Of a DNA stretch of 64,000 nucleotides, positions 1 through 64,000 are shown one piece after another. Every line of letters starts with the position of its first letter. The first letter of the stretch is position 1. The stretch is from Candidatus Hadarchaeales archaeon. Lineage in GTDB: Archaea > Hadarchaeota > Hadarchaeia > Hadarchaeales > WYZ-LMO6. Position numbers and translations under genes: made by a program. The DNA is taken from the NCBI GenBank assembly GCA_038736355.1, contig JAVYML010000003.1:285314-349313 (forward strand), in the 5' to 3' direction. The notes below the pieces were generated by a model. The model had not been told where the DNA came from. It made no database searches and was given only the letters and a program-made list of their open reading frames with translations.

Positions 1-1
1 C

Positions 2-484
2 AGACATTACAGATACGTCCTCCCTCTTCCTCACCCCTTCGACCTCCACGAAGCGAGAAGGGGGGCCAAGTTTTTGGAAACTACCCACACCTTCGCCCCT
101 TTTTGTAAACCAGAACCAGGTCGCCCTCTTTCCTCCAAACTCTTCCTGGTGGGGATAAGGGCGGAAGGGGGGATACTGAAGGCGGACTTCATAGCCACCA
201 ACTTCCTCTACCACCAGGTGAGGAGGATGATGGGAGCCCTGCTCTTGGTGGGAAAAGGAGAAAGGAAGGTGGAGGACCTTTGGAAACTCAGTAGAGAAGG
301 GGGAAGGGGATGGGAACCCGCACCCTGTGAGGGTCTTTTCCTTATGAAGGTGGGATACAAGGATCTCCTCCTACCACCCAACCCATCTGCCGTGAAGAGG
401 TTCGAGGATTATCTCTCCCAAGTCCCCAGCTTAGGAAATGCTGAAATGCGCAGGATCTTGAGGGAAGAACTGGGGTTTAAATAG
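2..484 (+). CDS. truA: tRNA pseudouridine synthase A, C-terminal part (5' end outside the window)
   Basis: The frame is open from nt 2 with no upstream stop. The translation ...RHYRYVLPLP...THTFAPF... and FLYHQVRRMMGALLLVGKGE matches conserved TruA motifs (RxYxY, FLxxQVRxMxG). Confidence 0.8.
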   Translation, partial: RHYRYVLPLPHPFDLHEARRGAKFLETTHTFAPFCKPEPGRPLSSKLFLVGIRAEGGILKADFIATNFLYHQVRRMMGALLLVGKGERKVEDLWKLSREGGRGWEPAPCEGLFLMKVGYKDLLLPPNPSAVKRFEDYLSQVPSLGNAEMRRILREELGFK

Positions 485-508
485 GGTAAAAGGGGGGAAT
501 TTTCAGGT

Positions 509-1294
509 ATGGGGAGAGATTTCTCGAAGGTGAAGAGGATCGTGGTAAAAGTTGGTACTAGCAGCCTCACGGACAAGTATTCTCGGCTGGATTATCAAAA
601 GGTGAGAAAGATCGTGAGAGAAGTCATGGACCTCAGAAAAAAGGGAAAGGAAGTGCTGCTGGTAACTTCTGGAGCCATAGGCGCTGGAGTGGGTAGGTTG
701 GGGATGAGGAAGAGACCCAAGGAATTGCCCATGTTACAGGCCGCGGCCGCGGTAGGTCAGGGAATTCTGATGAGGGTTTATGAAAAGTACTTTGGAAAAT
801 ATGGGCAACCCATAGCCCAGCTCCTCCTCACCAAGGAAGATTTTTTCGACAAGGAAAGGAGTAAGAACCTGAGAAACACCCTTAGGGTTCTTCGCCAATG
901 GGGAGTGATACCCGTGGTCAACGAAAATGACAGTGTGGCAGTGGAGGAGATAAAGTTCGGGGATAACGACCTTCTCTCAGCCCATTTGGCCATCCTCTCT
1001 GAAGCCGATCTCTTGGTCCTCCTTTCGGACGTGAACGGCCTCTACACAGGAGATCCTAAACATGATAGGAAAGCAAAACTCCTCCACGAAGTGAGGGAAT
1101 TCACCCCCCAACTGGAGAGGCTGGCAAAGGGCAAAAGTTTTGGAGGGATGAGAACCAAACTACAAGCAGCCAAAATGGCCTGCTCCGCAGGCATACCCGT
1201 GGTGGTAGCCAGAGCTGGAGAAAGGAAGGTGCTGGAGCGTTTGCTTTCGGGGGAAAAGGTGGGTACCCTCTTCCTGCCGGAGGAGAAAAAATGA
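509..1294 (+). CDS. proB: glutamate 5-kinase (no PUA domain)
   Basis: 261 aa. KRIVVKVGTSSLTD N-terminus, TSGAIGAG and NENDSVAVEEIKFGDNDLLSA motifs of the amino-acid kinase fold. ATGA overlap with proA. Confidence 0.9.
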   Translation: MGRDFSKVKRIVVKVGTSSLTDKYSRLDYQKVRKIVREVMDLRKKGKEVLLVTSGAIGAGVGRLGMRKRPKELPMLQAAAAVGQGILMRVYEKYFGKYGQPIAQLLLTKEDFFDKERSKNLRNTLRVLRQWGVIPVVNENDSVAVEEIKFGDNDLLSAHLAILSEADLLVLLSDVNGLYTGDPKHDRKAKLLHEVREFTPQLERLAKGKSFGGMRTKLQAAKMACSAGIPVVVARAGERKVLERLLSGEKVGTLFLPEEKK

Positions 1295-2607
1295 AACTAC
1301 TGGAAAGCGTTAGGAAGGCTAGAGAGGCCTCCCTCCAAATGGCCACCCTACGTACGGAGGTAAAAGATGCCGCTCTCAGGGAGGCGGCCAAGGCCGTGAG
1401 GGAACATCGGACCGAACTCTTGGAAGCCAATACTAGGGATTTGAAGATCGCTGAGAGGAGGAGACTCTCCAAGCCCCTCTTGGAAAGACTGAAGCTGAAC
1501 GAATCCAAACTGGAAGCCATTTCCAAGATGATAGAGAGTGTAGCCCAGCTGGAAGATCCTGTGGGAAAGACCCTTTACGCCTGTGAACTGGACGAAGGAT
1601 TGGAACTTTACCGGGTGTCCTGTCCGATAGGAGTAGTGGGAGCCATCTTCGAGTCCAGACCAGATGTCCTTCCCCAAATCTCCTCCCTTTGCCTGAAGTC
1701 CGGAAACGCCGTGATCCTCAAGGGTGGGAGGGAGGCCACCCACTCCAATCGGGCCTTCTTTAAGCTCATGAAGGAGGCGACGGAAGGAAAGGGGGTACCG
1801 GAGGGATGGATACAGCTGGTGGAAGGAAGGGAGGAGGTGAGGAAACTCCTGAAGCTGGAAGAATATGTGGACCTGCTAGTTCCTCGGGGAAGCAAAGAAT
1901 TCATTAAGTTCATTCAAAGGAATACCAGGATTCCCGTCCTCGGGCATGCGGAAGGTGTTTGTCATGTGTATGTGGACGAATATGCAGATTTCGAGAAGGC
2001 CTTGGAGATATGCTACGATTCCAAGGTCCAATATCCAGCTGTCTGCAACGCTGCGGAGAAAGTATTGGTACATGCAAAAATAGCGGAAGAGTTCCTGCCC
2101 AGACTGGTGGAGATGTACTCCAAAGCCGGAGTGGAAGTGAGGGGATGCGAACGTACGAGGAAGATCGTGAAGGTGAAAAGGGCCAAGGAAGAGGACTGGT
2201 ATGCCGAATACCTCGATCTCATCATAGCCGTGAAGGTGGTAGACAGCGTGGAAGAGGCCATTTCCCACATCAACCACTACGGCTCCAAACACACCGACGC
2301 CATCGTCACGGAGGACAGAGAAACCGCTGTGAAGTTCATGGAGAGGGTGGATTCTTCCTCCGTGATGTGGAATGCTTCCACCAGGTTCAGCGACGGCTAC
2401 AGGTATGGACTTGGAGCAGAAGTGGGAATAAGTACGGGAAAGCTCCATGCGAGGGGTCCCGTGGGGCTGGAAGGGCTCACCACGTATAAATACTATTTGG
2501 TGGGGAAAGGGCACACGGTGGCTCCTTACCTATCCTCCCCTCCCAGACCTTTCCTCCACCGTCGACTGGAAAGAACTTGGGAAGAGGTGAGGGAGGGAAG
2601 GGTCTGA
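1291..2607 (+). CDS. proA: gamma-glutamyl phosphate reductase
   Basis: 438 aa, ALDH-like. GVVGAIFESRPDV, LVPRGSKEFI, CNAAEKVLVH and HYGSKHTDAIVTED motifs. Sits between proB and proC. Confidence 0.9.
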   Translation: MKLLESVRKAREASLQMATLRTEVKDAALREAAKAVREHRTELLEANTRDLKIAERRRLSKPLLERLKLNESKLEAISKMIESVAQLEDPVGKTLYACELDEGLELYRVSCPIGVVGAIFESRPDVLPQISSLCLKSGNAVILKGGREATHSNRAFFKLMKEATEGKGVPEGWIQLVEGREEVRKLLKLEEYVDLLVPRGSKEFIKFIQRNTRIPVLGHAEGVCHVYVDEYADFEKALEICYDSKVQYPAVCNAAEKVLVHAKIAEEFLPRLVEMYSKAGVEVRGCERTRKIVKVKRAKEEDWYAEYLDLIIAVKVVDSVEEAISHINHYGSKHTDAIVTEDRETAVKFMERVDSSSVMWNASTRFSDGYRYGLGAEVGISTGKLHARGPVGLEGLTTYKYYLVGKGHTVAPYLSSPPRPFLHRRLERTWEEVREGRV

Positions 2608-3389
2608 AGGTGGGAATCGTGGGGGGAGGGAGGCTCGGATCCTCCCTCTTGAGGGGCCTGCTGAGGGCGGGATTCTCCCAAAGTGAACTCATGGTTTGCG
2701 AAAAGGATGAAGAAAAGGCCAAGAACCTCTCCCTCCAGTTCGGCGTGAGGGTGGTGAAGGAATGCGGTCCCCTCCTAGAAGATTCGGAAGTGATCTTCAT
2801 AGCCGTAAAACCCAAGGAGCTCGAGGAGGTGCTGGAGGAGATGGAAGGGAAAGTGGAGGGTAAAATCGTTCTTTCCTGCGTGGCTGGCGTTCCCCTCGAA
2901 AGGATGGAGGGGAAATTGAAGGGAGCGAGGGCCTTCAGACTCATGCCCAATTTAGCCTGCTCGGTGGGGGAAGGGGCGATGGTCTATTCCTCTAGAACGG
3001 GGGGGGAGGAAGAGAGGAGAAAGGTGGAGGAGCTTTTGGAAAAATTGGGAACACCCCTGGAAGTCCCAGAGGAGAAAATGAATGTCATAACCGCCCTCAG
3101 CGGGAGTGGTCCGGCTTATTTCTCCCTGGTAATCCAAGCGCTCGCTGAGGCGGCGGAAGAACTCGGGGTGCCCAGGAAGGAAGCTCTGAAGCTGGCCTCC
3201 CAAACGGCCAAGGGAACTGGAAAGATGTTGCTGGAACTGGAACTCGAGCCAGAGGAACTCATAAGGATGGTTGCCTCACCAGGAGGGACCACGGAGGCTG
3301 CCCTCGGGGAACTGGAAAAGGGAAAGGTTTTTGAGGCCTTCAAGCGAGCCTTAAAGGTCGCTTGGAAAAGGGCTGGAGAGCTGGGATGA
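2577..3389 (+). CDS. proC: pyrroline-5-carboxylate reductase
   Basis: VGIVGGGRLG Rossmann N-terminus, ALSGSGPAYF and SPGGTTEAAL motifs. The start is ambiguous: TTG 2577, CTG 2604 (CTGA overlap with the proA stop) or GTG 2610. Confidence 0.85.
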   Translation: MGRGEGGKGLKVGIVGGGRLGSSLLRGLLRAGFSQSELMVCEKDEEKAKNLSLQFGVRVVKECGPLLEDSEVIFIAVKPKELEEVLEEMEGKVEGKIVLSCVAGVPLERMEGKLKGARAFRLMPNLACSVGEGAMVYSSRTGGEEERRKVEELLEKLGTPLEVPEEKMNVITALSGSGPAYFSLVIQALAEAAEELGVPRKEALKLASQTAKGTGKMLLELELEPEELIRMVASPGGTTEAALGELEKGKVFEAFKRALKVAWKRAGELG

Positions 3390-3853
3390 AGTTCAAAAAA
3401 GTGGCTGCCGGCGGAACCTTTGACCATCTCCACGCAGGTCATTTAGCCCTCCTGAGAAAGGCTTTCGAGGTGGGTGAGAAGGTATATTTGGGAGTTTGTT
3501 CGGATGAAATGGCCAGGAGCAAGGGATGCGAAATACAACCTTTGGGGCAAAGGCTGGGAAGGCTGTTGGAAACCGTTTTCACGGAATTTGGAGAGGAGAG
3601 GGTAGAGGTGGTGGTGATCAGGGACCCCTATGGTCCTGCGGTTTCAGACCCGGAGCTGGAGGCCATCGTGGTGAGTCCCGAAACGAGGGAAAGGGCGGAG
3701 GAGATCAATAGAATAAGAAGGGAGAGGGGTCTGAGGGAACTCCAAATTCTGGAAATCCCCTTCGTTCTAGCAGAGGATGGAAAGCCCATCTCCTCGACGC
3801 GGATAAGGAGGGGAGAAATAGACGAACATGGCAAACTAATTAAGAAGGAATAG
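3386..3853 (+). CDS. coaD: phosphopantetheine adenylyltransferase, archaeal cytidylyltransferase-type
   Basis: AAGGTFDHLHAGH (HxGH nucleotidyltransferase motif) and C-terminal ISSTRIRRGEID. The ATG at 3386 overlaps the proC stop (ATGA). The track ORF start at 3362 is probably too far upstream. Confidence 0.8.
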   Translation: MKFKKVAAGGTFDHLHAGHLALLRKAFEVGEKVYLGVCSDEMARSKGCEIQPLGQRLGRLLETVFTEFGEERVEVVVIRDPYGPAVSDPELEAIVVSPETRERAEEINRIRRERGLRELQILEIPFVLAEDGKPISSTRIRRGEIDEHGKLIKKE

Positions 3854-3863
3854 GAAAATCCTC

Positions 3864-5033
3864 TTGGTGAAGAGGATCCTCCTCTGCCTCACGGGCAGTG
3901 CTGCCATCATGAGGGGACCGGAACTGGCCAGGGAATTCATCAGGGAAGGGGCAGAGGTAAGGGTGGTGATGAGCCCCAGTGCCTCCCAACTCCTTTCCCC
4001 CATCCTCATGCACTGGGCCACAGGCAGGGAAGTGGTGACCTCCCTCACGGGTGAAATCGAACACATCAAGCTCTCGGAGTGGGCGGATGCAGTAGTAGTG
4101 GCTCCCGCCACTGCAAGCACGATCGGGAAGCTCGCCTGGGGAATAGCCGATACCCCCGTTACGGCCACGGTCCTTTCTTCGCTGGGACTGGGCAAACCCG
4201 TTTTCTTGGCACCCGCCATGCATGCCTCCCTGTTCTTCAACGGTCCGGTGCAGGAGAGCCTGAAGAGGTTGGAGGAAAAGGGCATCACCGTGATAGGACC
4301 CGTTCTGTTGGAGGGAAGGGCAAAGATGGCCGAAACGAGGGAAATCGTTCTAAGGGTCATGTTTTACCGTCCCCCCGACATGAAGGGGTTGAGGGTAGCC
4401 GTCACGGCCGGTCCCACGCTGGAACCCATAGACAAGGTGAAGATGATCACCAACCTCAGCTCTGGGAAGATGGGGATAGCCCTAGCTAGGATGGCCTCCC
4501 TGCGTGGGGCTGAGGTAACCCTCATCTACGGTCCAGGCACGGAAAGCCCGCCGGAGGGGATAAGGGTGGTGAGGGTGAGGACTACCCAAGAGATGAAGGA
4601 AGCCTTGGAGAAGGAGGTGGAAAAGGGGGTGGACGTGGTGATAGCGGCGGCGGCCGCTCAAGATCTCATGGTCGAAAGACCTTTTGAGAGGAAACTCAGG
4701 AGCGTGGAAACCGTGGAACTCAGGTTGGTTCCTGCACCGAGGGTGGCGGATGGTGTGAAGCGTCTCCGTCCCCACCTCTTACTGGTAGGGTTCAAGGCGG
4801 AACATGGGGTCTCTGAAGAAGAGCTGATTTCCAGAGCGAAGGAGAAACTGGAGGCCGGTTTTGACTTAGTAGTAGCCAACGATCTCTCCCGCCCGGGAGC
4901 TGGTTTCGGTGAAGATACCAATGAGGTGATACTGATACACCGATCGGGGATGGAAAGGCTGAAGGGCAGGAAGGAAGAAGTTGCCCATCGGATCCTCGAT
5001 TTGGTTCTCCAGCTGAAGAAAAGCCGGGGTTAG
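3864..5033 (+). CDS. coaBC: bifunctional phosphopantothenoylcysteine decarboxylase / phosphopantothenate-cysteine ligase
   Basis: 389 aa. N-terminal flavoprotein domain (ILLCLTGSAA, APAMH) and C-terminal CoaB domain (VTAGPTLEPIDKVKMITNLSSGKMG). Confidence 0.9.
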   Translation: MVKRILLCLTGSAAIMRGPELAREFIREGAEVRVVMSPSASQLLSPILMHWATGREVVTSLTGEIEHIKLSEWADAVVVAPATASTIGKLAWGIADTPVTATVLSSLGLGKPVFLAPAMHASLFFNGPVQESLKRLEEKGITVIGPVLLEGRAKMAETREIVLRVMFYRPPDMKGLRVAVTAGPTLEPIDKVKMITNLSSGKMGIALARMASLRGAEVTLIYGPGTESPPEGIRVVRVRTTQEMKEALEKEVEKGVDVVIAAAAAQDLMVERPFERKLRSVETVELRLVPAPRVADGVKRLRPHLLLVGFKAEHGVSEEELISRAKEKLEAGFDLVVANDLSRPGAGFGEDTNEVILIHRSGMERLKGRKEEVAHRILDLVLQLKKSRG

Positions 5034-5043
5034 GAGAATTCGA

Positions 5044-5943
5044 ATGGAAGGGGAACTCAGGGCCTTCGTTCCCGCCCACCTCTCCGGGTTTTTCGAGGTG
5101 TGCCCTTCTCCCAGACCGGAAAGAATGGGCTCTAGGAACGGGGGACCCTGCCTGGAGGTGGGTGTTCTAACGAAGGTGAGATTGGAAGAGGGGAAGGGAG
5201 TAGAAATCTTTATTGACGGGAAGAAAACGGAAGCCAAAACGAGCTCGTACGTAGCCAGGTCTTTCTTGGGAGATACGGAGGAGGAGTTCCATTTGAGGGT
5301 CGAACATCATCTACAGGTCCCCATGGGGGCGGGTTATGGAGCCAGCGGGGCGGGGGCTTTGGGTATGGCACTAGCCCTTTCCAAATGGCTGAGAATAAGG
5401 GCATGGAAAAGGGAGGCCATAAGAATGGCCCACGTGGCCGAAATCAGGAATCTCACTGGCCTTGGGGATGTAGGTGCCCAGGCAAAAGGCGGGCTGGTGA
5501 TAGGGGTAAGACCAGGGGCCCCTCCATATGGCTCTTGGAGGAAGATCGCCGTACCAAAGGGAATGTGGGTGGTTTCCTGCACCCTAGGAGGAATAAGCAC
5601 CAAGGAAATACTCTCCAATCCAGAGATGAAGGACCGGGCGCGTTCTCTGGGAAAAAAAGCCGTGGAAAGGGTTCTAGCCCATCCAAGCGTGAGAACTTTT
5701 CTTGAAGCCTCTCTGGAATTCGCCGAAGGTTTGGGTCTCATGGATGGAGAGCTGAGGGAGATGGTGGAACTCTTCAAGAAATTTGGAGCGATAGGGGCAA
5801 GCCAAACGATGCTGGGAAGGGGGGTTTTCGGCTTCTTTCCCGAAGAAAGCCTGGAAAAGGGGGTGGAGGAGCTTTCGGCCTCTTTGGGAAAGGGAATGCT
5901 GATCAAGAGTAGGGTTAGTGCGCGGGGTGCTCACCTTCTCTAA
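5044..5943 (+). CDS. GHMP-family kinase, probable archaeal pantoate kinase
   Basis: GHMP motif PMGAGYGASGAGALGMALAL and N-terminal VPAHLSGFF. Lies directly after coaD/coaBC. Assignment of the specific substrate rests on gene context. Confidence 0.65.
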   Translation: MEGELRAFVPAHLSGFFEVCPSPRPERMGSRNGGPCLEVGVLTKVRLEEGKGVEIFIDGKKTEAKTSSYVARSFLGDTEEEFHLRVEHHLQVPMGAGYGASGAGALGMALALSKWLRIRAWKREAIRMAHVAEIRNLTGLGDVGAQAKGGLVIGVRPGAPPYGSWRKIAVPKGMWVVSCTLGGISTKEILSNPEMKDRARSLGKKAVERVLAHPSVRTFLEASLEFAEGLGLMDGELREMVELFKKFGAIGASQTMLGRGVFGFFPEESLEKGVEELSASLGKGMLIKSRVSARGAHLL

Positions 5944-6464
5944 TACCTTTCCCTATGCACGATTTCTTCCAGGGGTCTGCGGGGGGGTGCTTCAGGTTTC
6001 TCGGCACTCCTTCCGATGGGAACGATGGCTAAGGGGCGTATGCCTGGGGGGAGGTGGAGAACCCTGGCCACCTCATCCTCGGAGAAGGCTCCCACCCAGC
6101 AGGTCCCATATCCCAAGCTAGTGGCCGCCAAGAGGAGGTTTTGGGTAGCAGCGGCCGTATCCTGCACGTAAAAGAGTTCACCCCTCCTTCCGTACCTCCC
6201 TACCGTTCTCTCCACATCCGCACATATCACCACTACCACCGGTGCTTCCCCTATGAAGGGTTGACCAAAGGCAGCCTCCATCACTTCCTCCTTTATCCTC
6301 TGATCCTTCACCACCACCAGTTCAAGCGGCTGACAGTTGCCGGCGGAAGGGGCCCAGGCGGCTGCCTCCAGCATCTTTCTCAAATCCTCTTCCGGAATGG
6401 GGTCGGGCTTGAAACTCCTTATACTCCTCCTCTTCCTTATGGCCTCGAGTGTATCCATCTCCAA
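5940..6464 (-). CDS. nitroreductase family protein
   Basis: 174 aa. RRSIRSFKPDPIPEEDL N-terminus, SAGNCQP, and a GYGTCWVG-type C-terminal half typical of NAD(P)H nitroreductases. Confidence 0.8.
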   Translation of the reverse strand: MEMDTLEAIRKRRSIRSFKPDPIPEEDLRKMLEAAAWAPSAGNCQPLELVVVKDQRIKEEVMEAAFGQPFIGEAPVVVVICADVERTVGRYGRRGELFYVQDTAAATQNLLLAATSLGYGTCWVGAFSEDEVARVLHLPPGIRPLAIVPIGRSAEKPEAPPRRPLEEIVHRERY

Positions 6465-6490
6465 TTTTAAGTCTTCTGTAGAAAAAAGGA

Positions 6491-6742
6491 TTGGGTATGG
6501 CAGAAAACGAAGTGGATTGGATAGCCTCCAAAGCTCTAGAATTTCTCATGGACAAAATCAGGGATGGCCCCCTCTCGAAGCAAGATATAGAAATGGCCTT
6601 CGACATCTTTGCCAGACCCAGACTGCAAAGGTTGAGGTTATCGGATTTTGAAAGGAGACAGGTGGAAGATCAGATCATGGCCAGGCTAGAAGAGAGGGTC
6701 AAACAGATGAACCTGGAACACTGGGGAAGGAGCGAGCTCTAG
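6491..6742 (+). CDS. hypothetical protein (83 aa, charged, helical)
   Basis: Only an intact ORF with host-like codon usage; no motif recognised. Confidence 0.4.
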   Translation: MGMAENEVDWIASKALEFLMDKIRDGPLSKQDIEMAFDIFARPRLQRLRLSDFERRQVEDQIMARLEERVKQMNLEHWGRSEL

Positions 6743-6918
6743 AGCCGGACCAGGCCGTAGAGGGCTAAGAGGCAGAGGAAAGTGATGAGGAACATTCCAA
6801 CCGCCCATTTTTTTGCCTCGGCCCTCACGCAAATATAACCGAAGAAGCCCGAACCCACTGCTGTCAGTACTAAGATGATTCCCAGCAGGATTTTCCCCAC
6901 TGTTATTAGAGCCGACAT
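6739..6918 (-). CDS. small membrane protein (59 aa, two predicted TM helices), absent from the ORF track
   Basis: Hand translation of the minus strand gives MSALITVGKILLGIILVLTAVGSGFFGYICVRAEAKKWAVGMFLITFLCLLALYGLVRL*. It starts at an ATG, is 180 nt long, and fills an otherwise empty gap. Confidence 0.4.
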   Translation of the reverse strand: MSALITVGKILLGIILVLTAVGSGFFGYICVRAEAKKWAVGMFLITFLCLLALYGLVRL

Positions 6919-6994
6919 CGGCTTATTTTATGAACCCAACTTTTAATCCTATCGTCTCGATAAGGTTAAACGACCTTCCTTCAGAGGGAAAAGG

Positions 6995-7267
6995 ATGATA
7001 GAAAAAGCCGTGGAATGGCTGGTAGAGGATGAGGAAGCCAGGAGGATCTTCCTGGCCCTCAGGGACACAGAGGGGGAAATATCGGCCTTAGAGCTCTTCA
7101 AGCTCCTTTCCAAACCCGAAAGCTGGATATTGAGATGTATCCTGGAAAGGATGATGGATTATGGCATCCTGGGCAGAAATCCTAACGGCAAGTTCTATCT
7201 TACAGAAAATGGAAAAAAGCTGGTGGAATTGGAGAAATCCCTAGGAGAGGTGAAGAAGATAGGTTGA
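6995..7267 (+). CDS. small winged-helix DNA-binding protein (putative)
   Basis: 90 aa. ARRIFLALRDTEGEISALELFKLL...GILGRNPNGKFYLTENGKKL resembles a helix-turn-helix plus wing. Confidence 0.5.
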   Translation: MIEKAVEWLVEDEEARRIFLALRDTEGEISALELFKLLSKPESWILRCILERMMDYGILGRNPNGKFYLTENGKKLVELEKSLGEVKKIG

Positions 7268-7480
7268 CTAAACCTCCACTATCCTGATGTTTCCCCCCTT
7301 CAGGAAAAGGAACTTGTGTTTTCTCACGAGCTTCTGATCCCAATACTCCTCCGCTTCTTCCAGCACCAAGTTCTGGTGCTCATCGCACGTCCTCAAGACT
7401 CCTTTTATTTCCCTCCCATCCCGGGCAAAAACCCGGATGGTAGATCCTATCCTTTTTCCCAGCTCCAAAACCTCAGCCAT
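7268..7480 (-). CDS. Sm-like archaeal protein (LSm)
   Basis: 70 aa. The Sm1/Sm2 pattern ...IRVFARDGREIKGVLRTCDEHQNLVLEEAEE...LFLKGGNIRIVEV. Confidence 0.75.
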   Translation of the reverse strand: MAEVLELGKRIGSTIRVFARDGREIKGVLRTCDEHQNLVLEEAEEYWDQKLVRKHKFLFLKGGNIRIVEV

Positions 7481-7486
7481 CTGTTC

Positions 7487-7509
7487 CTATAAGTTGCTAG
7501 GACTTAAAG
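7487..7509. promoter_or_regulatory. interleaved divergent TATA-like boxes for ku (+) and the Sm-like gene (-)
   Basis: CTATAAG (7487-7493) is centred about 28 nt upstream of the ku ATG at 7518. CTTAAAG (7503-7509; CTTTAAG on the minus strand) is centred about 26 nt upstream of the Sm ATG at 7480. This spacing implies leaderless or near-leaderless mRNAs. Confidence 0.4.
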
Positions 7510-7517
7510 GATAATGG

Positions 7518-8309
7518 ATGCCCAAGGCCATCTTCGCGGGGAGTCTTTCCTTCGGCCTCGTAAACCTTCCCATCAAGCTTTATCCCGCCACGAAAGCCAG
7601 GGGGACGGCTCTCCGTACCCTCCACTCCTCCTGTCACACACCCCTCCAACACAAGAGGTGGTGCCCACGCTGCGAAAAGGAGGTGCCCCTGGAAGAGGTG
7701 GAGTATGGCTTCGAACTCTCCAAAACTAGGATTGTTCCCCTCAAGGAGGAGGAACTCCTCGGTATCCAGCCCAAGAAGGCCAAAACCATAGAAATCTTCA
7801 CCTTCGTCGATCCCGCTTCCATCGATCCCCTCTATCCAGAGGCCCACTATCACGTAGTACCCCAAGAAGGAGGAGAAAGGGCCTTCGCCCTCCTCAGGGA
7901 GATCCTCTCCCTCACAAACAAAGTGGGGGTGGGAAAGATGACCATGAGGGCCAGGGAATACGTGGTGGTCCTCAGACCCTACAGGCAGGGTCTGCTCCTC
8001 TCCACCCTCCACTACCAGAGCGAACTCGTGGACCCCTCGGAGCTGAAGGAACTCCAGCACCTTCCCCTTCCCACCGAAAAGGAAAGGGAGCTGGCCAGGA
8101 TGTTGGTGGAGCACCTGAGCGGTGATTTCAAGCCCGAGGAATACAAGGACACCTACAAGGAGGCCCTCATGGAGTTGGTGAAGAGGAAAATGGAAGGTGA
8201 ACCCCTTCCCGTGATGAGGGAGGAGAAGAAGGAGGCTCCAATGGACCTCATGAAGGCCTTGGAAGCCAGCTTGGCTGCGGCCAGGGAAAGGAAGAAGGCG
8301 AGTGGCTGA
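7518..8309 (+). CDS. ku: Ku DNA end-binding protein (NHEJ)
   Basis: The N-terminus MPKAIFAGSLSFGLVNLPIKLYPATK is the hallmark prokaryotic Ku start. CxxxxxxxxxxCPRC segment and a basic C-terminal tail. Confidence 0.9.
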   Translation: MPKAIFAGSLSFGLVNLPIKLYPATKARGTALRTLHSSCHTPLQHKRWCPRCEKEVPLEEVEYGFELSKTRIVPLKEEELLGIQPKKAKTIEIFTFVDPASIDPLYPEAHYHVVPQEGGERAFALLREILSLTNKVGVGKMTMRAREYVVVLRPYRQGLLLSTLHYQSELVDPSELKELQHLPLPTEKERELARMLVEHLSGDFKPEEYKDTYKEALMELVKRKMEGEPLPVMREEKKEAPMDLMKALEASLAAARERKKASG

Positions 8310-8311
8310 CC

Positions 8312-9271
8312 ATGGGTCTGCCCATCCTGAAACCCATGCTTGCCAAAATGGGTTCCCCCTCAGACCTCAAGAGGAAAAACTTCATTTGGGAACCCAAGCT
8401 TGACGGAACGAGGGCCCTGGTCTATCGGGAAGGGGAAAAGGTGGGCTTTTTGAACAGGAGGGGCAAGTGGATAGAATATAGGTATCCGGAGCTTTCCTCC
8501 CTATCCTCCCATCTCCTATCCGATCCCTGTCTGCTGGATGGGGAAATAGTGGTTTTCGGGGAAAACGGTCTTCCGAATTTCCCCCTCCTCCAAGAAAGGG
8601 AACACCAGGAAAATCCCTTCAGGATAGAATTCCTCTCCCGTCTTCATCCTGCCACGCTGGTAGTCTTCGATCTCCTCATCAAGGGAAGGGAAGAGCTCTT
8701 TTCCTTACCCCTTCTGGAAAGGAAGAAATTGCTCTCCGAAACCGTTCAAGAGGGGGAGAGGATCAAGCTCTGCCTCTACACCAAGCAGGGGGAGGACCTT
8801 TGGGAAAGTGTGAAGAAGATGGGGCTGGAGGGGGTAATGGGAAAGAGGGAAGATTCCCCCTATCGACCGGGCGTGAGGAGTCCGGATTGGCTCAAGTTAA
8901 AAACCACGAAGACCCTGGACGCCATCATCTTAGGATATACCCCGGGGGAGGGACAGAGGGCCCCTTACTTTGGGGCTTTGGCCCTGGGTGCCTATCATGG
9001 GGGTAAGCTCGTTTTCCTTGGAAAGGTGGGAACGGGCTTCGACACCAGGCTCATGGAGGAACTCACCCCCCTCCTCAAACAGCTGGAGAGGAGGGAGAGA
9101 CCCGTCGAGGAAGAGCCTCCTTACGAGGTAAAGTGGGTGGAACCCAAGCTCGTTTGTGAGGTGAAGTATCTTGAAATCACCGAAGACCTCAAGCTCAGGG
9201 CGCCTTCCTTCGTCAGGATGAAGGAAAAGGACCCACAGGAATGTGAACTGGAACTCGAGGTAAAAACTTAA
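8312..9271 (+). CDS. ligD: ATP-dependent DNA ligase, LigD-type ligase-only domain
   Basis: 319 aa. Adenylation motif I EPKLDGTRAL, GLEGVMGKR, and DWLKLK followed by an OB domain. Starts 2 nt after ku. No polymerase or phosphoesterase domain is attached. Confidence 0.9.
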   Translation: MGLPILKPMLAKMGSPSDLKRKNFIWEPKLDGTRALVYREGEKVGFLNRRGKWIEYRYPELSSLSSHLLSDPCLLDGEIVVFGENGLPNFPLLQEREHQENPFRIEFLSRLHPATLVVFDLLIKGREELFSLPLLERKKLLSETVQEGERIKLCLYTKQGEDLWESVKKMGLEGVMGKREDSPYRPGVRSPDWLKLKTTKTLDAIILGYTPGEGQRAPYFGALALGAYHGGKLVFLGKVGTGFDTRLMEELTPLLKQLERRERPVEEEPPYEVKWVEPKLVCEVKYLEITEDLKLRAPSFVRMKEKDPQECELELEVKT

Positions 9272-9293
9272 GGTAAAGCTTCCATTTTTATTC

Positions 9294-9368
9294 GGGCCCA
9301 TAGCTCAGCGGTAGAGCGCCCGCTTCGCAGGCGGGAGGTCGCGGGTTCGAATCCCGCTGGGTCCACCA
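9294..9368 (+). tRNA. tRNA-Ala (anticodon CGC), intron-less, CCA encoded
   Basis: Manual cloverleaf: acceptor GGGCCCA/TGGGTCC with the G3:U70 alanine identity pair, D arm GCTC/GAGC, anticodon arm CCCGC-TTCGCAG-GCGGG, T arm GCGGG-TTCGAAT-CCCGC, discriminator A, then CCA. Confidence 0.9.
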
Positions 9369-9693
9369 CCTTAACTCACACAAGTTCGTCCAGCACCCTC
9401 CAGCTAACGAACCCGCTGCTCTGTTCCTTCCTCCTTACTCCCAGATAATCCCCGAACTTCAGAGGTGGCTATGATATCAGGTAGTCCACTCTCCCCATAT
9501 GGCGCAGTTGAGGAGCTTGTTGTCATCTAGATCCTCCATGAGCAATGGAAGTTCCTCCCACACTCCTCCTCCGCCTCCCTAGGAGCCTCTTCACCTTCGA
9601 CCAGAACTCCACTCGCAATCCACCCTCCGAAGCATTCTTCTCTAGATACCTCGGGTTCCCCTTAAATTCTGGCTCGAAGAGAAAACTGGGGGA

Positions 9694-10932
9694 ATGACAG
9701 GACTCAGGGAAGTCGTGGTGGTGGAAGCCGTCCGCACCCCCACAGGAAAGTCGGGATGGGCAGGAATGGGGAAAAGAGGGATTTTCTCGGAGGTTTCTTC
9801 CCAGTATCTGCTTGCCGTGGTCCTGCGCGGTTTGGTGGAGAAGGTGAAAAAGAGGTGTTCTGCCTTCGACGAAAGGGAAATAGAGGATGTGGCCGTAGGG
9901 TGTCTCAGCCAAATAGGAGAGCAAGGATTGAACCTCGGCAGACTGGGGGTAATAGCCGCGGACCTCCCGCTGGAAACGGCGGGTTGGACGGTGAATCGGT
10001 ATTGCAACGCCGGTCTACAGGCCATCAATTCTCAGGCCCAGGCCCTCATGGCGGGCTGTGGGGAAATAGCCATAGCCGCTGGAGTGGAACTCATGAGTCG
10101 CTATCCCATAGGATCCGATCTGGAGGCTGCCCTGAAGGCCGATTTCCCCGTTTCTTTCCATCCAAGAGTGGAGGAAAGGGGTGCTCTACAAGTAATGGGG
10201 GTCTGCGCGGAGCTGGTAGCTGAAAAGTACGGGCTAACAAGGGAGGACCAAGATCTCTTCGCCCTGTGGAGTCATCAAAAAGCGGTGAAGGCGATGAGGG
10301 AAAGGGAATGGTATGAGAAGAGAGTAATCCCGGTAGAGGTGGAGAGGGGGGAAGAAAAGATAAGGGTTGAGAAGGACGAACCGCCTAGGACCATTTCTTT
10401 GGATGATCCAGCCACGGCTTACGAACGCCTTAAGGCCCTTCCTCCCAGGTTCAAGGAGAACGGCACGGTTACCGCCGGAAACTCCTCCGCCATAGCGGAT
10501 GGGGCGGCAGCGGTGATGCTGATGACCTTGGAAAAAGCGGATGAACTGGGGCTCAAACCCCTCGCCAAAATAAAGTCCATGGCCGTAGCAGGCGACGATC
10601 CCGTTAGTATGCTATTGGGACCCATTCCCGCTATGCGTAAGGCGCTGGCCCGGGCCGGCCTGAGGATGGAGGAGGTGGAAGTGTGGGAGCCCAACGAGGC
10701 CTTTGCCTCCCCCGTGTTGGCCTTCTGCAGGGAGTTCGGAGTACCCTTCGATGACCCCCGCATCAATCCCACAGGAGGAGCCATAGCCATAGGGCATCCC
10801 ATAGGATGCAGCGGGGTTCTCTACTTTACGGAAATGGTTCACTGGATGGCCCGTCATCGTCTCAGGTATGGATTACAAACCATGTGCGGGGGAGGAGGGG
10901 TGGGAATAGCAACGGTAGTGGAGGGGATGTAG
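9694..10932 (+). CDS. acetyl-CoA C-acetyltransferase / 3-ketoacyl-CoA thiolase (bacterial-type thiolase)
   Basis: 412 aa. NRYCNAGLQAI (nucleophilic Cys), GNSSAIADGAAAVML, GHPIGCSG and CGGGGVGIATVVE thiolase signatures. Confidence 0.9.
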   Translation: MTGLREVVVVEAVRTPTGKSGWAGMGKRGIFSEVSSQYLLAVVLRGLVEKVKKRCSAFDEREIEDVAVGCLSQIGEQGLNLGRLGVIAADLPLETAGWTVNRYCNAGLQAINSQAQALMAGCGEIAIAAGVELMSRYPIGSDLEAALKADFPVSFHPRVEERGALQVMGVCAELVAEKYGLTREDQDLFALWSHQKAVKAMREREWYEKRVIPVEVERGEEKIRVEKDEPPRTISLDDPATAYERLKALPPRFKENGTVTAGNSSAIADGAAAVMLMTLEKADELGLKPLAKIKSMAVAGDDPVSMLLGPIPAMRKALARAGLRMEEVEVWEPNEAFASPVLAFCREFGVPFDDPRINPTGGAIAIGHPIGCSGVLYFTEMVHWMARHRLRYGLQTMCGGGGVGIATVVEGM

Positions 10933-10933
10933 T

Positions 10934-12214
10934 TCAGATCCTCTTTATCCTCACCAGGTGGGTAGCACAGGAAATACAAGGATCGTATGCCCTGGCGATC
11001 ATCTCCAGAGTCCTTTCGAGCTCCTTCGGGTTCTTCACGAGCTTGGGGGCTGCCACCCTGAAGTCCTTATCGACGTTGGCGGCGTTCATGGCGGTTGGTG
11101 TGATCACATCCGCCCATACGACCCTTCCCTTGGCATCGAACTTGTAAGAGTGTATCAGGATGCCCCTAGGAGCCTCCACGGAAGCCGTTCCCGTCCCCGC
11201 CTTTGGCTTTACCTCCACCGGTTCCTCTTTCTTCAGTCCAAGGCTGAGGAGCTCCTCCACATCGGAGATGCAGCGGTCCACGCTGTGGACCAACTCTAGG
11301 GCCTGGGCCAAGTTGTTGGAAAGGGAGTTTTGATAATCCAGCTTGTCCTTGTGTTGCTTGAAAAGCTCCTTTGCCTCTCCCTCCAGCCTTTCTCCGAAGA
11401 GTCTAATCCTGGCCAAAGCCCCCACCATAAAGGGCTTACCCTTGTAGGAGGAATGCTTGGCCCTGGAATGCTTCACCGTGGTCTCCTTGATGTACTTTCG
11501 ATAGTCATGCACATCCCAGCTCTCCCCATCCGAAGCCACATGCCTCTCTCCGAAGTATCCGAACCTTTTACCGGGATCCAAAGCGATGAAAGTATTCTCC
11601 GATCTCGGTGCCTCTGGAAGCTCGAAGGAGGAAAAGAGCTTCACGGAAAGAAGGGCGAACTCCCTTGTGAGCTGCATGGCTTCTTTGATCCTCTCCAGGT
11701 CCTTCTCCGAGGGAATGGTGGCGAAACCTCCCACCCTTTCGTTCATTCCATGAACTTCCCTCCCGGTGAGGATGTTGTGGACCAAGTTTCCTGCCTTCTT
11801 AAGTTGTAAAGCCCCTTTCACCTCCCTCGGATACTTCTGTGCCATGTGCACCACGCTGGGGAAACCGAGGAAGTCGGGGAGGGCCAAGGCAAACACGTGA
11901 AGGGCGTGGCTTTCCACCATTTCTCCGTGGATGAGCAGGTCCCTCAGGAGCTCGGTTTGCCTCGAAACCTTCACCCCTAAGGCATCCTCCACCGCCTTGA
12001 TGGAAGCCATGCTGTGGGCGCAGGTACAGATGGCACAGATCCTCCTCATCACGTCAGGGACCTTCTCGTAGTGCATTCCCCTGATGAAGGACTCGAAGAA
12101 CCTTGGACCCTCGAAGAGGTTGAACTTCACTTCCCTTACCTGGTCCCCTTCGATTTCGACCTCGATTCCACCTTCCCCTTCCACCCTAGCTAGTGGTTCC
12201 ACTTCTATCTTCAT
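10934..12214 (-). CDS. hydA: NiFe hydrogenase large (alpha) subunit, group 3b-like
   Basis: RVEGEGGIEVEI N-terminus, L1 motif RICAICTCAH and C-terminal DPCISCATH followed by a short cleavable tail. Last gene of a beta-gamma-delta-alpha string. Confidence 0.85.
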   Translation of the reverse strand: MKIEVEPLARVEGEGGIEVEIEGDQVREVKFNLFEGPRFFESFIRGMHYEKVPDVMRRICAICTCAHSMASIKAVEDALGVKVSRQTELLRDLLIHGEMVESHALHVFALALPDFLGFPSVVHMAQKYPREVKGALQLKKAGNLVHNILTGREVHGMNERVGGFATIPSEKDLERIKEAMQLTREFALLSVKLFSSFELPEAPRSENTFIALDPGKRFGYFGERHVASDGESWDVHDYRKYIKETTVKHSRAKHSSYKGKPFMVGALARIRLFGERLEGEAKELFKQHKDKLDYQNSLSNNLAQALELVHSVDRCISDVEELLSLGLKKEEPVEVKPKAGTGTASVEAPRGILIHSYKFDAKGRVVWADVITPTAMNAANVDKDFRVAAPKLVKNPKELERTLEMIARAYDPCISCATHLVRIKRI

Positions 12215-12966
12215 CCCTTCACCTCCAAGATTTCGGGATAGTTGGCCGCAAACATGCGCAGCCTAGCCCTAACATAGTCCAATTTGAAGCCCGCCTCCTT
12301 GAAAACCTGTAGGGCACTCTTCACCCTGGCCTCCCCCTCTATCACTCCCCTGCATCCTATGCAATCCACTCCCAGCGAGGGGCATCTGGCCTTGCATCCT
12401 CCCACGGTGAGGGGTCCCAGGCAGAGCTTGCCCTCCAGCATCAGGCATCCATTTTCCCTGAGCTTACATTCCACACACACGGGATAATCCACCGCCTCGG
12501 GCAGATCCCCTCTGAGCAAGGAGGCAGCGGCCCTCAAGAATTCCTCCTTCTCTATGGGACAGCCGGGAAGGACGAAATCCACCTTAACATAGGCTGAGAG
12601 GGGCTTGGATTCGTAGATTTCCCACACATCCGGAGCTCCGTAAACCTCCCTCATCTTCTCCTCCACCTTCAAGATCCCATTACAACTCGCCTGTACTCCT
12701 CCCCAGGCAGCACAATCCCCTATAGCAACCAGCAGTTTGGCCTTTTTCCTTATCTCTTCCAATTTTTGCTTCTGCTTGGGAGTGGTGATGGACCCCTCTA
12801 CGAAAGCCACATCGTACTCACTATCCTCCACGGCACTGCTTGCCATCGTGAAGGACTTTAGGTCCAAGGCTCCCACCAACTCCAGCAGCTCATCCTCCAG
12901 GTTGAGGATCATGAGCTGATCCCCAGCACATCCCGTGAACCCAAAGATCCCGACCTTCGGCTTCAT
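12211..12966 (-). CDS. hydD: NiFe hydrogenase small (delta) subunit
   Basis: 251 aa. N-terminal GFTGCAGDQ and multiple Cys clusters (GDCAAWGG, PGCP, CVECK, GCKARCP, CIGCRG). 4-nt overlaps on both sides. Confidence 0.8.
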   Translation of the reverse strand: MKPKVGIFGFTGCAGDQLMILNLEDELLELVGALDLKSFTMASSAVEDSEYDVAFVEGSITTPKQKQKLEEIRKKAKLLVAIGDCAAWGGVQASCNGILKVEEKMREVYGAPDVWEIYESKPLSAYVKVDFVLPGCPIEKEEFLRAAASLLRGDLPEAVDYPVCVECKLRENGCLMLEGKLCLGPLTVGGCKARCPSLGVDCIGCRGVIEGEARVKSALQVFKEAGFKLDYVRARLRMFAANYPEILEVKG

Positions 12967-13802
12967 CCTATCAACCCCTTTATCTGGAGGGCATCCACGC
13001 CCGTGAAGACGGGTCCATCCTTACATACGTACCTCATGGAGGTACCTGCCCCCACCACACAATGCCTGCATTTCCCAATTCCGCACTTCATCCTCCTTTC
13101 CATCGTCATGTAGATCCTCTCTGGAGGGAAGTTCCTGTCCATGAACTCCTTGAAGACGAATCTGTACATTACCGGTGGACCACAAACCACCGCATAGGCA
13201 TCCGGGTTCAAGTCCACCATTCCGAAGAGCTTCGTGACCACTCCCTCACAAACCCTCTCCGGACACTTTTTCCTCAAGTTCTTGCATACTTCATCCTCCT
13301 TTTCATAGGAAAGGTAGACCCTACAGTCCTTGGAATCCATGAGTTTCATGATCTCATCCTTGAAGAGCATCAAACTGTAGTCCCTTATTCCGTAAAGGAG
13401 GAGGATTTCCTTATAATCCTTCCTGTGATCCAAGGCGTATTGGAGAACCCCCCTCAGGGGAGCCATTCCCAAACCTCCCGACACCAGGATGAGATCATGG
13501 CCCTTCATCTTCTCCATTGGAAAACCGTTTCCATATGGACCCCTTATCCCCACCTTGTCTCCAGGGGAAAGCCGATGAAGGGCGGAAGTAACCCTTCCCA
13601 CCTTCCTCACGCAAATCTCCATGGGTTTTCTGGTCGGGGAGGAACAAATGGAGATGGGAGCCTCACCCACTCCCGCCACGCTCACCTCTATGAACTGGCC
13701 TGGTTGATGGTTCAGAGAAGCATCCAATTGGATGAGTTTCTCTATGGGAGTTTGTTCCTCCACCTTCAGCACCTTGGCCTGCCTGGGAAGGAGCTCGTTC
13801 AT
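12963..13802 (-). CDS. hydG: hydrogenase gamma subunit, FAD/NAD(P)-binding oxidoreductase with 2Fe-2S site
   Basis: 279 aa. Ferredoxin-NADP reductase-like fold (ILVSGGLGMAPL) and C-terminal CGIGKCRHC cluster motif. Confidence 0.8.
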   Translation of the reverse strand: MNELLPRQAKVLKVEEQTPIEKLIQLDASLNHQPGQFIEVSVAGVGEAPISICSSPTRKPMEICVRKVGRVTSALHRLSPGDKVGIRGPYGNGFPMEKMKGHDLILVSGGLGMAPLRGVLQYALDHRKDYKEILLLYGIRDYSLMLFKDEIMKLMDSKDCRVYLSYEKEDEVCKNLRKKCPERVCEGVVTKLFGMVDLNPDAYAVVCGPPVMYRFVFKEFMDRNFPPERIYMTMERRMKCGIGKCRHCVVGAGTSMRYVCKDGPVFTGVDALQIKGLIG

Positions 13803-14785
13803 TTAGCCACACCCCTTATCGTGGAGAGCATTTCCACGAAGTCTATTCCTGCCGGACAGTAAACCGTGCATCTTCCGCATCCCACGCACCTCACTTCTTC
13901 CCCTACCTTGCAACTGAGCCTGTTAAGCGTCCTCTCCACCACCGTTGGCCTGAAGTTCAAACCTCCTGCCACCAGTGCATGCCTCTTCAGCATACAGGAA
14001 TCCCATCTCCTCACCCTGCTCCCCTTCCTGATGTCGAGGGTCAAAAGATCTGAAACATCATAGCACTGGCAGGTAGGACAGACAAGATTACAGGTGCCGC
14101 AAGCCAAACACTTCCTCGTGAGCTCTTCCCATCCTTCCTTCCCTTCCGTCTCTATCAAGTCACCCATTCCCGCCAAGTTGATTTTCCTTTTAATTCTACC
14201 CTTCCTTCTCTCCTCCAGCTTCGCTGCAAGCTTCATCTCCGCTTCCCCTGCCTCCTTGAAGTACTCAGCCTTCGAAAGCCTGTATCCTTCCCCGCTTCCT
14301 ATCCTCACCAAGTATTCCTTTCCAAGGTCGTGGAGGAAGAGATCGAACCCGCTGGAAGCATATCCACTTCCCACAGAGGTACAGAAGCAGTATTTGTCCG
14401 GAACGCAGGTTAATCCTATCACTAGGGTGTTTTCCCTCCTCCTAGCGTAGTATTCATCCCTCGGGGCATCGAGGAAAACCCTGTCTAGCTTGAGGATACC
14501 GTTGATGTCACATGCATGAACTCCCAAGAGAACGGCCTTTTTACCATCGAGCTTTTCCGTGTACGTTTCTCCCTCAAAAGACAGGATTTCCTCTTCGGGA
14601 GGTAGGAAGAGTTTCTTGGGAGGAAGGAGGGTACGAGTATATTCCAGCTTTGCTTCCTTCAGGTTCTCCACCCTTCTAAAGACCACCTTCCCCTTTTCCT
14701 CTACTGGAGCGAACACTTCTCCGTATCCTTTTAGGGCTTCGAAGAGTTTGGGAAAATCCGCTTTAGAGAGCTTGGCGTATCTCAT
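13799..14785 (-). CDS. hydB: hydrogenase beta subunit, 4Fe-4S protein (AsrA-like)
   Basis: 328 aa. CLACGTCNLVCPTCQC and CVGCGRCTVYCPAGI motifs. First gene of the four-subunit string. Confidence 0.8.
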   Translation of the reverse strand: MRYAKLSKADFPKLFEALKGYGEVFAPVEEKGKVVFRRVENLKEAKLEYTRTLLPPKKLFLPPEEEILSFEGETYTEKLDGKKAVLLGVHACDINGILKLDRVFLDAPRDEYYARRRENTLVIGLTCVPDKYCFCTSVGSGYASSGFDLFLHDLGKEYLVRIGSGEGYRLSKAEYFKEAGEAEMKLAAKLEERRKGRIKRKINLAGMGDLIETEGKEGWEELTRKCLACGTCNLVCPTCQCYDVSDLLTLDIRKGSRVRRWDSCMLKRHALVAGGLNFRPTVVERTLNRLSCKVGEEVRCVGCGRCTVYCPAGIDFVEMLSTIRGVAK

Positions 14786-14808
14786 TGAATCTTTTCCATT
14801 TCAAGCCC

Positions 14809-14819
14809 AATTTAAAAAG
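14809..14819 (-). promoter_or_regulatory. TATA-like box upstream of hydB
   Basis: The minus strand reads CTTTTTAAATT, centred about 29 nt upstream of the hydB ATG (14785), inside the 61-nt gap after the MaoC gene. Confidence 0.35.
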
Positions 14820-14846
14820 CTTTTCTTTTCACCCTCCTTGGGGGAC

Positions 14847-15665
14847 CTATTTCGAGCGGAAGGAACCGGAAAGGGCCACCCCCCTTTCAGTGGAAACTCT
14901 GAGGAGGTATCCATCCTCCCTTCTCCACCCTTCTATCCTTAGCCTATCGCCCGGAAAAACCACTCCAGAGAATCTGGCCTTCAATGAGACGAATCTTTCA
15001 GGATCGTTATTACACAGCTTCTTGAGGAGGGTTCTACCCACCACACCGAATGTACATAGGCCATGGAGGATAGGTCTTTCAAACCCCGCCAGTCTTGCAA
15101 ATTCTGGATCGATATGTAAAGGGTTCAAATCTCCCGAAAGTCTGTAAATGAGATTGAGGTTTTCTCCTATCCTCGCCTCTTCCTCAACTTCGGGTGGGCC
15201 GAGAGGGAACTCCTCCCTGTAACTTGGTCCCCTTTCTCCCCCGAAACCTCCTTCCCCCACGAAAAGAAGGGAGGCGGTATTGTCGAAGAGAGGTCTTCCC
15301 TTTTCGTCCTTGCTCTTCATCTCCACGATAGCCAGGGCATGTTTTCCCTTGTCGTACAGGGAAACTATTTTTCCAGTGGTGTAAACCTTGCCTTCTGGGG
15401 GCAGAGTACTGTGGAGGACCAACTCATGCCCAGCGTGTAGGAGCTTCGTTAGGTCTCCCTCGAGAGTTTCCAATGCCCAGAGGAGAATGGGGTAGGAAGG
15501 GAGCACGGCAAAGGTGGGATAAACCTTGAGCTTCCCCTCGTAGACGAACTCTAAATCCTCGTTTCCAGCTCCTATCCCGAGGGCATAAAGGATCACTTCC
15601 CTCCACGAATAGGAGAACTCCACGGGGCCCGTTTCCCTTCCCACTGCCTTTAGATTGAGTGGCAT
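14847..15665 (-). CDS. MaoC-like (R)-specific enoyl-CoA hydratase/dehydratase, double hot-dog
   Basis: 272 aa. YRLSGDLNPLHIDPEFARLAGF hydratase-2 motif in the C-terminal hot-dog. The N-terminal half resembles the non-catalytic hot-dog of MFE-2-type enzymes. Confidence 0.85.
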   Translation of the reverse strand: MPLNLKAVGRETGPVEFSYSWREVILYALGIGAGNEDLEFVYEGKLKVYPTFAVLPSYPILLWALETLEGDLTKLLHAGHELVLHSTLPPEGKVYTTGKIVSLYDKGKHALAIVEMKSKDEKGRPLFDNTASLLFVGEGGFGGERGPSYREEFPLGPPEVEEEARIGENLNLIYRLSGDLNPLHIDPEFARLAGFERPILHGLCTFGVVGRTLLKKLCNNDPERFVSLKARFSGVVFPGDRLRIEGWRREDGYLLRVSTERGVALSGSFRSK

Positions 15666-15668
15666 GTC

Positions 15669-16619
15669 TCAGAAAAGACCCAGTTCTTCCACCAGAAGGG
15701 AGCGGAGATCCTGGGGTGGGGGCATTTTTTCCAGTAGGGAAGGTAGGACCTCCGCCAGCTCCTCGACCAACCATTTGCCCTTCTTCGAAGCCTTCTGTAG
15801 GGACCTCCAACCATCTAAAACCCACACAGTGCCGCCCACGATTCTTATCACCCTTCCCGTAATCCCCGCTGCAAGATCCGAAGCCAAATAGGCCACCAAG
15901 GGGGCTGCGTTCGCGGGTGAAAGGATATCGAAGCCGAAGCGTTTTTCCATTTCTTCAGGAGTACTCATGAGCGGAGCCATCGAAGGAGTGGCCTCCGTAG
16001 TAAGCCTAGTCCTAGCCAAAGGAACTATCACGTTGGCCATCACACCATACTTTTCCATTTCTTTGGCCACGATGAGGGTAAAGGCCACGATTCCTGCCTT
16101 AGCTGCCCCGTAGTTGCTCTGACCGGGATTGTAAAGAAGACCTGCATCGGAAGCCGTGTTGATGATCCTTCCCGAAACGGGTTTTCCTGCTTTATGTTGC
16201 TCCCTCCAATAGGCACATGCATGTCTGGTACAGTTGAAGGTCCCCTTTAAATGGACGTTGATCACATCATCCCATTCCTCTTCGGTCATATTGAAAATCA
16301 TCCTGTCCCTCAGAATTCCTGCATTGTTCACTAGAATATCCAATTTCCCGAAGTTTTCCAAGGCAGTTTCTACGATCTTCTTTGCCCCTTCGAAGCTCGA
16401 AACGCTTTCGTAACTGGGAACCGCTTCTCCCCCCATCTTCCTTATTTCCTCCACCACCTCATCTGCTGGACCATGATGCTCTCCCTTCCCGTCGAATCCT
16501 CCACCCACATCGTTGACCACCACCTTGGCCCCGTGACGAGCCAGCTCCAAAGCTTCTTCCTTCCCCAAACCCCTACCTGCCCCCGTGACAATGGCAACTT
16601 TTCCTTCCAAAAGTTTCAT
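15669..16619 (-). CDS. short-chain dehydrogenase/reductase, MFE-2-like 3-hydroxyacyl-CoA dehydrogenase
   Basis: GKVAIVTGAGRGLGKEEALELARHGAKVVVND cofactor motif, NNAGI, and YxxxK (YGAAKAG). The ATG at 16619 is preferred over the track start at 16685 because a strong TATA box lies 26 nt upstream of it. Confidence 0.85.
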   Translation of the reverse strand: MKLLEGKVAIVTGAGRGLGKEEALELARHGAKVVVNDVGGGFDGKGEHHGPADEVVEEIRKMGGEAVPSYESVSSFEGAKKIVETALENFGKLDILVNNAGILRDRMIFNMTEEEWDDVINVHLKGTFNCTRHACAYWREQHKAGKPVSGRIINTASDAGLLYNPGQSNYGAAKAGIVAFTLIVAKEMEKYGVMANVIVPLARTRLTTEATPSMAPLMSTPEEMEKRFGFDILSPANAAPLVAYLASDLAAGITGRVIRIVGGTVWVLDGWRSLQKASKKGKWLVEELAEVLPSLLEKMPPPQDLRSLLVEELGLF

Positions 16620-16640
16620 CACTTTTCCTCCTCTCTTCAC

Positions 16641-16649
16641 TATATATAA
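16641..16649 (-). promoter_or_regulatory. TATA box for the SDR-MaoC transcription unit
   Basis: TATATATAA, centred about 26 nt upstream of the ATG at 16619. Implies a leaderless transcript. Confidence 0.45.
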
Positions 16650-16824
16650 GGTGAGTTTCAAATTTTTGGACCCCAGAAATCGCAAAACGCCTCCTTCCCC
16701 TGTGAACAGTAAATAACACAGAACATGTCCAAACCTCCCAAGACTTCAAAAATCTGCCTCAATTCGCGTTTTAAACAGCTGAAAATGGCGGGCCCGGTGG
16801 GATTTGAACCCACGACCGTCCGGT

Positions 16825-16836
16825 TTCCCCACACGT
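16825..16836 (-). other. tRNA-Lys intron 3 (12 nt, canonical position 37/38)
   Basis: RNA ACGUGUGGGGAA. Central helix CUCU/GGGG (G-U pairs), bulges UA|A and AA|A. Relaxed bulge-helix-loop form. Confidence 0.75.
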
Positions 16837-16843
16837 TAAGAGC

Positions 16844-16867
16844 TTCATCCGGTCCTCTTCGGACCGA
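16844..16867 (-). other. tRNA-Lys intron 2 (24 nt, between positions 30 and 31)
   Basis: RNA UCGGUCCGAAGAGGACCGGAUGAA. Canonical hBHBh': outer helix GGAG/CUCU, central 4-bp helix CAUC/GAUG, bulges CG|U and AA|G, inner helix CGGUCC/GGACCG. Confidence 0.8.
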
Positions 16868-16889
16868 CGGATGCTCCACCAGACTGAGC

Positions 16890-16910
16890 TTCCCGGTAGC
16901 TTGCGCTACT
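16890..16910 (-). other. tRNA-Lys intron 1 (21 nt, between positions 9 and 10)
   Basis: RNA AGUAGCGCAAGCUACCGGGAA. Central helix CCCG/CGGG, bulges UA|A and AA|G, inner hairpin GUAGC-GCAA-GCUAC, outer helix GGG/CUC. Confidence 0.75.
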
Positions 16911-16956
16911 TACGGGCCCGGGCCCCATAAAGCTCCCTCCTCTCTTTCTTAAAAAC

Positions 16957-17520
16957 TTACTCTTTCGATTTGGAAGTTATCAGGTTCAAAAGAATACCCT
17001 CCAACTTTTCCCCACATTCCCTACAAAAATCCTTCCTTTTGAGATCCACCTCTAGGACGGAGTTGGAAAAACTCATCACGCATTCCCTCCGCCTGCAATG
17101 TCCCAGACCGAAGGTATGACCCAGTTCGTGAACGGCTTCCTTTACCAGTCTCTCGAGGAAAAGATCTTCCCTCCCCTCCTCCCCGTAAAAACTGGGACTC
17201 AACCTACGGAGGGAAACCAAGGCCCCCCGACCTGGACACTGGGCCAACCCGAAGACGAAGTTAAGACCTGGCGTATACAAATCGACTTCCGTTATGGCCA
17301 GAATTCTTCCTTGGCATTGCCTCAGTACCTCCTTCAACACGATGGAAGCCTCGTATTGCCCCCTCTCCTTGCGGTAAGCCATTCTCGGCACCTCCACTCG
17401 GGAAGAGGGAAGAAGCCTGAGCCTACCCCGGAAGGATTCCGATAGGGTGGGGCCCAATCCCAAAAGAATTCGGGGGGAAAGATCACCCACCGGAACCATT
17501 TTGACCTCCAGGGTTTTCAA
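16957..17520 (-). CDS. amzA: archaemetzincin (zinc metalloprotease)
   Basis: HELGHTFGLGHC metzincin motif plus the downstream Cys-rich segment CVMSFSN...CRECGEKL typical of archaemetzincins. Confidence 0.85.
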   Translation of the reverse strand: MKTLEVKMVPVGDLSPRILLGLGPTLSESFRGRLRLLPSSRVEVPRMAYRKERGQYEASIVLKEVLRQCQGRILAITEVDLYTPGLNFVFGLAQCPGRGALVSLRRLSPSFYGEEGREDLFLERLVKEAVHELGHTFGLGHCRRRECVMSFSNSVLEVDLKRKDFCRECGEKLEGILLNLITSKSKE

Positions 17521-17546
17521 AGTACCCCCACCTCACTTTAGTCATC

Positions 17547-17555
17547 TTTTTAAAA
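17547..17555. promoter_or_regulatory. palindromic A/T block (TTTTTAAAA) shared by divergent amzA and the 17579 ORF
   Basis: Centred about 31 nt from the amzA ATG (17520, minus strand) and about 28 nt from the ATG at 17579 (plus strand). Confidence 0.35.
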
Positions 17556-17578
17556 GGTGCTTCCCCTCTCCCTTCGGA

Positions 17579-18151
17579 ATGGGACTGGAAGTCCTCATCC
17601 TCCTTCGCGGGCGGTGGGAACCGGAAGAGCTTGAGCTCCCAGAAACCATGGTCTGCAACGTGATGGAGGAAAACACCCTCCTCGTCCCCCTTCCCCTGAG
17701 GGGGCCGAGATATTATCCCTGCGAGAACCCTCCACTGGAATATGCCGTTCCGGGCAAGGTTCCCCAGCTGGAGTTCGAGGTAATCCTGAGTGACTGGGAA
17801 AGTGGGGGTTTGGAAAAGGGAAGAGCAACCATCCTGTGTGGATGGAGGGGAGAGAGGCTTAAACCAGAATACGTGAGAAGAGTTCCCCTTCCCTGTCAAG
17901 AAAACGCCCTTTTCTACTCCAAAGGACACGTAAGAATCACCGCCTATGCTTCTGGGGAGGTTCTCCTGGAAAAGTTCACCCCCCTCCTCGATGAGGAGAA
18001 AAGAAGGATAGAGGTGAAGAGGGAAGTCCTCTGGAAGGGCTTTCCTCCCCTTCCCCCTCAACTCAAGGGGTTTGAAGAGGCGGTGAAAGCGGCCATGGAG
18101 AAGGCCAGATGTCAAGGTTGCAGGGAAATTCATTACGCCGACTTCGGATAA
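17579..18151 (+). CDS. hypothetical protein (190 aa), no family recognised
   Basis: Intact ORF. The internal ATG at 17579 is preferred because the track start at 17447 would overlap amzA by 74 nt, and a TATA-like block sits 28 nt upstream of 17579. C-terminal CQGC pair. Confidence 0.5.
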   Translation: MGLEVLILLRGRWEPEELELPETMVCNVMEENTLLVPLPLRGPRYYPCENPPLEYAVPGKVPQLEFEVILSDWESGGLEKGRATILCGWRGERLKPEYVRRVPLPCQENALFYSKGHVRITAYASGEVLLEKFTPLLDEEKRRIEVKREVLWKGFPPLPPQLKGFEEAVKAAMEKARCQGCREIHYADFG

Positions 18152-18182
18152 AGTAAATAACTGCACTTCCCCCAATTTTTGG

Positions 18183-18833
18183 ATGCCCGAGAAAAAGGAA
18201 GTACTTGAAGCCCTCCTCGACTTCAAAGGAAGGAAAATCAGGGATTTTTGCCTGAAGAGGCTGGAAGAGGGAAAAAAGGCCTACGAAATTTTGGAGGAAC
18301 TCAACCAAGGATTGGAGGAAATAGGAAAGGGATACGAGAGCAAGGAGTTCAAGAGGTACTTCGAATCCGATCTCATCGTTTCTGGAGCCAACATGAAAAG
18401 GGCGATAGAATTGTTGAGGCCCTATCTCTCGGGAGGGGTTACTAAGGAAAGGAGAGGAAAAATCCTGCTCGGAACGGTTAAGGGGGACGTGCACGACATA
18501 GGAAAAACCGTGCTCTCCATCCTCCTCCAATCCAGCGGTTTTGAGGTGGTGGATTTGGGGGTAAATGTGGACAAGGAAACCTTCGTGAAGGGGGTGAAGG
18601 AGCATTTACCCCAGATAGTGGGGATGTCCGCCCTTCTCACCTCCACTGCCCCATACATGGAGGAAGTGGTGAAGGAGCTGGAAAGGGAAGGAATAAGGGA
18701 AAGGGTAAAGGTGATCGTTGGGGGAAGAGCAGTCACCGAAGAATTTGCCAGGAAAATAGGGGCGGACGCCTATGGGAAAGACGCCGTGGAGGGTGTGAGG
18801 AGATGCCTGGAGTTGGTAGGGAAAAGGGAATGA
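18183..18833 (+). CDS. cobalamin-binding corrinoid protein (MtaC/MtbC/MttC-like methyltransferase partner)
   Basis: 216 aa. N-terminal helical cap plus a B12-binding Rossmann domain with GDVHDIGK (DxHxxG), SALLTST and VIVGG motifs. GTAAATAA box about 26 nt upstream of the ATG. Confidence 0.85.
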   Translation: MPEKKEVLEALLDFKGRKIRDFCLKRLEEGKKAYEILEELNQGLEEIGKGYESKEFKRYFESDLIVSGANMKRAIELLRPYLSGGVTKERRGKILLGTVKGDVHDIGKTVLSILLQSSGFEVVDLGVNVDKETFVKGVKEHLPQIVGMSALLTSTAPYMEEVVKELEREGIRERVKVIVGGRAVTEEFARKIGADAYGKDAVEGVRRCLELVGKRE

Positions 18834-19702
18834 GGATCTTCATACTTTACCGGGGACCCTTTGGGGAACAGATGGTAAACAACTTGGTGTTGGGAGGGTT
18901 GGGTAGCTCTACCGTGGGGACCTTCGAACTCACACCGGAACTCTTGGAGGAAGAACACCCGGAGGAGAAGGACCTATGGAACAGGCTCTGGGAGGAGCCT
19001 CACCGCTACCTTCCCAAAAGCCTTCCCCACGTTAAGTGCGATTTGCTCTTGGTATTGGGGATCCATTCAAAACTCGGAGACCTGGTCCCACCCATCGCAG
19101 AGAAGATGGGGGCGAAAAGCATCCTTTACCCCATCGACGACCGTCAGCATCTCCCGGAGGGAAGGAAGACCATGGAAGAGGAACTGGAGAAGAAGGGAAT
19201 TCACATAGAATTCCCGGAGCCCTTCTGTGCCCTCGAAAGGAGCGAGGACCCCTTCGTCCAGGAGTTCTGCGAACGCTTCGGCAAGCCAAGGTTCAAGGTG
19301 AAGAGGGAAGGGGATAGGATAAAGGAGGTGAGGGTTCTGAGGGATACCCCATGTGGTTCCGCTCATGCTGTGGCGAAAAAAATGCCCGGCTTTTCCTGCG
19401 GAGATCCCAGGGCCCTGAAGGAAAAACTCTTCTTCGAACACCACAACGAAGAAAACGAAAACTATTGCCTGGCGGAGATGGATCCCCTCGCCCCCTACAT
19501 GCAGGAGGCAGGGGATATCCTCGTGGATTCCTTCTTCGAAGCCTGCGGCCTCCCCACCACCAAGGACCTCATCCTCCAGGAGCTCAAGAAAGGAAGGGTA
19601 GATTTCCAGGAACTGAAAAGGAAGCTAGTGGAGGAGGAGAAGAGGTGTGAAACGGATAGGACCATAAGGAGAATCCTCAAAGAGCTTGGTTGGAACATCT
19701 AG
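18830..19702 (+). CDS. Cys-containing hypothetical protein (290 aa)
   Basis: The ATG at 18830 forms an ATGA overlap with the corrinoid protein stop. It has conserved-looking Cys positions (PFCAL, FCERFG, TPCGSAH, FSCGD, YCLAEMDP). It may belong to an archaeal DUF family, but I cannot verify this. Confidence 0.5.
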   Translation: MRIFILYRGPFGEQMVNNLVLGGLGSSTVGTFELTPELLEEEHPEEKDLWNRLWEEPHRYLPKSLPHVKCDLLLVLGIHSKLGDLVPPIAEKMGAKSILYPIDDRQHLPEGRKTMEEELEKKGIHIEFPEPFCALERSEDPFVQEFCERFGKPRFKVKREGDRIKEVRVLRDTPCGSAHAVAKKMPGFSCGDPRALKEKLFFEHHNEENENYCLAEMDPLAPYMQEAGDILVDSFFEACGLPTTKDLILQELKKGRVDFQELKRKLVEEEKRCETDRTIRRILKELGWNI

Positions 19703-21300
19703 ACACAGGGTGAGAAGGAAAGTTCCCCAACCAACCTGTACATCAGGTCGCTTTCGCTCTCCAAATTCAGGTACTCCACCCTCCTCGCCACTTCCTCCCC
19801 CTCCCTCCTCCTCCCTTTGGAAACGAGGGCCTGCCTAGCCCCCTCCAAGGCGGAGTTTCCAACCTTCTCCACCTTGTCGAGAGGGACGGAGGGAAGAAGA
19901 CCTATGGCGTAGGCGTTTTCCACCCTTATATAGGTACCAAAGGCTCCTGCCAAGTAAACCTTCTCCACCTCCTCCACCCCAATTCCATATTTTTCCAGCA
20001 GAACCTTTGTTCCCACACAAATGGCGGCCTTTGCCAGCTTCAGCTTGTCCACATCTTCCTCATCGATCTTGATCTCCCTTTCCCCTTTCGCTATCACCAC
20101 TTCCTTTCTCCCTCCGGTGAACTTTCCGGTTTCATCCATGAAACCTTTGTTGAGCATTTCCGCCAGCACATCTATCAGGGCCGAACCGCAGAGCCCCACG
20201 GGTGGGAGATCGTCTATCGTTTCGTAAGCCACCCTCCCGCTCCCATCCATCTCCACCCTGCTTATCGCTCCCGAAATTGCACCCACCCCGCATTTTATGC
20301 CACTTCCCTCGAAGGCTGGGCCGGAAGCGCAGGAAGTGGAAATCATTCTTTCCCTGTTCCCCACGACTATTTCGGTGTTTGTTCCTATGTCCACGAGCAA
20401 ACCTATTTCCTCCTTCCGGTGAAGGTCCGTGGCCAAAATACCCGCTACGGTATCGGCCCCTACAAAACCTCCTATCAAGGGCAGGGCATAGACATTGCCC
20501 ATAGGGTTCATCTTGAGACCGAGCTCGGTCGGTTTCCTGTTCTGGGCCTCCAGGGTGAAGGGCTGGAAGGGAAAGACCCCCAGAGAAGCCACAGGATGGC
20601 CCAAGAAGAGATCCCTCATGGTGGAATTACCCACCACCACCATCTCGTATACATGTTCCGGCTTCACTCCCAGTCTCTCCACCATACCGTTTACGGCCCT
20701 TCTCACCGCTTCCTCCAGCTCCCTCTGTCCCTCCTTCCTGGCATAGGCAATCCTGCTTATCACATCCCCCCCGTAAACCTCCTGAGGATTTTTCATGGAG
20801 GTTACTCCCAAAATCCTCCCCGTCTCCAAATCCACTGCATAGGCCACCAACGTGGTGGTGCCCACATCCAAGGCCAAGCCTACTATCTCCCCCTCATATT
20901 CCCCCATTTTCCTCCTTTCTTCTTTCCATTCCCAAACCACCTCCCTTCCCTCCCTCCTCACTGCGGGTTCCAGCTTTACCGGCAGGATCTTTCCCTTCTC
21001 CAGGATTTTGTATCTCCTTTCCGGCACTTCCACGATGATCCTGCCTTCCTCTTCCTCCACCCTTGCCTGACAGGCAAGTCTCTCACCGGGTTTTACGAAC
21101 TTGAGCTCGGCTTCGGTGAGGGGATTGAGACCCTCCCCCTCCACCTTCAAAAGGCATTGCCCGCAAACCCCTATTCCCCCACAGAGGGAAGGGAGTTCTA
21201 TTCCAAGCTCCTGGCAGTAGGAGAGAAGACTCCTCCCCCTTTCCAACTTGACCTTTTTACCGTAATTCCTGAAGAAGAGCTCTCCCCTCTCCATGACCAC
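19699..21300 (-). CDS. RACo-like reductive activator of corrinoid iron-sulfur protein (2Fe-2S ferredoxin domain + ASKHA ATPase)
   Basis: N-terminal plant-type ferredoxin motif (PSLCGGIGVCGQCLLKVEG...LACQARV). ASKHA phosphate motifs LALDVGTTTLVAY and LLVDIGTNTEIVVG. GGAGGAG Shine-Dalgarno-like sequence 8 nt upstream. Immediately downstream of cdhE. Confidence 0.8.
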   Translation of the reverse strand: MVMERGELFFRNYGKKVKLERGRSLLSYCQELGIELPSLCGGIGVCGQCLLKVEGEGLNPLTEAELKFVKPGERLACQARVEEEEGRIIVEVPERRYKILEKGKILPVKLEPAVRREGREVVWEWKEERRKMGEYEGEIVGLALDVGTTTLVAYAVDLETGRILGVTSMKNPQEVYGGDVISRIAYARKEGQRELEEAVRRAVNGMVERLGVKPEHVYEMVVVGNSTMRDLFLGHPVASLGVFPFQPFTLEAQNRKPTELGLKMNPMGNVYALPLIGGFVGADTVAGILATDLHRKEEIGLLVDIGTNTEIVVGNRERMISTSCASGPAFEGSGIKCGVGAISGAISRVEMDGSGRVAYETIDDLPPVGLCGSALIDVLAEMLNKGFMDETGKFTGGRKEVVIAKGEREIKIDEEDVDKLKLAKAAICVGTKVLLEKYGIGVEEVEKVYLAGAFGTYIRVENAYAIGLLPSVPLDKVEKVGNSALEGARQALVSKGRRREGEEVARRVEYLNLESESDLMYRLVGELSFSPCV

Positions 21301-21339
21301 CTTTTCTCCTCCTTCTTCCCTAATAAGAAGCGAAGGGGA

Positions 21340-22734
21340 TTACTTCCAGTGCTCGGCCAAGAACTTGGGGATGCCCGAGGAATCCCTGGGCCCTATCATG
21401 ACCTCCCACTCGAATCCCAACAGCTCCTCCAGTTCCCCCTTGTACCTGGCCGCCATTCCAGGTAGGATGACCTTCCTGTGCTTGACCTTTTCTTTCACGT
21501 TGGAGGCTTTGATGGCATCGGCTATGGTCTGGGCCGTCATCTTCCTTCCGGCGATGGAGGACTCCACGCTGAGACCACCCGTATCCACCACGATGAGATA
21601 GGAGGGAACCTTCGAGTTTTCTATGTCACTTGCCACGGTGAAATAGGTGAGGGCAAAATTGGAGGTGACCATGACGGGAGAATTCTCGTTCACTTCCCCG
21701 ATGGCCCTCATCCCTGGCTCCACGCTGACGGGCTTCCTCGGATCCGTATAGATGTTCTCCCTCAGGATGATGAGGGGAAGCCAGGTCCAGATTTCTTCAG
21801 ATTTCAGGATAATGAGGTCCGCATATCTGACCATCAAGATGGTGGCTAGGGCCGTTTCTTCCCAAGCCAATTCCTCGGGCTTCCTTCCCCCGTCCTCCCA
21901 GACCCTGGCGACGGAAGCTATCAAGGGAAAGCCCACTTCCGGATCTTCCCCCCTGATGGCAGTGTTCCTCAGAACGGTGAAACAGTTCACCGTCTCCTTC
22001 AGCATCTCGCCGAAACCCGCCCCAGGATCCAAGAGGAGATCCTGGAGACCCCAGTTCATCATGGTCTTGGCCATCGACTTCAGGGTCTTCAGATCGAAGG
22101 GAGAATAGAGGGCAAGAGGACACTGGTACTTCAAAGCCAGTTCTCCCATTTCCTTCCAGTTCTCCTTGGTGGCGGCGTAAAGGAGTGGTCTTCTATCCTT
22201 CACGAGGGAAACTGCCTTTTCCATCACTCCTGGGTCGGTACACCAGAGCACCAGCGGAAATTTGGTGAGGGAAGCCTTTCTGACGGTGGCCTCGAACTTG
22301 GAGGGGTCTCCCGAGACATACCTTGGAGCCAGCATGTCCAGCCTCAGGGTCTTCCCTATGTAGGAGTATCCGTATTCCTCCACCTTCTTGATCCTCTTGA
22401 GCAGATCTACCTCGGAAAGGGTGTCCTCCAAGGTTAGGGCCAAAGGAACGGGGTTGAAATACCTGTATTCGTGCCTTCTCACCACCAGCTGCCCACCCAC
22501 CTTGATATCTCCTATTTTTACTTCCTTCACGGGAGGTTTCAGCATTTCCTGCAGTTTTTTAAGGTTGGCCTCCTGTCCCTTTTCCCACAGAGGAGGACAT
22601 TCTTCAAGTGAAATGGTCCTCTCCGCCAACCTGGCGGCAAAAGCCATACAAACACCCGGTTCACACTTACCACAGTTGGTTTTGGGGAGGAGGGCATAGA
22701 TGTCCAAAGGTCCAATCTTCTTTTTGGCTGCCAT
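21340..22734 (-). CDS. cdhE: acetyl-CoA decarbonylase/synthase gamma subunit (corrinoid Fe-S protein large subunit)
   Basis: 464 aa. N-terminal 4Fe-4S motif LPKTNCGKCEPGVCMAFAARLAE and a TIM-barrel/corrinoid domain. Follows cdhD. Confidence 0.9.
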   Translation of the reverse strand: MAAKKKIGPLDIYALLPKTNCGKCEPGVCMAFAARLAERTISLEECPPLWEKGQEANLKKLQEMLKPPVKEVKIGDIKVGGQLVVRRHEYRYFNPVPLALTLEDTLSEVDLLKRIKKVEEYGYSYIGKTLRLDMLAPRYVSGDPSKFEATVRKASLTKFPLVLWCTDPGVMEKAVSLVKDRRPLLYAATKENWKEMGELALKYQCPLALYSPFDLKTLKSMAKTMMNWGLQDLLLDPGAGFGEMLKETVNCFTVLRNTAIRGEDPEVGFPLIASVARVWEDGGRKPEELAWEETALATILMVRYADLIILKSEEIWTWLPLIILRENIYTDPRKPVSVEPGMRAIGEVNENSPVMVTSNFALTYFTVASDIENSKVPSYLIVVDTGGLSVESSIAGRKMTAQTIADAIKASNVKEKVKHRKVILPGMAARYKGELEELLGFEWEVMIGPRDSSGIPKFLAEHWK

Positions 22735-23901
22735 TCACTTCACCCCTATCCAGGGCATGAAGGTAGGCTCACCCTTTTCTCCCATGAGCCACTTTATCAC
22801 ATCCTTCATCGTCCTGATGGCTGCGGGATGCAGGGTGATGTAGAGATCGTTTCCAGCCATGAGCATGGCGAGGGCCATCGCCGTTTCCCACATGGGACCC
22901 CTGTACTCCCTGGGACCCATTTCCGGATTGTGTAACCAGGCCTCCCTCGCCCCCCAAGCATTGGCGGTGGCCGAACCCATGGGACATTGGAGTTCTGCAT
23001 CTCCCATGAGGGCTGCCAGCCTAATTCTTTCCATAATGGAGAAGGCATATTCTATCCCATACCCAAGGGGGGCAGAGGTGGGATCGATCACTATCTGTTC
23101 CTTGGGTAGATACTCGTACAACCTACGGTTCAGTTCCTTCGCCTGGGCCATGTCTATGGAAGTCCAGGCCAAAACCACGTGACCGTATTGCTTGGCAGCC
23201 TTCGCCACGGGTTCCCACATGTCCAAGTTGGCCGAGCTCAAAAGTACCCTCTCCCCCTCGCAGACCTCTGCTATTTTGGGAAGGAGCTTTGCATCCTTCT
23301 CGGGGTTCCCCGATCCTCCCACGATCAGTGGAACATCCACGGCCTGCAAGATGTTCTCCACCAGCTTGCAGGATTCTTCTATGGGAGTGTTCTTGGAATA
23401 GGGATCGCTGCTGACGAGCTCTATGTCCACCAGATCCGCACCGAACTTCTCCACCGCCAGCTTTGCCCACTTGATGGGATCTTCTATGGCATCCCCCAGT
23501 ACCGCCCTAACGGGTCCTGGCAAGGGAACAGGCATGTCAAAGACATCACCTGCAATGGCTGGAGGATTGGGAAACTTTCCTTCCAGGAAGTGCCAAGGTG
23601 GAGCCGTTTCTCCCCCTATTTTCACAACCTTCCTCCTCGTTCCTCCATCGGCACTGGTCGCTCCCAGTGTAACCTCCGCTATGGAGCCTGGATATTCTTG
23701 CACGAAGGGAGAGAACTCGGCCTCCAACAGGGAAAGGGGCTTGGCTGGGACAGCCTCTTTGACCGGTGGTGGGACCACGGTCATCAAAGGCCTGAAAATG
23801 AACCTTAGTTCTTCTAGAGTGAGATCCACCTTCTCCAGCTCGAGTTCATTCATTTCCCCCAACAGCCTCAGGATCTCATCAAGTGGGGAACCTTCCGTCA
23901 C
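22735..23901 (-). CDS. cdhD: acetyl-CoA decarbonylase/synthase delta subunit (corrinoid Fe-S protein small subunit)
   Basis: 388 aa with pterin-binding-like TIM-barrel sequence. Position between cdhC and cdhE. Confidence 0.85.
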   Translation of the reverse strand: MTEGSPLDEILRLLGEMNELELEKVDLTLEELRFIFRPLMTVVPPPVKEAVPAKPLSLLEAEFSPFVQEYPGSIAEVTLGATSADGGTRRKVVKIGGETAPPWHFLEGKFPNPPAIAGDVFDMPVPLPGPVRAVLGDAIEDPIKWAKLAVEKFGADLVDIELVSSDPYSKNTPIEESCKLVENILQAVDVPLIVGGSGNPEKDAKLLPKIAEVCEGERVLLSSANLDMWEPVAKAAKQYGHVVLAWTSIDMAQAKELNRRLYEYLPKEQIVIDPTSAPLGYGIEYAFSIMERIRLAALMGDAELQCPMGSATANAWGAREAWLHNPEMGPREYRGPMWETAMALAMLMAGNDLYITLHPAAIRTMKDVIKWLMGEKGEPTFMPWIGVK

Positions 23902-23913
23902 CCTCTTCCTCCT

Positions 23914-25359
23914 TTATCCCTTTTTCTTCTCCACCCTTCTGATGATCATCTTCTCGGCGAAGATCTTGGCATTCTTCAGCACGATTTCGAACTCCATCCC
24001 ACCAGCACCCGGCACTCCCACGGTAAGGGTGGGGGCCAACATGGGCGCACCTTCCGCAGGCGCTTCGGGAGCAGGTGCGGCGGCGGCTTCCTCGGCCTCC
24101 ACCCCTTTCAATCCCTTTACACCCAATTTCTTCAGCTCCTCACTGGGCTCGACGATGGGATGATTATGGGCTTTTAAAAAGGCCTTGAGCTCTTCAATGT
24201 TCTTCACCTCTTCTTCGGTGGGTATCTTGTCCACCACATCCTTTGGTATGAAGTCCTTCACCCTTTCTTTGGCCTCCTTGGGAATCCAAACCACCCTCTT
24301 CCATCCACCATCTGCCTGGAGGAACTTCGGAGATCTCATGTATTCGAACGAGATACCATGAAAGCCATCCACCTGCCTCCCTCCTGCCGTGGAATCCGCC
24401 ATGGTAGAGAAAGGAACCCCGTTAACGGCGGGGCCCTTAAAGTCCCTGTGCACGATTCCCAATCCATCCACTTCTGGAATGTAGAAGGCGATAGCCTCAA
24501 AACACCCACAGGAAGTGTGCGGATAACCGAAGGCCGTGTAAAGCTGTACCCTTTGCACTGCCCCCAGGCTCTTGGCTTTAACAGATTCATTGGCCCCCTC
24601 CCACTCCCCCTTGAAGGGATCTATAACTTTCCCTATCTTGACTTCGTAGATGGGGCCCTTAGGATCTATCTTGGAGGCCGCCCTCCCATCGAACCAACTT
24701 ATAGCACCGCAATTGGCATACCTTTGGGGTGTGATCACGCACACATGGGTAGGGGCGAAGGATTGACAGAGGGTACATCCATAGAAAACATCCACTTCTT
24801 CGTCCTTTAGGCCCCTTGCCCTCGCATCCCTAGCCTCATAAACTTTGAGGGCCTCAGGATAGAGCTTAGCCACTTCGGCCGGATCCGTATAGAAAGTAAC
24901 TTGAACTCTCTCGATGATGGGACACTCGCTGTGGTAGAGCCTGATGATCACCGCTCCCAGATGCTTCAGGGTGAAACCTTTCTGCACCGTCTTTTTGCTC
25001 ACTCTGCACCAGATCGTGTTCCTTTGGTTGAGGTGCATGAAGCCCTCCACCCAGTTGGTGAAGTAGTGGATTCTCCTCTCGAAAACACCCTCCATCTCTT
25101 CCTCTAGGTCCTTTCCACCCACCTCCACCAAGATGGCAAAAGGAGTCTTGGTTCCTTCTGGCATGTCCTTGAAGTCTGGACCCACTACCGTTACCTTTCC
25201 ATCCTCCACCTGCTCTAGAGGTCTCACCCTCAAAAGTTCAAACTTGTGGGGAACATCCGGTCCACCCAGCTCCGCATGCATGTCCCCCTTCCTTATTCTC
25301 TCTCCCTCGTACACCACCCCTACGTCCACGGGGATGTCCGCGAACATTCCCGACTTCAT
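23914..25359 (-). CDS. cdhC: acetyl-CoA decarbonylase/synthase beta subunit (acetyl-CoA synthase, A-cluster)
   Basis: 481 aa. CTLCQSFAPTHVCVITPQRYANCGAISWFDGRA and GYPHTSCGCFE A-cluster ligand regions. Ala-rich linker and a basic C-terminal tail. Confidence 0.9.
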   Translation of the reverse strand: MKSGMFADIPVDVGVVYEGERIRKGDMHAELGGPDVPHKFELLRVRPLEQVEDGKVTVVGPDFKDMPEGTKTPFAILVEVGGKDLEEEMEGVFERRIHYFTNWVEGFMHLNQRNTIWCRVSKKTVQKGFTLKHLGAVIIRLYHSECPIIERVQVTFYTDPAEVAKLYPEALKVYEARDARARGLKDEEVDVFYGCTLCQSFAPTHVCVITPQRYANCGAISWFDGRAASKIDPKGPIYEVKIGKVIDPFKGEWEGANESVKAKSLGAVQRVQLYTAFGYPHTSCGCFEAIAFYIPEVDGLGIVHRDFKGPAVNGVPFSTMADSTAGGRQVDGFHGISFEYMRSPKFLQADGGWKRVVWIPKEAKERVKDFIPKDVVDKIPTEEEVKNIEELKAFLKAHNHPIVEPSEELKKLGVKGLKGVEAEEAAAAPAPEAPAEGAPMLAPTLTVGVPGAGGMEFEIVLKNAKIFAEKMIIRRVEKKKG

Positions 25360-25883
25360 TTTTCCAGCTCCTCCGCTATTTTTTCCAGGTTTTTATACCA
25401 TTCCTCCGCGGAGAGGTTGGGGAAGGACCAACTACAATGAGGCTGATAAAATCTATTTAAAGATATCGTTCGCAGGTGGGGTGCAAAGGACTTCAAACCT
25501 GAACCCATCAGCCACTCCATGTAATAGGGACCCAAGCCCAGCATCAGCACTAGATCGTGGGGCTGCCCGTCCCCATGCAGGCTCCACTTGGGATCCGTGA
25601 GTCTCGAGCATATCTCCACCATGGCCATTCTAGCGGCCGGTTGTAATCCCCTCTTCTTGAGCTCCATGGCCATTTGTGCCGTCGCCACCACCGGCACCTT
25701 TCCTGCCTTGGCTATCCTCACGGCGTAATCCAACGGTTTTCCTCCCTCTTCCTTCAGCGCCTCCGTCCCTACCACGAAGAGGGGCCGCTTGGCCCTTTTG
25801 ATGAGAACTGCTACTACCTCAGGCCTGGTGATGAGCACCGCCTTCACGGGTCCTGGAATCTCAGCCTTCTGCCACGGCTCCAC
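25356..25883 (-). CDS. cdhB: acetyl-CoA decarbonylase/synthase epsilon subunit
   Basis: 175 aa. Position between cdhA and cdhC with 4-nt and 1-nt junctions. Typical size and sequence character of CdhB. Confidence 0.8.
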   Translation of the reverse strand: MEPWQKAEIPGPVKAVLITRPEVVAVLIKRAKRPLFVVGTEALKEEGGKPLDYAVRIAKAGKVPVVATAQMAMELKKRGLQPAARMAMVEICSRLTDPKWSLHGDGQPHDLVLMLGLGPYYMEWLMGSGLKSFAPHLRTISLNRFYQPHCSWSFPNLSAEEWYKNLEKIAEELEK

Positions 25884-25884
25884 T

Positions 25885-28239
25885 TCATCCCTCCTTTACC
25901 CTGATGAGCCTGGGAACTAGGGTGGGATCGGGATTGGGATTTTCAAATTCCTTCCACCCTTTCTCTTTGAGGAAGGCCATTACCTCCTCCTTCATGGTCA
26001 CTGGGATGTCGGCCACCGTCCTCACGAAAAGATGGAGATCATCCGGAAGGTCTCCGAAAAGCCTGCGGTGCAGGTCTATGTAATGGTTCAGCTTAATGGA
26101 CCTGCCCTTGGTGGTATCGCTGGCCCTCATACAAAGCTTGGGAATGGCCACCATGGCCTCTTCCACCGTTTCCGCCATGAAGAAGAGGTGCTCGGGAACG
26201 GGACCCACATAGGCCTCCTTTCCCGTTCTAGCATCTATCACCTTCCAAACCTCTCGATCTTCCTTCCTACCCAGCAAGGCCCTCCTGTATTTCGAGCCAT
26301 GAGGTCCTACGATTACAGGGATTCCCAGTCTCCAGAATCCGCTGGCTATGGAGGAGGCCTTCTGGGAGTAAGCTCCCCAGGCCACGCCCACCGCTCCCAC
26401 CCTGTTATGGATGTAATCCGCTATTTCCTCGTAGTTGGCCCTCAGCCTGCGTTTGGCGAAGATGCTGGCGATTTTGATGGCGGCACCGGCTATGTGGGAA
26501 TTGGAGACACAGGAGCCACAGTTCACGATTCCTCCCGCATCAAAGACCCCGGGATAGGTCTCGTAAAGGCTTTGCCCGTTTTCATCCCTGTACATCCCTA
26601 TGGCCATCGCCGAGCATCCTGTCGTACAGATGATGTACTTCCTCCTCGCAAACTCCTCCGCCATCCTGGCCACTTCCTTCCAGCTCCCCGGAAAGTTGGA
26701 GCAACCCACGAAAGCTACTACTCCTGGGATCTCGCCCATGACGATGGGTTGACCCACCCTTCTTATTTCGATGTCCTGAATGGCTCCCCTCCCCGTCCTC
26801 ATCTTGAACTTCTCTTCCGCAATTTCTCTCCGATGGGCCCCTACGATAAGGGTATGGGGCTTTATCCCGACGGGACAAACCCCCTCCTGCTCGCATTTCC
26901 CACATCCGACACAGGGCTCGTAGAGGTCTGAGAGGGGTTTGAGGTTCCCCCTCCCCGCCTCCGCTAAAGCTTCGGGAATGGGAAGGGTGTTCGGGCATGA
27001 CCTCACACAAGAGAAACAGGAAGTACATCTTCTAGACTCCTCCATGAGCCTCTCCTCCGTGGGGATAAGGCCCATCTTTCTCCTCTTGGGGGCTATCTGC
27101 ATCGCTACCTTCACCGCTACCTCTCCAGCTTTTTCAGGATCCAGGATGGCAGCCCCAGGAAGTTTGCCTTCCACCAAGTCCTCTACGATTTGATCCACGG
27201 GATCTTTGGTCCTGTCCGGAAGTCCCTGCAGGTTCTTGTAGTGGGTAGTGATGAGGACTGCATTCACCTTTTGGGCCTCTTGCAGAATGTCCGTCCTTAT
27301 GCATTGCTCATCCACCATGATCACATCCGCCACACCGGACCTCACGAACCTAAGCTGAAAGGAAATGGGCCCCACGATCTTGGCCTTTCTGGAATACCTG
27401 CTGAGATCGATGGCCGTACAGCAGATCCCGCAGACCTCTACCTTGTCCTCCAGGCCTGCCTTGGCCAAGTAATCAGCCACCCCTATCGCGGGTGGTACAT
27501 TGTGTCCTATCACCAAAATCACGGGTTTGGAAGAGTCTATTACCCCCATCCCCAATTCCACCAAATGAGCCTCTGGATCGGCCTTCGGAAAACCGAAAGC
27601 CGAAACCTGGGCGATGTCCGCCACCTCCATCACAACGTGGTCTATCATACCAGCGTGGAAGACCTTGGACTCAAAGTCTAGGTTGTCTCCCTCCTGCCCC
27701 GTATGAACACAGGAGAGGAGATGGACGAGTTCCGTTTCACAATAATCCAGCACGTCCTCCAAGTCCCCCAGGGTCCTGGGCTTTATTCCCGTAACCAGTC
27801 TGATGATGGGGGCTTCCAAATACACGTTTTCCCCACCCACATCCAAGGGATAATCTCTCCCGTACTTCTCTATGAGTTCATCCAACATGTGCCTCGCATG
27901 CCCACAGTGGGTAGAGGCTCCTATGCAACAGGAGAGGAGAACGATCCTGGAGAGTTGACCTCCCATGTCTATACCACAAGCTCCCCTCTTGCCCTTGCTG
28001 AGATCACACTTTCCGAAGGTACAGAGACAACAGAGATCACAAAAGGGGAGGTAGAAGGGCTTGTACCTCTTGAGGAGTCTTTTATCCCACTCCCGGAGGG
28101 AGGCTATGTCCGGCATTGGGGTGGGACCCTCTTCCTCCTCCCACTCTCTGGCCACTCTCCCCAGACTCAGTTCGAAACCCTTTGCTTTCAGCCAAGGAAG
28201 CTGGAGTTCATCCGCTCTGATCCGAAGTTTGGAACCCAA
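25885..28239 (-). CDS. cdhA: acetyl-CoA decarbonylase/synthase alpha subunit (Ni-CO dehydrogenase)
   Basis: 784 aa. N-terminal Cys clusters (CDLCCLCTFGKCDL, GACGID), inserted 2x[4Fe-4S] ferredoxin segment (CTSCFSCVRSCP, CVGCGKCEQEGVCP) and C-cluster region (GCSAMAIG, CGSCVSNSH). TTG start preceded by GGGAGGGGGG. Confidence 0.9.
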   Translation of the reverse strand: MGSKLRIRADELQLPWLKAKGFELSLGRVAREWEEEEGPTPMPDIASLREWDKRLLKRYKPFYLPFCDLCCLCTFGKCDLSKGKRGACGIDMGGQLSRIVLLSCCIGASTHCGHARHMLDELIEKYGRDYPLDVGGENVYLEAPIIRLVTGIKPRTLGDLEDVLDYCETELVHLLSCVHTGQEGDNLDFESKVFHAGMIDHVVMEVADIAQVSAFGFPKADPEAHLVELGMGVIDSSKPVILVIGHNVPPAIGVADYLAKAGLEDKVEVCGICCTAIDLSRYSRKAKIVGPISFQLRFVRSGVADVIMVDEQCIRTDILQEAQKVNAVLITTHYKNLQGLPDRTKDPVDQIVEDLVEGKLPGAAILDPEKAGEVAVKVAMQIAPKRRKMGLIPTEERLMEESRRCTSCFSCVRSCPNTLPIPEALAEAGRGNLKPLSDLYEPCVGCGKCEQEGVCPVGIKPHTLIVGAHRREIAEEKFKMRTGRGAIQDIEIRRVGQPIVMGEIPGVVAFVGCSNFPGSWKEVARMAEEFARRKYIICTTGCSAMAIGMYRDENGQSLYETYPGVFDAGGIVNCGSCVSNSHIAGAAIKIASIFAKRRLRANYEEIADYIHNRVGAVGVAWGAYSQKASSIASGFWRLGIPVIVGPHGSKYRRALLGRKEDREVWKVIDARTGKEAYVGPVPEHLFFMAETVEEAMVAIPKLCMRASDTTKGRSIKLNHYIDLHRRLFGDLPDDLHLFVRTVADIPVTMKEEVMAFLKEKGWKEFENPNPDPTLVPRLIRVKEG

Positions 28240-28294
28240 CTGCCCCCCTCCCGTCTTTTTCTTCCAAGCTCACGAAATCTTTTCCTTTGAATAG

Positions 28295-28307
28295 TTTTTT
28301 ATAAAAA
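28295..28307. promoter_or_regulatory. palindromic TATA element TTTTTTATAAAAA in the cdhA/metV divergent region
   Basis: Strongest A/T block in the 172-nt gap, 56-68 nt upstream of the cdhA start. This fits a roughly 30-nt leader carrying the GGGAGG SD-like sequence. Confidence 0.4.
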
Positions 28308-28378
28308 CTTATCGGGGGGAGGCTTCTCCCAAACGTTGGTTTCCCCTAAGACTTTGGTTCTCTTCCTTTTACCGAAAT

Positions 28379-28388
28379 CTTAAAAAGG
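28379..28388 (+). promoter_or_regulatory. TATA-like box for metV
   Basis: CTTAAAAAGG, centred about 29 nt upstream of the metV ATG (28412). Confidence 0.35.
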
Positions 28389-28411
28389 AGAAACTTCATT
28401 CCATCATCGTT

Positions 28412-29086
28412 ATGATAATCACGAGAGAGAAACCTTTGCAGGAAATTTTGGGTTTTCTACAACCTTATAAAAAGGTCTTGGTCGTGGGTTGTGATGGCTG
28501 TGTACAACCCCCCCGTAGCCTCAGGGAAAGCGAAAGGATGGCCTCCCTTATAGAGCTGGCTAGGAGTTCCTCCGGAAACCCCATTCAGATAAGTGCCACC
28601 ACCGTCAGCAGACAGTGCTGTGCGGAGGGATTGCAAAACCAGCTGAAGGTGGAGGGCTACGAGGCCCTTCTCTCGATGGCTTGCGGGGTAGGTGTGCAGG
28701 TCATGAACTCCGTTTTTCCCTCCCTTCCCACCTTCCCCGCCCAGAACACGCTCTTCATAGGTTACGAGACGAAGAGGGAGGGAGAGATGTTTGAAAATTG
28801 CAGGGCTTGCGGGGAGTGTATGCTGGGCGAGACGGGAGGGATTTGTCCCGTGGCTAGGTGTGCCAAAGGACTCATGAACGGACCCTGTGGAGGGTGTGTG
28901 GAAGGGAAATGTGAAGTGCCTGTGGAGATAAGGAACTGGAAGGGGGAGGTAGTACAGACCCTCAAAAACGACTGTGCTTGGTACCTGATTTACCAGAGGT
29001 TGAAGGAACTGAACCGTCTGGATCTCTTCCGGAAGCTCCGGCTACCCAAGAACTGGGGGATAGCCGGATACCCCAGGAGGCTCTGA
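28412..29086 (+). CDS. metV: methylenetetrahydrofolate reductase C-terminal-domain protein (MetV-like, Cys-rich)
   Basis: 224 aa. VVGCDGC, CRACGECMLGETGGICPVARCAKGLMNGPCGGCVEGKCEV and CAWYLIY motifs characteristic of the MetV/MTHFR_C family. Abuts metF. Confidence 0.75.
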   Translation: MIITREKPLQEILGFLQPYKKVLVVGCDGCVQPPRSLRESERMASLIELARSSSGNPIQISATTVSRQCCAEGLQNQLKVEGYEALLSMACGVGVQVMNSVFPSLPTFPAQNTLFIGYETKREGEMFENCRACGECMLGETGGICPVARCAKGLMNGPCGGCVEGKCEVPVEIRNWKGEVVQTLKNDCAWYLIYQRLKELNRLDLFRKLRLPKNWGIAGYPRRL

Positions 29087-30013
29087 ATGAAAAAAGCCTT
29101 CTCCAACCTGATGAAGGCCATTTCCGAAGGAAAGTTCGTGTACACGGGCGAGCTGGAACCCCACAGGAGCATAGACCTCTCGGAAGTGGAGAGCTGGGCC
29201 AGAACCCTCAAAGAGGCTGGTATCGTGGCAGCCAACGTGACCGACAATCCCAGAAGCGACTCAGCCATAAGCAGCATGGTGGCCTCCTATCTCATCCAGA
29301 GGAACACCGGATTGGAAACCATCTACCAACTGAGGACGGCCGACCGCAACAGGTTGGCCCTGCTCTCGGACGTGCTGGGTGGAGCAGCCCTGGGGCTAAG
29401 AAACATCCTAGCCCTGACCGGAGACCACACGAGGATAGGCACCACACCTTCCTCCAAACCCGTTTTCGACCTAGATTCCACCGGTCTCATCGCCCTCATC
29501 CACAAGCTGGTTTACGAGGGCAAAGACCTCGACGGCAACGAGTTGAAGGGTCCAAGGCCCGAGATCAACGTGGGCGCGGCAGCTAATCCCAACATGGACC
29601 CCCTGGAAATAGAAATCCTCAAGCTGGAACGCAAGGCGGAGGCTGGGGCTGACTTCTTCCAGACCCAAGTGGTCTTCGACGTGGAAGTGGCCAGGCGCTT
29701 TCTGAGGGAGATAGAGCATATCAAGGTTCCCACCCTCGTGGGGATCTTCCCCCCACGCTCTTATGGACAGGCCGAATTCTTTGACAAATATGTCCCGGGA
29801 GTGAGAGTGCCCAAGGAATTCATGGAGGCCTTCGCCCGCTTCAGGACCATAGAGGACAAACAGAAAAGGAGCGAGAAGATCAACGAGTATAACGTGGAAT
29901 ACTTCTCCAACTTCATCAGGGAAGTGAAAAAGGAGAGGGCCTGCGCCGGCATTCACATCATGGCAGTGGGATATCCAGAGGTGATAAAGCCCCTCATGGA
30001 GAGTGTAAAGTAG
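29087..30013 (+). CDS. metF: methylenetetrahydrofolate reductase-like protein (MetF)
   Basis: 308 aa. NVTDNPRS, TIYQLRTADRNRLAL and NILALTGDH motifs of the MTHFR TIM barrel. Confidence 0.85.
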   Translation: MKKAFSNLMKAISEGKFVYTGELEPHRSIDLSEVESWARTLKEAGIVAANVTDNPRSDSAISSMVASYLIQRNTGLETIYQLRTADRNRLALLSDVLGGAALGLRNILALTGDHTRIGTTPSSKPVFDLDSTGLIALIHKLVYEGKDLDGNELKGPRPEINVGAAANPNMDPLEIEILKLERKAEAGADFFQTQVVFDVEVARRFLREIEHIKVPTLVGIFPPRSYGQAEFFDKYVPGVRVPKEFMEAFARFRTIEDKQKRSEKINEYNVEYFSNFIREVKKERACAGIHIMAVGYPEVIKPLMESVK

Positions 30014-30020
30014 TGGGAGG

Positions 30021-31145
30021 ATGTCCACTACTCTTCTTCAGACCCTCGAGGTGAATCCAGAACTTTGCTCCGAATGCCACTTTTGTCGTTGGGCCTGTCC
30101 CTATGAGGCCATCCAGCTGGAGGTGGGAAAGAAGGAGGGAGCAAAGATAGACTTGGAAAAGTGCAGGACCTGTGGTCTGTGCTCCTCCACCTGTCCTTCT
30201 GGGGCCATTCGCGCCCTTTACTATCCCGAAGAACTCCTCCTCTCGCGTGCGCGGGTGGTGGAAACCCTCATCCTGACCTGCAGGGGGAGTTCTCCTCCCG
30301 ACCTCGAGAAGGCCGTGAGGGAGAGCGGGGTCAAAGGCAGGCCCTTGGAAATCAGGCTCCCCTGTCTGGGAAGGCTGGATGCCGGAACCATGATGAAACT
30401 CCTCTCCCAGGGGATAAGGGAACTCGTGGTGATGCCTTGCGAGGAGGAGTTCTGCCGCTTCGAAAGGGGCAGCAAGGCCCTGGAGAGGAGGTTCCTCCTC
30501 CTCAGGAAGGTCCTGTCGGAAATGGGAAGGAAGGAAGTTCTGATCCTGCGGGAAAGGTCTAGGAAGGTGATTTTCAACAAGGACAGGTGCATATGGTGTG
30601 GAACTTGTGTGGACCTCTGTCCCTACGATGCCGTGAAGCTCCTCCCCTCCCAGAGAGTGGCGGAATTCGATCTTTCTAAGTGCATGGGATGCGGGATATG
30701 CGTGGCCAGATGTCCTGCCTTCGCCATAGAGCTGGAGGGCTTCGAACGAAGTTCCTTCCTCTCGAAGGTGGGGAAGGGTGCGGGAATTTTGGTGCTCGCT
30801 TGCCAGTGGGCGGAGTTCGCATGGGGGGATGAACTGGCTGGAATGGAGCGCAGGCTTCCCGAAGGGGTGGAACTGGTCTATCTCCCTTGTCTGGGTCTCT
30901 CGGACCAGCTTTTCGTGTTGGAGGCTCTCAGGAGGGGAAGAAAGGGGGTCCTGGTTTTGGGTTGTCCTGAAGAGGAGTGCAAGCTGGAGGAAGGAAGCAA
31001 GGCTGCTTCTCGTTACCTGAAGGAATTGGAGGAAAAATTGGAACAGGTGGGGCTCTCGGGGAAGGTGAGGTTCTCCACAGCTTCCCCGCGGGATCCCACC
31101 CTCCTAGAGAAGGAGATCCTTGAATTCTCCAAACAGCTCGAGTGA
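30021..31145 (+). CDS. tandem [2x4Fe-4S ferredoxin + MvhD/FlpD-like] iron-sulfur protein
   Basis: Module 1: CSECHFCRWACP, CRTCGLCSSTCP, then IRLPCLGRLDAGTMMKLLSQGIRELVVMPCEEEFCRFERG. Module 2: CIWCGTCVDLCP, CMGCGICVARCP, then ILVLACQWAEF...LVYLPCLGLSDQLFVLEALRRGRKGVLVLGCPEEECKLEEG. The architecture is duplicated within 374 aa. Confidence 0.75.
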   Translation: MSTTLLQTLEVNPELCSECHFCRWACPYEAIQLEVGKKEGAKIDLEKCRTCGLCSSTCPSGAIRALYYPEELLLSRARVVETLILTCRGSSPPDLEKAVRESGVKGRPLEIRLPCLGRLDAGTMMKLLSQGIRELVVMPCEEEFCRFERGSKALERRFLLLRKVLSEMGRKEVLILRERSRKVIFNKDRCIWCGTCVDLCPYDAVKLLPSQRVAEFDLSKCMGCGICVARCPAFAIELEGFERSSFLSKVGKGAGILVLACQWAEFAWGDELAGMERRLPEGVELVYLPCLGLSDQLFVLEALRRGRKGVLVLGCPEEECKLEEGSKAASRYLKELEEKLEQVGLSGKVRFSTASPRDPTLLEKEILEFSKQLE

Positions 31146-31917
31146 AAAGATCGTGCTGGCCGTTTCGGGGAAAGGGGGAGTGGGGAAGAGCACCCTCTCC
31201 GCCCTCATGATAAGGATCCTCTCGGAAAGGGGAAAGGGTCCCCTGCTGGCGGTGGATGCCAACCCGGATTCCAATCTTCCCCATCTTTTGGGGATCCAGG
31301 TGGATCGAACGGTGGCCGACCTCACCTCCGAGCTGAAGGAAGAAATAGAGGAGGGCAGGCTCCCCCCCACCCTCCCAAAGAAGGACTTGCTGGAATACCG
31401 CGTGATCAAGATCTTGAAGGAAACTCCTTCCTTCGATTTGCTGGTGATGGGGAGGGGGGAAGGGGAGGGATGTTACTGCATGGTAAACAAGCTCCTCACG
31501 GATATCCTGGACACCCTCAGCAGCAACTACAGGATCACCATCATAGACGAGGATGCGGGGTTGGAACACTTAAGCAGGAGGATGGATAGGGATGTGGACG
31601 TGATGCTCGTCGTCACCGACCCAAGCTCCATGGGCTTCAGGACGGCCTCCAGGATAAAGGAGGTGGCCAAAGAAGTGCACTTGGAGTTCAAGAAGATGTA
31701 TTTGGTGGGGAACCGCTTTTCCCCCGAACAGGTCCCCCTGTTGGAGGAAAAAGCCGCGGAAATAGGGCTTGAAGTGGGTGGAGTCCTACCCCAAGATGAA
31801 AACGTCTTCCTTTTGAACCTCGCCGGCAAACCCCTTTCCGAGCTACCCCCAGACAGTCCCTCCCTCAAAGCCACCGAAAAACTCTTACAGAAATTGGGTC
31901 TCCTCGACCAAGGATGA
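31120..31917 (+). CDS. cooC: CooC/AcsF-type nickel-insertion ATPase for CODH/ACS
   Basis: P-loop VSGKGGVGKST and the CxC nickel-binding motif GEGCYCMVN. The start is uncertain (TTG 31120 or GTG about 31153). Confidence 0.85.
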   Translation: MNSPNSSSEKIVLAVSGKGGVGKSTLSALMIRILSERGKGPLLAVDANPDSNLPHLLGIQVDRTVADLTSELKEEIEEGRLPPTLPKKDLLEYRVIKILKETPSFDLLVMGRGEGEGCYCMVNKLLTDILDTLSSNYRITIIDEDAGLEHLSRRMDRDVDVMLVVTDPSSMGFRTASRIKEVAKEVHLEFKKMYLVGNRFSPEQVPLLEEKAAEIGLEVGGVLPQDENVFLLNLAGKPLSELPPDSPSLKATEKLLQKLGLLDQG

Positions 31918-32498
31918 AGCTGGCCCTGTTGATCCTGGCCGGAGGAAGGAGCGAGAGGTGGGGGAAGGAAAAGGCGCTGGTGGAGGTGGAGGGTAAGCCC
32001 CTCCTCCTCCATGTACTGGAGAGACTGGAGGGACTTTCGGAGGAAAGGATCATCTCCTCCAAACCTGGTTTGGGGTTGGAGGTAAGGGGGGTAAAATTGG
32101 TGGAGGACTTTTCGGAAGAGAAGGGGGCCGTGATAGGTCTTCTGAGTTCCCTACCCCAAGTACGCTCCGAGTACGTGGCGGTGGTGGCCTGTGATCACCC
32201 CAGGGCCAACAGGGAGGTACTCGAGAAGTTGGCGGAAAGGGCTGAAGGGCGCGACGGGGCAGTGCCTCGCTGGCCCAACGGCTACATAGAGCCCCTGTAC
32301 GCCGTCTACAAAACCGAAAGCCTCCTGAAGGCGGTGAGGGAAGCTGGAGGTGAAAAGAGGCTGAGGAAGGTACTGGAGAAACTGGATATAGTTTACGTGC
32401 CCGTGGAAGAGCTGAGGGAAGCCGATCCACAGCTCGATTGCTTCTTCAACCTCAATTCCCCCGAGGACCTCCCCCTCCTTCCCCCACGCAGATCCTGA
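31914..32498 (+). CDS. mobA: molybdenum cofactor guanylyltransferase
   Basis: 194 aa. LILAGGRSERWG...KALVEVEGKPLL N-terminus and VVACDHP. ATGA overlap with cooC. Confidence 0.8.
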   Translation: MKLALLILAGGRSERWGKEKALVEVEGKPLLLHVLERLEGLSEERIISSKPGLGLEVRGVKLVEDFSEEKGAVIGLLSSLPQVRSEYVAVVACDHPRANREVLEKLAERAEGRDGAVPRWPNGYIEPLYAVYKTESLLKAVREAGGEKRLRKVLEKLDIVYVPVEELREADPQLDCFFNLNSPEDLPLLPPRRS

Positions 32499-33573
32499 GG
32501 TCTTTGAGGAAGGAAGCGAGATGGGAGGGACGATGGTGGGGCATCACCACCAGCCTTATCCCCTCGGGAAAATCCGAGCGGGAGACCACCCATCCCCTTT
32601 CCCTCAACCTCCCTTCGAGTTCCGCGCAACTGAGCTTCTCGTGCCTGAAGACCACCACGTTCAGTTCGGGCTCCACCACTAGGCTCAGTCCCTCCACCCT
32701 CCCTATTCCCCTAGCCAACTCCTTGGCCAATTCCACACATCTTCTGGCCTCCCTTCCATCCATGAGCTTCAGGGCCATCCAAGCAGCGGCCACCGAAGCC
32801 CCAGGCCTCGTTCCCAACAAGGTGAAGGTTTTACCACCGAGATAGGAAACCTCCTCCTCCACCTCCCCCAACCATTTCCTCTCCCTGAAGAGGAGGATAC
32901 CACAGGGAATGGGAGCACCCCCCATCTTGTGGAAATCCGCCGTAAGGGAAGAAACCCCTTCCACCCCAAAATCCCATCCCTTCCTCCCCAAGAAGGGGAG
33001 CATGAAACCACCGAGGGAAGCATCCACATGCAGAAAGCATCCCCTCCTCACCGCCACTTCAGCCATTTCCCCTATGGGGTCAACCACCCCGAGGGAAGCG
33101 GTTCCGGCCGTGGCCACCAACGCTGCCGTTTTCCCATCCGTCTTTTCCTCCACTTCTTCCACATCCGCCCTGTAGTCCCTTCCCAGCCCTACCTGAACCA
33201 GCTTCAGACCCAAGAGGGAACAGGCTTTCCTGATGGAATAATGGGCGGAAAGGGGGGCCACCACCTTCCTCCTCCCCGTCACCTCCCTTGCCACCCAAAG
33301 GGCCATCAAATTTCCTTCCGTCCCCCCTGAGGTCACATAACCGCAAGCCCCTTCATGGGAAAAGAACTTGCCCGCTTCCCTCACCACCTCCTCCTCCAGC
33401 TCCCCCACACTGGGAAAGACCCTGGGATCCAGGGCGTTGGTCTCGAGGAACCTCAGATAGGCCTTCACCACTTCCTTCCGAGGAAGGGTACACATGGAAG
33501 AGAAGACCCTGCCAGAGCGGTATCCCGGATCCTTCTTCCTCTTTTCCTCGAGGTATCGGAAGTATTCCTTCAT
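32452..33573 (-). CDS. mfnA: PLP-dependent tyrosine/aspartate decarboxylase (MfnA type)
   Basis: 373 aa. GGTEGNLMALW, HVDASLGGF and the PLP-lysine region DFHKMG. Confidence 0.85.
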   Translation of the reverse strand: MKEYFRYLEEKRKKDPGYRSGRVFSSMCTLPRKEVVKAYLRFLETNALDPRVFPSVGELEEEVVREAGKFFSHEGACGYVTSGGTEGNLMALWVAREVTGRRKVVAPLSAHYSIRKACSLLGLKLVQVGLGRDYRADVEEVEEKTDGKTAALVATAGTASLGVVDPIGEMAEVAVRRGCFLHVDASLGGFMLPFLGRKGWDFGVEGVSSLTADFHKMGGAPIPCGILLFRERKWLGEVEEEVSYLGGKTFTLLGTRPGASVAAAWMALKLMDGREARRCVELAKELARGIGRVEGLSLVVEPELNVVVFRHEKLSCAELEGRLRERGWVVSRSDFPEGIRLVVMPHHRPSHLASFLKDLRICVGEGGGGPRGN

Positions 33574-34433
33574 TCCTTCACCAGATGATCCAAGAGCATC
33601 GCCGCCACATTTTCCTTTCTCACCGACTGCAGTCCCTTCCAGCCTGGAATGGCATTCACCTCCACCACATACTTCTCACCCCCCTCCCCCACGAGTAAGT
33701 CAACCCCTGCGTAAACGCATCCCGTGACTTCCCTCGCCTTGAGGGCCATTTCCCTGCTCTCCTCATCCGGCTCCCAAGCTTGGGGGTTCGCCCCGGCCGA
33801 AACGTTGGTCTTCCATCCCTCCCCCACCCTCCTCATGCCCAGGATCCTTTCGCCTATCACGAAGAGCCTGAAGTCCCAGTTCCCATGGGGAACGAACTTC
33901 TGCACGTAGAAAACCGATCTCCCGTATTCGAGCACGGAGAAAAGACGATAGGCCAAGTCCTTCTCCCCCACCCTCACCATTCCCGCCCCCAGGGAACCGA
34001 AAAGGGGTTTCACCACCACTTCCCCATACCTCTCAAAGGCCTTCCTCGCCTCCGATCTCTTCTCCGTCACCACCGTGGGTGGAACCGGGAGACCCGCATC
34101 CTCGAGCAGGGAATTGGTATAGAATTTGTCCGCACACTTTTCTATCGCAGAGGGTGGATTCACCACCCTTACCCCCAAGTTTTCCAGCCTGTGGAGGACG
34201 TCCATCCTGAAAACGAGCTGTTCCGCAGAGCCCTTGGGCACCCACCTCACCAACAGGAGATCGAATTCCTCCAAGTCCCTTCCGAGACAGGTTACCCTCG
34301 GTCTTTCCCCCAGCCTCGCCACCACCTCCTGGAGGGGGAACTCAAAACATTCCCATCCCCTCCTCCTCGCTTCCTCCTTCAGCCTTTCCACGTTCCAATC
34401 GGGTCTTCCTGAAGTGAAGATGCCCAACTTCAA
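33570..34433 (-). CDS. RimK-type ATP-grasp ligase (MfnD, MptN or CofF class)
   Basis: 287 aa. ATP-grasp motifs (VVKPLFGSLGAGMVRV, YVQKF, EVNAIPGWKGL). The 4-nt overlap with mfnA favours a methanofuran (MfnD-like) role, but this is inferred from context only. Confidence 0.7.
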   Translation of the reverse strand: MKLGIFTSGRPDWNVERLKEEARRRGWECFEFPLQEVVARLGERPRVTCLGRDLEEFDLLLVRWVPKGSAEQLVFRMDVLHRLENLGVRVVNPPSAIEKCADKFYTNSLLEDAGLPVPPTVVTEKRSEARKAFERYGEVVVKPLFGSLGAGMVRVGEKDLAYRLFSVLEYGRSVFYVQKFVPHGNWDFRLFVIGERILGMRRVGEGWKTNVSAGANPQAWEPDEESREMALKAREVTGCVYAGVDLLVGEGGEKYVVEVNAIPGWKGLQSVRKENVAAMLLDHLVKE

Positions 34434-34452
34434 GCGTGCTCCCTCAGGGGAA

Positions 34453-35406
34453 TCAAGGCCTGAGGCCCAAAGATTTTTCCAGCACCTCTTCGTTGATCTT
34501 ACCCGCGTGGAACACCCTACCCGTTTTGAGGTTGTTCACGAAGATCTCCGCGGGGGAGAAGAGTTTAGGATCTATTTTGAAGAAGTCCCTCTGGTATCTC
34601 TCGAAGAGTTCTAGGAAGGGGACTCCGTAGTCCCTGGAGGAACTGGAGGGAACCTGCTCTATCACCCTCTCCACCTCCTCGTCCTCCGCTTCAACGAAAT
34701 AGACCGTTCTCCCACCGTAAAGCACACAATCGTTGGTCTTTCCCATGGCCTCGAGATCGTTCTTGGCCACGGGTGCGATGGGGGCCTTACCCAACCCGCT
34801 CACGATCTTTTGGAGCGGGAAACCCACTTCATGGAGCTTGTGGACTCCCGTCTCCACCACCCTTGCGGAGATCTGGATGCTCCCAACCAAACTGGCCGTG
34901 GGTGCCACGACCAACGTAAGGTTCTCGGGTTTCACACCGCAGCGCTGAGCCACTACCTCCGCCACCCTCTCGTCCGGGAGTTTCCTGGTTTCGAGGGTGA
35001 GCACCGCCACCTCACTCTCATCTTTATAACCGAGCTCCTCGAAGAGCTTCTCCACCCTGGCCAAGGCCCTGGCAGGGCCAGAACCCATGGCGAAGTACTT
35101 CTCCACCTTCACCGCCCATCCAGCGTATTGGGAAGCCATGCAGGAGATGAGGGGAAAGTCCGTCCTCACGAAGACCCAGGGGATTCTTTCCACCCTCACT
35201 TCCACTTTTCCCAGTCCGCCCATACAAATCTCCGAGAAGGCTATTCCCGCTTCCACGCTTCCGGGAACTTCCACCCCAGCATCGATTACCGTCGCACCGT
35301 TTCCCAACTTCTTTACCCTTATCTTCAGCTCCTCTTCCCTCCTCACCATCTCTTCCACTATCCTTTGGGCCCTCCTGTTCACGCTCAGCAAGTTCCTTCC
35401 CTCCAC
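34453..35406 (-). CDS. mch: methenyltetrahydromethanopterin cyclohydrolase
   Basis: 317 aa. SVNRRAQRIVEEM...LGNGATVIDAGVEVPGSVEAG N-terminus and overall length typical of Mch. Confidence 0.9.
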   Translation of the reverse strand: MEGRNLLSVNRRAQRIVEEMVRREEELKIRVKKLGNGATVIDAGVEVPGSVEAGIAFSEICMGGLGKVEVRVERIPWVFVRTDFPLISCMASQYAGWAVKVEKYFAMGSGPARALARVEKLFEELGYKDESEVAVLTLETRKLPDERVAEVVAQRCGVKPENLTLVVAPTASLVGSIQISARVVETGVHKLHEVGFPLQKIVSGLGKAPIAPVAKNDLEAMGKTNDCVLYGGRTVYFVEAEDEEVERVIEQVPSSSSRDYGVPFLELFERYQRDFFKIDPKLFSPAEIFVNNLKTGRVFHAGKINEEVLEKSLGLRP

Positions 35407-36203
35407 ACCAAGATTTCACCCTTTCCAGAACAGGCTAAATCCCCATCGTATCTCTCGTATTTCCCTTTTAGATGTTCTTCCCTTACGGGCAATCCCTCGC
35501 GTTGGAGGTACCGGAGGAGGAGGGGAAGGAAGGAGGGGAGATAGAGACAGCTGTACTGAAAGGTGGGAAGGAGGGGGGGTCTCTTGAAAGCCAGGATGGT
35601 TCCCCTCTCCATTCCTCCTCCCGCCCCCTCACCCATTTCTCCAAAACAAACGATCGTTCCTCCCGTCATGAGGGCGCCGGCAAAATCTCCCATTCTTCCC
35701 TCCACCACTATTATTCCCCTCCTCATCTTTTCTCCCACCTCCCTCCCGGCTTCTCCCCTCACGATGATCGTCCCTCCCTTCATCCCCACCTTGGATCCAC
35801 GATAGGCTGCCCCCACCAAGTTTCCCGCCTTACCCCTCACCTCTATCCTCCCGCCACTCATCTCCGCCCCCATCCAGTCACCCACTTCCCCCTCCACGAA
35901 GATTTCACCTCCCTTCATCTCCCTTCCCAAATGCATTCCCACCTTTCCCTTTACCTCAATCCTTCCCCTCGTCATCCCGGCTCCCACATGCTTCACCCTG
36001 CCGAAATCACCCTCCAACCTCAGGACCTCCCCCTCCCCCCTCTCCTCCACCGAGAAGAGCTCCTCCACCCTTTTCCTCCTCCTTCCGTAGAGCACCTCCA
36101 TCCTCCCTATTTCCCCCGCCGACTTACCACACAGGTGCTCAGGACTCAGGATTTCCGCTTCCACCGGAACCTTGAAGGGGCCCTTTGGTCTGAGAACGAT
36201 CAC
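35385..36203 (-). CDS. fwdC: formylmethanofuran dehydrogenase subunit C
   Basis: 272 aa. Repeated beta-helix units G.M.GG.I.V.G.(A/V)G (for example GAEMSGGRIEVRGKAGNLVG, MKGGTIIVRGEAGREVG). Confidence 0.85.
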   Translation of the reverse strand: MIVLRPKGPFKVPVEAEILSPEHLCGKSAGEIGRMEVLYGRRRKRVEELFSVEERGEGEVLRLEGDFGRVKHVGAGMTRGRIEVKGKVGMHLGREMKGGEIFVEGEVGDWMGAEMSGGRIEVRGKAGNLVGAAYRGSKVGMKGGTIIVRGEAGREVGEKMRRGIIVVEGRMGDFAGALMTGGTIVCFGEMGEGAGGGMERGTILAFKRPPLLPTFQYSCLYLPSFLPLLLRYLQREGLPVREEHLKGKYERYDGDLACSGKGEILVWREGTC

Positions 36204-37087
36204 TTCATCACCTCCCTCAGGTAAAAGAGGTACTTGCCCAGCTTGCCCCCGTAGTTACCGGCCGAAATCCTCTTTATACCCTTAACCGAACATGCCCCCT
36301 CTATTCCCACCCTCATCGCCCTCCTCACACTCTCCTCATCCAAGCCATTGATCACTATCTCGAGCACGCAGTTAACCCCTTCCGGGACTTTGCTCTTCAC
36401 CAACGGCCTCAGGGTGGGACAGTACTCGGTGTTGGTGGAAGCCCTCAAAAATTTGTACTTGGAACCCACCTTACTCCCACTCCTCACCACCCCGCCGGGG
36501 AAGGGGGCCACCACCCCTTCCACCTTCCTTATCCTCTCGACGGCCCTTTCCGCGGCCTCCAGCGTACAATCCTCATCCTCACCCAAGATGAGGAAATTCC
36601 CCCCTCCCACCGCCCTCTTTATTCCGAACTCCTCCTCAACCAAGAACTCCCCCTCCATCACGGGAATCCTCCAGAACCTTTTTCCCTCCAACCTCTTGGA
36701 GAGCTGGAAGCCATCCCCAAAGAACCTCAGCTTGGCCCCTACCTTGACGCTCTTTTCTCCCTGCAAACCGTTGAAACAGGAAGTGGTGGGACAGGTCATG
36801 ATGCACTGCCCTATCCTGCGGAGGAGCTGATCCTCCAAATCCTTCTCCGACATGGCGAAGAGGAGGAGGCTCGCTCCCGGCCTGCCATCGGGGGTTTCCT
36901 GCGGACTCAGCCACCTCTCCACCCCTGCCTCCGCCCCGCAGGCTATCACGGAAGTGGCAAAGCCCGTGGCGGTGAGGGCGGCGTTTCTCACCCACTCCTC
37001 GTTCTTGGCCGTTACGATTACCCTCGCAGCCCTCATGCCGAAAGCCTCGGCGAAGGTATCTTCTATCTCCACCCCATTCACCTGCAA
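36200..37087 (-). CDS. ftr: formylmethanofuran:tetrahydromethanopterin N-formyltransferase
   Basis: 295 aa. The N-terminus MQVNGVEIEDTFAEAFGMRAARVIVTA is the conserved Ftr start. Confidence 0.9.
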   Translation of the reverse strand: MQVNGVEIEDTFAEAFGMRAARVIVTAKNEEWVRNAALTATGFATSVIACGAEAGVERWLSPQETPDGRPGASLLLFAMSEKDLEDQLLRRIGQCIMTCPTTSCFNGLQGEKSVKVGAKLRFFGDGFQLSKRLEGKRFWRIPVMEGEFLVEEEFGIKRAVGGGNFLILGEDEDCTLEAAERAVERIRKVEGVVAPFPGGVVRSGSKVGSKYKFLRASTNTEYCPTLRPLVKSKVPEGVNCVLEIVINGLDEESVRRAMRVGIEGACSVKGIKRISAGNYGGKLGKYLFYLREVMK

Positions 37088-38694
37088 GGTATCACCTCGC
37101 TCTTCGGGAGGTACTCCAGCTCAACGGGATAGTTTTCTAGGGAAACGGTGTAATATTTCTCGAAGTCCTGCTTGGCATCCTCGGGCAGTTCGCCGGGGGG
37201 ACTCACCCAGAAGGTTCTTCCCCACACCTCCTTCACCACCTTCCCATCCTTCACCACCACTTCCCCATCCTTGATCACGTATTTGGCCCTGGAGAAGGAA
37301 CCCTCGATGTCCTCCTCCTTGAATTCGTAGATGGCCACGTCCGCATCGGCCCCCACTCCCAGGTGTCCCTTTCTCTTCAAGCCGAGCAACTTGGCAGGTC
37401 CCGCCCTGGTGACGATGGCTATCTCGTAAAGGGAGTATTCCCTGTCCAAGCTTGGGAGGGTGGAGCGGGAGGAGGCTGCCCTGTGGATCTCGGAGAGGGT
37501 TTTCTCCCTAGCCCTCTTGCTCATCAGCCACTCGATCACCTTTGGATAATGGTAAAAGGGTCCGGCGTTGGGATGATCGGTAGTGAGCACCACTTTCCAG
37601 GGATCCTTCACCAAAAGGGCTACTTCCAGACCTATGGTCCATTGGACGGCATTCACCAGGGACTTGGGTTTGAAGGTATAGGGAACGATCCCAGCCCCTA
37701 CCTCCATCTCCACGTCGGAATTGTACCATTTGTTTCCCGTGAGCTTGAAGAGGTTGTACTGCCAGGGACCATCCGCAGTCATGGTAGTGGCCTCCCCGAA
37801 GATGACTTGCCCCAAGTCACAGGTGGCGTTGGGCGATTCATCGATGGCCTTAGCCACCTCCGGCGCGGCGGAGGAAAGGGTGGCCCAATTTTCCCCCCCA
37901 TAGGAGTTGAATTGGATGTGGGTGATGTGGACCCTTCCCCCCTGGGCCACCACCGTCTTCACCGTATCGATCACTATCCCGAATTTCCCCGGCGTTCCCA
38001 GTTTGTTACAATGGACATGGATGGGATGGGGGAGTCCCAGTTCCTCGTTCACCCTACTCAGACCCTTTATGATCTCCCTGGGAGTCACCCCATAATTCTC
38101 CACCCTATCATCCAACCCCTCCACGTTCTTACCCCACTTCCAATTCTCCACCCCACCCGGATTCACCAGCTTGATGGCATAACCTTTGGTGGCCTTGAGA
38201 AGCCAACCCACATAATTCCTGAGCTTCTCCCAGTTACCTTCCGCTATGTACTTCATCACGAAGTGGTTGTTGCCCATCAGGGTATAGGCCCCCTTATCCA
38301 CCATGGGTATATCGCAGAGCTCCTCGTGTACGTGTCTGGCGGTGAGGGGTGGCATGGCCGCCTCCATCACGGTGGTATAACCCAAAATGGCATACCTGTA
38401 ACCCGTGACATAGGTGGTGGGGACCGTATATCCCGTCCCGCTCCTCGTCACCTCCGTCCTGGGCACGGGATCCCTGCGATGATCCTCAGGCCTCATCAAC
38501 CTTCCCAGGTTCACCTTGGACCCGGCGATATGGCTGTGGAGATCCACCCCTCCCGGAAAAACGATCATTCCGGAGGCGTCTATGACCTCCCCCCTCGCCT
38601 CCTCCACGATTTTCCCATCTTCGATGAAGAGGTCCATTTTTTCTCCTTCGATTCCGTTGAGGGGATCGTAAACCGTTCCGTTTTTGATGATCAT
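37078..38694 (-). CDS. fwdA: formylmethanofuran dehydrogenase subunit A (amidohydrolase fold)
   Basis: 538 aa. MIIKNGTVYDP start, GGVDLHSHIAG metal-binding motif, HITHIQFNSYGG. Confidence 0.9.
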   Translation of the reverse strand: MIIKNGTVYDPLNGIEGEKMDLFIEDGKIVEEARGEVIDASGMIVFPGGVDLHSHIAGSKVNLGRLMRPEDHRRDPVPRTEVTRSGTGYTVPTTYVTGYRYAILGYTTVMEAAMPPLTARHVHEELCDIPMVDKGAYTLMGNNHFVMKYIAEGNWEKLRNYVGWLLKATKGYAIKLVNPGGVENWKWGKNVEGLDDRVENYGVTPREIIKGLSRVNEELGLPHPIHVHCNKLGTPGKFGIVIDTVKTVVAQGGRVHITHIQFNSYGGENWATLSSAAPEVAKAIDESPNATCDLGQVIFGEATTMTADGPWQYNLFKLTGNKWYNSDVEMEVGAGIVPYTFKPKSLVNAVQWTIGLEVALLVKDPWKVVLTTDHPNAGPFYHYPKVIEWLMSKRAREKTLSEIHRAASSRSTLPSLDREYSLYEIAIVTRAGPAKLLGLKRKGHLGVGADADVAIYEFKEEDIEGSFSRAKYVIKDGEVVVKDGKVVKEVWGRTFWVSPPGELPEDAKQDFEKYYTVSLENYPVELEYLPKSEVIPCR

Positions 38695-39956
38695 CCTCCC
38701 ACCCTTTCGATGATCTTCTCCAGGATTTCCCTATCCGGCAGATAGGGGGAAGCCACGAGCTTCTTCAGCCTGAGCGGGATCCCATCCATTCTGTAAGCCG
38801 TTCCGTCGCACTCTATACCCACTATGGCGGAAGGAATAACCACCTTCGCAAGCTTGGTGGTCAGACTCACCTTGGGATCTATTACGATGGTGGGTATGGA
38901 AGCGAGATGACGTACGGCCCCAGCGGGGAAGTGGGCCGCAGGATCCGAAGCCAAAATGAGGGCCGCATCACACTCCCCCCTGTAAAGGAGGTCCACTGCC
39001 GAAAATTCTCCGGGATTGTAAACGGGATAACCCCTGCTGAAATTTATGGCAAAGGGATAACCGGTAAGCCAGGTGAGTACCTCATTGGCCCCGGCGACGT
39101 TGAAGTGGCCCCTCATGGGCATGATGAGGAACTTCGTGTAATCGTTCAGATCCCTCACCAGACGGAGGGCTGCATCTATGTTGAGGTTTTTGCCCTTCGA
39201 CATGGTGAGACCCATCCCGAAGAAGATGATGCCGAACTTACACCCCTTCATCCGCTCCGCCAGCTCCTTTATCTTCTCCCCCGGTACTCCCGCCGCCTCC
39301 TTCACCTCATACCCCCTCACGGCCGCCCTCAGGGCGGAAAGGAGTTCGTAATCCTTTCCTTCCTTTACCCTGATGAATTGGTTCACCATCTTCGAAGTCC
39401 TGGTTTCCCTCACGTCCACGTGAACCGTGAACCTCTCCTTCTTCCCCTGCCTGTACATCCCCAGGGGGGTAATGGAATACCTCACGGGATGGCGGATGTG
39501 GGCCTCTGCCGGATTACAGCCCCAGAAGACCACTAGATCCGCTCTGTTCTTAACCTCGCCGAGGGTACATTTGACCGCCCCACATTCTTGAGCTGCCAAG
39601 ACCGTGGGTCCATGACAGGTGGAAGAGGTATTGTCCAGGCTGGCACCCGTCAGCTCGGCGAGCCTGACGGCGAGCCTCTGGGCCTCCGCCTCCGTGGAGC
39701 TCAAACCGTAAATGAGGGGGAAATCTGCCTCCCTGAGGATGCGGGCGGCTTCCTCTATGGCTTCCTCCACCCTTACTTCCCTCCCATCCACCATGGGCTT
39801 GGCCCTGTCCTCGGCATGGGAAAGGAACTTCGATCTGGAAACGGGGCAAGCGTTCTTCGTGGAAAGGATTTTTCCATCCTCCACTTCCACTTCCAGATCG
39901 TCGCAAAGGCAACCGCAGAAGGGACAGACCACGCCCTTATACAGAACCAAGCTCAC
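38691..39956 (-). CDS. fwdB: formylmethanofuran dehydrogenase subunit B (molybdo/tungstopterin subunit, Cys type)
   Basis: 421 aa. N-terminal 4Fe-4S motif VCPFCGCLCDDLEV and active-site region SSTCHGPTV. It is Cys type, with no in-frame TGA. Confidence 0.9.
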   Translation of the reverse strand: MSLVLYKGVVCPFCGCLCDDLEVEVEDGKILSTKNACPVSRSKFLSHAEDRAKPMVDGREVRVEEAIEEAARILREADFPLIYGLSSTEAEAQRLAVRLAELTGASLDNTSSTCHGPTVLAAQECGAVKCTLGEVKNRADLVVFWGCNPAEAHIRHPVRYSITPLGMYRQGKKERFTVHVDVRETRTSKMVNQFIRVKEGKDYELLSALRAAVRGYEVKEAAGVPGEKIKELAERMKGCKFGIIFFGMGLTMSKGKNLNIDAALRLVRDLNDYTKFLIMPMRGHFNVAGANEVLTWLTGYPFAINFSRGYPVYNPGEFSAVDLLYRGECDAALILASDPAAHFPAGAVRHLASIPTIVIDPKVSLTTKLAKVVIPSAIVGIECDGTAYRMDGIPLRLKKLVASPYLPDREILEKIIERVGG

Positions 39957-40329
39957 CCCTCCATCTCTTCACCAATTCCTCCAGGGGGGTGGGCTTCTCC
40001 CCCGGGGCCTTCGTAAGGCGGGCCTTCAAGCCCTTCAGGGAAGGCATGCCCGTTCCCTCCGTGAGGGGACTGGTAAGGAAGTTGGCCCAGGGACCCATCG
40101 GCATGAAAACCGTTCCCCTCTCCGTATTACCAAAAACGCATCTCACCACCACGGAACCGAACTCCGTGCTCACCCTGACCGTCTCCCCCTCCTTCACCCC
40201 TATGAGACTGGCATCCTCCGGATGGACAAAGACCACTGCCACTTTCTCAGAATATTCCGGAGAGGTTTTCCCCTTCTCCATGCTCACGCCTTGGTCCACC
40301 GTTCTACCGGTGTTCAGAAAGACTTCCAA
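39937..40329 (-). CDS. fwdD: formylmethanofuran dehydrogenase subunit D
   Basis: 130 aa. LNTGRTVDQG start and a molybdopterin-dinucleotide-binding beta-barrel-like sequence. TTG start at 40329. Confidence 0.8.
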   Translation of the reverse strand: MEVFLNTGRTVDQGVSMEKGKTSPEYSEKVAVVFVHPEDASLIGVKEGETVRVSTEFGSVVVRCVFGNTERGTVFMPMGPWANFLTSPLTEGTGMPSLKGLKARLTKAPGEKPTPLEELVKRWRGELGSV

Positions 40330-40353
40330 GGAAACCTTCTCTTTCCTTTCCCC

Positions 40354-40365
40354 AAAAATTTAAAT
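40354..40365. promoter_or_regulatory. palindromic A/T block AAAAATTTAAAT shared by divergent fwdD and mtd
   Basis: Centred about 30 nt from the fwdD start (40329, minus strand) and about 29 nt from the mtd ATG (40389, plus strand). Confidence 0.4.
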
Positions 40366-40388
40366 GTTTTCCCATCTCATTTTGGCCG

Positions 40389-41222
40389 ATGTTTTCAAAG
40401 GTGAGGATAGGAGTGGTGAAAGTAGGGAACATAGGCACCTCCACCATGATAGATCTCCTCTTGGATGAGAGGGCGGAAAGGGAGGACATCGACTTCAGGA
40501 TAGTCGGATCGGGTCCCAAAATGCAGGAAGAGGATTGTAAGGAATGCGCCCAGAAGATTTTGGAGTTCAATCCCCACCTAGTCCTGATCGTGAGCCCCAA
40601 TCCTGCCCTGCCCGGACCAACCGCTGCCAGGAGAATAGTGGCTGGGGCGGGGAAGCCCGTGATAGTGATAGGGGATGCCCCCGGGAAGAAAGCGGTTCCG
40701 GACCTGGAAAAGGAGGGAATGGGCTACCTGCTGATCGAGGCCGATGCCATGATAGGGGCGAGAAGGGAATTCCTGGATCCGGCCGAGATGGCCCTCTTCA
40801 ACGCCAACGTAATAAAGGTCCTAGCCGCCACGGGTGCCTTCAACGTGATCTGTGAGGAAGTGGAAAAGGCCATAGAGGGGATAAAGAAGGGTTCACCCTA
40901 TTTGCCCAGGGTGGTGATCACGAGGCAAAAGGCGGTGGAAGCGGCGGGTTTCCAGAACCCGTATGCGCTGGCCAAGGCCATGGCTGCCTACGAGATGGCC
41001 AAGAAGGTGGCGGATCTTTCGGTGGAGGGATGCTTCAAGATGAAGGAGATGAAGGAGTATGTTCCCACGGTGGCTTCCTCCCATGAAATGATGGAAACCG
41101 CGGCGAAGTTGGCGGGTGAAGCTAGGGAACTGGAAAAGGCCACGGACTCCCTCCTGAGGAGGCCCCATGCCGACGACGGCAAACTGCTCTCCAAGAGGAA
41201 ATTGATGGAAAAACCAGGTTAA
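40389..41222 (+). CDS. mtd: F420-dependent methylenetetrahydromethanopterin dehydrogenase
   Basis: 277 aa. The N-terminus VRIGVVKVGNIGTSTMIDLLLDERA matches the conserved Mtd start, and the length is typical. Confidence 0.9.
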   Translation: MFSKVRIGVVKVGNIGTSTMIDLLLDERAEREDIDFRIVGSGPKMQEEDCKECAQKILEFNPHLVLIVSPNPALPGPTAARRIVAGAGKPVIVIGDAPGKKAVPDLEKEGMGYLLIEADAMIGARREFLDPAEMALFNANVIKVLAATGAFNVICEEVEKAIEGIKKGSPYLPRVVITRQKAVEAAGFQNPYALAKAMAAYEMAKKVADLSVEGCFKMKEMKEYVPTVASSHEMMETAAKLAGEARELEKATDSLLRRPHADDGKLLSKRKLMEKPG

Positions 41223-41228
41223 GGGGAC

Positions 41229-42170
41229 TTGAAAGAGATTTTGGTAAGTGCCCCATCGAGATTGCATCTGGGAATCCTCGATCCCTCGGGAAGGAATGGA
41301 AGGATTTACGGTGGTTTGGGGGTTGCCCTACTGAAACCGAGGGTGAGGGTGAGGATTTCCCCCTCCTCCTCTTTAGAAATTTCTGGACCCTCGGCCAAAA
41401 CCGCCAGGGAGAAGCTCTCCCCCCTCTTGAGAAGGCTGGGAGAGAGGGGGGCGAGGATAGAAATCTTGGAAAGTATTCCCGAACATTCCGGACTGGGCTC
41501 CACCACCCAGCTCTCCTTGGCGGTGGGGATGGGACTGGTCAAGCTCTTCGGATCCAAGCTTTCGGTGGAGGAAGTGAGCGAAGTGATGGGGAGGGGATGG
41601 TTTTCGGGAGTGGGAACCCATCTCTTCAAACGGGGCGGTTTCGTGCTGGAAGGGGGAAGAAAAAAGGAGGGTGGTCTTCCGCCCCTTCTCTTCCACTCCC
41701 CCTTCCCAGAGGAATGGAAGTTCGTGGTGGCCCTTCCCCCCTCAAGGGGTTTGGATGAGAGGGAGGAACGGAAGGTCTTCGAGAGGATCTCCCCTCCCCC
41801 GGAAGAAGTGGGAAGGGCTTGCAGGCTTGTCTTGATGAAGATGCTTCCGGCCTTGGTGGAAAGGGACCTTTTGGCCTTTGGTTCCTCCCTCACCGAGCTT
41901 CAGCGGGTGGTGGGAGGCTATTTCAAAGAAGTGCAGGGGGGAATCTTTGGAAGTCCCCTCCTCGAAGAAACGATAGAGTTCATGCTGGAGGAAGGAGCGG
42001 TGGGGGGAGGGCAGAGCTCTTGGGGACCAGCAGTTTACGGTCTGGTGGGTGGGGAAGAAAGGGCCAAAGCCTTGGAGGAAAAGGTCGAAAGGTTTTTGGA
42101 AAAAAGGGGAGGGGGAAAAGTCTTCAGCTCGGGAGTGGACAACAAAGGGGCCAGATTTTTAAGGCGCTGA
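41229..42170 (+). CDS. beta-ribofuranosylaminobenzene 5'-phosphate (beta-RFAP) synthase-like GHMP protein
   Basis: 313 aa. APSRLHLGILDPSG start and EHSGLGSTTQLSLAVG GHMP motif, as I recall for methanopterin beta-RFAP synthase. TTG start. Confidence 0.7.
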   Translation: MKEILVSAPSRLHLGILDPSGRNGRIYGGLGVALLKPRVRVRISPSSSLEISGPSAKTAREKLSPLLRRLGERGARIEILESIPEHSGLGSTTQLSLAVGMGLVKLFGSKLSVEEVSEVMGRGWFSGVGTHLFKRGGFVLEGGRKKEGGLPPLLFHSPFPEEWKFVVALPPSRGLDEREERKVFERISPPPEEVGRACRLVLMKMLPALVERDLLAFGSSLTELQRVVGGYFKEVQGGIFGSPLLEETIEFMLEEGAVGGGQSSWGPAVYGLVGGEERAKALEEKVERFLEKRGGGKVFSSGVDNKGARFLRR

Positions 42171-43520
42171 ATCCTTCGAATGCACCTTCCCCCTAGCCAG
42201 GGAGAAGAAGATTCCGAGGAAACAGAGGAGGGAGAAGAGGAGGAAGAGGACTCTGGCCGTATCCATGAAGGAGGGATAGACCTCGGGCTCAAGCTTCTTC
42301 CTTCCCAAGCTCAGGGAGAGGACCATGGTGGTTATTCCCATGCTCATGGTTTGTCCCACCTGCCTCATCGTTCCCAGGGTGGCAGAAGCAACACCGTAGA
42401 ACTCCCTTTCCACGGAACTCATCACCGCATTGGTGTTGGGGGAAGAGAAGAGGGCGAATCCCAGTCCCAAAAGGGAAAGACTGAGTATTACTTGGAGCAG
42501 AGGAGTTTCTCCTCCCAAGAAGATGAGGGAAAAGAGTCCAAGGGAGGTGAGGCCCATTCCCAGGGAGGCTACTAGCTGCGGCTCCACCCTGTCCGACCAT
42601 TTTCCAGCGAGGGGAGAAAGGAGGGTTTGAAGGAGGGGCTGTACCATCATAACCGTTCCCGCTTCACCCGCGGAGAGGGAACGGGGATGTTGGAGGTAAA
42701 GACTCAGGAGAAAGGTTACGGCATAGGTAGCGCTGTAGTTGATGAGGGCTGCCAAGTTGGAAAAGAGGAAAACCCTATTGTCCCTGAAGAGGAGGGGGTT
42801 TATCATGGGTTCCTTTCTGATCCTTTCGAGGAAAAGGAAGAGGAGGAGGAAGAGAGAGCCGAGGAAGAGGGAGGAAAAACCGAGAGGGGAAGGGAGGGAG
42901 GAAAGTCCATAGATGAGGAGGACGAGCGTAACCACGTAAGCGAGGGAGCTGGGGAGGTCAAAACTTCCCTTGCTTCCGGCCTCCTCCTCCAACCTGAGGG
43001 AAAGGAGGAGGATGGAAAGGGAGAGGAGGGAAGAGAAGAAGAAGAGGCTCCTCCATCCAAGGCTCTGGGTCATGATTCCTCCCAAAAAGGGACCCAAGAG
43101 GAGCCCCGAATAAACGGCAGCCGTGTTTATTCCCAAAACCCTTCCCCTCTCCTCGGGAAAGGCCGAGGAGAGGAGGGCCACGGTCGTGGACAACACCATT
43201 GCGCTTCCCACTCCCTGAAGTACCCTCGAGGAGAGGAAGAAGGGAAAGGAGGGGGAAAGGGAAGAGAAAAGGGTGGAGAAAAAGAGAAGGGCGAGCCCTA
43301 CCAGGAAGAATTTTTTCCTACCTTTGAGGTCCGCCAATCTTCCGAAGGGAAGGAGGAGGGCCGCAGAACTGAGGAGGAAGGAAGTGTTGACCCAGCCCAA
43401 GAGGACCGCATCCACCTGGAATTCCCTCTGAAGGGAGGGGAGGGCGAGGTTAACGGAAGAACCCAAGAAGGGGGTAAGGAAGGAGGCGGCCGCCACCGTC
43501 GCCAGCAGGCCCAGGCGCAT
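42159..43520 (-). CDS. MFS transporter (14-TM drug:H+ antiporter-like)
   Basis: 453 aa. About 14 hydrophobic segments and the MFS loop motif GRLADLKGRKK between TM2 and TM3. Confidence 0.85.
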   Translation of the reverse strand: MRLGLLATVAAASFLTPFLGSSVNLALPSLQREFQVDAVLLGWVNTSFLLSSAALLLPFGRLADLKGRKKFFLVGLALLFFSTLFSSLSPSFPFFLSSRVLQGVGSAMVLSTTVALLSSAFPEERGRVLGINTAAVYSGLLLGPFLGGIMTQSLGWRSLFFFSSLLSLSILLLSLRLEEEAGSKGSFDLPSSLAYVVTLVLLIYGLSSLPSPLGFSSLFLGSLFLLLFLFLERIRKEPMINPLLFRDNRVFLFSNLAALINYSATYAVTFLLSLYLQHPRSLSAGEAGTVMMVQPLLQTLLSPLAGKWSDRVEPQLVASLGMGLTSLGLFSLIFLGGETPLLQVILSLSLLGLGFALFSSPNTNAVMSSVEREFYGVASATLGTMRQVGQTMSMGITTMVLSLSLGRKKLEPEVYPSFMDTARVLFLLFSLLCFLGIFFSLARGKVHSKDSAP

Positions 43521-43603
43521 GCTTCACCTTCCTGAGAAAGACCGGCTAGATAAAAGTTAAATATCGGGTGTGTTTCAATTAGCCGTTAAATCCGGGTGAA
43601 CTC

Positions 43604-44674
43604 ATGGAAGCGAAGCCCAAGGTCTTCGGCCATCTCCTCAAGGAGGTGGTGAGGGCAGGGTTTTGTGCCGGATGTGCAGCTTGTGTGGTTTCCTGTGAGC
43701 CGGGCGTGCTGGGTTTCGAAAGGGAACCCAAGATTTTAGGGAAGTGCACTTCCTGTGGTCTTTGCTACTCCGTTTGTCCCCAAACCCCCACCTCCAAATC
43801 CCTGTTCGAGCCCTTAACCGGAGCCCAATGCGATCCTTCCGTGGGCAGCTTCAAGGAAGCCCTTTCCGTACGCTCGACCGATGAGGAGGTTCTGAAGAGA
43901 TGTCAGGATGGGGGGGCGGTTTCCTCCCTCCTCCTCTCCCTGCTCGAGGGAGGCCACATCGATGGAGCCCTGCTGATGGGAGTGGGCAAGGAACCCTGGA
44001 AACCCGAAGCCAGACTGGCAAAAACGAGGGAAGAAATCCTGGAAGCGGCCGGCACGAAGTATACGCGCGGTCCCCTCTTCCTTCCCTTAAAGAATGCCGA
44101 CGGCTTCCAGCGCCTGACCGTGGTGGGCGTACCCTGCCAGGTGAAAGCGGTCAGGAAAATACAGAGGGGGGAACTTCCCTACCCAAAGCTGGGGGAAAAG
44201 ATCTGGTTGGTGATCGGTCTCTTCTGTATGGAATCCTTCGACCATTCGAAACTGGGTGAGTTCCTGAAGGAGAGGATGGGGGTAAGTTTCGAGGAGGTGG
44301 CGAAGTTCGACATAAAGAAGGGCAAGTTCATCTGCAGGCTGAAAAACGGCGAAAGCAGGGAAATTGAAGTGAAGGCCCTTCACGATTGCGTCAATCCTTC
44401 CTGCTTCCTTTGCACCGACTTCACTTCCGAGCTGGCCGACCTCTCGGTGGGTGCGGTGGGTTCACCCTTGGGCAGGTCCACCGTTCTCGTCAGGACCCAG
44501 CGGGGTGAAGAAGCCTTGGAAATCCTGCGCCGCTCCGGAAAGGCCGAAATCAAGCCCCTAGCCGACTTCAAGCCCGGAATAGAGGGAGTGAAGAAGGTGG
44601 CTGGGGTGAAGAGGACGAGTGCGGAAAAGGAAAGGGAAAAAAGGAAGGAAGAGGGCAAGTCTCCTTCTCCCTAA
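43604..44674 (+). CDS. coenzyme F420 hydrogenase/dehydrogenase beta-subunit family protein (FrhB/FdhB/FpoF-like) with N-terminal 2x[4Fe-4S]
   Basis: 356 aa. CAGCAACVVSCEP and CTSCGLCYSVCP, then FrhB-type regions (GGAVSSLLLSLL, GVPCQV, CTDFTSELADLSVG). Lys/Glu-rich 30-aa tail. Confidence 0.8.
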   Translation: MEAKPKVFGHLLKEVVRAGFCAGCAACVVSCEPGVLGFEREPKILGKCTSCGLCYSVCPQTPTSKSLFEPLTGAQCDPSVGSFKEALSVRSTDEEVLKRCQDGGAVSSLLLSLLEGGHIDGALLMGVGKEPWKPEARLAKTREEILEAAGTKYTRGPLFLPLKNADGFQRLTVVGVPCQVKAVRKIQRGELPYPKLGEKIWLVIGLFCMESFDHSKLGEFLKERMGVSFEEVAKFDIKKGKFICRLKNGESREIEVKALHDCVNPSCFLCTDFTSELADLSVGAVGSPLGRSTVLVRTQRGEEALEILRRSGKAEIKPLADFKPGIEGVKKVAGVKRTSAEKEREKRKEEGKSPSP

Positions 44675-44713
44675 ACAAGCTTTTTTGATTGACCGAGAAA
44701 AGTTTCGGGAAAC

Positions 44714-45025
44714 ATGGTAGTGGCCGAGATTTCCGTCCTTCCCTTGGGAACGGGGAGTCCCTCCCTCAGTGATTACGTGGCCAAAGCCGTGGAAGTGCTG
44801 AGGAAGAGGGGGCTCAAATATCAAGTAACGGCCATGGGCACCCTCGTGGAGGGAGAACTGGGTGAAATCCTAGAAGCCGTGAGGGAAATGCACGAGGCGG
44901 TGCTGGAAGCCGGGGCCCAGAGGGTGATCACCACCCTCAAGGTGGATGAGAGGAGGGACAAACCCCTCTCCCTCGAGGGCAAGGTGGAGGCCGTCAGGAA
45001 GAGGCTGGAGGAAGGTAGGACATGA
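44714..45025 (+). CDS. MTH1187/YkoF-family thiamine-binding protein
   Basis: 103 aa. MVVAEISVLPLGTGSPSLSDYVAKAVEVL is the family-typical start. Confidence 0.75.
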   Translation: MVVAEISVLPLGTGSPSLSDYVAKAVEVLRKRGLKYQVTAMGTLVEGELGEILEAVREMHEAVLEAGAQRVITTLKVDERRDKPLSLEGKVEAVRKRLEEGRT

Positions 45026-45861
45026 AGATGGATTTGGAGTGTTTTCCCTGCCTCTTGAGGCAGGCAGTGGAAGCCGCCTGCCTAGCCACGGAAGAGGAAG
45101 GGAAGAGGAGAGAAGTGGTGAGGGAAGTCCTCAGGATTTTGAGGGAAGTATCTCCCGAGAGCTCTCCACCACAGGTCTGTTTGAAGGTGCACGAGGAAGT
45201 GAAGAGGATCACGGGTAACGCCGATCCCTACAGGGAGGTGAAGAGGAACTTCAACCTTCTCGCCAAGGAGATGTATCCGGAGCTCAGGAGGATGGTGGAA
45301 AACTCCCAAGACGGTTTCCTAACTGCCGTAAAGCTAGCCATAGCGGGAAACGTGATAGATGTGGGTCCAGGTATGGTTTTCGATCTCAGGAGGGTGGTCT
45401 CGGAGGTGATGGCCAAGGATTTCAAGACAAATCATGTGGAGTTCCTCAGGGAAGAGCTGAAGAAGAGCAAAACCGTGCTCTATCTTGCCGACAATGCGGG
45501 GGAGGTCCTCTTCGACAGGCTTCTGATAGAAACCCTCCAAAACAAGCATGTGATTTATGTGGTGAAAAAGGATCCCCTTCTCAACGATGCCTCCAGGGAA
45601 GATGCGGAGTTTGCGGGCATCCAAGAACTGGCGGAAATCTTGGAAATAGAACTCGATCCCGAAACCATCTACACCCCTTCTCAGGCAGAGTTCCTGAAGA
45701 AGGCGGAAGTGGTGGTGAGCAAGGGCCAGGGAAATTACGAGACCCTGGAAGGAACGGGAGCCAACCTCTTCTACCTCCTCATGATAAAGTGCCCCGTAGT
45801 AGCCAAGAGACTCGGGGGAAAGGTGGGAGACCTGGTGGTAAAGGGTGAGAGATTTGGGTGA
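45022..45861 (+). CDS. DUF89/ARMT1-like damage-control phosphatase
   Basis: 279 aa. LECFPCLLRQA start, DNAGE and KGQGNYETL motifs. Confidence 0.75.
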   Translation: MKMDLECFPCLLRQAVEAACLATEEEGKRREVVREVLRILREVSPESSPPQVCLKVHEEVKRITGNADPYREVKRNFNLLAKEMYPELRRMVENSQDGFLTAVKLAIAGNVIDVGPGMVFDLRRVVSEVMAKDFKTNHVEFLREELKKSKTVLYLADNAGEVLFDRLLIETLQNKHVIYVVKKDPLLNDASREDAEFAGIQELAEILEIELDPETIYTPSQAEFLKKAEVVVSKGQGNYETLEGTGANLFYLLMIKCPVVAKRLGGKVGDLVVKGERFG

Positions 45862-46927
45862 AATCGATTCCGAGGAAATGGGGAGGTTGGATGAGGAGAC
45901 GGAAAAGTTTGGAGTTCCCAGGCTTCTCCTGATGGAAAATGCGGGAAGCTCGGTAGCCAAGTTCATCCTCAGAACCTTTGGAAAGAGAAGGGTGCTCATC
46001 TTCTGCGGAACAGGAAACAATGGGGGAGATGGTTTGGTGGCGGCCAGGCATCTAGCCTCCTATGGTGTGAAGGTGGGAGTGGTGATGGTGGGGGATCCTT
46101 CCAAGATCAGGACCCCAGAGGCCCGTCTGAATTGGGAAGTGGTGAGGAAGATGGAAAGCGTGGAGAAGATCCTCCTGGAGGAGCTGGAGAAGAGGGAGGG
46201 AAAGGGGTGGGAAGTGATAGTGGATGCCATGCTCGGAACGGGAGTGAGGGGAAGCCTGAGGGAACCCTACCTTTCGGCCGTAAGATGGATCAATCGGTCC
46301 GGTCTTCCGGTGGTGGCCGTGGATACTCCCACAGGCCTCGACCCTTCCACGGGAGAGATATGCGGGGAGGCCGTAAAGGCCACCTTCACCCTGACCTTCC
46401 ACAGGATGAAGAAGGGACTCCCCAAGGCCCCCCATTACACGGGTAACCTCTTGGTGGAGGGAATAGGTATCCCTCCTGAAGCGGAAAAAATGGCGCTGGG
46501 CTCCCTCCCCCCTCCTCCCTCCCCAGAACCCGCCTGCCTGGTGAGTGCCTGTTTGCTTGGTGTGAGATGCAGGTGGGACGGGAAGGAAAAGGAGGAGCCA
46601 AAGGTGAGGGGACTGGTGGGAAGAAGGATGATGGTTCCCATCTGTCCGGAGGTGCTGGGAGGATTGGGTATTCCCAGAGAACCCATGAAGTTGACCGGGA
46701 AGGGTGAAGAGGTGTGGGAGGGAAAGGCCAAGGTCCTGACGGAGGGGGGAAGGGATGTGACGGAGGAAATGAAGAGGGGGGCAAAGGAAGTTCTGAAGGT
46801 AGCCGAGATCCTGGGGATAAGGGAGGCACTGCTGAAGGAAAGGAGTCCCTCCTGCGGTAGGGAGGGTGTGACGGCCACCCTCCTCCGGAGGGAAGGTTTC
46901 CTCCTGAGGTGGGAGGATGAACTTTGA
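45845..46927 (+). CDS. fusion of NAD(P)H-hydrate epimerase (YjeF_N) and a DUF523/TudS-like domain
   Basis: N-terminal half: LLMENAGSSVA, CGTGNNGGDG, DAMLGTG, VAVDTPTG. C-terminal half: SACLLGVRCRWDGK, ICPEVLGGLGIPREP and ERSPSCG, the Cys signature of the DUF523 (2-thiouracil desulfurase-like) family. Confidence 0.7.
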   Translation: MRDLGEIDSEEMGRLDEETEKFGVPRLLLMENAGSSVAKFILRTFGKRRVLIFCGTGNNGGDGLVAARHLASYGVKVGVVMVGDPSKIRTPEARLNWEVVRKMESVEKILLEELEKREGKGWEVIVDAMLGTGVRGSLREPYLSAVRWINRSGLPVVAVDTPTGLDPSTGEICGEAVKATFTLTFHRMKKGLPKAPHYTGNLLVEGIGIPPEAEKMALGSLPPPPSPEPACLVSACLLGVRCRWDGKEKEEPKVRGLVGRRMMVPICPEVLGGLGIPREPMKLTGKGEEVWEGKAKVLTEGGRDVTEEMKRGAKEVLKVAEILGIREALLKERSPSCGREGVTATLLRREGFLLRWEDEL

Positions 46928-48251
46928 CATCGTCGTGGTGGGTGGAAGCTCCAGCGGGATAGCCGCTGCCCTCACCGCCGCCCGCAGACATCCGGATAAA
47001 AACATTGCCGTCGTGAGGAGGGAGGAAAAGGCTCTTGTTCCCTGTTCCCTCCCCTATCTCTTCCACACCCTTGACTCCCCCCTCAAGGCCCTCATCTCCG
47101 ATGAGGTCCTCTCGAAGGTTGGGGTGGAGCTCCTGATCGCCGAGGTCACTTCCCTGAAGAGGGAGGAACAAAAACTCCTAACCTCGGAGGGGGAAGTGAG
47201 GTACCAGCGCCTCATTTTGGCCACGGGTTCCCTTCCCCTCCCTCCCCCCTTCCCCGGAGGGGAGAAGGAAAGGGTCTTCGTGATGAGGAAGGAACTGGAA
47301 TACGTGGAGAAGATGAGGGCCTCCCTCCGGAAGGCGGGGGAAGTGGTAATCGTGGGGGGAGGCTTCGTGGGAGTGGAGCTGGCGGAAGAATTGGCCAAAG
47401 CTGGGAAAAAAGTGAAAGTGGTGGAGCTCCTGCCCCGCTGTCTTTCCTCGGGCTTCGATGAAGAGGTGAGCATGGAAGTGGAGAGGGTCTTGAGGGAAAG
47501 GGGGGTAGAGATCCTCACGGGAAAAAGGGTGAAAGAGGTGATGGGAAAGGAAGAGGCCGAAGGAGTAAGGCTGGAGAGCGGGGAGGAACTATCCGCCGAC
47601 ATGGTGGTGGTTTCCACCGGTCTCTCCCCTGAAGTAAAACTGGCGAGGGAAGGTGGATTGGTCCTCGGCCCCACGGGTGGAATCGCGGTGGACGAATACC
47701 AACGTACCTCCGATCCCCACATCCTCGCCTGTGGGGACTGCGCGGAGAAGAGGTCTTTTTTTACCGGTAAACCCGTTAAACTCATGCTCGCCTCCATCGG
47801 GGCCTTGGAGGGGAGAATTGCCGGCTCCAACCCCTTCCATAACCGAAGGAAAAATCCTGGGGTGATAGGAACTTTCCTGACCACGGTGGGTGAAACCGTC
47901 TTTGCCTCCACGGGTTTGACGGAAGAAATGGCAAAAAGGGAGGGCTTCCGTGTCCTGGTGGGAAGGGCCTCTTCCTCCACCAGACATCCCAAACATCTTC
48001 CCGGGGCCTCCACCCTGAAGGTCAAGCTAGTGTGCGAAGAAGGAACAGGTCTGCTCCTCGGAGGACAGGTGGTGGGGGGGAGGGAAACGGCGGAACTCAT
48101 CAACCTCCTCGGCGCCTACCTTCTCCAAAGGGCCAAGGTGGAAGATCTCTCCCTCCTCCAGCACGGCACCCATCCCCTCCTCACCCCCTCTCCCGTAGCC
48201 CATTCCCTCCACCAGGCCGCGGAAGAGGTGATGGATAGAATGCATTTTTAG
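46917..48251 (+). CDS. FAD-dependent pyridine nucleotide-disulfide oxidoreductase (NADH oxidase / CoA-disulfide reductase family)
   Basis: 444 aa. FDIVVVGGSSSG and VVIVGGGFVGVE dinucleotide motifs. Single redox Cys in LVPCSLPY. ACGDCAE. Confidence 0.85.
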   Translation: MNFDIVVVGGSSSGIAAALTAARRHPDKNIAVVRREEKALVPCSLPYLFHTLDSPLKALISDEVLSKVGVELLIAEVTSLKREEQKLLTSEGEVRYQRLILATGSLPLPPPFPGGEKERVFVMRKELEYVEKMRASLRKAGEVVIVGGGFVGVELAEELAKAGKKVKVVELLPRCLSSGFDEEVSMEVERVLRERGVEILTGKRVKEVMGKEEAEGVRLESGEELSADMVVVSTGLSPEVKLAREGGLVLGPTGGIAVDEYQRTSDPHILACGDCAEKRSFFTGKPVKLMLASIGALEGRIAGSNPFHNRRKNPGVIGTFLTTVGETVFASTGLTEEMAKREGFRVLVGRASSSTRHPKHLPGASTLKVKLVCEEGTGLLLGGQVVGGRETAELINLLGAYLLQRAKVEDLSLLQHGTHPLLTPSPVAHSLHQAAEEVMDRMHF

Positions 48252-48274
48252 AAGGGGAGGAAGAGTTCTACTCG

Positions 48275-49006
48275 ATGGAACCCATCTTGGAAGTTAGGGG
48301 ACTCAGGGCGGTAGTGGATGGAAGGGCGGTACTCAGGGGAGTGGATTTAACCATACCGAAGGGGGAAATCCATGCCCTGCTCGGACCCAACGCTTCGGGT
48401 AAGTCCTCCTTGGCCCAAATCCTGCTTGGCATGCCCACTTTCCAGGTGGTTTCTGGAACGATAAGGTTCAAGGGAAGGGAAGTGACCCATGAGCCCATGG
48501 AAGAAAGGGTGAAGATGGGGATGGCCCTGATGTTCCAGAATCCACCCGTGGTGAGGGGGGTGAAACTCGGAGACATCCTTAGGATCCTGAGCAAAAAAAC
48601 GGGAAACACCCACATAGCTAGGCTCGCCTCCCAGCTGCAGGTTGGGGAGGAACTCCTCCATCGAGACCTCAACTACGGCTTCTCCGGTGGGGAAAGGAAA
48701 AAGGCTGAGGCCCTCCAGGTGCTGGCCATGAACCCGGATTTCCTCATCCTCGACGAACCGGATTCGGGGGTGGATGTGGAGAACCTGGAGCTCATGGGAA
48801 GGGAACTCTCCAAGGCCCTGGAGGGAAAGTCCGCCCTCGTGATCACCCATACCAGCTATATCTTGAAGTACCTCAAACCAACGCAGGCCCACGTGATGAT
48901 AGAGGGAAGGATTGCCTGCCACGGAGATCCAGAAAAAATCCTGGAAACCATCCAAAGCAAGGGATACGAGTGGTGTAAGAGATGTCCGTCCGCGATGAGG
49001 AGCTGA
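48275..49006 (+). CDS. sufC: Fe-S cluster assembly ATPase SufC
   Basis: 243 aa. Walker A GPNASGKSS, signature FSGGERKK, Walker B LILDEPDSG, ITH. Confidence 0.9.
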   Translation: MEPILEVRGLRAVVDGRAVLRGVDLTIPKGEIHALLGPNASGKSSLAQILLGMPTFQVVSGTIRFKGREVTHEPMEERVKMGMALMFQNPPVVRGVKLGDILRILSKKTGNTHIARLASQLQVGEELLHRDLNYGFSGGERKKAEALQVLAMNPDFLILDEPDSGVDVENLELMGRELSKALEGKSALVITHTSYILKYLKPTQAHVMIEGRIACHGDPEKILETIQSKGYEWCKRCPSAMRS

Positions 49007-50178
49007 GGGAAGCCCTCAGGAAACCTTCCCCTTACGGACCCGATTTGGATCTCTCCTCTTATCTCGTGGAAGCTGGAGAACCGGAAAAACCGGGGGAAGA
49101 GGTTTCTTCCGTGGGGGTAGACCCCAGGGGGGAAGGGAGGGCGGGAAGTTTCATACAGGTGGATCACTCCACCCTCTACGCCCAGATCCACAGGATGTAC
49201 GAGGATAGCTTGGAGATTCTGAGCTTCGAGGAAGCCCTGAGGAGGCACGACTGGCTCCAAGAGTACGTGTGGAAGGCCGTGAGCCCCACGGCGGACAAGT
49301 ACACCGCCTTCACCGCCTTGAAGGGAAAGGGGGGATACTTCATACGGGTGCTGGAGGGAAAAGAGGTGGTGCTACCCCTTCAGGCCTGTCTTTACCTCCG
49401 CACCAAGAACCTGCTACAGGCCGTCCACAACATCATCCTCATGGAAAGGGACTCCTCCGCCCAGCTCCTCACGGGCTGCCTCACCCATCCTCAGGTCGAG
49501 AGGGGCTTTCACATAGGAGTCTCCGAGTTCTACTTGAAAAGGGGATCCAAGCTCACCTTTACCATGGTCCACAACTGGGGACCAAAAGTAGATGTGAGAC
49601 CAAGGACGGGGGTGATAATGGAGGATGAGAGTACCTTCGTGAGCAACTACATTTGCCTCACTCCCGTAGCCTCCCTTCAGGCCTTCCCCAGGGTGAGGAT
49701 GATGGGAAAAAAAGCCTCCGCCTCCCTCAACTCCATCGTTTACGGAAGGGGAACTTCCCTGTACGACTTGGGTGGATGGATAGAGATGATAGGGTCTTCC
49801 AACAAAGGAGAAATTCTGGGAAGAACGGTCACGGCAGAGGAGGCCAAGGTGGTGATGAGGGCCAGGCTCACCAGCTTGGGAGGAGACAATGTGGGGCATG
49901 TAGAGTGCAACGGACTCATGCTTTCACCCCAGTCGGAGATCTCCGCCACTCCGGAGCTCGTCTCCAAGAGTTCCACTTCCACCCTCACCCACGAAGCCGC
50001 GGTGGGAAAGCTCAACGAAGAACAGGTGCTCTACCTCATGTCGAGGGGGCTGGAAAGGAAGGAAGCGGAGGATCTCCTCATCAGGGGCTTTCTGGACGTG
50101 AGGATCCTTAAGCTTCCCGAGTTCCTCCAGCAACAGGTGGAACGCATCGTCCAGCTGGCCATGGGAAGGGGGCTGTAG
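48982..50178 (+). CDS. sufB: Fe-S cluster assembly scaffold SufB/SufD family
   Basis: 398 aa. Beta-helix core with ...THEAAVGKLNEEQVLYLMSRGL...A..L.. C-terminal motif. Overlaps the sufC end. Confidence 0.85.
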   Translation: MSVRDEELREALRKPSPYGPDLDLSSYLVEAGEPEKPGEEVSSVGVDPRGEGRAGSFIQVDHSTLYAQIHRMYEDSLEILSFEEALRRHDWLQEYVWKAVSPTADKYTAFTALKGKGGYFIRVLEGKEVVLPLQACLYLRTKNLLQAVHNIILMERDSSAQLLTGCLTHPQVERGFHIGVSEFYLKRGSKLTFTMVHNWGPKVDVRPRTGVIMEDESTFVSNYICLTPVASLQAFPRVRMMGKKASASLNSIVYGRGTSLYDLGGWIEMIGSSNKGEILGRTVTAEEAKVVMRARLTSLGGDNVGHVECNGLMLSPQSEISATPELVSKSSTSTLTHEAAVGKLNEEQVLYLMSRGLERKEAEDLLIRGFLDVRILKLPEFLQQQVERIVQLAMGRGL

Positions 50179-50181
50179 CCC

Positions 50182-50382
50182 ATGAAGGTAAGGGTCAGGT
50201 TCGAGGGAAGGGAGAGGGAGATGGAGGTAAAAGAAGGAACAACCGTGGAGGAGCTTCTGGAGAGGTTGGGATACGACAGGGAGAGCGTGCTGGTCAGGAA
50301 AGGGAAAAAGCTGGTCGTGGAGGAGGAGGAGCTTTCCGAAGGGGATGAGCTGGAAATCATCAGGGTGGTCACGGGGGGCTGA
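50182..50382 (+). CDS. MoaD/ThiS-family ubiquitin-like sulfur carrier (ends ...VTGG)
   Basis: 66 aa. Beta-grasp-like sequence with a C-terminal Gly-Gly directly before the stop. Confidence 0.75.
   Translation: MKVRVRFEGREREMEVKEGTTVEELLERLGYDRESVLVRKGKKLVVEEEELSEGDELEIIRVVTGG
50373..50379 (+). other. G GGG GGC heptamer (X XXY YYZ form) at the last two codons of the sulfur-carrier gene
   Basis: The zero-frame codons are ACG GGG GGC TGA. A -1 shift here enters the TtuA/NcsA frame (GGG GGG CTG AGG ACG CCA CGC TGC...). Confidence 0.5.
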
Positions 50383-51308
50383 GGACGCCACGCTGCACCC
50401 TCTGCGGACGCTCTGCCGTTTATCACAGGAGGTACGCGGGGGTTTTCCTCTGTGACAGGTGCTTCGTGAGGAGCGTGGAGGGGAGGTTCAGGAGGGCGGT
50501 TTACGAGGGGAGGATGGCCCTTCCCGGGGAAAGAATAGGAGTGGCCGTTTCAGGAGGAAAAGACAGTGTCTCCCTCCTCTATCTCATGACCGAGCTGGGG
50601 AGGATGAAGAAGTTCAGGGTGGTGGCACTCTCGGTGGATGAGGGGATAGGAGGATACAGGGAAGAATCCCTTCTCTGCGCGAGGGAGGCTTCCTCTTCCC
50701 TGGGGGTGGAGCACAGGATCCTGAGCTTCAGGGAGAGCTTCGGGGCCACGCTGGACGAAATGGTGGAACTGGCTGAGGAAAGGAAAACTGGACTCGACCC
50801 CTGCACTTACTGCGGGGTGATGAGGAGATACCTGCTGAACAAGATGGCCAGGGAAGCCGGGGTGACGAGGGTGGCCACGGGACACAACCTCGACGATGAA
50901 GTGCAGACCATCCTCCTCAACTACCTCAGGGGTGACCTCTCCAGGCTCCTCAGGTTGGGGCCAGCCTATTCCTCTAGGGAGGGTTTTGTTCCAAGGGTTA
51001 AGCCGCTGAGGGAGATTCCGGAAAGGGAGGTGGCCGCGTATGCCCTCCTTCGTGGACTCAAAGTCCATCTGGGACAATGCCCCTACGCGAGGGGAATCCA
51101 CGCGGAGGTGAGGGATTTCCTGAACAGGCTCGAGAGCAGGCACCCGAACTGCAAGTTCGGGATTCTCAGGACCTTCGAGAAGTTGAAGGCAAGCATGATC
51201 GGGGATAAACCGGAAGTGGAACTGGGGGAATGCGAGGTGTGTGGGGAACCCACGCCAGCGAAGGTATGTAGGACCTGCGAGTTGCTGAGGGGACTGGGAC
51301 TGAGATGA
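50379..51308 (+). CDS. tRNA 2-thiolation PP-loop ATPase (TtuA/NcsA family); the N-terminus lies upstream of any canonical start codon
   Basis: SGGKDS PP-loop, Fe-S Cys (DPCTYCG, QCPY) and C-terminal zinc finger CEVCGEP...CRTCE. The N-terminal zinc finger RCTLCGRSAVYHRRYAGVFLCDRCF is encoded at 50391-50465. This is before the first ATG/GTG/TTG (GTG 50466) and after an in-frame stop at 50346. The start is therefore placed at CTG 50379 (CTGA overlap), or the protein is made by a -1 frameshift. Confidence 0.75.
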   Translation: MRTPRCTLCGRSAVYHRRYAGVFLCDRCFVRSVEGRFRRAVYEGRMALPGERIGVAVSGGKDSVSLLYLMTELGRMKKFRVVALSVDEGIGGYREESLLCAREASSSLGVEHRILSFRESFGATLDEMVELAEERKTGLDPCTYCGVMRRYLLNKMAREAGVTRVATGHNLDDEVQTILLNYLRGDLSRLLRLGPAYSSREGFVPRVKPLREIPEREVAAYALLRGLKVHLGQCPYARGIHAEVRDFLNRLESRHPNCKFGILRTFEKLKASMIGDKPEVELGECEVCGEPTPAKVCRTCELLRGLGLR

Positions 51309-51350
51309 TGAGACTGAATGAGTTAAAAATGGGATGGGAGAGGAGGAAGG

Positions 51351-51950
51351 ATGTTTGCCCAGGAAAGATGGAGCTGGGAAAACTGTAAGGAAGAGCTGAG
51401 GAGATTGAAGGGGAGAATGGGCTTCGGGGAAGAGATAAGGTTCCTAGGACTTCGCCTCTCCCTTGAGGACGGAACCATCTACGACGAGCTCAGGGGCCGT
51501 CCCTATCCCAGGGGACAGTTGAGGTGGGAGAGGATCTACTGCTTTCTAACCTACTACAGCAAGGCCGAACCCGTACCTGAAACCTCCAAACTCATCACCT
51601 CCAAGCAGCTGAAGGGGGGAGAGTATTGTCCGGACATGACCATCGAACGCTGCAAATCCCTCCTCTTGGAGAGGTTCGGCTCAAGGGGGGAAGAACTGGT
51701 GAAGGCGGCAAAAATCTTGGGTGGATCGGAAGTAAAGGTGGGATACGGGGATTATGCGGTGAGGATCAGATCCCTTCCCCTCGTTCCCGTCACCATCGTG
51801 CTCACGCTGGGAGATGAAGAGTTTCCCGCCTCGGTGGAGATCCTCTTCGACGAATCCGTCTCCAGCTATCTGGGGGCGGAGCAGGTCGGGATGCTCGCGG
51901 GAATTACCGTCGAGAGGTTGAGAGATGCGGGCGAACTCTTGAATCTTTAG
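51351..51950 (+). CDS. hypothetical protein (199 aa)
   Basis: Intact ORF with host-like composition. No motif that I can assign with confidence. Confidence 0.5.
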   Translation: MFAQERWSWENCKEELRRLKGRMGFGEEIRFLGLRLSLEDGTIYDELRGRPYPRGQLRWERIYCFLTYYSKAEPVPETSKLITSKQLKGGEYCPDMTIERCKSLLLERFGSRGEELVKAAKILGGSEVKVGYGDYAVRIRSLPLVPVTIVLTLGDEEFPASVEILFDESVSSYLGAEQVGMLAGITVERLRDAGELLNL

Positions 51951-52573
51951 GGTCTCCTCAGCCTCCTGCAGGTCTCCCAGGATTTCCTGGCGAAAGGGGG
52001 CAGTTCCCCATGTTCCTCCACCCACCTTCGGAGGAAGCTGACGGTCAGGGGATCATGGCTATAGCCTGAGCCCACTTCCCCGTACTTCTTCTTGAGCTCG
52101 GCCAGCCTCGCATCCCTCCTCACCTTCGCCAGGATGGAAGCCGCCCCCACCACCGTGTACTTCCTGTCCGCGGAGTTCTCTACCTTCAGTTCCACTTCTA
52201 TCCTCAGATACCTTTCAAGTCTTTTCCGGAAGAGCTCGGGATTGGGATCGGGTGAGTCCACATATGCCACCTCTGGCTTCAACTCGTTCAGGATGCGGGC
52301 GAACTCCCTGGCCTCCAGTTCGTTGAGGTTCATCCCCTTTTGTAGGGAAGCATCTATCTCGGCTGGCTGGAGTTCCACCAACCTCACCTTCTTACACAGG
52401 GAGAGGATGAGGGGGGCCAGCCTTTCCCTTCTGGCTGGGGAGAGGAGTTTGGAGTCCCTCACACCCATCCCTTTCATCTCCTCCAGAACCCCTTCCTCCA
52501 CCACCAAGCCGCAGAGGACCATCGGACCCAGCACGGGACCCCTTCCAGCCTCGTCCAATCCGGCCACTTCCAC
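51947..52573 (-). CDS. rnhB: ribonuclease HII
   Basis: VAGLDEAGRGPVLGPMV catalytic motif immediately after the GTG at 52573, and DSKLLS. The 289-aa track ORF has about 80 N-terminal residues of non-RNase sequence that would overlap the neighbouring gene, so the start is trimmed to 209 aa. Confidence 0.85.
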   Translation of the reverse strand: MEVAGLDEAGRGPVLGPMVLCGLVVEEGVLEEMKGMGVRDSKLLSPARRERLAPLILSLCKKVRLVELQPAEIDASLQKGMNLNELEAREFARILNELKPEVAYVDSPDPNPELFRKRLERYLRIEVELKVENSADRKYTVVGAASILAKVRRDARLAELKKKYGEVGSGYSHDPLTVSFLRRWVEEHGELPPFARKSWETCRRLRRP

Positions 52574-52624
52574 GGGAAAAGGAGGGAGGGAGAAGGCTAA
52601 ATCCTTCCCTTCCGAACCTCGAGG

Positions 52625-53170
52625 ATGAAGAATTTCCTCCTCACGGGAAGACCCGGGAGTGGGAAGAGTACGGTGATAAGCAAAACGGTTTCCCTCCTGA
52701 GGGAAAAGGGGGTGAAGGTGGGAGGAATCTATTGTCCGGAAGTGAGGGAGGGTGGAAAGAGGGTGGGTTTTGAAATAAGGGATTTGATGACCGGAGAAAG
52801 GGGTATCCTCGCCCACGTGGACCTACAAACCGAACCTCACGTGGGAAAGTATGGAGTGAACCTCGAGACCTTGGAGAGGATGGGAAGGGAAGGGATAAGG
52901 AGGGCCCTGGAAGGGGCGGAGGTGGTGGTGGTGGACGAAATAGGTCCCATGGAAGTACTAAGCAAGGGGTTCAGGGAAGCCGTGCTCCAAGCCCTTTCCT
53001 CCCCCCTTCCCGTCTTGGCCGCGGTACACTTCAAAACCCAGGGGGGCTTCATAGGGGAGGTGAAGAAGAGAAAGGACGTGAAGCTCCTGGAGGTTTCCCC
53101 CTCCAATCTTTCTTCCCTCCCTTCTCTCCTAGCCGGGGAAATCCTCGGGCTGGTAAGGGCTAAAGGCTGA
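52625..53170 (+). CDS. THEP1-type nucleoside triphosphatase (COG1618-like)
   Basis: 181 aa. Walker A LLTGRPGSGKST and Walker B VVVVDEIGPME. Confidence 0.8.
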   Translation: MKNFLLTGRPGSGKSTVISKTVSLLREKGVKVGGIYCPEVREGGKRVGFEIRDLMTGERGILAHVDLQTEPHVGKYGVNLETLERMGREGIRRALEGAEVVVVDEIGPMEVLSKGFREAVLQALSSPLPVLAAVHFKTQGGFIGEVKKRKDVKLLEVSPSNLSSLPSLLAGEILGLVRAKG

Positions 53171-53187
53171 AGCTCCCATCCCCATCG

Positions 53188-54273
53188 ATGCTCTACCTCC
53201 TGAGGTACGGTGAACTGGCCCTTAAGTCCGAACCAGTGAGGAAGAGATGGGAGGAAAGTCTGATCAGACAACTCAAGGCCCTTCCCGGGGTGGAGGAGGT
53301 GAGGAGGGAGAGGGGAAGGATATGGGTGGAAGGAGAAGTCCCCGAGGAAAAACTGAAGAAGGTCTTCGGGATAGTTTCCTTTTCTCCATGCGAGAAATGC
53401 GGGCTGGGAGAATTGGAAGAAAGGGTGGTGGAGTTTTGTAGGAGGGAAGGTTTTGGAGAGGGGGGAACCTTTGCGGTGAGGGTGAAGAGAACGGGGGACC
53501 ATCCCTTCACCTCCCCCCAGAAGGCTGCCGAACTGGGCTCCCTCCTCCAGCGAACCTTTGGGCTCAAGGTGGATCTGGAACATCCGACGAGGGAGCTCTT
53601 CGTGGAGATAAGGGGGGAGGAATGCTTCCTCTTCACAAAGGTGATAAGGGGCGCGGGGGGAATCCCGCTGGGGGTGGAGGGGAAAGTGGTTTCCCTCTTC
53701 TCGGGAGGAATAGACTCGCCCGTAGCCTCCTGGATGGTGATGAAGAGGGGATGTGAGGTCCTTCCCCTTTACTTCGATTCCCATCCCTTCATCCCCCGCG
53801 GAGCGAGGGAGAAGGCTGAAAGGGTGGTGAGGATTCTCTCCGAATACCAGCCCGGATTGGAGTTGGAGGTGAGGGAACATGGGGAGTTCCTCCAGAGGGC
53901 GAGGGAATTCCTCTGGAGGAGGGGGGAGGAGGGGTACCTCTGTCTCCTGTGCAAGAGGAGGATGTACAGGGTGGGGGAGGAAGTGGCCAGGGAAAGGGGT
54001 GCCTTGGCACTGGTGACGGGGGAAAGCCTGGGACAGGTGGCCTCCCAAACACTGGGGAACCTCAGGGTGCTCGAGGAGGCCTGTTCCCTGCCCGTTCTGA
54101 GGCCGCTCATAGGTTTTGACAAGGTGGAGATCGAGGAACTGGCGAGGAAAATAGGGACCTGGGAAGAATCCTCCAGGGAGGTGGGAAAGTGTGGTGCGGT
54201 GCCCCGCCATCCCGTAACCATGGCCAGCCTTGAAAAGGTAAAGAGACTCGAGGAAGAACTGGAAAAGGAATGA
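53188..54273 (+). CDS. thiI: tRNA 4-thiouridine synthase ThiI (THUMP + PP-loop, no rhodanese domain)
   Basis: 361 aa. LRYGELALKS start, THUMP region, PP-loop SGGIDSPVA, LVTGESLGQVASQT. Confidence 0.85.
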   Translation: MLYLLRYGELALKSEPVRKRWEESLIRQLKALPGVEEVRRERGRIWVEGEVPEEKLKKVFGIVSFSPCEKCGLGELEERVVEFCRREGFGEGGTFAVRVKRTGDHPFTSPQKAAELGSLLQRTFGLKVDLEHPTRELFVEIRGEECFLFTKVIRGAGGIPLGVEGKVVSLFSGGIDSPVASWMVMKRGCEVLPLYFDSHPFIPRGAREKAERVVRILSEYQPGLELEVREHGEFLQRAREFLWRRGEEGYLCLLCKRRMYRVGEEVARERGALALVTGESLGQVASQTLGNLRVLEEACSLPVLRPLIGFDKVEIEELARKIGTWEESSREVGKCGAVPRHPVTMASLEKVKRLEEELEKE

Positions 54274-54830
54274 GCCATCTCCCCTTCCTCGCCTCCCTCT
54301 CGATAGTCCTCCTGACCGAATTGGGGGACAAGACCCAACTGGCCGTCATCGCCCTTTCCACCCGCTACGGACGCCTGGCGGTCTTTTCCGGTTCCCTTCT
54401 CGCCGTCTGCCTGGTGGATGGGCTGGGTATCCTGGCGGGTACGGCCTCGGGTACCATCCTACCGGGGAAGATCCCCTCCCTCCTAGCCTCCTTTCTCTTC
54501 TTGACCTTTGGCTTCTGGATCCTCCTCCGAAAGGAGGAGGGGGAAAGGCTCAAGGCGGGAGGATCGGCCTTCCTTTCCTCCTTCCTCCTGATCTCCCTCA
54601 TGGAAGTGGGGGACAAAACCCAGATCTCCACCTTCGCCCTTTCGGTGGAATATCGAGAACCCCTCTGGATCCTCCTCGGGACCATGATAGCTTATTCCCT
54701 CTTGATGGGGGTGGGTGTAACGATTGGAAGTTATTTGGGAAGGCGTTTGCCCGAAAGAATCCTGAGGAAGGCTTCGGCAGCCCTCTTCCTGCTCTTGGGT
54801 TTCTTGCTCCTCCTCAGAACCCTGGGGTAA
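54270..54830 (+). CDS. UPF0016/GDT1 (TMEM165) family cation transporter
   Basis: 186 aa, six TM segments. Two copies of the E-x-G-D-K-T motif (ELGDKTQL, EVGDKTQI). Confidence 0.8.
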   Translation: MSHLPFLASLSIVLLTELGDKTQLAVIALSTRYGRLAVFSGSLLAVCLVDGLGILAGTASGTILPGKIPSLLASFLFLTFGFWILLRKEEGERLKAGGSAFLSSFLLISLMEVGDKTQISTFALSVEYREPLWILLGTMIAYSLLMGVGVTIGSYLGRRLPERILRKASAALFLLLGFLLLLRTLG

Positions 54831-54863
54831 CAAGGTTAAAGGGGGGAAAGAGGAAAAAAGGAG

Positions 54864-55403
54864 ATGCCTCGGGCCCTTCTGATCGTGGACATGCTGAACG
54901 ATTTCGTCACGGGGAAGTTCGGTTTTCAGGGGGCCAAAAGAATCGTTCCCAGGCTGAAGGAATTCCTGGAAGAATGGAGGAAAGGGGGGGAGCCCGTGAT
55001 TTATGTCTGTGATTCCCACCCGCCCGAGGATGGTGAATTCGCCCTCTGGGGTCCGCATGCGGTAAAGGGCACGGAAGGTGCAAGGGTGATCCCGGAGCTG
55101 GAACCCAAGCCTGGGGAGAAAATGGTGGAGAAGAGGAGATACAGCGGTTTCTTCGAAACGGAACTGGAAAAGGTATTGAAGGAGAAGGGGGTGGAGGAGG
55201 TAGTGCTCACGGGAGTCCTCACGGACTTCTGCATCCTCCACACCGCCGCCGACGCCTTCTTCAGGGGTTACAGGGTTACCGTGTTGAGGGATTGCGTGGC
55301 TTCCACCAGCCAAAAGGCCCACCATTGGGCCCTGAAGTACATGAGAAAAGCCTACGGGGCTAGGATAACGAGTTCCAAGAAGCTCCTGGGGGGAAAGGGG
55401 TGA
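54864..55403 (+). CDS. pncA: isochorismatase-family nicotinamidase
   Basis: 179 aa. ALLIVDMLNDF start and catalytic-Cys region LTGVLTDFCILHTA. Adjacent to the NAPRTase gene. Confidence 0.8.
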   Translation: MPRALLIVDMLNDFVTGKFGFQGAKRIVPRLKEFLEEWRKGGEPVIYVCDSHPPEDGEFALWGPHAVKGTEGARVIPELEPKPGEKMVEKRRYSGFFETELEKVLKEKGVEEVVLTGVLTDFCILHTAADAFFRGYRVTVLRDCVASTSQKAHHWALKYMRKAYGARITSSKKLLGGKG

Positions 55404-56590
55404 GACTCTTCCACATCGCCTCGGACGAGGAGATAAGGGCCGGAGAAACCACCGATGTCTACTTCAGGAGAACCATGCAGGTCCTGAGGGAGAAGGGACT
55501 GGAGCGGAAGAGGGTGGTGGCCGAAGTGACCACCCCTTCCCTTCCCAAGGGATGGGAATGGGGCATCCTCTGCGGGGTGGAAGAGGTGGCGAGGCTCTTC
55601 GAGGGAAGGGGGGTCAACCTCTTTTCCCTCCCCGAGGGAACCGTCTTCCATCCGGAAGACGTGAACGGGGTGAGGATACCCGTGATGGTGATCGAGGGAC
55701 CCTACGGAGAATTCTGTGAGCTGGAAACCCCCCTCTTGGGACTCCTCTGCCAGGCTTCGGGAATAGCCACGATGGCTGGAAGGCTGAGGAAGCTCGTGGG
55801 GAATAAGCTCTTGATAGGGTTTGGGATAAGGAGGATCCATCCGGCCTTAGCTCCGATGGTGGATAGGGCTTCCTACATAGGGGGAATGGATGGGGTTTCG
55901 AGTTTGGCTGGAGCGAGGGCCATAGGAAAGGAACCCATGGGTACCATGCCCCATGCCCTCATCATCGTGATGGGGGATCAGGTGAGGGCCTGGAAGGCCT
56001 TCGATGAGGTCATCCCTCCCGAGGTCCCCAGGATAGCCCTGGTGGATACCTATTTCGACGAGAAGACCGAGGCCATCATGGCAGCGGAAGCCTTGGGGGA
56101 GAAGCTTTGGGGGGTGAGGCTCGACACCCCTTCCTCGAGGAGGGGCAACATGGCCTCCATCATCAAGGAAGTGAGGTGGGAGCTCGACGTGAGGGGATAC
56201 TCCCACGTGAAAATCATCGTCTCGGGAGGCATCAACGAAGAGAACATAAGAGAACTCTCGAAGGCGGGGGCGGATGGCTTCGGGGTGGGGACCTCCCTGA
56301 GCAACGCCCCCACGATAGACTTTGCCCTCGACATCGTGGAGATGGAGGGAAAACCCGTGGCGAAGAGGGGAAAGCTGGGGGGAAGGAAGGAAGTGTGGAG
56401 GTGTGAGAAATGTTTGAGGGAAAAGGTCCTACCCTTTGGGAGGGGACCTCCCACCTGCCCTTCCTGTGGTTCCCCCTGCTCACCCCTCCTCCAACCCCTG
56501 ATCTCTGAGGGGAAGATAACCCCCCTTCCCTCGGTGGAGGAGATAAGGAAAAGGGTGCTCGAACAGCTGGAGAAGCTGCCCCCCCTTTGA
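55400..56590 (+). CDS. pncB: nicotinate phosphoribosyltransferase (archaeal type)
   Basis: 396 aa. TDVYF start region, MPHALI and GVRLDTPSSRRG motifs, C-terminal Zn-ribbon-like CEKC...CPSCG. GTGA overlap with pncA. Confidence 0.85.
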   Translation: MRLFHIASDEEIRAGETTDVYFRRTMQVLREKGLERKRVVAEVTTPSLPKGWEWGILCGVEEVARLFEGRGVNLFSLPEGTVFHPEDVNGVRIPVMVIEGPYGEFCELETPLLGLLCQASGIATMAGRLRKLVGNKLLIGFGIRRIHPALAPMVDRASYIGGMDGVSSLAGARAIGKEPMGTMPHALIIVMGDQVRAWKAFDEVIPPEVPRIALVDTYFDEKTEAIMAAEALGEKLWGVRLDTPSSRRGNMASIIKEVRWELDVRGYSHVKIIVSGGINEENIRELSKAGADGFGVGTSLSNAPTIDFALDIVEMEGKPVAKRGKLGGRKEVWRCEKCLREKVLPFGRGPPTCPSCGSPCSPLLQPLISEGKITPLPSVEEIRKRVLEQLEKLPPL

Positions 56591-56626
56591 AGAAAAAACC
56601 AAATAGTTCCCCGGAGAGGTGAGGGG

Positions 56627-58099
56627 ATGGAACTGGACGCACAGGAAGCCAAGCTCCTTCTCTTCTTGAAGGAGAAGGGGGAAGCCTGGCTGGAGGAAGT
56701 GGAAAGGGGAACGGGTCTCGACCCCTCCAGCCTGCTCAGGGCCCTCTCAACCCTTAACCGGAGGGGTTACCTCTCCGTCAAGGAAGAGAGATCCTTCCTC
56801 CTTTCGGCCACGGAGGAGGGAAGGAAGTACGGCAGGGAAGGGCTACCGGAGAGGAGGCTGCTCAGAAGCTTGGCGGAGGGGGAAAGGGGGGTGGAGGAAC
56901 TTGGTGGCAAGGAAGAGATCACCATAGCGTTGGGATGGCTGAGGAAAAAGGGACTGGCCGAAGTAACGGGTGGAAAGGTCAGGCTCACCCAGAAGGGTCG
57001 GGAGGCCCTTTCCGGGGAATGGCCGGAGGAAGAACTCCTCCGAAGGCTTTCCGAAGGGATGCTCACCCTTTCCGAACTTCCCCCCCATGTCGAAACCCTG
57101 AAGAGAAGGGGGCTGGTGGAGGTAAGGGAAAAGGTCAGGAGACTCCTCTCCCTCACGGAGGAGGGGGGGAAGATAGCTACCCAAGTGAGGGTGCAGGAGG
57201 AGGTCACGGAACTCACCCACGAGATGTTGGTAACGGGGAAATGGAAGGAGGTGAAGTTCAAGAAATACGATCCCTCCGAAACCGTTCCCTCCCTCTATCC
57301 CGGAAAAATCCATCCCCAACAGAGGATCATCCAGGAGGTGAGGGAAATCCTGCTCGCCATGGGTTTCGTGGAGATAAAGGCAAGAGTCGTGGAATCGGAA
57401 TTCTGGAACTTCGATGCCCTCTTCCAGGCACAGGACCATCCAGCCAGGGAGATCCACAGCAACTTTACCCTCTCCCGTCCCTCCATCACCAAGCTCCCAC
57501 CCAGGGAACTCCTGAGGAAGGTGGCAAGGGCCCACGAAAGGGGGGTGGAAGGGTCCACCGGATGGGGCTACAGGTTCAATCCGGAGATAAGCAGGAGGGC
57601 CGTCCTCTGCTCCCAGACCACCGCCGCCACCGTGAGGTATCTCTCCACCCATCCCCATCCCCCGCTCAAGGTCTTCTGCATAGATAGGGTGTACAGGCAC
57701 GAGAGGATAGACTACAAGCATCTGGCGGAGTTCTACCAGTGCGAAGGGATCGTGATGGACGAGGGGCTTACCTTCAGGGACATGCTCGGATACCTAAAGC
57801 TCATCCTCAACCAGCTGGGCTTCGAAGAAGTGAGGTTTCGCCCCGGTTACTTCCCCTTCACCGAACCCTCCGTGGAGGCTGAGGTCTACCACTCCAAGAG
57901 GGGGGAGTGGGTGGAGGTACTGGGGGCGGGGATGTTCAGACCCGAACTCCTGAGACCCCTCGGTGTGAAGCATCCCGTGCTCGCGTGGGGAATAGGACTC
58001 TCCAGGCTCGTGATGATGAAGCTGGGACTGGAAGACATAAGGGACCTCTTCTGTAACGACTTGGAAACCCTCTGGAAGTGGGGAATGGGGGGAAAGTAG
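56627..58099 (+). CDS. pheS: phenylalanine-tRNA ligase alpha subunit
   Basis: 490 aa. N-terminal winged-helix repeats and class II motifs (HPAREIH, FRPGYFPFTEPS, GAGMFRPE). Confidence 0.9.
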   Translation: MELDAQEAKLLLFLKEKGEAWLEEVERGTGLDPSSLLRALSTLNRRGYLSVKEERSFLLSATEEGRKYGREGLPERRLLRSLAEGERGVEELGGKEEITIALGWLRKKGLAEVTGGKVRLTQKGREALSGEWPEEELLRRLSEGMLTLSELPPHVETLKRRGLVEVREKVRRLLSLTEEGGKIATQVRVQEEVTELTHEMLVTGKWKEVKFKKYDPSETVPSLYPGKIHPQQRIIQEVREILLAMGFVEIKARVVESEFWNFDALFQAQDHPAREIHSNFTLSRPSITKLPPRELLRKVARAHERGVEGSTGWGYRFNPEISRRAVLCSQTTAATVRYLSTHPHPPLKVFCIDRVYRHERIDYKHLAEFYQCEGIVMDEGLTFRDMLGYLKLILNQLGFEEVRFRPGYFPFTEPSVEAEVYHSKRGEWVEVLGAGMFRPELLRPLGVKHPVLAWGIGLSRLVMMKLGLEDIRDLFCNDLETLWKWGMGGK

Positions 58100-59749
58100 A
58101 TGCCCACCCTTTCCGTGAACTTGGAGGATTTCTATTCCCTGCTGGGGGAGAGAAGGGAGGGAAAGGAGCTTTGTGAGAACCTGGCCCTCATGGGGGTGGA
58201 GGCGGAACTGTCGGGGGAAGAACTCAGGATGGAAATCCTACACAACCGACCCGACCTCCTGAGTCCGGAAGGGGTGGCAAGGGCTCTGAAGGGTTTTCTG
58301 GGAAGGGAGAGGGGGCTGCCCTCCTATCACCTCTCCCGTTCCGGGATCGTCGTGAAGGTGGACAGGAGTGTGGGGAAGGTTAGACCCTTCATAGCCGCAG
58401 GGGTGGTGAGGGGAGTGAAACTCACCGAAAGGGTGCTGGTCTCCCTCATGCAGACCCAGGAGAAGCTCCATGAGTTCCTCGGAAGGAGGAGGAAGGGCTC
58501 CATAGGTGTATATGACCTGGACAAGGTAGAACCTCCCTTCACCTATACCACCGTTGGTCCGGAAGAGCTTTCCTTCGTTCCCCTCGATTTCAGGGAAAGC
58601 CTCACTCCCTCCCAGATCCTTAACCTCCACCCGAAGGGAAGGGAATATGGGTGGATCCTGGAGGGAAAGGAGAGGTATCCCATCCTCCTCGATTGCAGGG
58701 GAAGGGTCCTTTCTCTACCCCCGATCATCAACAGCGAGGAAACGAGGGTTACGGAAGCCACCACCAACCTCTTCATAGACGTCACGGGGGAGAAGGAAGA
58801 ACTGGTACAACTCGGTCTGGTGCTCATGATGACCTCTCTGGCGGAGAGGGGCTTCGACCTCCAAACCGTCAGGATCCAGTATCCGAACAGGAAGTTGGAG
58901 ACCCCTTCCCTGAAGCCGCGTAGGTTCGAACTGGAAGAGGATCGGGTAAGGGAAGTGCTGGGGCTGGACCTGAAGGCCGGAAGGATAGCGGGGATCCTCA
59001 GGAGGATGAGATACGGAGTGGAAGTGAAGGGAAAGCGCTTGGTCGTGCTCGCCCCACCCTTCAGGGCCGACCTCCTCCATCCGGTGGATCTGCTGGAGGA
59101 CGTGGCCATAGGATACGGATACGATAGGATACCCCCCCGCGTGAAGGGGGTGAACACCGTGGGGAAGAAGGCGGAGGTGGAGAGGCTCTCGGATCTCGTG
59201 CGCTTGGTCATGGTGGGATTGGGTTTCACGGAAGTGATGACCTATACCCTCACCAATCCCAAGATGAACTTCGAAATGATGAGGACAAAGGGAGAAGCGG
59301 TGGAGGTGGGAAACCCCATCTCCGAAGAATTCACCATCCTCAGGACTTGGCTCCTCCCCTCCCTGCTGGCGGTGTTGCGCTCCAACAAAAAACATCCCCT
59401 CCCCCAGAGGATTTTCGAAGTGGGAAACGTGGTGTTGCTGGATGAGGGGGCGGAAACGGGGGCCAGGGAGGTGCGCAGGCTCGGTGCCTGTGTGATAGGG
59501 AAGGGGGCTGGATGGAACCTCATCAAGGCTGTGGCCGAGGCCCTCCTGAGGGAATTCGGCATCCTCCCCGAAATCAAGCCCCTGAACCATCCGAGCTTCC
59601 TAGAGGGGAGGGCGGCGGAGTTCTTTTGGAAGGGCAAGAGGCTTGGGATGGCGGGGGAGGTGCATCCGGAAGTGCTGCTGGCCTTCGAGCTGGAGCATCC
59701 GGTGGCTTCCCTGGAGCTCGACGTGGAAGCCTTGGCAGGAGATAAATAG
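58100..59749 (+). CDS. pheT: phenylalanine-tRNA ligase beta subunit (archaeal form)
   Basis: 549 aa. The start abuts the pheS stop. B3/4 and B5 domain-like sequence. HPVDLLEDVAIGYGYD motif. Confidence 0.9.
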   Translation: MPTLSVNLEDFYSLLGERREGKELCENLALMGVEAELSGEELRMEILHNRPDLLSPEGVARALKGFLGRERGLPSYHLSRSGIVVKVDRSVGKVRPFIAAGVVRGVKLTERVLVSLMQTQEKLHEFLGRRRKGSIGVYDLDKVEPPFTYTTVGPEELSFVPLDFRESLTPSQILNLHPKGREYGWILEGKERYPILLDCRGRVLSLPPIINSEETRVTEATTNLFIDVTGEKEELVQLGLVLMMTSLAERGFDLQTVRIQYPNRKLETPSLKPRRFELEEDRVREVLGLDLKAGRIAGILRRMRYGVEVKGKRLVVLAPPFRADLLHPVDLLEDVAIGYGYDRIPPRVKGVNTVGKKAEVERLSDLVRLVMVGLGFTEVMTYTLTNPKMNFEMMRTKGEAVEVGNPISEEFTILRTWLLPSLLAVLRSNKKHPLPQRIFEVGNVVLLDEGAETGAREVRRLGACVIGKGAGWNLIKAVAEALLREFGILPEIKPLNHPSFLEGRAAEFFWKGKRLGMAGEVHPEVLLAFELEHPVASLELDVEALAGDK

Positions 59750-59789
59750 GTGGAACCATAGAATGAATTTGGCCATGAAGGACTTTCCG

Positions 59790-60040
59790 CGGTCGAAAGG
59801 GCTGGCGGGATCCGTGAACGCCGGTGCATCGCCGCGGGTACACCGGAGCCACTGCCGGGAAAGCCGTACCATTTGGGTCCTCCCGCGAGTTCAGGGCGGG
59901 AACACCCTGCGATGAGCGGGTAGCCAACCCTGGTACGCAACACCGGCAGGCCCCGTCTTCCCACCACGAGGGTTAGCGGGTGGAGAGCGCCGGAAGGCGT
60001 ACGAGGAAACCCGTGGTTAGTGTGTTGGGAAGCGGGGCAC
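59790..60040 (+). ncRNA. candidate structured RNA, family unassigned
   Basis: GC-rich non-coding stretch with nested helices on the plus strand. CUGGCGG(59802-59808)/CUGCCGG, CCGGUG/CACCGG around a 14-nt loop, GGG-UCCU-CCC. A roughly 90-nt imperfect hairpin spans 59949-60039 (GCCCCG.CUUCCCA..ACGAGGGUU / AACCCGUGG...UGGGAAGCGGGGC), capped by GCGCC-GGAA-GGCGU. GNRA-type loops appear only in the plus orientation. The extent is uncertain, and the 3' third overlaps the end of the minus-strand ORF 59973-60227. Confidence 0.3.
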
Positions 60041-60227
60041 CTCTGAAAAGGCTAAGGGCGGAGAGACTTGGGAGGATCTCGTTCTCCAGGACATTATCCA
60101 GTTGCTGACGCACGGTGGAGAAGAGGGAGGAGGAAGAATAGTAAAGAATACTGACCACCCCCGCCACGGTGATGAGTACCGCTGCTAGGATGAGGAGGTA
60201 TTCCAGCGCTCCCTGGGCCCTGTTCAT
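59973..60227 (-). CDS. small prepilin-like protein with class III signal peptide (P0)
   Basis: 84 aa. MNRA|QGALEYLLILAAVLITVAGVVSILYY shows a short basic leader, Ala/Gly cleavage context, Glu at +5 and a hydrophobic helix. Confidence 0.65.
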   Translation of the reverse strand: MNRAQGALEYLLILAAVLITVAGVVSILYYSSSSLFSTVRQQLDNVLENEILPSLSALSLFRGAPLPNTLTTGFLVRLPALSTR

Positions 60228-60237
60228 CTTTCCTTTA

Positions 60238-60294
60238 GGTTTGCCAGGAGTATTAACTTACCGTGAGAAGGGTTTGCCAATTTCTTAATACTCC
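60238..60294. promoter_or_regulatory. mirrored divergent promoter: 10-bp inverted repeat GGAGTATTAA / TTAATACTCC plus direct repeat GGTTTGCCA x2
   Basis: GGTTTGCCA occurs at 60238-60246 and 60271-60279. GGAGTATTAA lies at 60247-60256 and its exact complement TTAATACTCC at 60285-60294. Each TATTAA core is about 25 nt from the start codon it faces (60227 minus strand, 60313 plus strand). Confidence 0.45.
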
Positions 60295-60312
60295 CCTCAC
60301 CCTCTCTTCTCG

Positions 60313-60909
60313 ATGGAGGAGGGGCAGGTGGGTCTGGAGTTCCTCATCATTTTCAGTAGCCTAATGGTGCTCCTGGCCGCCCTCACCCTTCCCCTGTACC
60401 AAGAGGCGAGGGACAAGGCACGGAAATTCTCCGTCCTCGCTGAGACAAGGGAAACTGCTGGGAAGATAGCGGCCGCCATAAACGCGGTATATGGAGCGGG
60501 ACCGGGAGCGAGGACCCAGACAGAGGTTTGGTTCCCCAAAGAGGTGGTTGGAATCCAAATAGGTGGATACGGCAACCTGGATGTGGATGGACTCGTGGCT
60601 TCGGACGGGGAAATCCGGAAGAATGGGAGAGCGGATGTGAGGATTCTGCTCGATTTCGATGGAGATGGAAAGTGGGACAACAAATTGGGCTCCACCGTGG
60701 TGGTGGATACCCTTCTTCCCAGTAGATGGTGGGAAAATGGGGAAGAGAGGGGAGGAAGATGGGTGAGGGAAAATGGGGTTCACGTAGAGGAAAACTTCTT
60801 CCTTCTCCCTGGCATGAGGACCAAGCATAAACTCACCTTCACCTTCGTATACGACCCCTTCCATACCTATCCGCGCAGGATCTTACTCTTAGACGAGGTG
60901 ATGGGATGA
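60313..60909 (+). CDS. prepilin-like protein P1 (198 aa)
   Basis: MEEG|QVGLEFLIIFSSLMVLLAALTL class III signal peptide with Glu at +5. DFDGDGKWDN (about nt 60652-60681) resembles a DxDxDG calcium-binding loop. Confidence 0.7.
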   Translation: MEEGQVGLEFLIIFSSLMVLLAALTLPLYQEARDKARKFSVLAETRETAGKIAAAINAVYGAGPGARTQTEVWFPKEVVGIQIGGYGNLDVDGLVASDGEIRKNGRADVRILLDFDGDGKWDNKLGSTVVVDTLLPSRWWENGEERGGRWVRENGVHVEENFFLLPGMRTKHKLTFTFVYDPFHTYPRRILLLDEVMG

Positions 60910-61346
60910 AGGGACAAACCTCGGTCGAATACCTGGTGCTCTTTTCCGCCATCTTGGTGCTGATAGCCACCTTCTCCTACTCTCTGCTCGGAACCTCCGA
61001 GAGGAAGGCCAAAGAGACCCTCTATCTTTCCCAGGCGGGATCCGCTTCCCAACTCATAGCCTCGGCCCTCGAGGGGGTGGTCTCGGAGGGAGAGGGGAGC
61101 GTGAGGACCATAACCGTGAAGTTCGACCAGCAATGGAACCTGAAGCTGAGGGAAAACGAGGTGAGGGTGGAGGTCCTGTGGGAAAAGGTGCTGGTGGCGG
61201 TGCGTCCTTGCAGGTACGGCTTCCAAGCCGAAGTATCCCGCCTCCAACCCGGGACCTATCCCGTGATCGTGGGATGGCCGGGAGATATGGAGAACCTCTG
61301 GCTGGAAAACGGAAGGATTTACCTGTACATAGAACCGAGGGAATGA
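60906..61346 (+). CDS. prepilin-like protein P2 (146 aa)
   Basis: MKG|QTSVEYLVLFSAILVLIATF with Glu at +5. ATGA overlap with P1. Confidence 0.7.
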   Translation: MKGQTSVEYLVLFSAILVLIATFSYSLLGTSERKAKETLYLSQAGSASQLIASALEGVVSEGEGSVRTITVKFDQQWNLKLRENEVRVEVLWEKVLVAVRPCRYGFQAEVSRLQPGTYPVIVGWPGDMENLWLENGRIYLYIEPRE

Positions 61347-61347
61347 G

Positions 61348-61749
61348 ATGAGGGGTTTTTTCTCCCTTGATGCCATTTTCGCCCTGACCCTCCTGATGAT
61401 CGTGTGTTCCTCCTTCCTCCACGTTTACCAGGCGAGGATGGAGGGTGCTAGGGAAGGAATAGAGGAACTGGAGATGAGGATGGCTGGGGAAGAGCTGGCG
61501 GGAGCCATCAACACCGTCTACTCCAACGGAGCTGGGTTGGAGCTCAAACTCATGCTTCAGGCGAGATCCTCCTTCACCCTGAGCTTCGATCCCTCCACGG
61601 GAAGGGTAGTGGTGAAGAAGGGTGGGAAGAGTCTGACGGTGGGAACGGTGTGTAACAACGTAGAGGCCTTTCTCCTCACACCCGAAAACTTGGAGAGACC
61701 CCTGAAAATCTACTGGAGGGAGAATCGGATAAGCGTGGTGAGTTCGTGA
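61348..61749 (+). CDS. prepilin-like protein P3 (133 aa)
   Basis: MRG|FFSLDAIFALTLLMIVCSSF with Asp at +5. Starts 1 nt after the P2 stop. Confidence 0.65.
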   Translation: MRGFFSLDAIFALTLLMIVCSSFLHVYQARMEGAREGIEELEMRMAGEELAGAINTVYSNGAGLELKLMLQARSSFTLSFDPSTGRVVVKKGGKSLTVGTVCNNVEAFLLTPENLERPLKIYWRENRISVVSS

Positions 61750-62144
61750 AGGGACAAGTAAGCCTGGAGGCACTGGTGCTTTTCGCCACCATCCTCTTGA
61801 TCCTCTCCTCCCTCCTCTATCTGGGGGAAGGAACGAATGAGACCCAGCTCATCCTGGCCTCCGCTAGGGATGGGACCGAAAACGCCCTCTCGAGGCTTCA
61901 ATGGGAATACGGGGGTACCGGTAGGATCAGGGAGGTGAAGATGGTGAGGGGAACGGTGAAGATCTCGGTGATGGTTTGGGGGATGAATTGTCCGGAGAAC
62001 TTGGTGAAGGAAGAAGTGAGGAGGGATGCCCTAGGTTTCATGTGGAAGGCCGTGGGGGGAGTTTTTCCCTCCCTCACCCAGCCCCTTCGAACCTCGAGGG
62101 GAACCTACGACGTGGAGGTCTCGGTAGAAGTGGTGGGGAGATGA
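61746..62144 (+). CDS. prepilin-like protein P4 (132 aa)
   Basis: (GTG)KG|QVSLEALVLFATILLILSSLL with Glu at +5. GTGA overlap with P3. Confidence 0.7.
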   Translation: MKGQVSLEALVLFATILLILSSLLYLGEGTNETQLILASARDGTENALSRLQWEYGGTGRIREVKMVRGTVKISVMVWGMNCPENLVKEEVRRDALGFMWKAVGGVFPSLTQPLRTSRGTYDVEVSVEVVGR

Positions 62145-63307
62145 AGGAAAGGGGACAAGTTCTGACGTTGGACATGTTCCTCGCCCTCTCCCTCACCGCC
62201 TTGCTCTTGGGCTATTCCGGATTGGTAATGGAACACGTACAAACAAGGGCTCGGGAAGAAATCTCCCGATACTCTCTGGAGAGGATGGCTAACGATGCCG
62301 TGGAAGCTCTGGTGAAGACGAAGGGCCTCCCCGAGAACTGGGAAGATCAACCCTCCTCCCTCCAGGTGCCCGGATTGGCCGATAAACCCAACCTCCTCAA
62401 CCTAAGGAAGCTGGTATACTTGAGGGAACTGTGCAGGTGGGAGAACTGGACCTCTTCGAGACCAGAAATAAAGGCGGTGGAAAGATTCTTCGGAGGTCAG
62501 AACTTCGAGGTAAGGGTCCTTTACAGGCAACTCCTCCTGAGGGCCAAAGTGGCAGGCTTGAACTCCACGCTCAATACTATCATCCAAGGGGTAAAGGTTT
62601 ATTCGAGACTGGAGAACTTGGGAGCCCAGCTCAGGGTTAGGGTAAGGTTGGAGAAAAACAACCTGGTGAAAGAACAGGTGGCGCAAGGGAAAACCTTCTC
62701 GATGGTGGTCTCCCTCTATCCCCTCACGGTGGAGGTGGTGTCGGACGGAAAGACGGTTGGGGTTTGGTGTGAAGGGGTGATCTGGGACTTTTGGCCGGGA
62801 TGGGACCTGGGAGGAAAACCCGGGGCAGAGAACTCGGTGGAAGTAACAGTGGCCAAGCGCTTCCTCGTCCTTCCTGCGGGAGAATTGAGAAACGCGGTGG
62901 AGAACCGCAGACATCATGCCAGGCCAGATCCCTACACTCTGCCCTTCCTCGTCCGACCCGGGGAGTTGGACTTTTTCGACTGGTATGTGGTGCTCTCACC
63001 TAGTTCCCCCAACAAGCCCGTCACAGACGTTTGGGTCAACCGCTCCAGCGGAAATCCTGATTACCACTTTCCGTGGGATACCCTCTTTGCCATCAGATCC
63101 CATGGACAGGACTATTCGAAGGTACCCCTCACCGAAACCGAAAACGGTGGAAATCCAAACAATTATCTGATCTTGAAGGTGACCGGGAACCCGGCCGAAT
63201 ACGTGGATGTGGCGATAGTGGCCGTTCCCCGTTGTTCTCCCCAAGAATTGTGTATACAGGCTGGAACCCTTCTTTCCGGTATCCTAGAGGTGAGGATTTG
63301 GAGATGA
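62141..63307 (+). CDS. prepilin-like protein P5 (388 aa)
   Basis: MKERG|QVLTLDMFLALSLTALLLGY. The ATG at 62141 forms an ATGA overlap with P4. The track start at 61976 adds a non-hydrophobic, out-of-context extension. Large globular C-terminal region of unknown family. Confidence 0.65.
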   Translation: MKERGQVLTLDMFLALSLTALLLGYSGLVMEHVQTRAREEISRYSLERMANDAVEALVKTKGLPENWEDQPSSLQVPGLADKPNLLNLRKLVYLRELCRWENWTSSRPEIKAVERFFGGQNFEVRVLYRQLLLRAKVAGLNSTLNTIIQGVKVYSRLENLGAQLRVRVRLEKNNLVKEQVAQGKTFSMVVSLYPLTVEVVSDGKTVGVWCEGVIWDFWPGWDLGGKPGAENSVEVTVAKRFLVLPAGELRNAVENRRHHARPDPYTLPFLVRPGELDFFDWYVVLSPSSPNKPVTDVWVNRSSGNPDYHFPWDTLFAIRSHGQDYSKVPLTETENGGNPNNYLILKVTGNPAEYVDVAIVAVPRCSPQELCIQAGTLLSGILEVRIWR

Positions 63308-64000
63308 AGGATGGTGGTTTCATCTTCAGCCTGGATGCGTGCCTGGCGACGGTGGTGATGATGATCGCCGTGGCGGGCTTGGCCCATTTGGAGGTTGAGG
63401 GACCGGGACATGGTTACTTGAAGTTGGAGAGGTATGCACAGGACACTCTGAGCGTGATGGATGGAAGGGGAATAACAAGATACGTGATCGACAGCCTGAA
63501 CAACCTCCAGTACGCCGAGGCTGCCAGAGCGGTGAGGGAGAACCTGCTCCTCCTCCTTCCCTCGACCGTGAACTTCAGATACGTGATAGGAACGGGGGAA
63601 AACCTCCTGTTGGAAGTCTACAAAGATAACGGGGAGAACTGGAGGGAAAGATGGGAAAATACGAGAGAAAGGGCCTTGGCCCTACACCTCACCTGCGAGT
63701 TCATACATACGGTGGAAAACCTGGACGTTCTGATATGGGCGGATGATCCCCAAGACCTTTGGTTCGCCTCCCAAGTGGTCAAACCTGGATGGACCTACAG
63801 GGTAGTCAGTAACGAAAACACCTTTGTGGCCTACTTGGAAAACAAAATAGAACCCAACTGGTATCCCGACGTGGTTTTCCTTCCCGACGTGAGTGTGTAT
63901 TGGAGTGATGAGACCCTCCGCAAACTGGTGGATTACAACATGTTCAAGCTCATCGTGGGGGGTAGGGAGGTAGGGGGAGGGGTGGTGGCGGGAGGGGATA
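63304..64000 (+). CDS. prepilin-like protein P6, 3' end outside the window (>232 aa)
   Basis: Hand translation gives MKDGG|FIFSLDACLATVVMMIAVAGLAHL..., open to nt 64000 with no stop. ATGA overlap with P5. It is absent from the ORF track because it has no stop in the window. Confidence 0.6.
   Translation, partial: MKDGGFIFSLDACLATVVMMIAVAGLAHLEVEGPGHGYLKLERYAQDTLSVMDGRGITRYVIDSLNNLQYAEAARAVRENLLLLLPSTVNFRYVIGTGENLLLEVYKDNGENWRERWENTRERALALHLTCEFIHTVENLDVLIWADDPQDLWFASQVVKPGWTYRVVSNENTFVAYLENKIEPNWYPDVVFLPDVSVYWSDETLRKLVDYNMFKLIVGGREVGGGVVAGGD

What the first reader, a model, noticed from the sequence alone, without database searches (positions are those of the whole stretch)
28412..31145. MetV-MetF followed by a duplicated [8Fe ferredoxin + MvhD] protein: candidate unconventional methylene-H4MPT/H4F reductase module replacing Mer
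Seen: metV (NGPCGGC... Cys-rich) and metF are contiguous. Eight nt later comes a 374-aa protein made of two tandem copies of 2x[CxxCxxCxxxCP] plus an MvhD/FlpD-like domain (PCLGR...GC..E.C...G). 

The surrounding 24 kb encode Fwd, Ftr, Mch, Mtd and CODH/ACS. No F420-dependent Mer lies in the window. 

Established: in acetogenic bacteria, MetVF associates with HdrABC-MvhD for electron-bifurcating or confurcating methylene-THF reduction. MetF-like genes have been proposed to substitute for Mer in several uncultured archaeal lineages. 

Inference: the tandem Fd-MvhD protein could be the electron-input module of an archaeal MetVF complex acting on the H4MPT branch. I do not recognise this duplicated architecture from characterised systems. 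No HdrA is adjacent.
Basis: partly seen in the sequence, partly recalled or inferred. Interest (0 to 1): 0.65.

Follow-up and report, generated by a model that had tools for sequence, protein, structure and literature searches.

The report
MetVF reductase with tandem ferredoxin-MvhD subunit
In a hot-spring alkane-oxidising archaeon, the two genes for a folate-type C1 reductase (MetV, MetF) are followed by a gene for an uncharacterised iron-sulfur "wire" protein, and this pairing recurs in many uncultured archaea and bacteria, so the wire protein is probably how the enzyme exchanges electrons.

Summary
metV (28412-29086), metF (29087-30013) and a 374-aa gene (30021-31145, "T") are contiguous. 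They sit between cdhABCDE and mch/fwd/ftr/mtd, and the window holds no Mer and no HdrA.

T is a true tandem duplication of a [2x[4Fe-4S] ferredoxin + MvhD] unit. All 24 cysteines are predicted cluster ligands and are invariant in 60 homologues. No solved structure and no paper found here shows this architecture.

T is not rare. At least 483 GTDB species encode a relative (Hadarchaeales, Bathyarchaeia, Dehalococcoidia, Deltaproteobacteria). MetV lies within 1.5 kb in 48 of the best 80 loci, usually about 27 nt away, in two gene orders. These loci are often inside Wood-Ljungdahl clusters.

Ca. Syntrophoarchaeum has HdrA plus MvhD at the position T occupies here. Recurrent neighbours elsewhere are Mvh-type [NiFe] hydrogenase and FrhB-like proteins.

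Best reading: T is a flavin-free Fe-S connector subunit of MetVF, a further subunit type beside the described 2-, 3- and 6-subunit forms. It would link MetF to an MvhD-docking partner, most likely an Mvh hydrogenase.

The Mer-replacement idea is already published, and genome-wide absence of mer could not be tested. Verdict: new variant of a known kind; interest 0.6.

The parts
28240..28411 (.). Divergent intergenic region between cdhA (-) and metV (+). It has A/T-rich TATA-like boxes (TTTTTATAAAAA near 28296; TTAAAAAGG near 28380).
   Evidence: Read directly from the sequence. The promoter assignment is inferred, not tested.
28412..29086 (+). metV: Cys-rich (14 Cys) small subunit of the MetVF-type methylene-tetrahydropterin reductase. 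A gene caller starts it at 28436.
   Evidence: PF12225 at 1.7e-27. ORF; called gene. 60% identical to Ca. S. butanivorans MetV.
29087..30013 (+). metF: MTHFR-fold catalytic subunit of the archaeal 'ANME-1/Syntrophoarchaeum-type' clade.
   Evidence: PF02219 at 4e-31. 92-93% identical to the Hadarchaeales WYZ-LMO6 and JZ-2 MAGs, 79-80% to Ca. Alkanophaga, 66% to Ca. S. butanivorans and 56% to Methanophagales.
30021..31145 (+). T: tandem [2x[4Fe-4S] ferredoxin + MvhD] protein, 41.9 kDa, soluble, 24 Cys. Predicted to carry 4 [4Fe-4S] clusters plus 2 MvhD-type clusters.
   Evidence: Domains; duplication; conservation. AF2 model has pLDDT 86.8 and pTM 0.85. No transmembrane segment.
30045..30224 (+). 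T ferredoxin domain 1 (about aa 9-68; C16/19/22/26 and C48/51/54/58).
   Evidence: Fer4 stretches; invariant Cys.
30258..30530 (+). T MvhD-like domain 1 (about aa 80-170; C87, C115, C140, C145). This is the more diverged copy.
   Evidence: First FlpD stretch. Aligns to MvhD chains 9sw2_D and 5odc_D at E about 1e-4.
30567..30746 (+). T ferredoxin domain 2 (about aa 183-242; C190/193/196/200 and C221/224/227/231).
   Evidence: Fer4 stretches. Matches the HdrA C-terminal ferredoxin domain in PDB chains 8rvu_a and 5odc_A.
30780..31142 (+). T MvhD-like domain 2 (about aa 254-374; C261, C290, C315, C320, with a CQW motif). This is the canonical-looking copy.
   Evidence: FlpD residues 256-373 cover profile positions 1-119 of 123. 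Matches MvhD chain 7bkb_F at 3e-11. Foldseek TM-score on the target 0.76-0.80 to MvhD/ElpC.
31120..31917 (+). cooC-like P-loop ATPase (Ni-insertion type), fourth gene of the operon. The true start may be the GTG at 31153, just after the T stop.
   Evidence: CbiA/ParA/NifH-type hits. Junction sequence.
31914..32498 (+). mobA (molybdenum cofactor guanylyltransferase), fifth gene. It overlaps the cooC stop by 4 nt.
   Evidence: PF12804 at 1.1e-33; NCBIfam MobA models.
19699..28239 (-). Context: RACo and cdhE/D/C/B/A (archaeal CODH/ACS), transcribed divergently from metV.
   Evidence: Called genes with Pfam families. cdhA matches TIGR00314 at 1173 bits.
34453..41222 (.). Context: H4MPT methyl-branch genes mch, fwdC, ftr, fwdA, fwdB, fwdD (-) and mtd (+).
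   Evidence: Called genes with PF02289, PF01493, PF01913, PF07969, PF01568 and PF01993.
43604..44674 (+). Possible partner (weak link): stand-alone FrhB/FdhB-like protein with an N-terminal 2x[4Fe-4S] domain.
   Evidence: PF04432 at 9e-45 and PF04422 at 3e-22. Homologues sit next to T or MetV in L011, L022 and L076; related FrhB-like ORFs sit upstream of T in L015, L019 and L071.

Best explanation
metV-metF-T encodes a three-subunit methylene-tetrahydropterin reductase in a Hadarchaeon of the alkane-oxidising WYZ-LMO6 lineage (Ca. Cerberiarchaeaceae / Ca. Melinoarchaeum).

What T is. T carries no flavin and no catalytic site. It is a soluble Fe-S connector predicted to hold four [4Fe-4S] clusters and two MvhD-type clusters. 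It arose by duplicating the [ferredoxin + MvhD] unit that forms the C-terminus of HdrA2-type proteins.

Proposed mechanism (inferred). T docks on MetV and relays single electrons between the MetV clusters / MetF flavin and an external redox module that recognises MvhD-type connectors. The best-supported partner is an Mvh-type [NiFe] hydrogenase. That would give a reversible H2:methylene-H4MPT oxidoreductase without HdrA. In this syntrophic alkane oxidiser it would run as methyl-H4MPT oxidation coupled to H2 formation, taking the place of Mer.

Shown here: the gene anatomy, the cofactor motifs, the duplication, the family-wide T-MetV synteny, the Wood-Ljungdahl context, and transcription.

Inferred: physical complex formation, the identity of the partner, the cluster types, H4MPT specificity, and the replacement of Mer.
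For: 1. Anatomy. T has two FlpD and four Fer4 stretches. Its halves are 31% identical, E 5e-20. All 24 Cys are invariant ligand positions. The AF2 model is confident, pTM 0.85.
2. T's best NCBIfam match is positions 574-768 of HdrA2, the C-terminal ferredoxin + MvhD part. It scores far below the family cutoff, and T lacks the flavin domain.
3. Synteny. At least 483 GTDB species loci encode a relative. MetV is within 1.5 kb of T in 48 of the best 80. In 45 it is directly downstream (median gap 27 nt); in 3 it is upstream. The order is T-metV-(metF) in Bacteria and Bathyarchaeia, and metV-metF-T in Hadarchaeales and L004. The arrangement is conserved in Hadesarchaea WYZ-LMO6 and JZ-2.
4. Pathway context. 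L027 reads mch-fwdCABD | T-metV-metF-mtd. L030, L047, L054 and L076 have T-metVF beside cdhEDC(B). L007 and L050 have cdh-cooC followed by T-metV.
5. Positional equivalence. Ca. S. butanivorans has metV-metF-hdrA(870 aa)-mvhD exactly where T sits. ANME-1 has metVF alone.
6. Link to a hydrogenase partner. The cluster mvhG-mvhA-protease-mvhD-T-metV-hypFDEAB recurs in Dehalococcoidia and Deltaproteobacteria. L004 reads metV-metF-x-T-mvhD-mvhG-mvhA-hdrA. Hecatellales L173 reads metV-metF-mvhG-mvhA. ACR-bearing Hadarchaeota are reported to encode Mvh, FrhB and HydAD and to dispose of electrons as H2 (PMC11297162).
7. MvhD is an established interchangeable connector between Mvh, Fdh or Elp and HdrA (PMC12350162).
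8. Transcription. Sense-strand metatranscriptome reads and RNA contigs cover the metV/metF junction, T, cooC and mobA.
Against: - No physical or biochemical evidence exists for a MetV-T contact. No natural T-MetV fusion was found. A multimer prediction could not be run.
- No Mvh or HdrA lies in this window, so the partner must be encoded elsewhere.
- In most bacterial loci metF is not adjacent to T-metV. There, T-MetV may serve the hydrogenase rather than MetF.
- A Bathyarchaeial paralogue clade works without MetV, so T is modular rather than MetV-exclusive.
- In this window the operon also carries cooC and mobA. On its own, local co-location could reflect only Wood-Ljungdahl clustering.
- The redox potential of the methylene/methyl-H4MPT couple (about -390 mV, from my own knowledge) leaves little driving force. 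It says nothing decisive about the partner.
Confidence: 0.55

Rival explanations
1. T is a built-in polyferredoxin. MetVF-T would be a reduced-ferredoxin-dependent, non-bifurcating reductase like the two-subunit clostridial MetFV. T would simply provide the docking site and wire for soluble ferredoxin, with no hydrogenase or Hdr partner.
For: Purified C. ljungdahlii MetFV uses reduced ferredoxin (PMC8515935). T's two 2x[4Fe-4S] domains are clostridial-ferredoxin-like. No Mvh or HdrA is in the window. CODH/ACS, a ferredoxin-linked enzyme, is encoded divergently.
Against: This does not explain why two MvhD domains, which are specialised protein-protein connectors, are strictly conserved. It also does not explain why T-metV is so often embedded in mvh/hyp clusters.
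Confidence: 0.2
2. T is an extended MvhD that plugs MetVF into an HdrABC complex encoded elsewhere. That would give a Moorella-type (six-subunit-like) electron-bifurcating or confurcating system.
For: Ca. Syntrophoarchaeum has metVF-hdrA-mvhD. L004 has hdrA at the end of its metVF-T-mvhDGA cluster. Ca. Cerberiarchaeaceae MAGs encode HdrABC (PMC10811742). The T paralogue clade sits with an HdrA-MvhD fusion and HdrBC-like genes.
Against: Among the 48 MetV-linked loci, an HdrA-cluster gene lies within five genes of T in only two (L004, L015). In L004's close relatives, mvhDGA-hdrA occurs without T or metVF. With H4MPT, the small potential gap to H2 or F420 leaves no energy for bifurcation (my own knowledge).
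Confidence: 0.15
3. T couples MetVF to an FrhB-like F420-oxidoreductase module. The result would be a modular F420-dependent methylene-H4MPT reductase, functionally the same as Mer.
For: A stand-alone FrhB-like gene lies in the window at 43604-44674. FrhB-like genes lie directly beside T or MetV in L011, L015, L019, L022, L071 and L076. In Elp-Hdr, an FdhB/FrhB-like subunit feeds an MvhD homologue (PMC12350162).
Against: The FrhB-like gene is 12.5 kb from T and in another transcription unit. Only about 6 of 80 loci show the link. FrhB-family proteins in bacteria need not use F420.
Confidence: 0.1
4. MetVF-T is not the catabolic Mer substitute. A canonical mer elsewhere in the genome does that step, and MetVF serves anabolic or folate-type C1 metabolism. 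Alternatively, T serves CODH/ACS or Fwd and is only co-located with metVF.
For: Ca. Alkanophaga, whose MetF is 79-80% identical, has and expresses both mer and metF (PMC10322722). The operon also contains cooC and mobA. Only 64 kb of the genome was seen.
Against: No folate-pathway genes are in the window. T-metV-metF is inserted between fwd/mch and mtd in L027 and beside cdh in four Bathyarchaeia. The T-MetV link holds where no CODH or Fwd gene is nearby.
Confidence: 0.15

Closest known systems
Hdr-type (six-subunit) methylene-THF reductase MetFV-HdrABC-MvhD of Moorella thermoacetica and Sporomusa ovata
   Same: It has a MetF + MetV core with an MvhD-type connector encoded next to it. The ferredoxin + MvhD unit of T matches the C-terminal ferredoxin + MvhD part of HdrA2-type proteins. 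In Ca. Syntrophoarchaeum, HdrA + MvhD occupy T's position.
   Different: No HdrA flavoprotein and no HdrBC is adjacent. The MvhD module is fused to ferredoxin domains and duplicated. T has no flavin, so T itself cannot bifurcate.
Two-subunit MetFV reductase (C. ljungdahlii, C. formicoaceticum), reduced-ferredoxin dependent
   Same: The same MetF/MetV core, encoded inside a Wood-Ljungdahl gene cluster (PMC8515935).
   Different: Here a third, conserved Fe-S subunit follows the core. The host uses the H4MPT branch (Fwd, Ftr, Mch, Mtd) rather than folate enzymes.
Three-subunit MetFV-RnfC2 reductase of Acetobacterium woodii
   Same: The MetFV core plus one extra electron-input subunit.
   Different: RnfC2 is an NADH-oxidising flavoprotein. 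T has only Fe-S clusters and no nucleotide-binding domain.
MvhD / ElpC connector subunits of Mvh-Hdr, Fdh-Hdr and Elp-Hdr complexes (PDB 5ODC, 7BKB, 8RVU)
   Same: Each MvhD domain of T superposes on these chains (TM-score on the target 0.76-0.80) and keeps four Cys.
   Different: The known connectors are stand-alone proteins of about 130-140 aa. T has two copies, each fused behind a 2x[4Fe-4S] domain. No full-length structural match exists (TM-score on the query at most 0.30).
Mer, the F420-dependent methylene-H4MPT reductase
   Same: It is the proposed pathway step, methylene-H4MPT to methyl-H4MPT. MetF substituting for Mer has been proposed for ANME-1, Syntrophoarchaeum, Bathyarchaeota and Hadarchaeota (PMC9012536, PMC10322722).
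   Different: Mer belongs to a different family (PF00296, flavin-free, with direct hydride transfer from F420H2). MetVF-T would move single electrons through Fe-S clusters to a flavin.

Membership tests
MetVF-type methylene-tetrahydrofolate reductase | MetF subunit with the MTHFR TIM-barrel domain (PF02219) | tested here: met
   4e-31 and 108.9 bits against a cutoff of 24; covers profile positions 4-284 of 287.
MetVF-type methylene-tetrahydrofolate reductase | Cys-rich MetV subunit (PF12225/DUF5981) encoded directly next to metF | tested here: met
   1.7e-27. The metV stop abuts the metF start. An RNA contig spans the junction.
MetVF-type methylene-tetrahydrofolate reductase | FMN and Fe-S content, and methylene-pterin reductase activity | not testable with these tools
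   This needs purified protein. No MetV structure exists in the PDB.
Archaeal 'ANME-1/Syntrophoarchaeum-type' MetF clade | Close sequence relationship to the MetF of Syntrophoarchaeum, Alkanophaga, Bathyarchaeia and ANME-1 | tested here: met
   79-80% identical to Ca. Alkanophaga, 66% to Ca. S. butanivorans, 67-69% to Bathyarchaeia and 56% to Methanophagales. No formal tree was built.
Hdr-type (six-subunit) MTHFR, MetFV-HdrABC-MvhD | HdrA flavoprotein and HdrBC encoded with metFV | tested here: not met
   No HdrA, HdrB or HdrC among the called genes of the 64-kb window. Presence elsewhere in the genome is not excluded.
Hdr-type (six-subunit) MTHFR, MetFV-HdrABC-MvhD | An MvhD connector encoded with metFV | tested here: met
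   Two FlpD/MvhD domains lie inside T, immediately after metF.
MvhD/FlpD family (PF02662) | The FlpD domain with its four conserved Cys | tested here: met
   118.5 bits against a cutoff of 22.3, in two stretches. Four invariant Cys per domain. Fold match to 5odc_D, 8rvu_F and 7bkb_F.
MvhD/FlpD family (PF02662) | A stand-alone single-domain subunit of about 130-140 aa | tested here: not met
   T is 374 aa, with two MvhD domains each fused to a 2x[4Fe-4S] domain.
HdrA2 (NCBIfam NF040770) | Full-length match that includes the thioredoxin-reductase-like FAD domain | tested here: not met
   158.5 bits against a cutoff of 1100. Only model positions 574-768 are matched, and there is no Pyr_redox hit.
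Polyferredoxins (MvhB / FwdF) | Six to twelve tandem [4Fe-4S] motifs with no other domain | tested here: not met
   Similarity is limited to Fer4 repeats. T has four such motifs plus two MvhD domains. NCBIfam FwdF and VhuB scores are far below their cutoffs.
Mer (F420-dependent methylene-H4MPT reductase) | A luciferase-like TIM-barrel protein (PF00296) present in the locus | tested here: not met
   No gene in the window carries PF00296. The rest of the genome could not be searched.

The most novel reading that the evidence does not exclude
T defines a general plug-in Fe-S adaptor that lets flavoenzyme modules be wired directly to Mvh-type [NiFe] hydrogenase, or to FrhB-like modules, without HdrA. 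The flavoenzyme modules are MetVF here and Nfn-like proteins in a Bathyarchaeial paralogue clade. In syntrophic alkane-oxidising Hadarchaeota this would give an H2-evolving methyl-H4MPT oxidase. That enzyme would be the missing electron outlet for the Mer-less H4MPT Wood-Ljungdahl pathway.
Probability: 0.3. Interest if true: 0.75.

Novelty: new variant of a known kind. Interest (0 to 1): 0.6.

Why it matters
The electron carrier of the archaeal MetF that stands in for Mer is an explicitly open question (PMC9012536). This MetF occurs in ANME-1 relatives, Syntrophoarchaeum, Bathyarchaeia and Hadarchaeota. The physiological donor of bacterial MetFV enzymes is also still debated (PMC8515935, PMC9430772).

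A conserved, dedicated Fe-S partner of MetV gives a concrete, testable answer for Hadarchaeota, many Bathyarchaeia and marine or subsurface Dehalococcoidia. If it holds, it would add a further subunit composition to the MTHFR classification.

Enrichment cultures of close relatives exist (Ca. Melinoarchaeum, Ca. Cerberiarchaeum), so the idea can be tested.

Tried and rejected
- Rosetta-stone search. The longer T homologues P0124, P0132 and P0135 carry extra regions, but none resembles MetV.
- Full-length structural or sequence analogue in the PDB. None was found, only ferredoxin and MvhD domain hits. MetV has no PDB relative.
- L004 as a Hadarchaeal bridge locus. Its Mvh and HdrA are 78-92% identical to Methanophagales-type MAGs. 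Close relatives have mvhDGA-hdrA without T or metVF upstream. Its origin is therefore ANME-1-like, and the adjacency of T to mvh there is a single observation.
- Cultured hosts for the bacterial clade. A homologue search with the Dehalococcoidales T returned only MAG and metagenome proteins.
- Literature. No paper found describes a tandem ferredoxin-MvhD partner of MetV. The supplements of the two Hadarchaeota culture papers gave nothing on mer or metF: one file held as text had no hits and the other paper has none held.
- Expression. Two of three hot-spring metatranscriptomes gave no reads at 3% sampling. One gave low sense-strand coverage, and an RNA-contig run gave fragments.
- Multimer prediction.
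- Genome-wide search for mer, hdrA and mvh. This was not possible, because only the window and its flanks within 10 kb are accessible.


Full report

The ORF list gives metV at 28412-29086 (224 aa), metF at 29087-30013 (308 aa) and a 374-aa gene at 30021-31145, called T here.

- Pfam assigns MetV to PF12225/DUF5981 (1.7e-27) and MetF to PF02219/MTHFR (4e-31).
- T gets two FlpD/MvhD stretches (2.3e-34) and four Fer4 stretches.
- The metV stop abuts the metF ATG, behind a GGAGG. Seven nt containing GGGAGG separate metF from T.
- T's stop overlaps or just precedes a cooC-like ATPase gene, which in turn overlaps mobA.

The unit is therefore a five-gene operon, divergent from cdhA across an A/T-rich intergenic region.

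**The surroundings**

Called genes with precomputed Pfam hits confirm three blocks:
- RACo and cdhE/D/C/B/A upstream on the minus strand.
- mfnA-like, RimK-like, mch, fwdC, ftr, fwdA, fwdB and fwdD downstream on the minus strand.
- mtd on the plus strand.

No gene of the window carries the Mer family PF00296, and none is an HdrA.

**T is a true tandem duplication**

Residues 1-178 and 179-374 align at 31% identity over 164 positions, E 5e-20. Each half has two CxxCxxCxxxCP motifs followed by an MvhD-like domain with four Cys.

All 24 Cys of the protein are these ligand positions, and all are invariant in alignments of 19 and of 60 homologues. The prediction is four [4Fe-4S] clusters plus two MvhD-type clusters. 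The MvhD-type clusters would be [2Fe-2S] by homology. A [4Fe-4S], as I recall for the MvhD-like N-terminal domain of HdrA, cannot be excluded.

The C-terminal MvhD copy looks canonical: it has a CQW motif and matches 7bkb_F at 3e-11. The N-terminal copy is more diverged, at about 1e-4.

T is 41.9 kDa with no hydrophobic segment. Its best NCBIfam match is model positions 574-768 of HdrA2, the C-terminal ferredoxin + MvhD part. The score is 158 bits against a cutoff of 1100, and no flavin domain is present.

An AlphaFold2 model built on 60 sequences is confident (pLDDT 86.8, pTM 0.85). Foldseek against the PDB finds only domain-level matches. MvhD and ElpC chains give TM-scores on the target of 0.76-0.80, and the TM-score on the query never exceeds 0.30. 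No solved protein has this four-domain layout.

**Organism**

- T is 98% identical to a protein of a 'Hadesarchaea archaeon' MAG.
- MetF is 92-93% identical to the Hadarchaeales JZ-2 bins_146 and Hadesarchaea WYZ-LMO6 MAGs.
- The runs that hold the sequence are hot-spring metagenomes.

The WYZ-LMO6 family is Ca. Cerberiarchaeaceae / Ca. Melinoarchaeum. These are Acr-bearing alkane oxidisers with beta-oxidation, Cdh/ACS and an H4MPT methyl branch. They are reported to encode Mvh, FrhB and HydAD and to release H2 to methanogens (PMC10811742, PMC11297162). The window itself carries a four-gene group-3b-like hydrogenase, beta-oxidation genes and a stand-alone FrhB-like gene.

**T belongs to a widespread, uncharacterised family**

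- The 5.8-billion-protein search returned at least 230 full-length relatives of 340-430 aa at 35-42% identity. Where named, they are called 'hydrogenase iron-sulfur subunit' or similar.
- The exhaustive search of representatives at 50% identity gave 31 clusters at E <= 1e-30.
- A scan of one genome per GTDB species found at least 483 loci. The best 80 come from Hadarchaeales, Bathyarchaeia, Dehalococcoidia, Deltaproteobacteria and others.
- A second homologue search, seeded from a Dehalococcoidales member, found only proteins from uncultured organisms. This probably explains why nobody has studied the family.

**Synteny is the key result**

By tblastn, MetV lies within 1.5 kb of T in 48 of the 80 loci. 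In 45 it is directly downstream (median gap 27 nt), and in 3 it is upstream with metF in between. A neighbour-joining tree of T, labelled by context, resolves four groups.

| Group | Lineage | Typical gene order |
|---|---|---|
| i | Dehalococcoidia / Deltaproteobacteria | mvhG-mvhA-protease-mvhD-T-metV-hypFDEAB, usually without metF nearby |
| ii | Hadarchaeales plus L004 | metV-metF-T |
| iii | Bathyarchaeia | T-metV-metF, often with MetV and MetF fused |
| iv | Bathyarchaeia paralogue, no MetV | TrxR-like, T, NfnA-like, NfnB-like, beside an HdrA-MvhD fusion and an HdrBC-like gene |

The bacterial 'MetV' is a genuine DUF5981 protein (2.2e-37; 45-50% identical to the window's MetV).

**The T-MetV(F) unit sits inside Wood-Ljungdahl clusters in several lineages**

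- In Bathyarchaeote L027 the order is mch-fwdC-fwdA-fwdB-fwdD | T-metV-metF-mtd. That places the unit beside the preceding pathway step.
- In L030, L047, L054 and L076 it lies next to cdhE/D/C(/B).
- In Dehalococcoidia L007 and L050 it follows cdh genes and cooC.

**What stands next to closely related MetVF varies**

| Lineage (locus) | Gene order |
|---|---|
| Ca. Syntrophoarchaeum butanivorans (MetF 66% identical) | metV-metF-hdrA(870 aa)-mvhD, so HdrA + MvhD occupy T's position |
| Methanophagales | metV-metF only |
| Ca. Alkanophaga | metV-metF without T |
| Hecatellales L173 | metV-metF-mvhG-mvhA |
| L004 | metV-metF-x-T-mvhD-mvhG-mvhA-hdrA |

L004 was binned as Nitrosotalea, but its Mvh and HdrA are 78-92% identical to Methanophagales-type MAGs. 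Those relatives lack T upstream, so the L004 arrangement is a single case.

FrhB/FdhB-like genes flank T or MetV in about six loci.

**Interpretation**

MvhD is an established, interchangeable connector. It couples Mvh, Fdh or the F420-dependent Elp module to HdrA (PMC12350162).

T consists of two copies of the ferredoxin + MvhD unit and nothing else. It is conserved next to MetV across domains and gene orders. It replaces HdrA + MvhD positionally in one lineage, and it is repeatedly embedded in mvh/hyp clusters.

The most economical reading is that T is a flavin-free Fe-S connector subunit of MetVF. It would relay electrons between MetV/MetF and an MvhD-docking redox module, most likely an Mvh-type hydrogenase.

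In this H2-releasing alkane oxidiser the direction would be methyl-H4MPT oxidation. From my own knowledge, the methylene/methyl-H4MPT couple (about -390 mV) lies close to H+/H2 (-414 mV). Such a reaction would therefore be reversible at syntrophic H2 pressures, and bifurcation would be energetically pointless.

All of this is inference from anatomy and context. No interaction or activity was tested.

**Rivals**

- Ferredoxin is the direct partner, as in the two-subunit clostridial enzyme (PMC8515935).
- MetVF-T is coupled to HdrABC encoded elsewhere, as in the Moorella/Sporomusa type (PMC9430772).
- MetVF-T is coupled to the FrhB-like protein, giving an F420-linked enzyme.
- The trivial case: a canonical mer elsewhere does the catabolic step. 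Ca. Alkanophaga has both mer and metF (PMC10322722).

**Expression**

In one stranded hot-spring metatranscriptome, reads over metV-metF-T lie in the sense orientation, and reads over cdh lie in the opposite orientation, as expected. In another RNA run, contigs at 95-99% identity cover the metV/metF junction, T, cooC and mobA. The operon is transcribed in nature, at modest depth in the sampled data.

**Comparison with what is known**

The literature classifies MetF-type reductases as follows (PMC8515935, PMC9430772):
- MetF alone.
- MetFV (2 subunits, ferredoxin-dependent).
- MetFV-RnfC2 (3 subunits, NADH-dependent).
- MetFV-HdrABC-MvhD (6 subunits).

MetVF + T fits none of these, although it is built from the same parts. 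MetF replacing Mer is already proposed for this clade, including Hadarchaeota (PMC9012536, PMC10322722). None of the searches found a description of the tandem ferredoxin-MvhD partner.

**Verdict**

The finding is a new variant of a known kind. The Mer-replacement claim is plausible, but it is neither new nor verifiable from this window. Interest is 0.6.

Noticed in passing
window 10934-15147 (-), flanked by 9694-10932 (+) and 14847-16685 (-): A four-gene group-3b-like [NiFe] hydrogenase: large subunit, Oxidored_q6 small subunit, an NAD-binding/DHODB Fe-S subunit and a Fer4_22 subunit. It is embedded among beta-oxidation-type genes (thiolase, MaoC dehydratase, SDR). This matches the 'HydAD' reported for ACR-bearing Hadarchaeota.
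   Followed up: partly
window 7518-9271 (+): Ku (263 aa) followed directly by an ATP-dependent DNA ligase (319 aa). This is an NHEJ-type gene pair in an archaeon.
   Followed up: no
window 43604-44674 (+): A stand-alone FrhB/FdhB-like protein with an N-terminal 2x[4Fe-4S] domain, near mtd. Homologues sit beside T or MetV in a few other lineages (L011, L022, L076).
   Followed up: partly
window 18183-19702 (+): A B12-binding corrinoid protein (216 aa) overlapping a DUF166 protein (299 aa), next to RACo and the cdh operon. Function unassigned.
   Followed up: no
L029 5956-10467 and about 30 other Bathyarchaeia loci (e.g. L013, L034, L074): A paralogue of T lies between a thioredoxin-reductase-like gene (310 aa) and NfnA-like/NfnB-like genes. 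An HdrA-MvhD fusion and an HdrBC-like gene are often nearby. This could be an undescribed Nfn/Hdr-type electron-transfer complex.
   Followed up: partly
L005 3469-14958 and about 20 other Dehalococcoidia/Deltaproteobacteria loci: A conserved cluster mvhG-mvhA-protease-mvhD-T-metV-hypF-hypD-hypE-hypA-hypB with no metF within 7 kb. Here MetV looks like a hydrogenase-associated subunit.
   Followed up: partly
L004 (DYFG01000018.1): This contig is binned as Nitrosotalea sp., but its mvhDGA-hdrA genes are 78-92% identical to Methanophagales-type MAGs. The contig is probably mis-binned.
   Followed up: yes
L173 506-2534 (Hecatellales MAG): metV-metF is followed directly by the mvhG and mvhA hydrogenase genes, with no T, MvhD or HdrA in the short contig.
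   Followed up: no
window 60313-63307 (+): A run of small co-directional ORFs without Pfam hits, one with a faint class III (archaeal pilin-type) signal-peptide hit.
   Followed up: no
window 17447-18226 (both strands): Overlapping ORFs of 234 aa (+) and 247 aa (-) with no Pfam match, between an M54 archaemetzincin-like peptidase and the corrinoid protein. The coding strand is undetermined.
   Followed up: no
whole window: The window is covered by two different Logan contigs of the same run (SRR27730027_1826 for about 1-16.8 kb; SRR27730027_54245 for about 20-64 kb). An identical MetF is recorded on a 366-kb contig, so a longer assembly of this genome exists.
   Followed up: no

Follow-up and report, generated by a model that had tools for sequence, protein, structure and literature searches.

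A conserved type IV pilin-like operon in Hadarchaeota, probably part of the clade 1 archaeal pilus system

At the end of the 64-kb window (the whole stretch of DNA analysed here) from a Hadarchaeales archaeon, seven adjacent ORFs (positions 59973–64000 in the ORF listing) carry class III (prepilin) signal peptides, which raises the question of whether they belong to a type IV filament locus and, if so, to a new kind of filament system or to a known one. The first-pass annotation, which had proposed an archaeal type IV filament locus, proved largely right: the locus is a real, conserved type IV pilin-like operon of the Hadarchaeota.

Prepilin-like genes and their signal peptides

P0 (59973–60227, minus strand) encodes an 84-aa prepilin almost without a globular part (MNRA/QGALEY, the slash marking the predicted cut) and has its own divergent transcription. 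On the plus strand lie genes for four minor pilin-like proteins, P1 (60313–60909, 198 aa, MEEG/QVGLEF), P2 (60906–61346, 146 aa, MKG/QTSVEY), P3 (61348–61749, 133 aa, MRG/FFSLDA), and P4 (61746–62144, 132 aa, GTG start, MKG/QVSLEA), followed by the large pilin-like protein P5 (62141–63307, 388 aa, MKERG/QVLTLDMF) and by P6 (63304–64000, continuing past the window end, MKDGG/FIFSLDA), 232 of whose 428 aa are encoded inside the window. These N-termini had been read correctly, and the chaining is exactly as claimed, with ATGA overlaps at P1/P2 (the P2 start within the P1 stop), P4/P5, and P5/P6, a GTGA overlap at P3/P4, and a gap of 1 nt at P2/P3. In the public gene call, the start of P4 is placed 30 nt too late. 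The check beyond nucleotide 64000 that had been proposed was made on contig L001, which is 100% identical to the window across 11,860 nt and runs beyond its end. The contig completes P6 (L001:11164–12450) and adds, in the same gene chain with a 4-nt overlap and a 2-nt gap, the 118-aa pilin-like P7 (window-equivalent 64587–64943, plus strand, MREERG/FVLTGMALLL) and a 231-aa, 4-TM DUF2101 protein (window-equivalent 64946–65641, plus strand; Pfam 8e-29). P1–P7 and the DUF2101 membrane protein gene form a single tightly chained operon. DUF2101 is presumably the same as COG4025 and arCOG05786, given the Pfam seed source and the agreeing TM count and context.

All eight proteins, P0–P7, bear class III signal peptides. 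The Pfam family Class_IIIsignal (PF04021, cutoff 23.7 bits) was reached by P0 (30 bits) and P2 (25.1 bits), with P4 below it (17 bits) and P1 matching no Pfam family. We also applied a strict class III rule, in which the leader has at most 12 residues, an acidic or basic residue at −1/−2 of the Gly/Ala, and an allowed +1 residue, and in which charges after the cut occur no further than +6 and mean Kyte–Doolittle hydropathy across +7 to +21 is at least 1.9. Seven of the eight proteins passed (P1 among them), P5 falling marginally below the hydropathy cut, and the rest of the window contained one further passing ORF among 238 (≥80 aa, six frames, 64 kb). The N-terminal motif of each protein was kept across 19–34 homologues, as in P1 (consensus M-RGQLSIEF, 30 orthologues), P3 (RGFFSIDA, 31 orthologues), and P4 (RGQSSAEM, 31 orthologues). 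P1 is a paralogue of P2, and P3 weakly matches the ComGE minor pilin (E 0.013).

With just two of the eight proteins reaching the Pfam cutoff and the remainder lacking a family assignment, the prepilin likeness might be taken for chance: the ORFs could be unrelated membrane proteins with ordinary N-terminal transmembrane anchors, or no genes at all. Against this stand the single other ORF that passed the strict rule, the motifs kept within each family, the canonical long pilin helix in the P5 model, and the physical linkage of the operon, in many genomes, to genes for a peptidase, TadC, and an ATPase. We give coincidence practically no weight, and it is effectively refuted by the strict rule, the motif conservation, and the synteny and hhalign homology described below.

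The putative divergent promoter region between P0 and P1 (60247–60294) contains an exact 10-nt, TATA-box-like inverted pair of TTAATACTCC: the minus-strand copy (60247–60256) lies 29 nt before the P0 start codon, and the plus-strand copy (60285–60294) lies 28 nt before that of P1. The mirrored promoter of the first-pass annotation is real as sequence: the pair is unique in the window, these being the only two occurrences of TTAATACTCC in 64 kb (0.03 matches expected by chance). CTTAATACTCC also occurs upstream of P1 in a sister species (L002). From the known position of archaeal TATA elements, the pair probably functions as a promoter. A 9-nt direct repeat, GGTTTGCCA, at 60238 and 60271 was not significant, with at least two matches in 8 of 100 shuffles.

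Synteny across Hadarchaeota and the assembly module

The genes called at positions 17000–64000 of the window include no assembly ATPase, platform protein, or peptidase, in agreement with the claim that the assembly genes lie outside it. Synteny of P1–P7 and DUF2101 extends across about 35 Hadarchaeota species genomes, and in at least 15 of these DUF2101 is followed by a convergent module that encodes a prepilin peptidase, additional pilins, two TadC proteins, and a T2SSE (CpaF-like) ATPase, the last lying 2.6–6.3 kb past DUF2101. In Hadarchaeum yellowstonense, the DUF2101-to-ATPase interval holds a peptidase (A24+Arc_PepC), a Class_IIIsignal pilin, and two T2SSF genes. In the subclade of the window, the module is in trans. 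The sequencing run that yielded L001 also yielded contig L166, which carries a peptidase (A24 47.7 bits, Arc_PepC 32.5), DUF515 (31.3, the cutoff being 29), a T2SSE ATPase with an intein, and two T2SSF (half-size TadC) genes; the NCBI accessions of an L166 TadC (MEM0358410.1) and the DUF2101 protein of the window (MEM0359684.1) are 1,274 apart. The organism of the window itself encodes the peptidase, DUF515, the CpaF-like ATPase, and two TadC proteins on another contig. Absence of a peptidase or ATPase from the genome had been named as evidence against the locus; both exist in the same organism, and the reading is therefore not refuted. 

The Hadarchaeota peptidase scored about 44 bits, far under the EppA (450) and FlaK (330) equivalog cutoffs, and the ATPase scored 275 bits with the NCBIfam TadA family. 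Outside Hadarchaeota, the nearest relatives of the ATPase are from Thermococcus (60–63% identity), then from Hydrothermarchaeota, DPANN, and bacterial TadA/CpaF (about 44%).

Homology to the Thermococcus operon and relation to known pilus systems

What was not supported is the implication that the locus resembles no known system, Epd included. The G/Q...E(+5) signals are of the Epd/EppA (DUF361) type (PMC3875500), the cognate CpaF-like ATPase lies beside two TadC genes and DUF515, and a Thermococcus operon matches it in gene order and profile homology. The hhalign matrix of the two operons was diagonal, with probabilities of 95.6–99.7%: P1 matched the Thermococcus first-gene family (98.2%), P2 matched T2 (98.4%, 143 columns), P3 matched T3 (98.0%), P4 matched T4 (97.2%, 125 columns), and P5 matched T5 (475–818 aa; 98.5%, 129 columns), followed by T6–P6 (95.6%), T7–P7 (95.6%), and TD–DUF2101 (99.7%). 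The Thermococcus operon likewise ends in DUF2101, its distal proteins are larger, and its P7-position protein carries DUF2341 in one locus (L165); the order at the ATPase locus is DUF515, a 286-aa ORF without assignment, ATPase, TadC, TadC. Because of its DUF2341 and DUF2101 genes, this operon fits the published clade 1 locus, which has at least five minor pilins, large DUF2341 proteins, EppA, two TadC proteins, and extra membrane proteins (PMC4858521), and the ATPases of Thermococci belong to clade 1 and the archaellum only (Table S3). We consider it quite probable that our locus is the pilin-and-accessory operon of an Epd/Tad-like type IV pilus of clade 1 (Makarova), or System 1 (Sivabalasarma & Albers 2026); best matches and gene context would likewise place the ATPase in clade 1. 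A wholly new kind of pilus locus was rejected, since the operon matches the catalogued clade 1/Epd-like system of methanococci and thermococci gene for gene. The locus would be a new, uncharacterised Hadarchaeota representative of that known kind. As to whether it falls into an already characterised system, HMM and profile evidence does place it in a catalogued one, but the experimental characterisation is outside this phylum.

With the clade 1 loci of Thermococci and class I methanogens (Makarova, Koonin & Albers 2016, PMC4858521), the Hadarchaeota system shares a CpaF-family ATPase with adjoining DUF515 (COG1627), two TadC proteins, an A24 peptidase with the archaeal C-terminal domain, a short stand-alone candidate major pilin, at least five minor pilins with G/Q..E signals, large distal pilin-like proteins, and a 4-TM DUF2101 protein closing the operon. 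However, the phylum is absent from the 2016 census, and no FleN/MinD gene was seen in the Hadarchaeota locus. Gene order is the same as in Thermococcus, with profile homology for each gene, although one Thermococcus gene corresponds to the tandem duplicates P1 and P2, P5–P7 measure 388, 428, and 118 aa vs. 475–1196 aa, and DUF2341 is missing from P5–P7, P6 having a glutamine-amidotransferase-like domain instead.

By its published description, the Epd system of Methanococcus maripaludis (EpdA–E, EppA, EpdJ/K/L) similarly has class III signals that end in Gly and are followed by Gln at +1 and Glu at +5, together with a head-less major pilin of about 70–80 aa (~70 aa in PMC3875500). Its pilin and accessory genes likewise form a multi-gene operon, and the ATPase and both platform proteins are encoded elsewhere, in trans (PMC3875500). 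In contrast, EppA lies inside the pilin operon there, whereas the Hadarchaeota peptidase adjoins the ATPase and falls short of the EppA equivalog score, and three of the eight Hadarchaeota proteins have +1 Phe, not Gln. Bacterial Tad/Flp systems (Flp, TadE/F, CpaF/TadA, TadB/TadC, TadV), which probably derived from the archaeal Epd type (Sivabalasarma & Albers 2026 preprint), share the head-less short pilin, two half-size platform proteins, the CpaF-type ATPase, and a peptidase without a methyltransferase domain; among bacterial proteins, TadA/CpaF match the Hadarchaeota ATPase most closely. Unlike them, the Hadarchaeota system is without secretin, RcpC, or TadZ-type parts, its pilin-like genes are far more numerous and larger, and DUF2101 and DUF515 are archaeal accessories.

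Candidate roles of the subunits

In the mechanism that we propose, the peptidase would cleave every leader after the Gly/Ala, and the ATPase and the two TadC proteins would pull the processed subunits out of the membrane and polymerise them via their hydrophobic N-terminal helices. P0, almost head-less and with its own predicted promoter, would be the main constituent of a thin Flp/EpdE-like filament; the paralogous, small-headed P1–P4 would be minor pilins priming assembly; P5–P7, in which a pilin N-terminal module is joined to swappable C-terminal domains, may form the functional (adhesive) end, at the tip or surface; and DUF2101 may be a membrane-embedded accessory of the base. The first-pass division into a short candidate major subunit, P0, and a minor-pilin or tip set, P1–P6, remains the most reasonable reading.

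Nineteen close homologues of P0 occur in Hadarchaeota loci and are usually 56–84 aa long, P0 itself exceeding most of its relatives (56–71 aa); in other genomes these homologues lie downstream of DUF2101, adjoining further pilins, TadC, and ATPase genes. We infer that P0 is the candidate major (Flp/EpdE-like) pilin. It is possible, although clearly less probable, that the filament consists mainly of another stand-alone pilin encoded elsewhere and that P0 is a minor or alternative pilin. The major pilin of M. maripaludis, MMP1685, is encoded away from the pilin operon and came to light only through mass spectrometry, several similar ~70-aa pilins being dispensable (PMC3875500); in other Hadarchaeota, one to three more Class_IIIsignal genes (usually ~120–135 aa) adjoin the P0 homologue; and Makarova et al. 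noted multiple paralogous major-pilin families (PMC4858521). However, in the roughly 85 kb inspected around the operon P0 is the sole head-less pilin; it also has a TATA-like element of its own and belongs to a family kept beside the system in nearly all Hadarchaeota loci.

In P5, a conserved N-terminal pilin module of ~130 aa precedes a variable, beta-rich C-terminal part; most of the 151 representative clusters share residues 1–130 alone, and no Pfam family was matched by any member. The AF2 model (pLDDT 88.9) has a 50-residue N-terminal helix (residues 10–59) with beta domains after it, and Foldseek found no convincing match in the PDB. The placement of P5–P7 is likened to PilY1/minor-pilin or GspK-type complexes: the T4aP FimU–PilVWX–PilY1 and T2SS GspHIJK sets likewise comprise 4–7 co-transcribed, low-abundance pilins, including at least one large member with extra domains that is thought to cap the filament, although past the N-terminal helix no sequence or fold kinship was detectable. 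Makarova et al. also liken DUF2341 proteins to minor-pilin tip complexes (PMC4858521). By this analogy, the Hadarchaeota minor pilins may be located at the tip.

The sizeable, swappable non-pilin domains of P5–P7 could also be read to mean that no extended pilus is made, and that a short pseudopilus or surface-anchored structure (bindosome or T2SS-like) shows these domains at the cell surface or aids secretion or anchoring of other proteins. A recent preprint argues that TFF machineries are functionalised for substrate binding by many of the archaeal proteins with class III signals (Sivabalasarma & Albers 2026), and no retraction ATPase was seen beside the module in the loci examined (H. yellowstonense and L166). 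We regard this as unlikely: nearly all Hadarchaeota loci have the short head-less pilin linked to the system, as in Flp/Epd filaments, domain searches of the locus proteins detected no substrate-binding-protein domains, and true pili are made by the M. maripaludis relative. A Hadarchaeota pilus would likely serve adhesion to surfaces or partner cells; no recognised adhesin domain was found in P5–P7.

P6, which has no Pfam family, joins its pilin-like N-terminus to a class I glutamine-amidotransferase-like alpha/beta domain. Its AF2 model (pLDDT 80) matched TrpG (1i1q_B/1i7q_B; TM on target 0.63–0.65), gamma-glutamyl hydrolase, and Agd3 in Foldseek, and the domain contains no invariant Cys or His, that is, no conserved catalytic Cys/His. 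The P6 family comprises 44 matches, and all the named ones are from Hadarchaeota or MSBL1.

Gene organization and signal peptides of the pilin-like operon

Seven adjacent ORFs for pilin-like proteins lie at the end of the window, and their positions and N-terminal sequences agreed with the first-pass annotation: P0 (59973–60227, 84 aa) on the minus strand and, on the plus strand, P1 (60313–60909, 198 aa), P2 (60906–61346, 146 aa), P3 (61348–61749, 133 aa), P4 (61746–62144, 132 aa, with a GTG start), P5 (62141–63307, 388 aa), and P6, which starts at 63304 and runs past the window end. The tight chaining proposed for P1–P6 was also confirmed, with every junction being an ATGA or GTGA overlap or a 1-nt gap. 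The last 11,860 nt of the window were matched at 100% identity by a contig from sequencing run SRR27730027 (L001), which extends further. On this contig, P6 has a full length of 428 aa, and an eighth gene, P7 (118 aa, with the leader MREERG followed by FVLTGMALLL), overlaps the P6 stop codon. A DUF2101 protein (231 aa; Pfam, 8e−29), in whose sequence four TM segments are readable, is encoded 2 nt after P7.

By eye, all eight proteins have a class III signal peptide, in which a short charged leader ends in Gly or Ala at −1 and is followed by a hydrophobic helix of approximately 20 residues, often with an acidic residue at +5. When a strict rule based on hydropathy was applied, seven of the eight passed, and P5 fell marginally below the hydropathy cut; among 238 ORFs (≥80 aa) in the six frames of the window, just one other ORF passed. 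This rule superseded a looser first version, in which S, T, G, P, and Y were counted as hydrophobic and which matched 23 ORFs. The Pfam family Class_IIIsignal (PF04021) matched P0 (30 bits) and P2 (25.1 bits) above its cutoff, and P4 was sub-threshold (17 bits). These results, with the 50-residue N-terminal helix in the structure model of P5, bear out the earlier reading of the N-termini as class III signals. No family in Pfam or NCBIfam was found for P1, P3, P5, or P6, and a sequence search with P0 against the PDB gave no match. Matches to ComGE and TIGR04205 were weak and confined to the N-terminal helix, and were rejected.

The cleavage site is Gly or Ala followed by Gln in P0, P1, P2, P4, and P5, with an acidic residue at +5 (+6 in P5), and the +1 residue is Phe in P3, P6, and P7. 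The N-terminal motif is strongly conserved within each family: RGQxxxE in P0, P1, P2, and P4, RGFFSIDA in P3, ERGQVFTLDMF in P5, RGFIFSLDA in P6, and RGFVLSGIALLL in P7. In the public annotation of the identical contig, P0 is omitted, an opposite-strand 50-aa ORF being called in its place, and the starts of P1 and P4 are set late by 15 and 30 nt, respectively, which removes their signal peptides. These missed or truncated calls help to explain why the databases do not recognize the proteins as pilins.

Between the divergent P0 and P1, a mirrored promoter had been proposed, and at the sequence level it is indeed present: TTAATACTCC occurs only twice in the 64 kb (0.03 expected), with one copy per strand, 29 nt upstream of the P0 start codon and 28 nt upstream of the P1 start codon. 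Judging from this spacing, the two copies may be archaeal TATA boxes for leaderless or short-leader mRNAs. A 9-nt direct repeat, GGTTTGCCA, at 60238–60246 and 60271–60279 (33-nt spacing), flanks both TATA-like elements and is placed where a putative regulator could bind; on its own it does not stand out statistically, two or more matches having occurred in 8 of 100 shuffles.

Conservation in Hadarchaeota and location of the assembly genes

The window proteins were mapped on 37 Hadarchaeota loci using phmmer and then family HMMs. This homology mapping replaced a greedy longest-ORF gene caller, which was misled by antisense ORFs in this GC-rich DNA. The gene order P1-P2-P3-P4-P5-P6-P7-DUF2101 was retained in every locus of sufficient length, and the named relatives of P6 were all from Hadarchaeota/Hadesarchaea or MSBL1. 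In most species, the opposite strand downstream of DUF2101 carries a P0 homologue, and beyond it are one to three more Class_IIIsignal pilins (usually approximately 120–135 aa), two TadC platform genes, and a T2SSE ATPase gene, with a DUF2101-to-ATPase distance of 2.6–6.3 kb in at least 15 species. For example, the convergent block of Hadarchaeum yellowstonense YNP_45 comprises HtpX, LemA, a peptidase A24 with an Arc_PepC domain, a pilin, two TadC proteins, and the ATPase. Through this linkage, the operon is physically associated with complete type IV assembly machinery throughout the phylum. In H. yellowstonense, the genes for the HtpX-type M48 protease and LemA (L014:12646–14192) separate DUF2101 from the gene for the prepilin peptidase.

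The subclade of the window (L001, L002, L007, and L008) has a split gene set: P0 is upstream of the operon, and no ATPase gene occurs within 10 kb. As the first-pass annotation had stated, no ATPase, platform, or peptidase gene was present in the annotated part of the window (17000–64000). On L001, a GMC-family oxidoreductase gene (L001:13498–15405, equivalent to 65638–67545 of the window) overlaps the DUF2101 stop codon (ATGA) and is followed by an acyl-CoA dehydrogenase gene; this coupling was seen only in the subclade (L001, L007, and L008), which lacks the usual convergent assembly block. Approximately 6 kb downstream of the operon, two minus-strand genes encoding proteins of 490 aa (L001:18880–20352) and 70 aa (L001:20357–20569) with no Pfam family adjoin a GPN-loop GTPase-like gene.

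In a sister species, the ATPase (2,038 aa, with three inteins) and two TadC proteins are encoded on a separate contig (L079). A homologue search with the L079 TadC led to an 87% identical protein on another contig of run SRR27730027 (L166), which encodes a peptidase A24 with an Arc_PepC domain (256 aa), a DUF515 protein (31.3 bits; cutoff, 29) upstream of the ATPase, an intein-bearing T2SSE ATPase (2,023 aa), and two TadC proteins (361 and 299 aa). The NCBI accessions of the L166 TadC (MEM0358410.1) and of the DUF2101 protein of the window (MEM0359684.1) are 1,274 apart, a spacing expected within one genome submission, which points to the same MAG for L166 and the window. The first-pass annotation had named a genome lacking a prepilin peptidase or an assembly ATPase as grounds for rejecting the proposal; both, together with the two TadC genes, are found in the same sample, and the proposal is not refuted on these grounds.

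The TadC genes occur as pairs encoding 361 and 299 aa in both L166 and L079 and 357 and 308 aa in H. yellowstonense, with PF00482 in all of them. The gene for the A24 peptidase with an Arc_PepC domain (256–277 aa) adjoins that of the ATPase; against equivalog models, the Hadarchaeota peptidase scored 43.8 bits for EppA (cutoff, 450) and 44.9 bits for FlaK. The ATPase genes at L166:3928–9999 and L079:577–6693 are interrupted by inteins with LAGLIDADG homing-endonuclease domains, three of which are readable in the L079 translation. ATPase orthologues are also oversized (930–1188 aa) in several Thermococcus, Hydrothermarchaeota, and Iainarchaeota (see also L073:7629–11066, L031, L051, L080, and L083), and the pilus ATPase appears to be a hot spot for inteins.

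Relationship to Thermococcus operons and the clade 1 system

The closest ATPases outside the phylum were those of Thermococcus (60–63% identity), Hydrothermarchaeota, Micr-/Iainarchaeota (approximately 50%), and bacterial TadA/CpaF (approximately 44%), and the profile scores were 275 bits for TIGR03819 (TadA family; cutoff, 373) and 347 bits for the FlaI model (cutoff, 550). The closest Thermococcus ATPases are encoded in a DUF515/ATPase/two-TadC context. Scanning with an alignment of DUF2101 retrieved loci of Thermococcus, Hydrothermarchaeum, and others, in which DUF2101 is again the last gene in a chain of pilin-like genes. When seven Thermococcus gene-position families (T2–T7 and TD) were compared with nine Hadarchaeota families using hhalign, the profile–profile matrix showed a clean diagonal: T2 matched P2 at 98.4% over 143 columns (and P1 at 98.2%), T3 matched P3 at 98.0% over 92, T4 matched P4 at 97.2% over 125, T5 matched P5 at 98.5% over 129, T6 matched P6 at 95.6% over 100, T7 matched P7 at 95.6% over 60, and TD matched DUF2101 at 99.7% over 217. 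The Thermococcus counterparts of P5–P7 are far larger (475–1196 aa). The protein at the P7 position of one Thermococcus locus (L165) contains DUF2341 (1.5e−22) and is profile-homologous to P7 over the N-terminal 60 columns only; in the MAG of this locus, a separate contig has the ATPase (with an intein), preceded by DUF515 and an unassigned 286-aa ORF and followed by two TadC genes. Unlike in clade 1 loci, no match to DUF2341 was found by Pfam in P5, P6, or P7.

Clade 1 of the archaeal type IV pilus loci has been described as having a CpaF-family ATPase, two TadC genes, EppA, small stand-alone major pilins, at least five minor pilins, extra membrane proteins, and large DUF2341 proteins likened to PilY (Makarova, Koonin & Albers 2016, PMC4858521). 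Its expected members are the ATPase arCOG01819, the long-form peptidase EppA arCOG02300, the COG4025 4-TM protein arCOG05786, and COG1627 arCOG03421. The Hadarchaeota loci likewise have two TadC genes, DUF361-type pilins with Gln at +1 and Glu at +5, and the DUF2101 and DUF515 accessories, and the short P0 (84 aa; 56–84 aa among its homologues) is comparable with the approximately 70-aa major pilin of clade 1. We take DUF2101 to be COG4025 and DUF515 to be COG1627. DUF2101 was linked to arCOG05786 through the COG number given in Table S1, and no mention of “DUF2101” was found in the literature and supplements searched. In a 2026 preprint (Sivabalasarma & Albers), the same system, named System 1, is placed in methanogens, Thermococcales, and DPANN and tied to the Epd pilus and to how the bacterial Tad pilus originated. 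The Epd pilus of M. maripaludis shows the same signal signature (Gly at −1, Gln at +1, and Glu at +5), and has a major pilin of approximately 74 aa, a pilin/accessory operon, and an ATPase gene and two platform genes at a separate locus (PMC3875500).

On the basis of these sequence comparisons, the locus is predicted to belong to the Epd/Tad-like (clade 1) type IV pili, and is not a novel type of machinery; its novelty is the occurrence in Hadarchaeota, by which the clade 1 system is extended to a new phylum, with DUF2101 and DUF515 tied to it via conserved synteny. The earlier interpretation was therefore mostly right in recognizing a real type IV pilin locus, but not in suggesting an unknown kind of system, since clade 1 had already been catalogued. 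Hadarchaeota are subsurface and hot-spring archaea that are uncultured or barely cultured. A complete Epd/Tad-like pilus gene set was present in every examined Hadarchaeota locus long enough to contain one, and eight protein families listed as hypothetical in public records now have a usable annotation. According to a study of alkane-degrading Hadarchaeota, these archaea lack a gene for type IV pilin (PilA) (PMC11297162).

Large distal proteins and a possible modular tip

Confident structure models were obtained for two large pilin-like proteins, P5 and P6. In the P5 model (pLDDT 88.9), the N-terminal helix, which is predicted to be the pilin stem, is followed by beta-rich domains. A Foldseek search of this model against the PDB returned only low-TM beta-sandwich/jelly-roll noise with no convincing relative, and a P5 profile search against the PDB gave no match. 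Across 151 representative clusters of the P5 family, the generally common part is the first 130 or so residues. In the P6 model (pLDDT 80), the head has a class I glutamine-amidotransferase fold, with Foldseek matches to TrpG (TM on target, 0.63–0.65), gamma-glutamyl hydrolase, and Agd3. Despite this fold, P6 is probably not such an enzyme, and amidotransferase activity is not predicted for it: when the catalytic Cys-His-Glu triad was sought, no Cys or His was invariant among 27 homologues. In many Hadarchaeota, P6 is approximately 160 aa and has no amidotransferase-like head, and P7 is approximately 235 aa, compared with 118 aa here. Members of the P5 and P6 families gave no significant or recurring Pfam match; DUF7262, a candidate for P6 (E-value 0.005–0.015), was reproduced in 0 of 27 homologues at E-value ≤0.01 and was rejected.

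Given how type IV filaments are known to work, we infer that the A24 peptidase would cut the leaders off the prepilins and that the CpaF-like ATPase and the two TadC proteins would build the filament, with P0, the candidate major pilin, as its shaft; a short display structure in place of an extended filament is the less likely product. P1–P4 may prime assembly, P5–P7 may form the distal functional end, and DUF2101 and DUF515 would be membrane accessories. The likely role of the pilus is adhesion. More tentatively, and with considerable doubt, the Epd/Tad-like pilus may have a conserved distal module, not described before, that consists of P5, P6, P7, and DUF2101 and is common to Hadarchaeota, Thermococcales, and, in part, Hydrothermarchaeota and DPANN. 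Within it, a fixed N-terminal pilin module of approximately 60–130 residues would act as a socket into which each lineage can swap its own C-terminal domains: the P6 of the window has a glutamine-amidotransferase-like domain, many Hadarchaeota have no extra domain, and Thermococcus has DUF2341-bearing giants. If so, the pilus tip would be a modular display platform whose cargo sets the binding target of the cell, such as the syntrophic partners of alkane-degrading Hadarchaeota.

Reduced versions of the operon were seen beside a homologous ATPase in DPANN loci (L069:4723–9334 in Iainarchaeota; L039–L043 and L052–L066 in Micr-/Iainarchaeota and unclassified archaea), with several short P0-like pilins and P1/P2-like, P4-like, DUF2101-like (7e−14), and P5-/P6-like proteins, the last of approximately 140–175 aa. 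Given the shortness of these P5-/P6-like proteins, the conserved P5/P6 core is the N-terminal module alone.

The annotated neighbors of the operon in the window are housekeeping genes (PheRS, CODH/ACS, and H4MPT-pathway genes), and interpretations as a phage, plasmid, or defense locus were set aside. At approximately 19700–40400, a large CO dehydrogenase/acetyl-CoA synthase block (CdhA-E-type genes and an RACo-type corrinoid activator) is accompanied by Wood-Ljungdahl genes of the H4MPT branch (MCH, MTD, FTR, formylmethanofuran dehydrogenase-like subunits, and an MTHFR-like gene), consistent with the carbon-monoxide/C1 metabolism proposed for Hadarchaeota.
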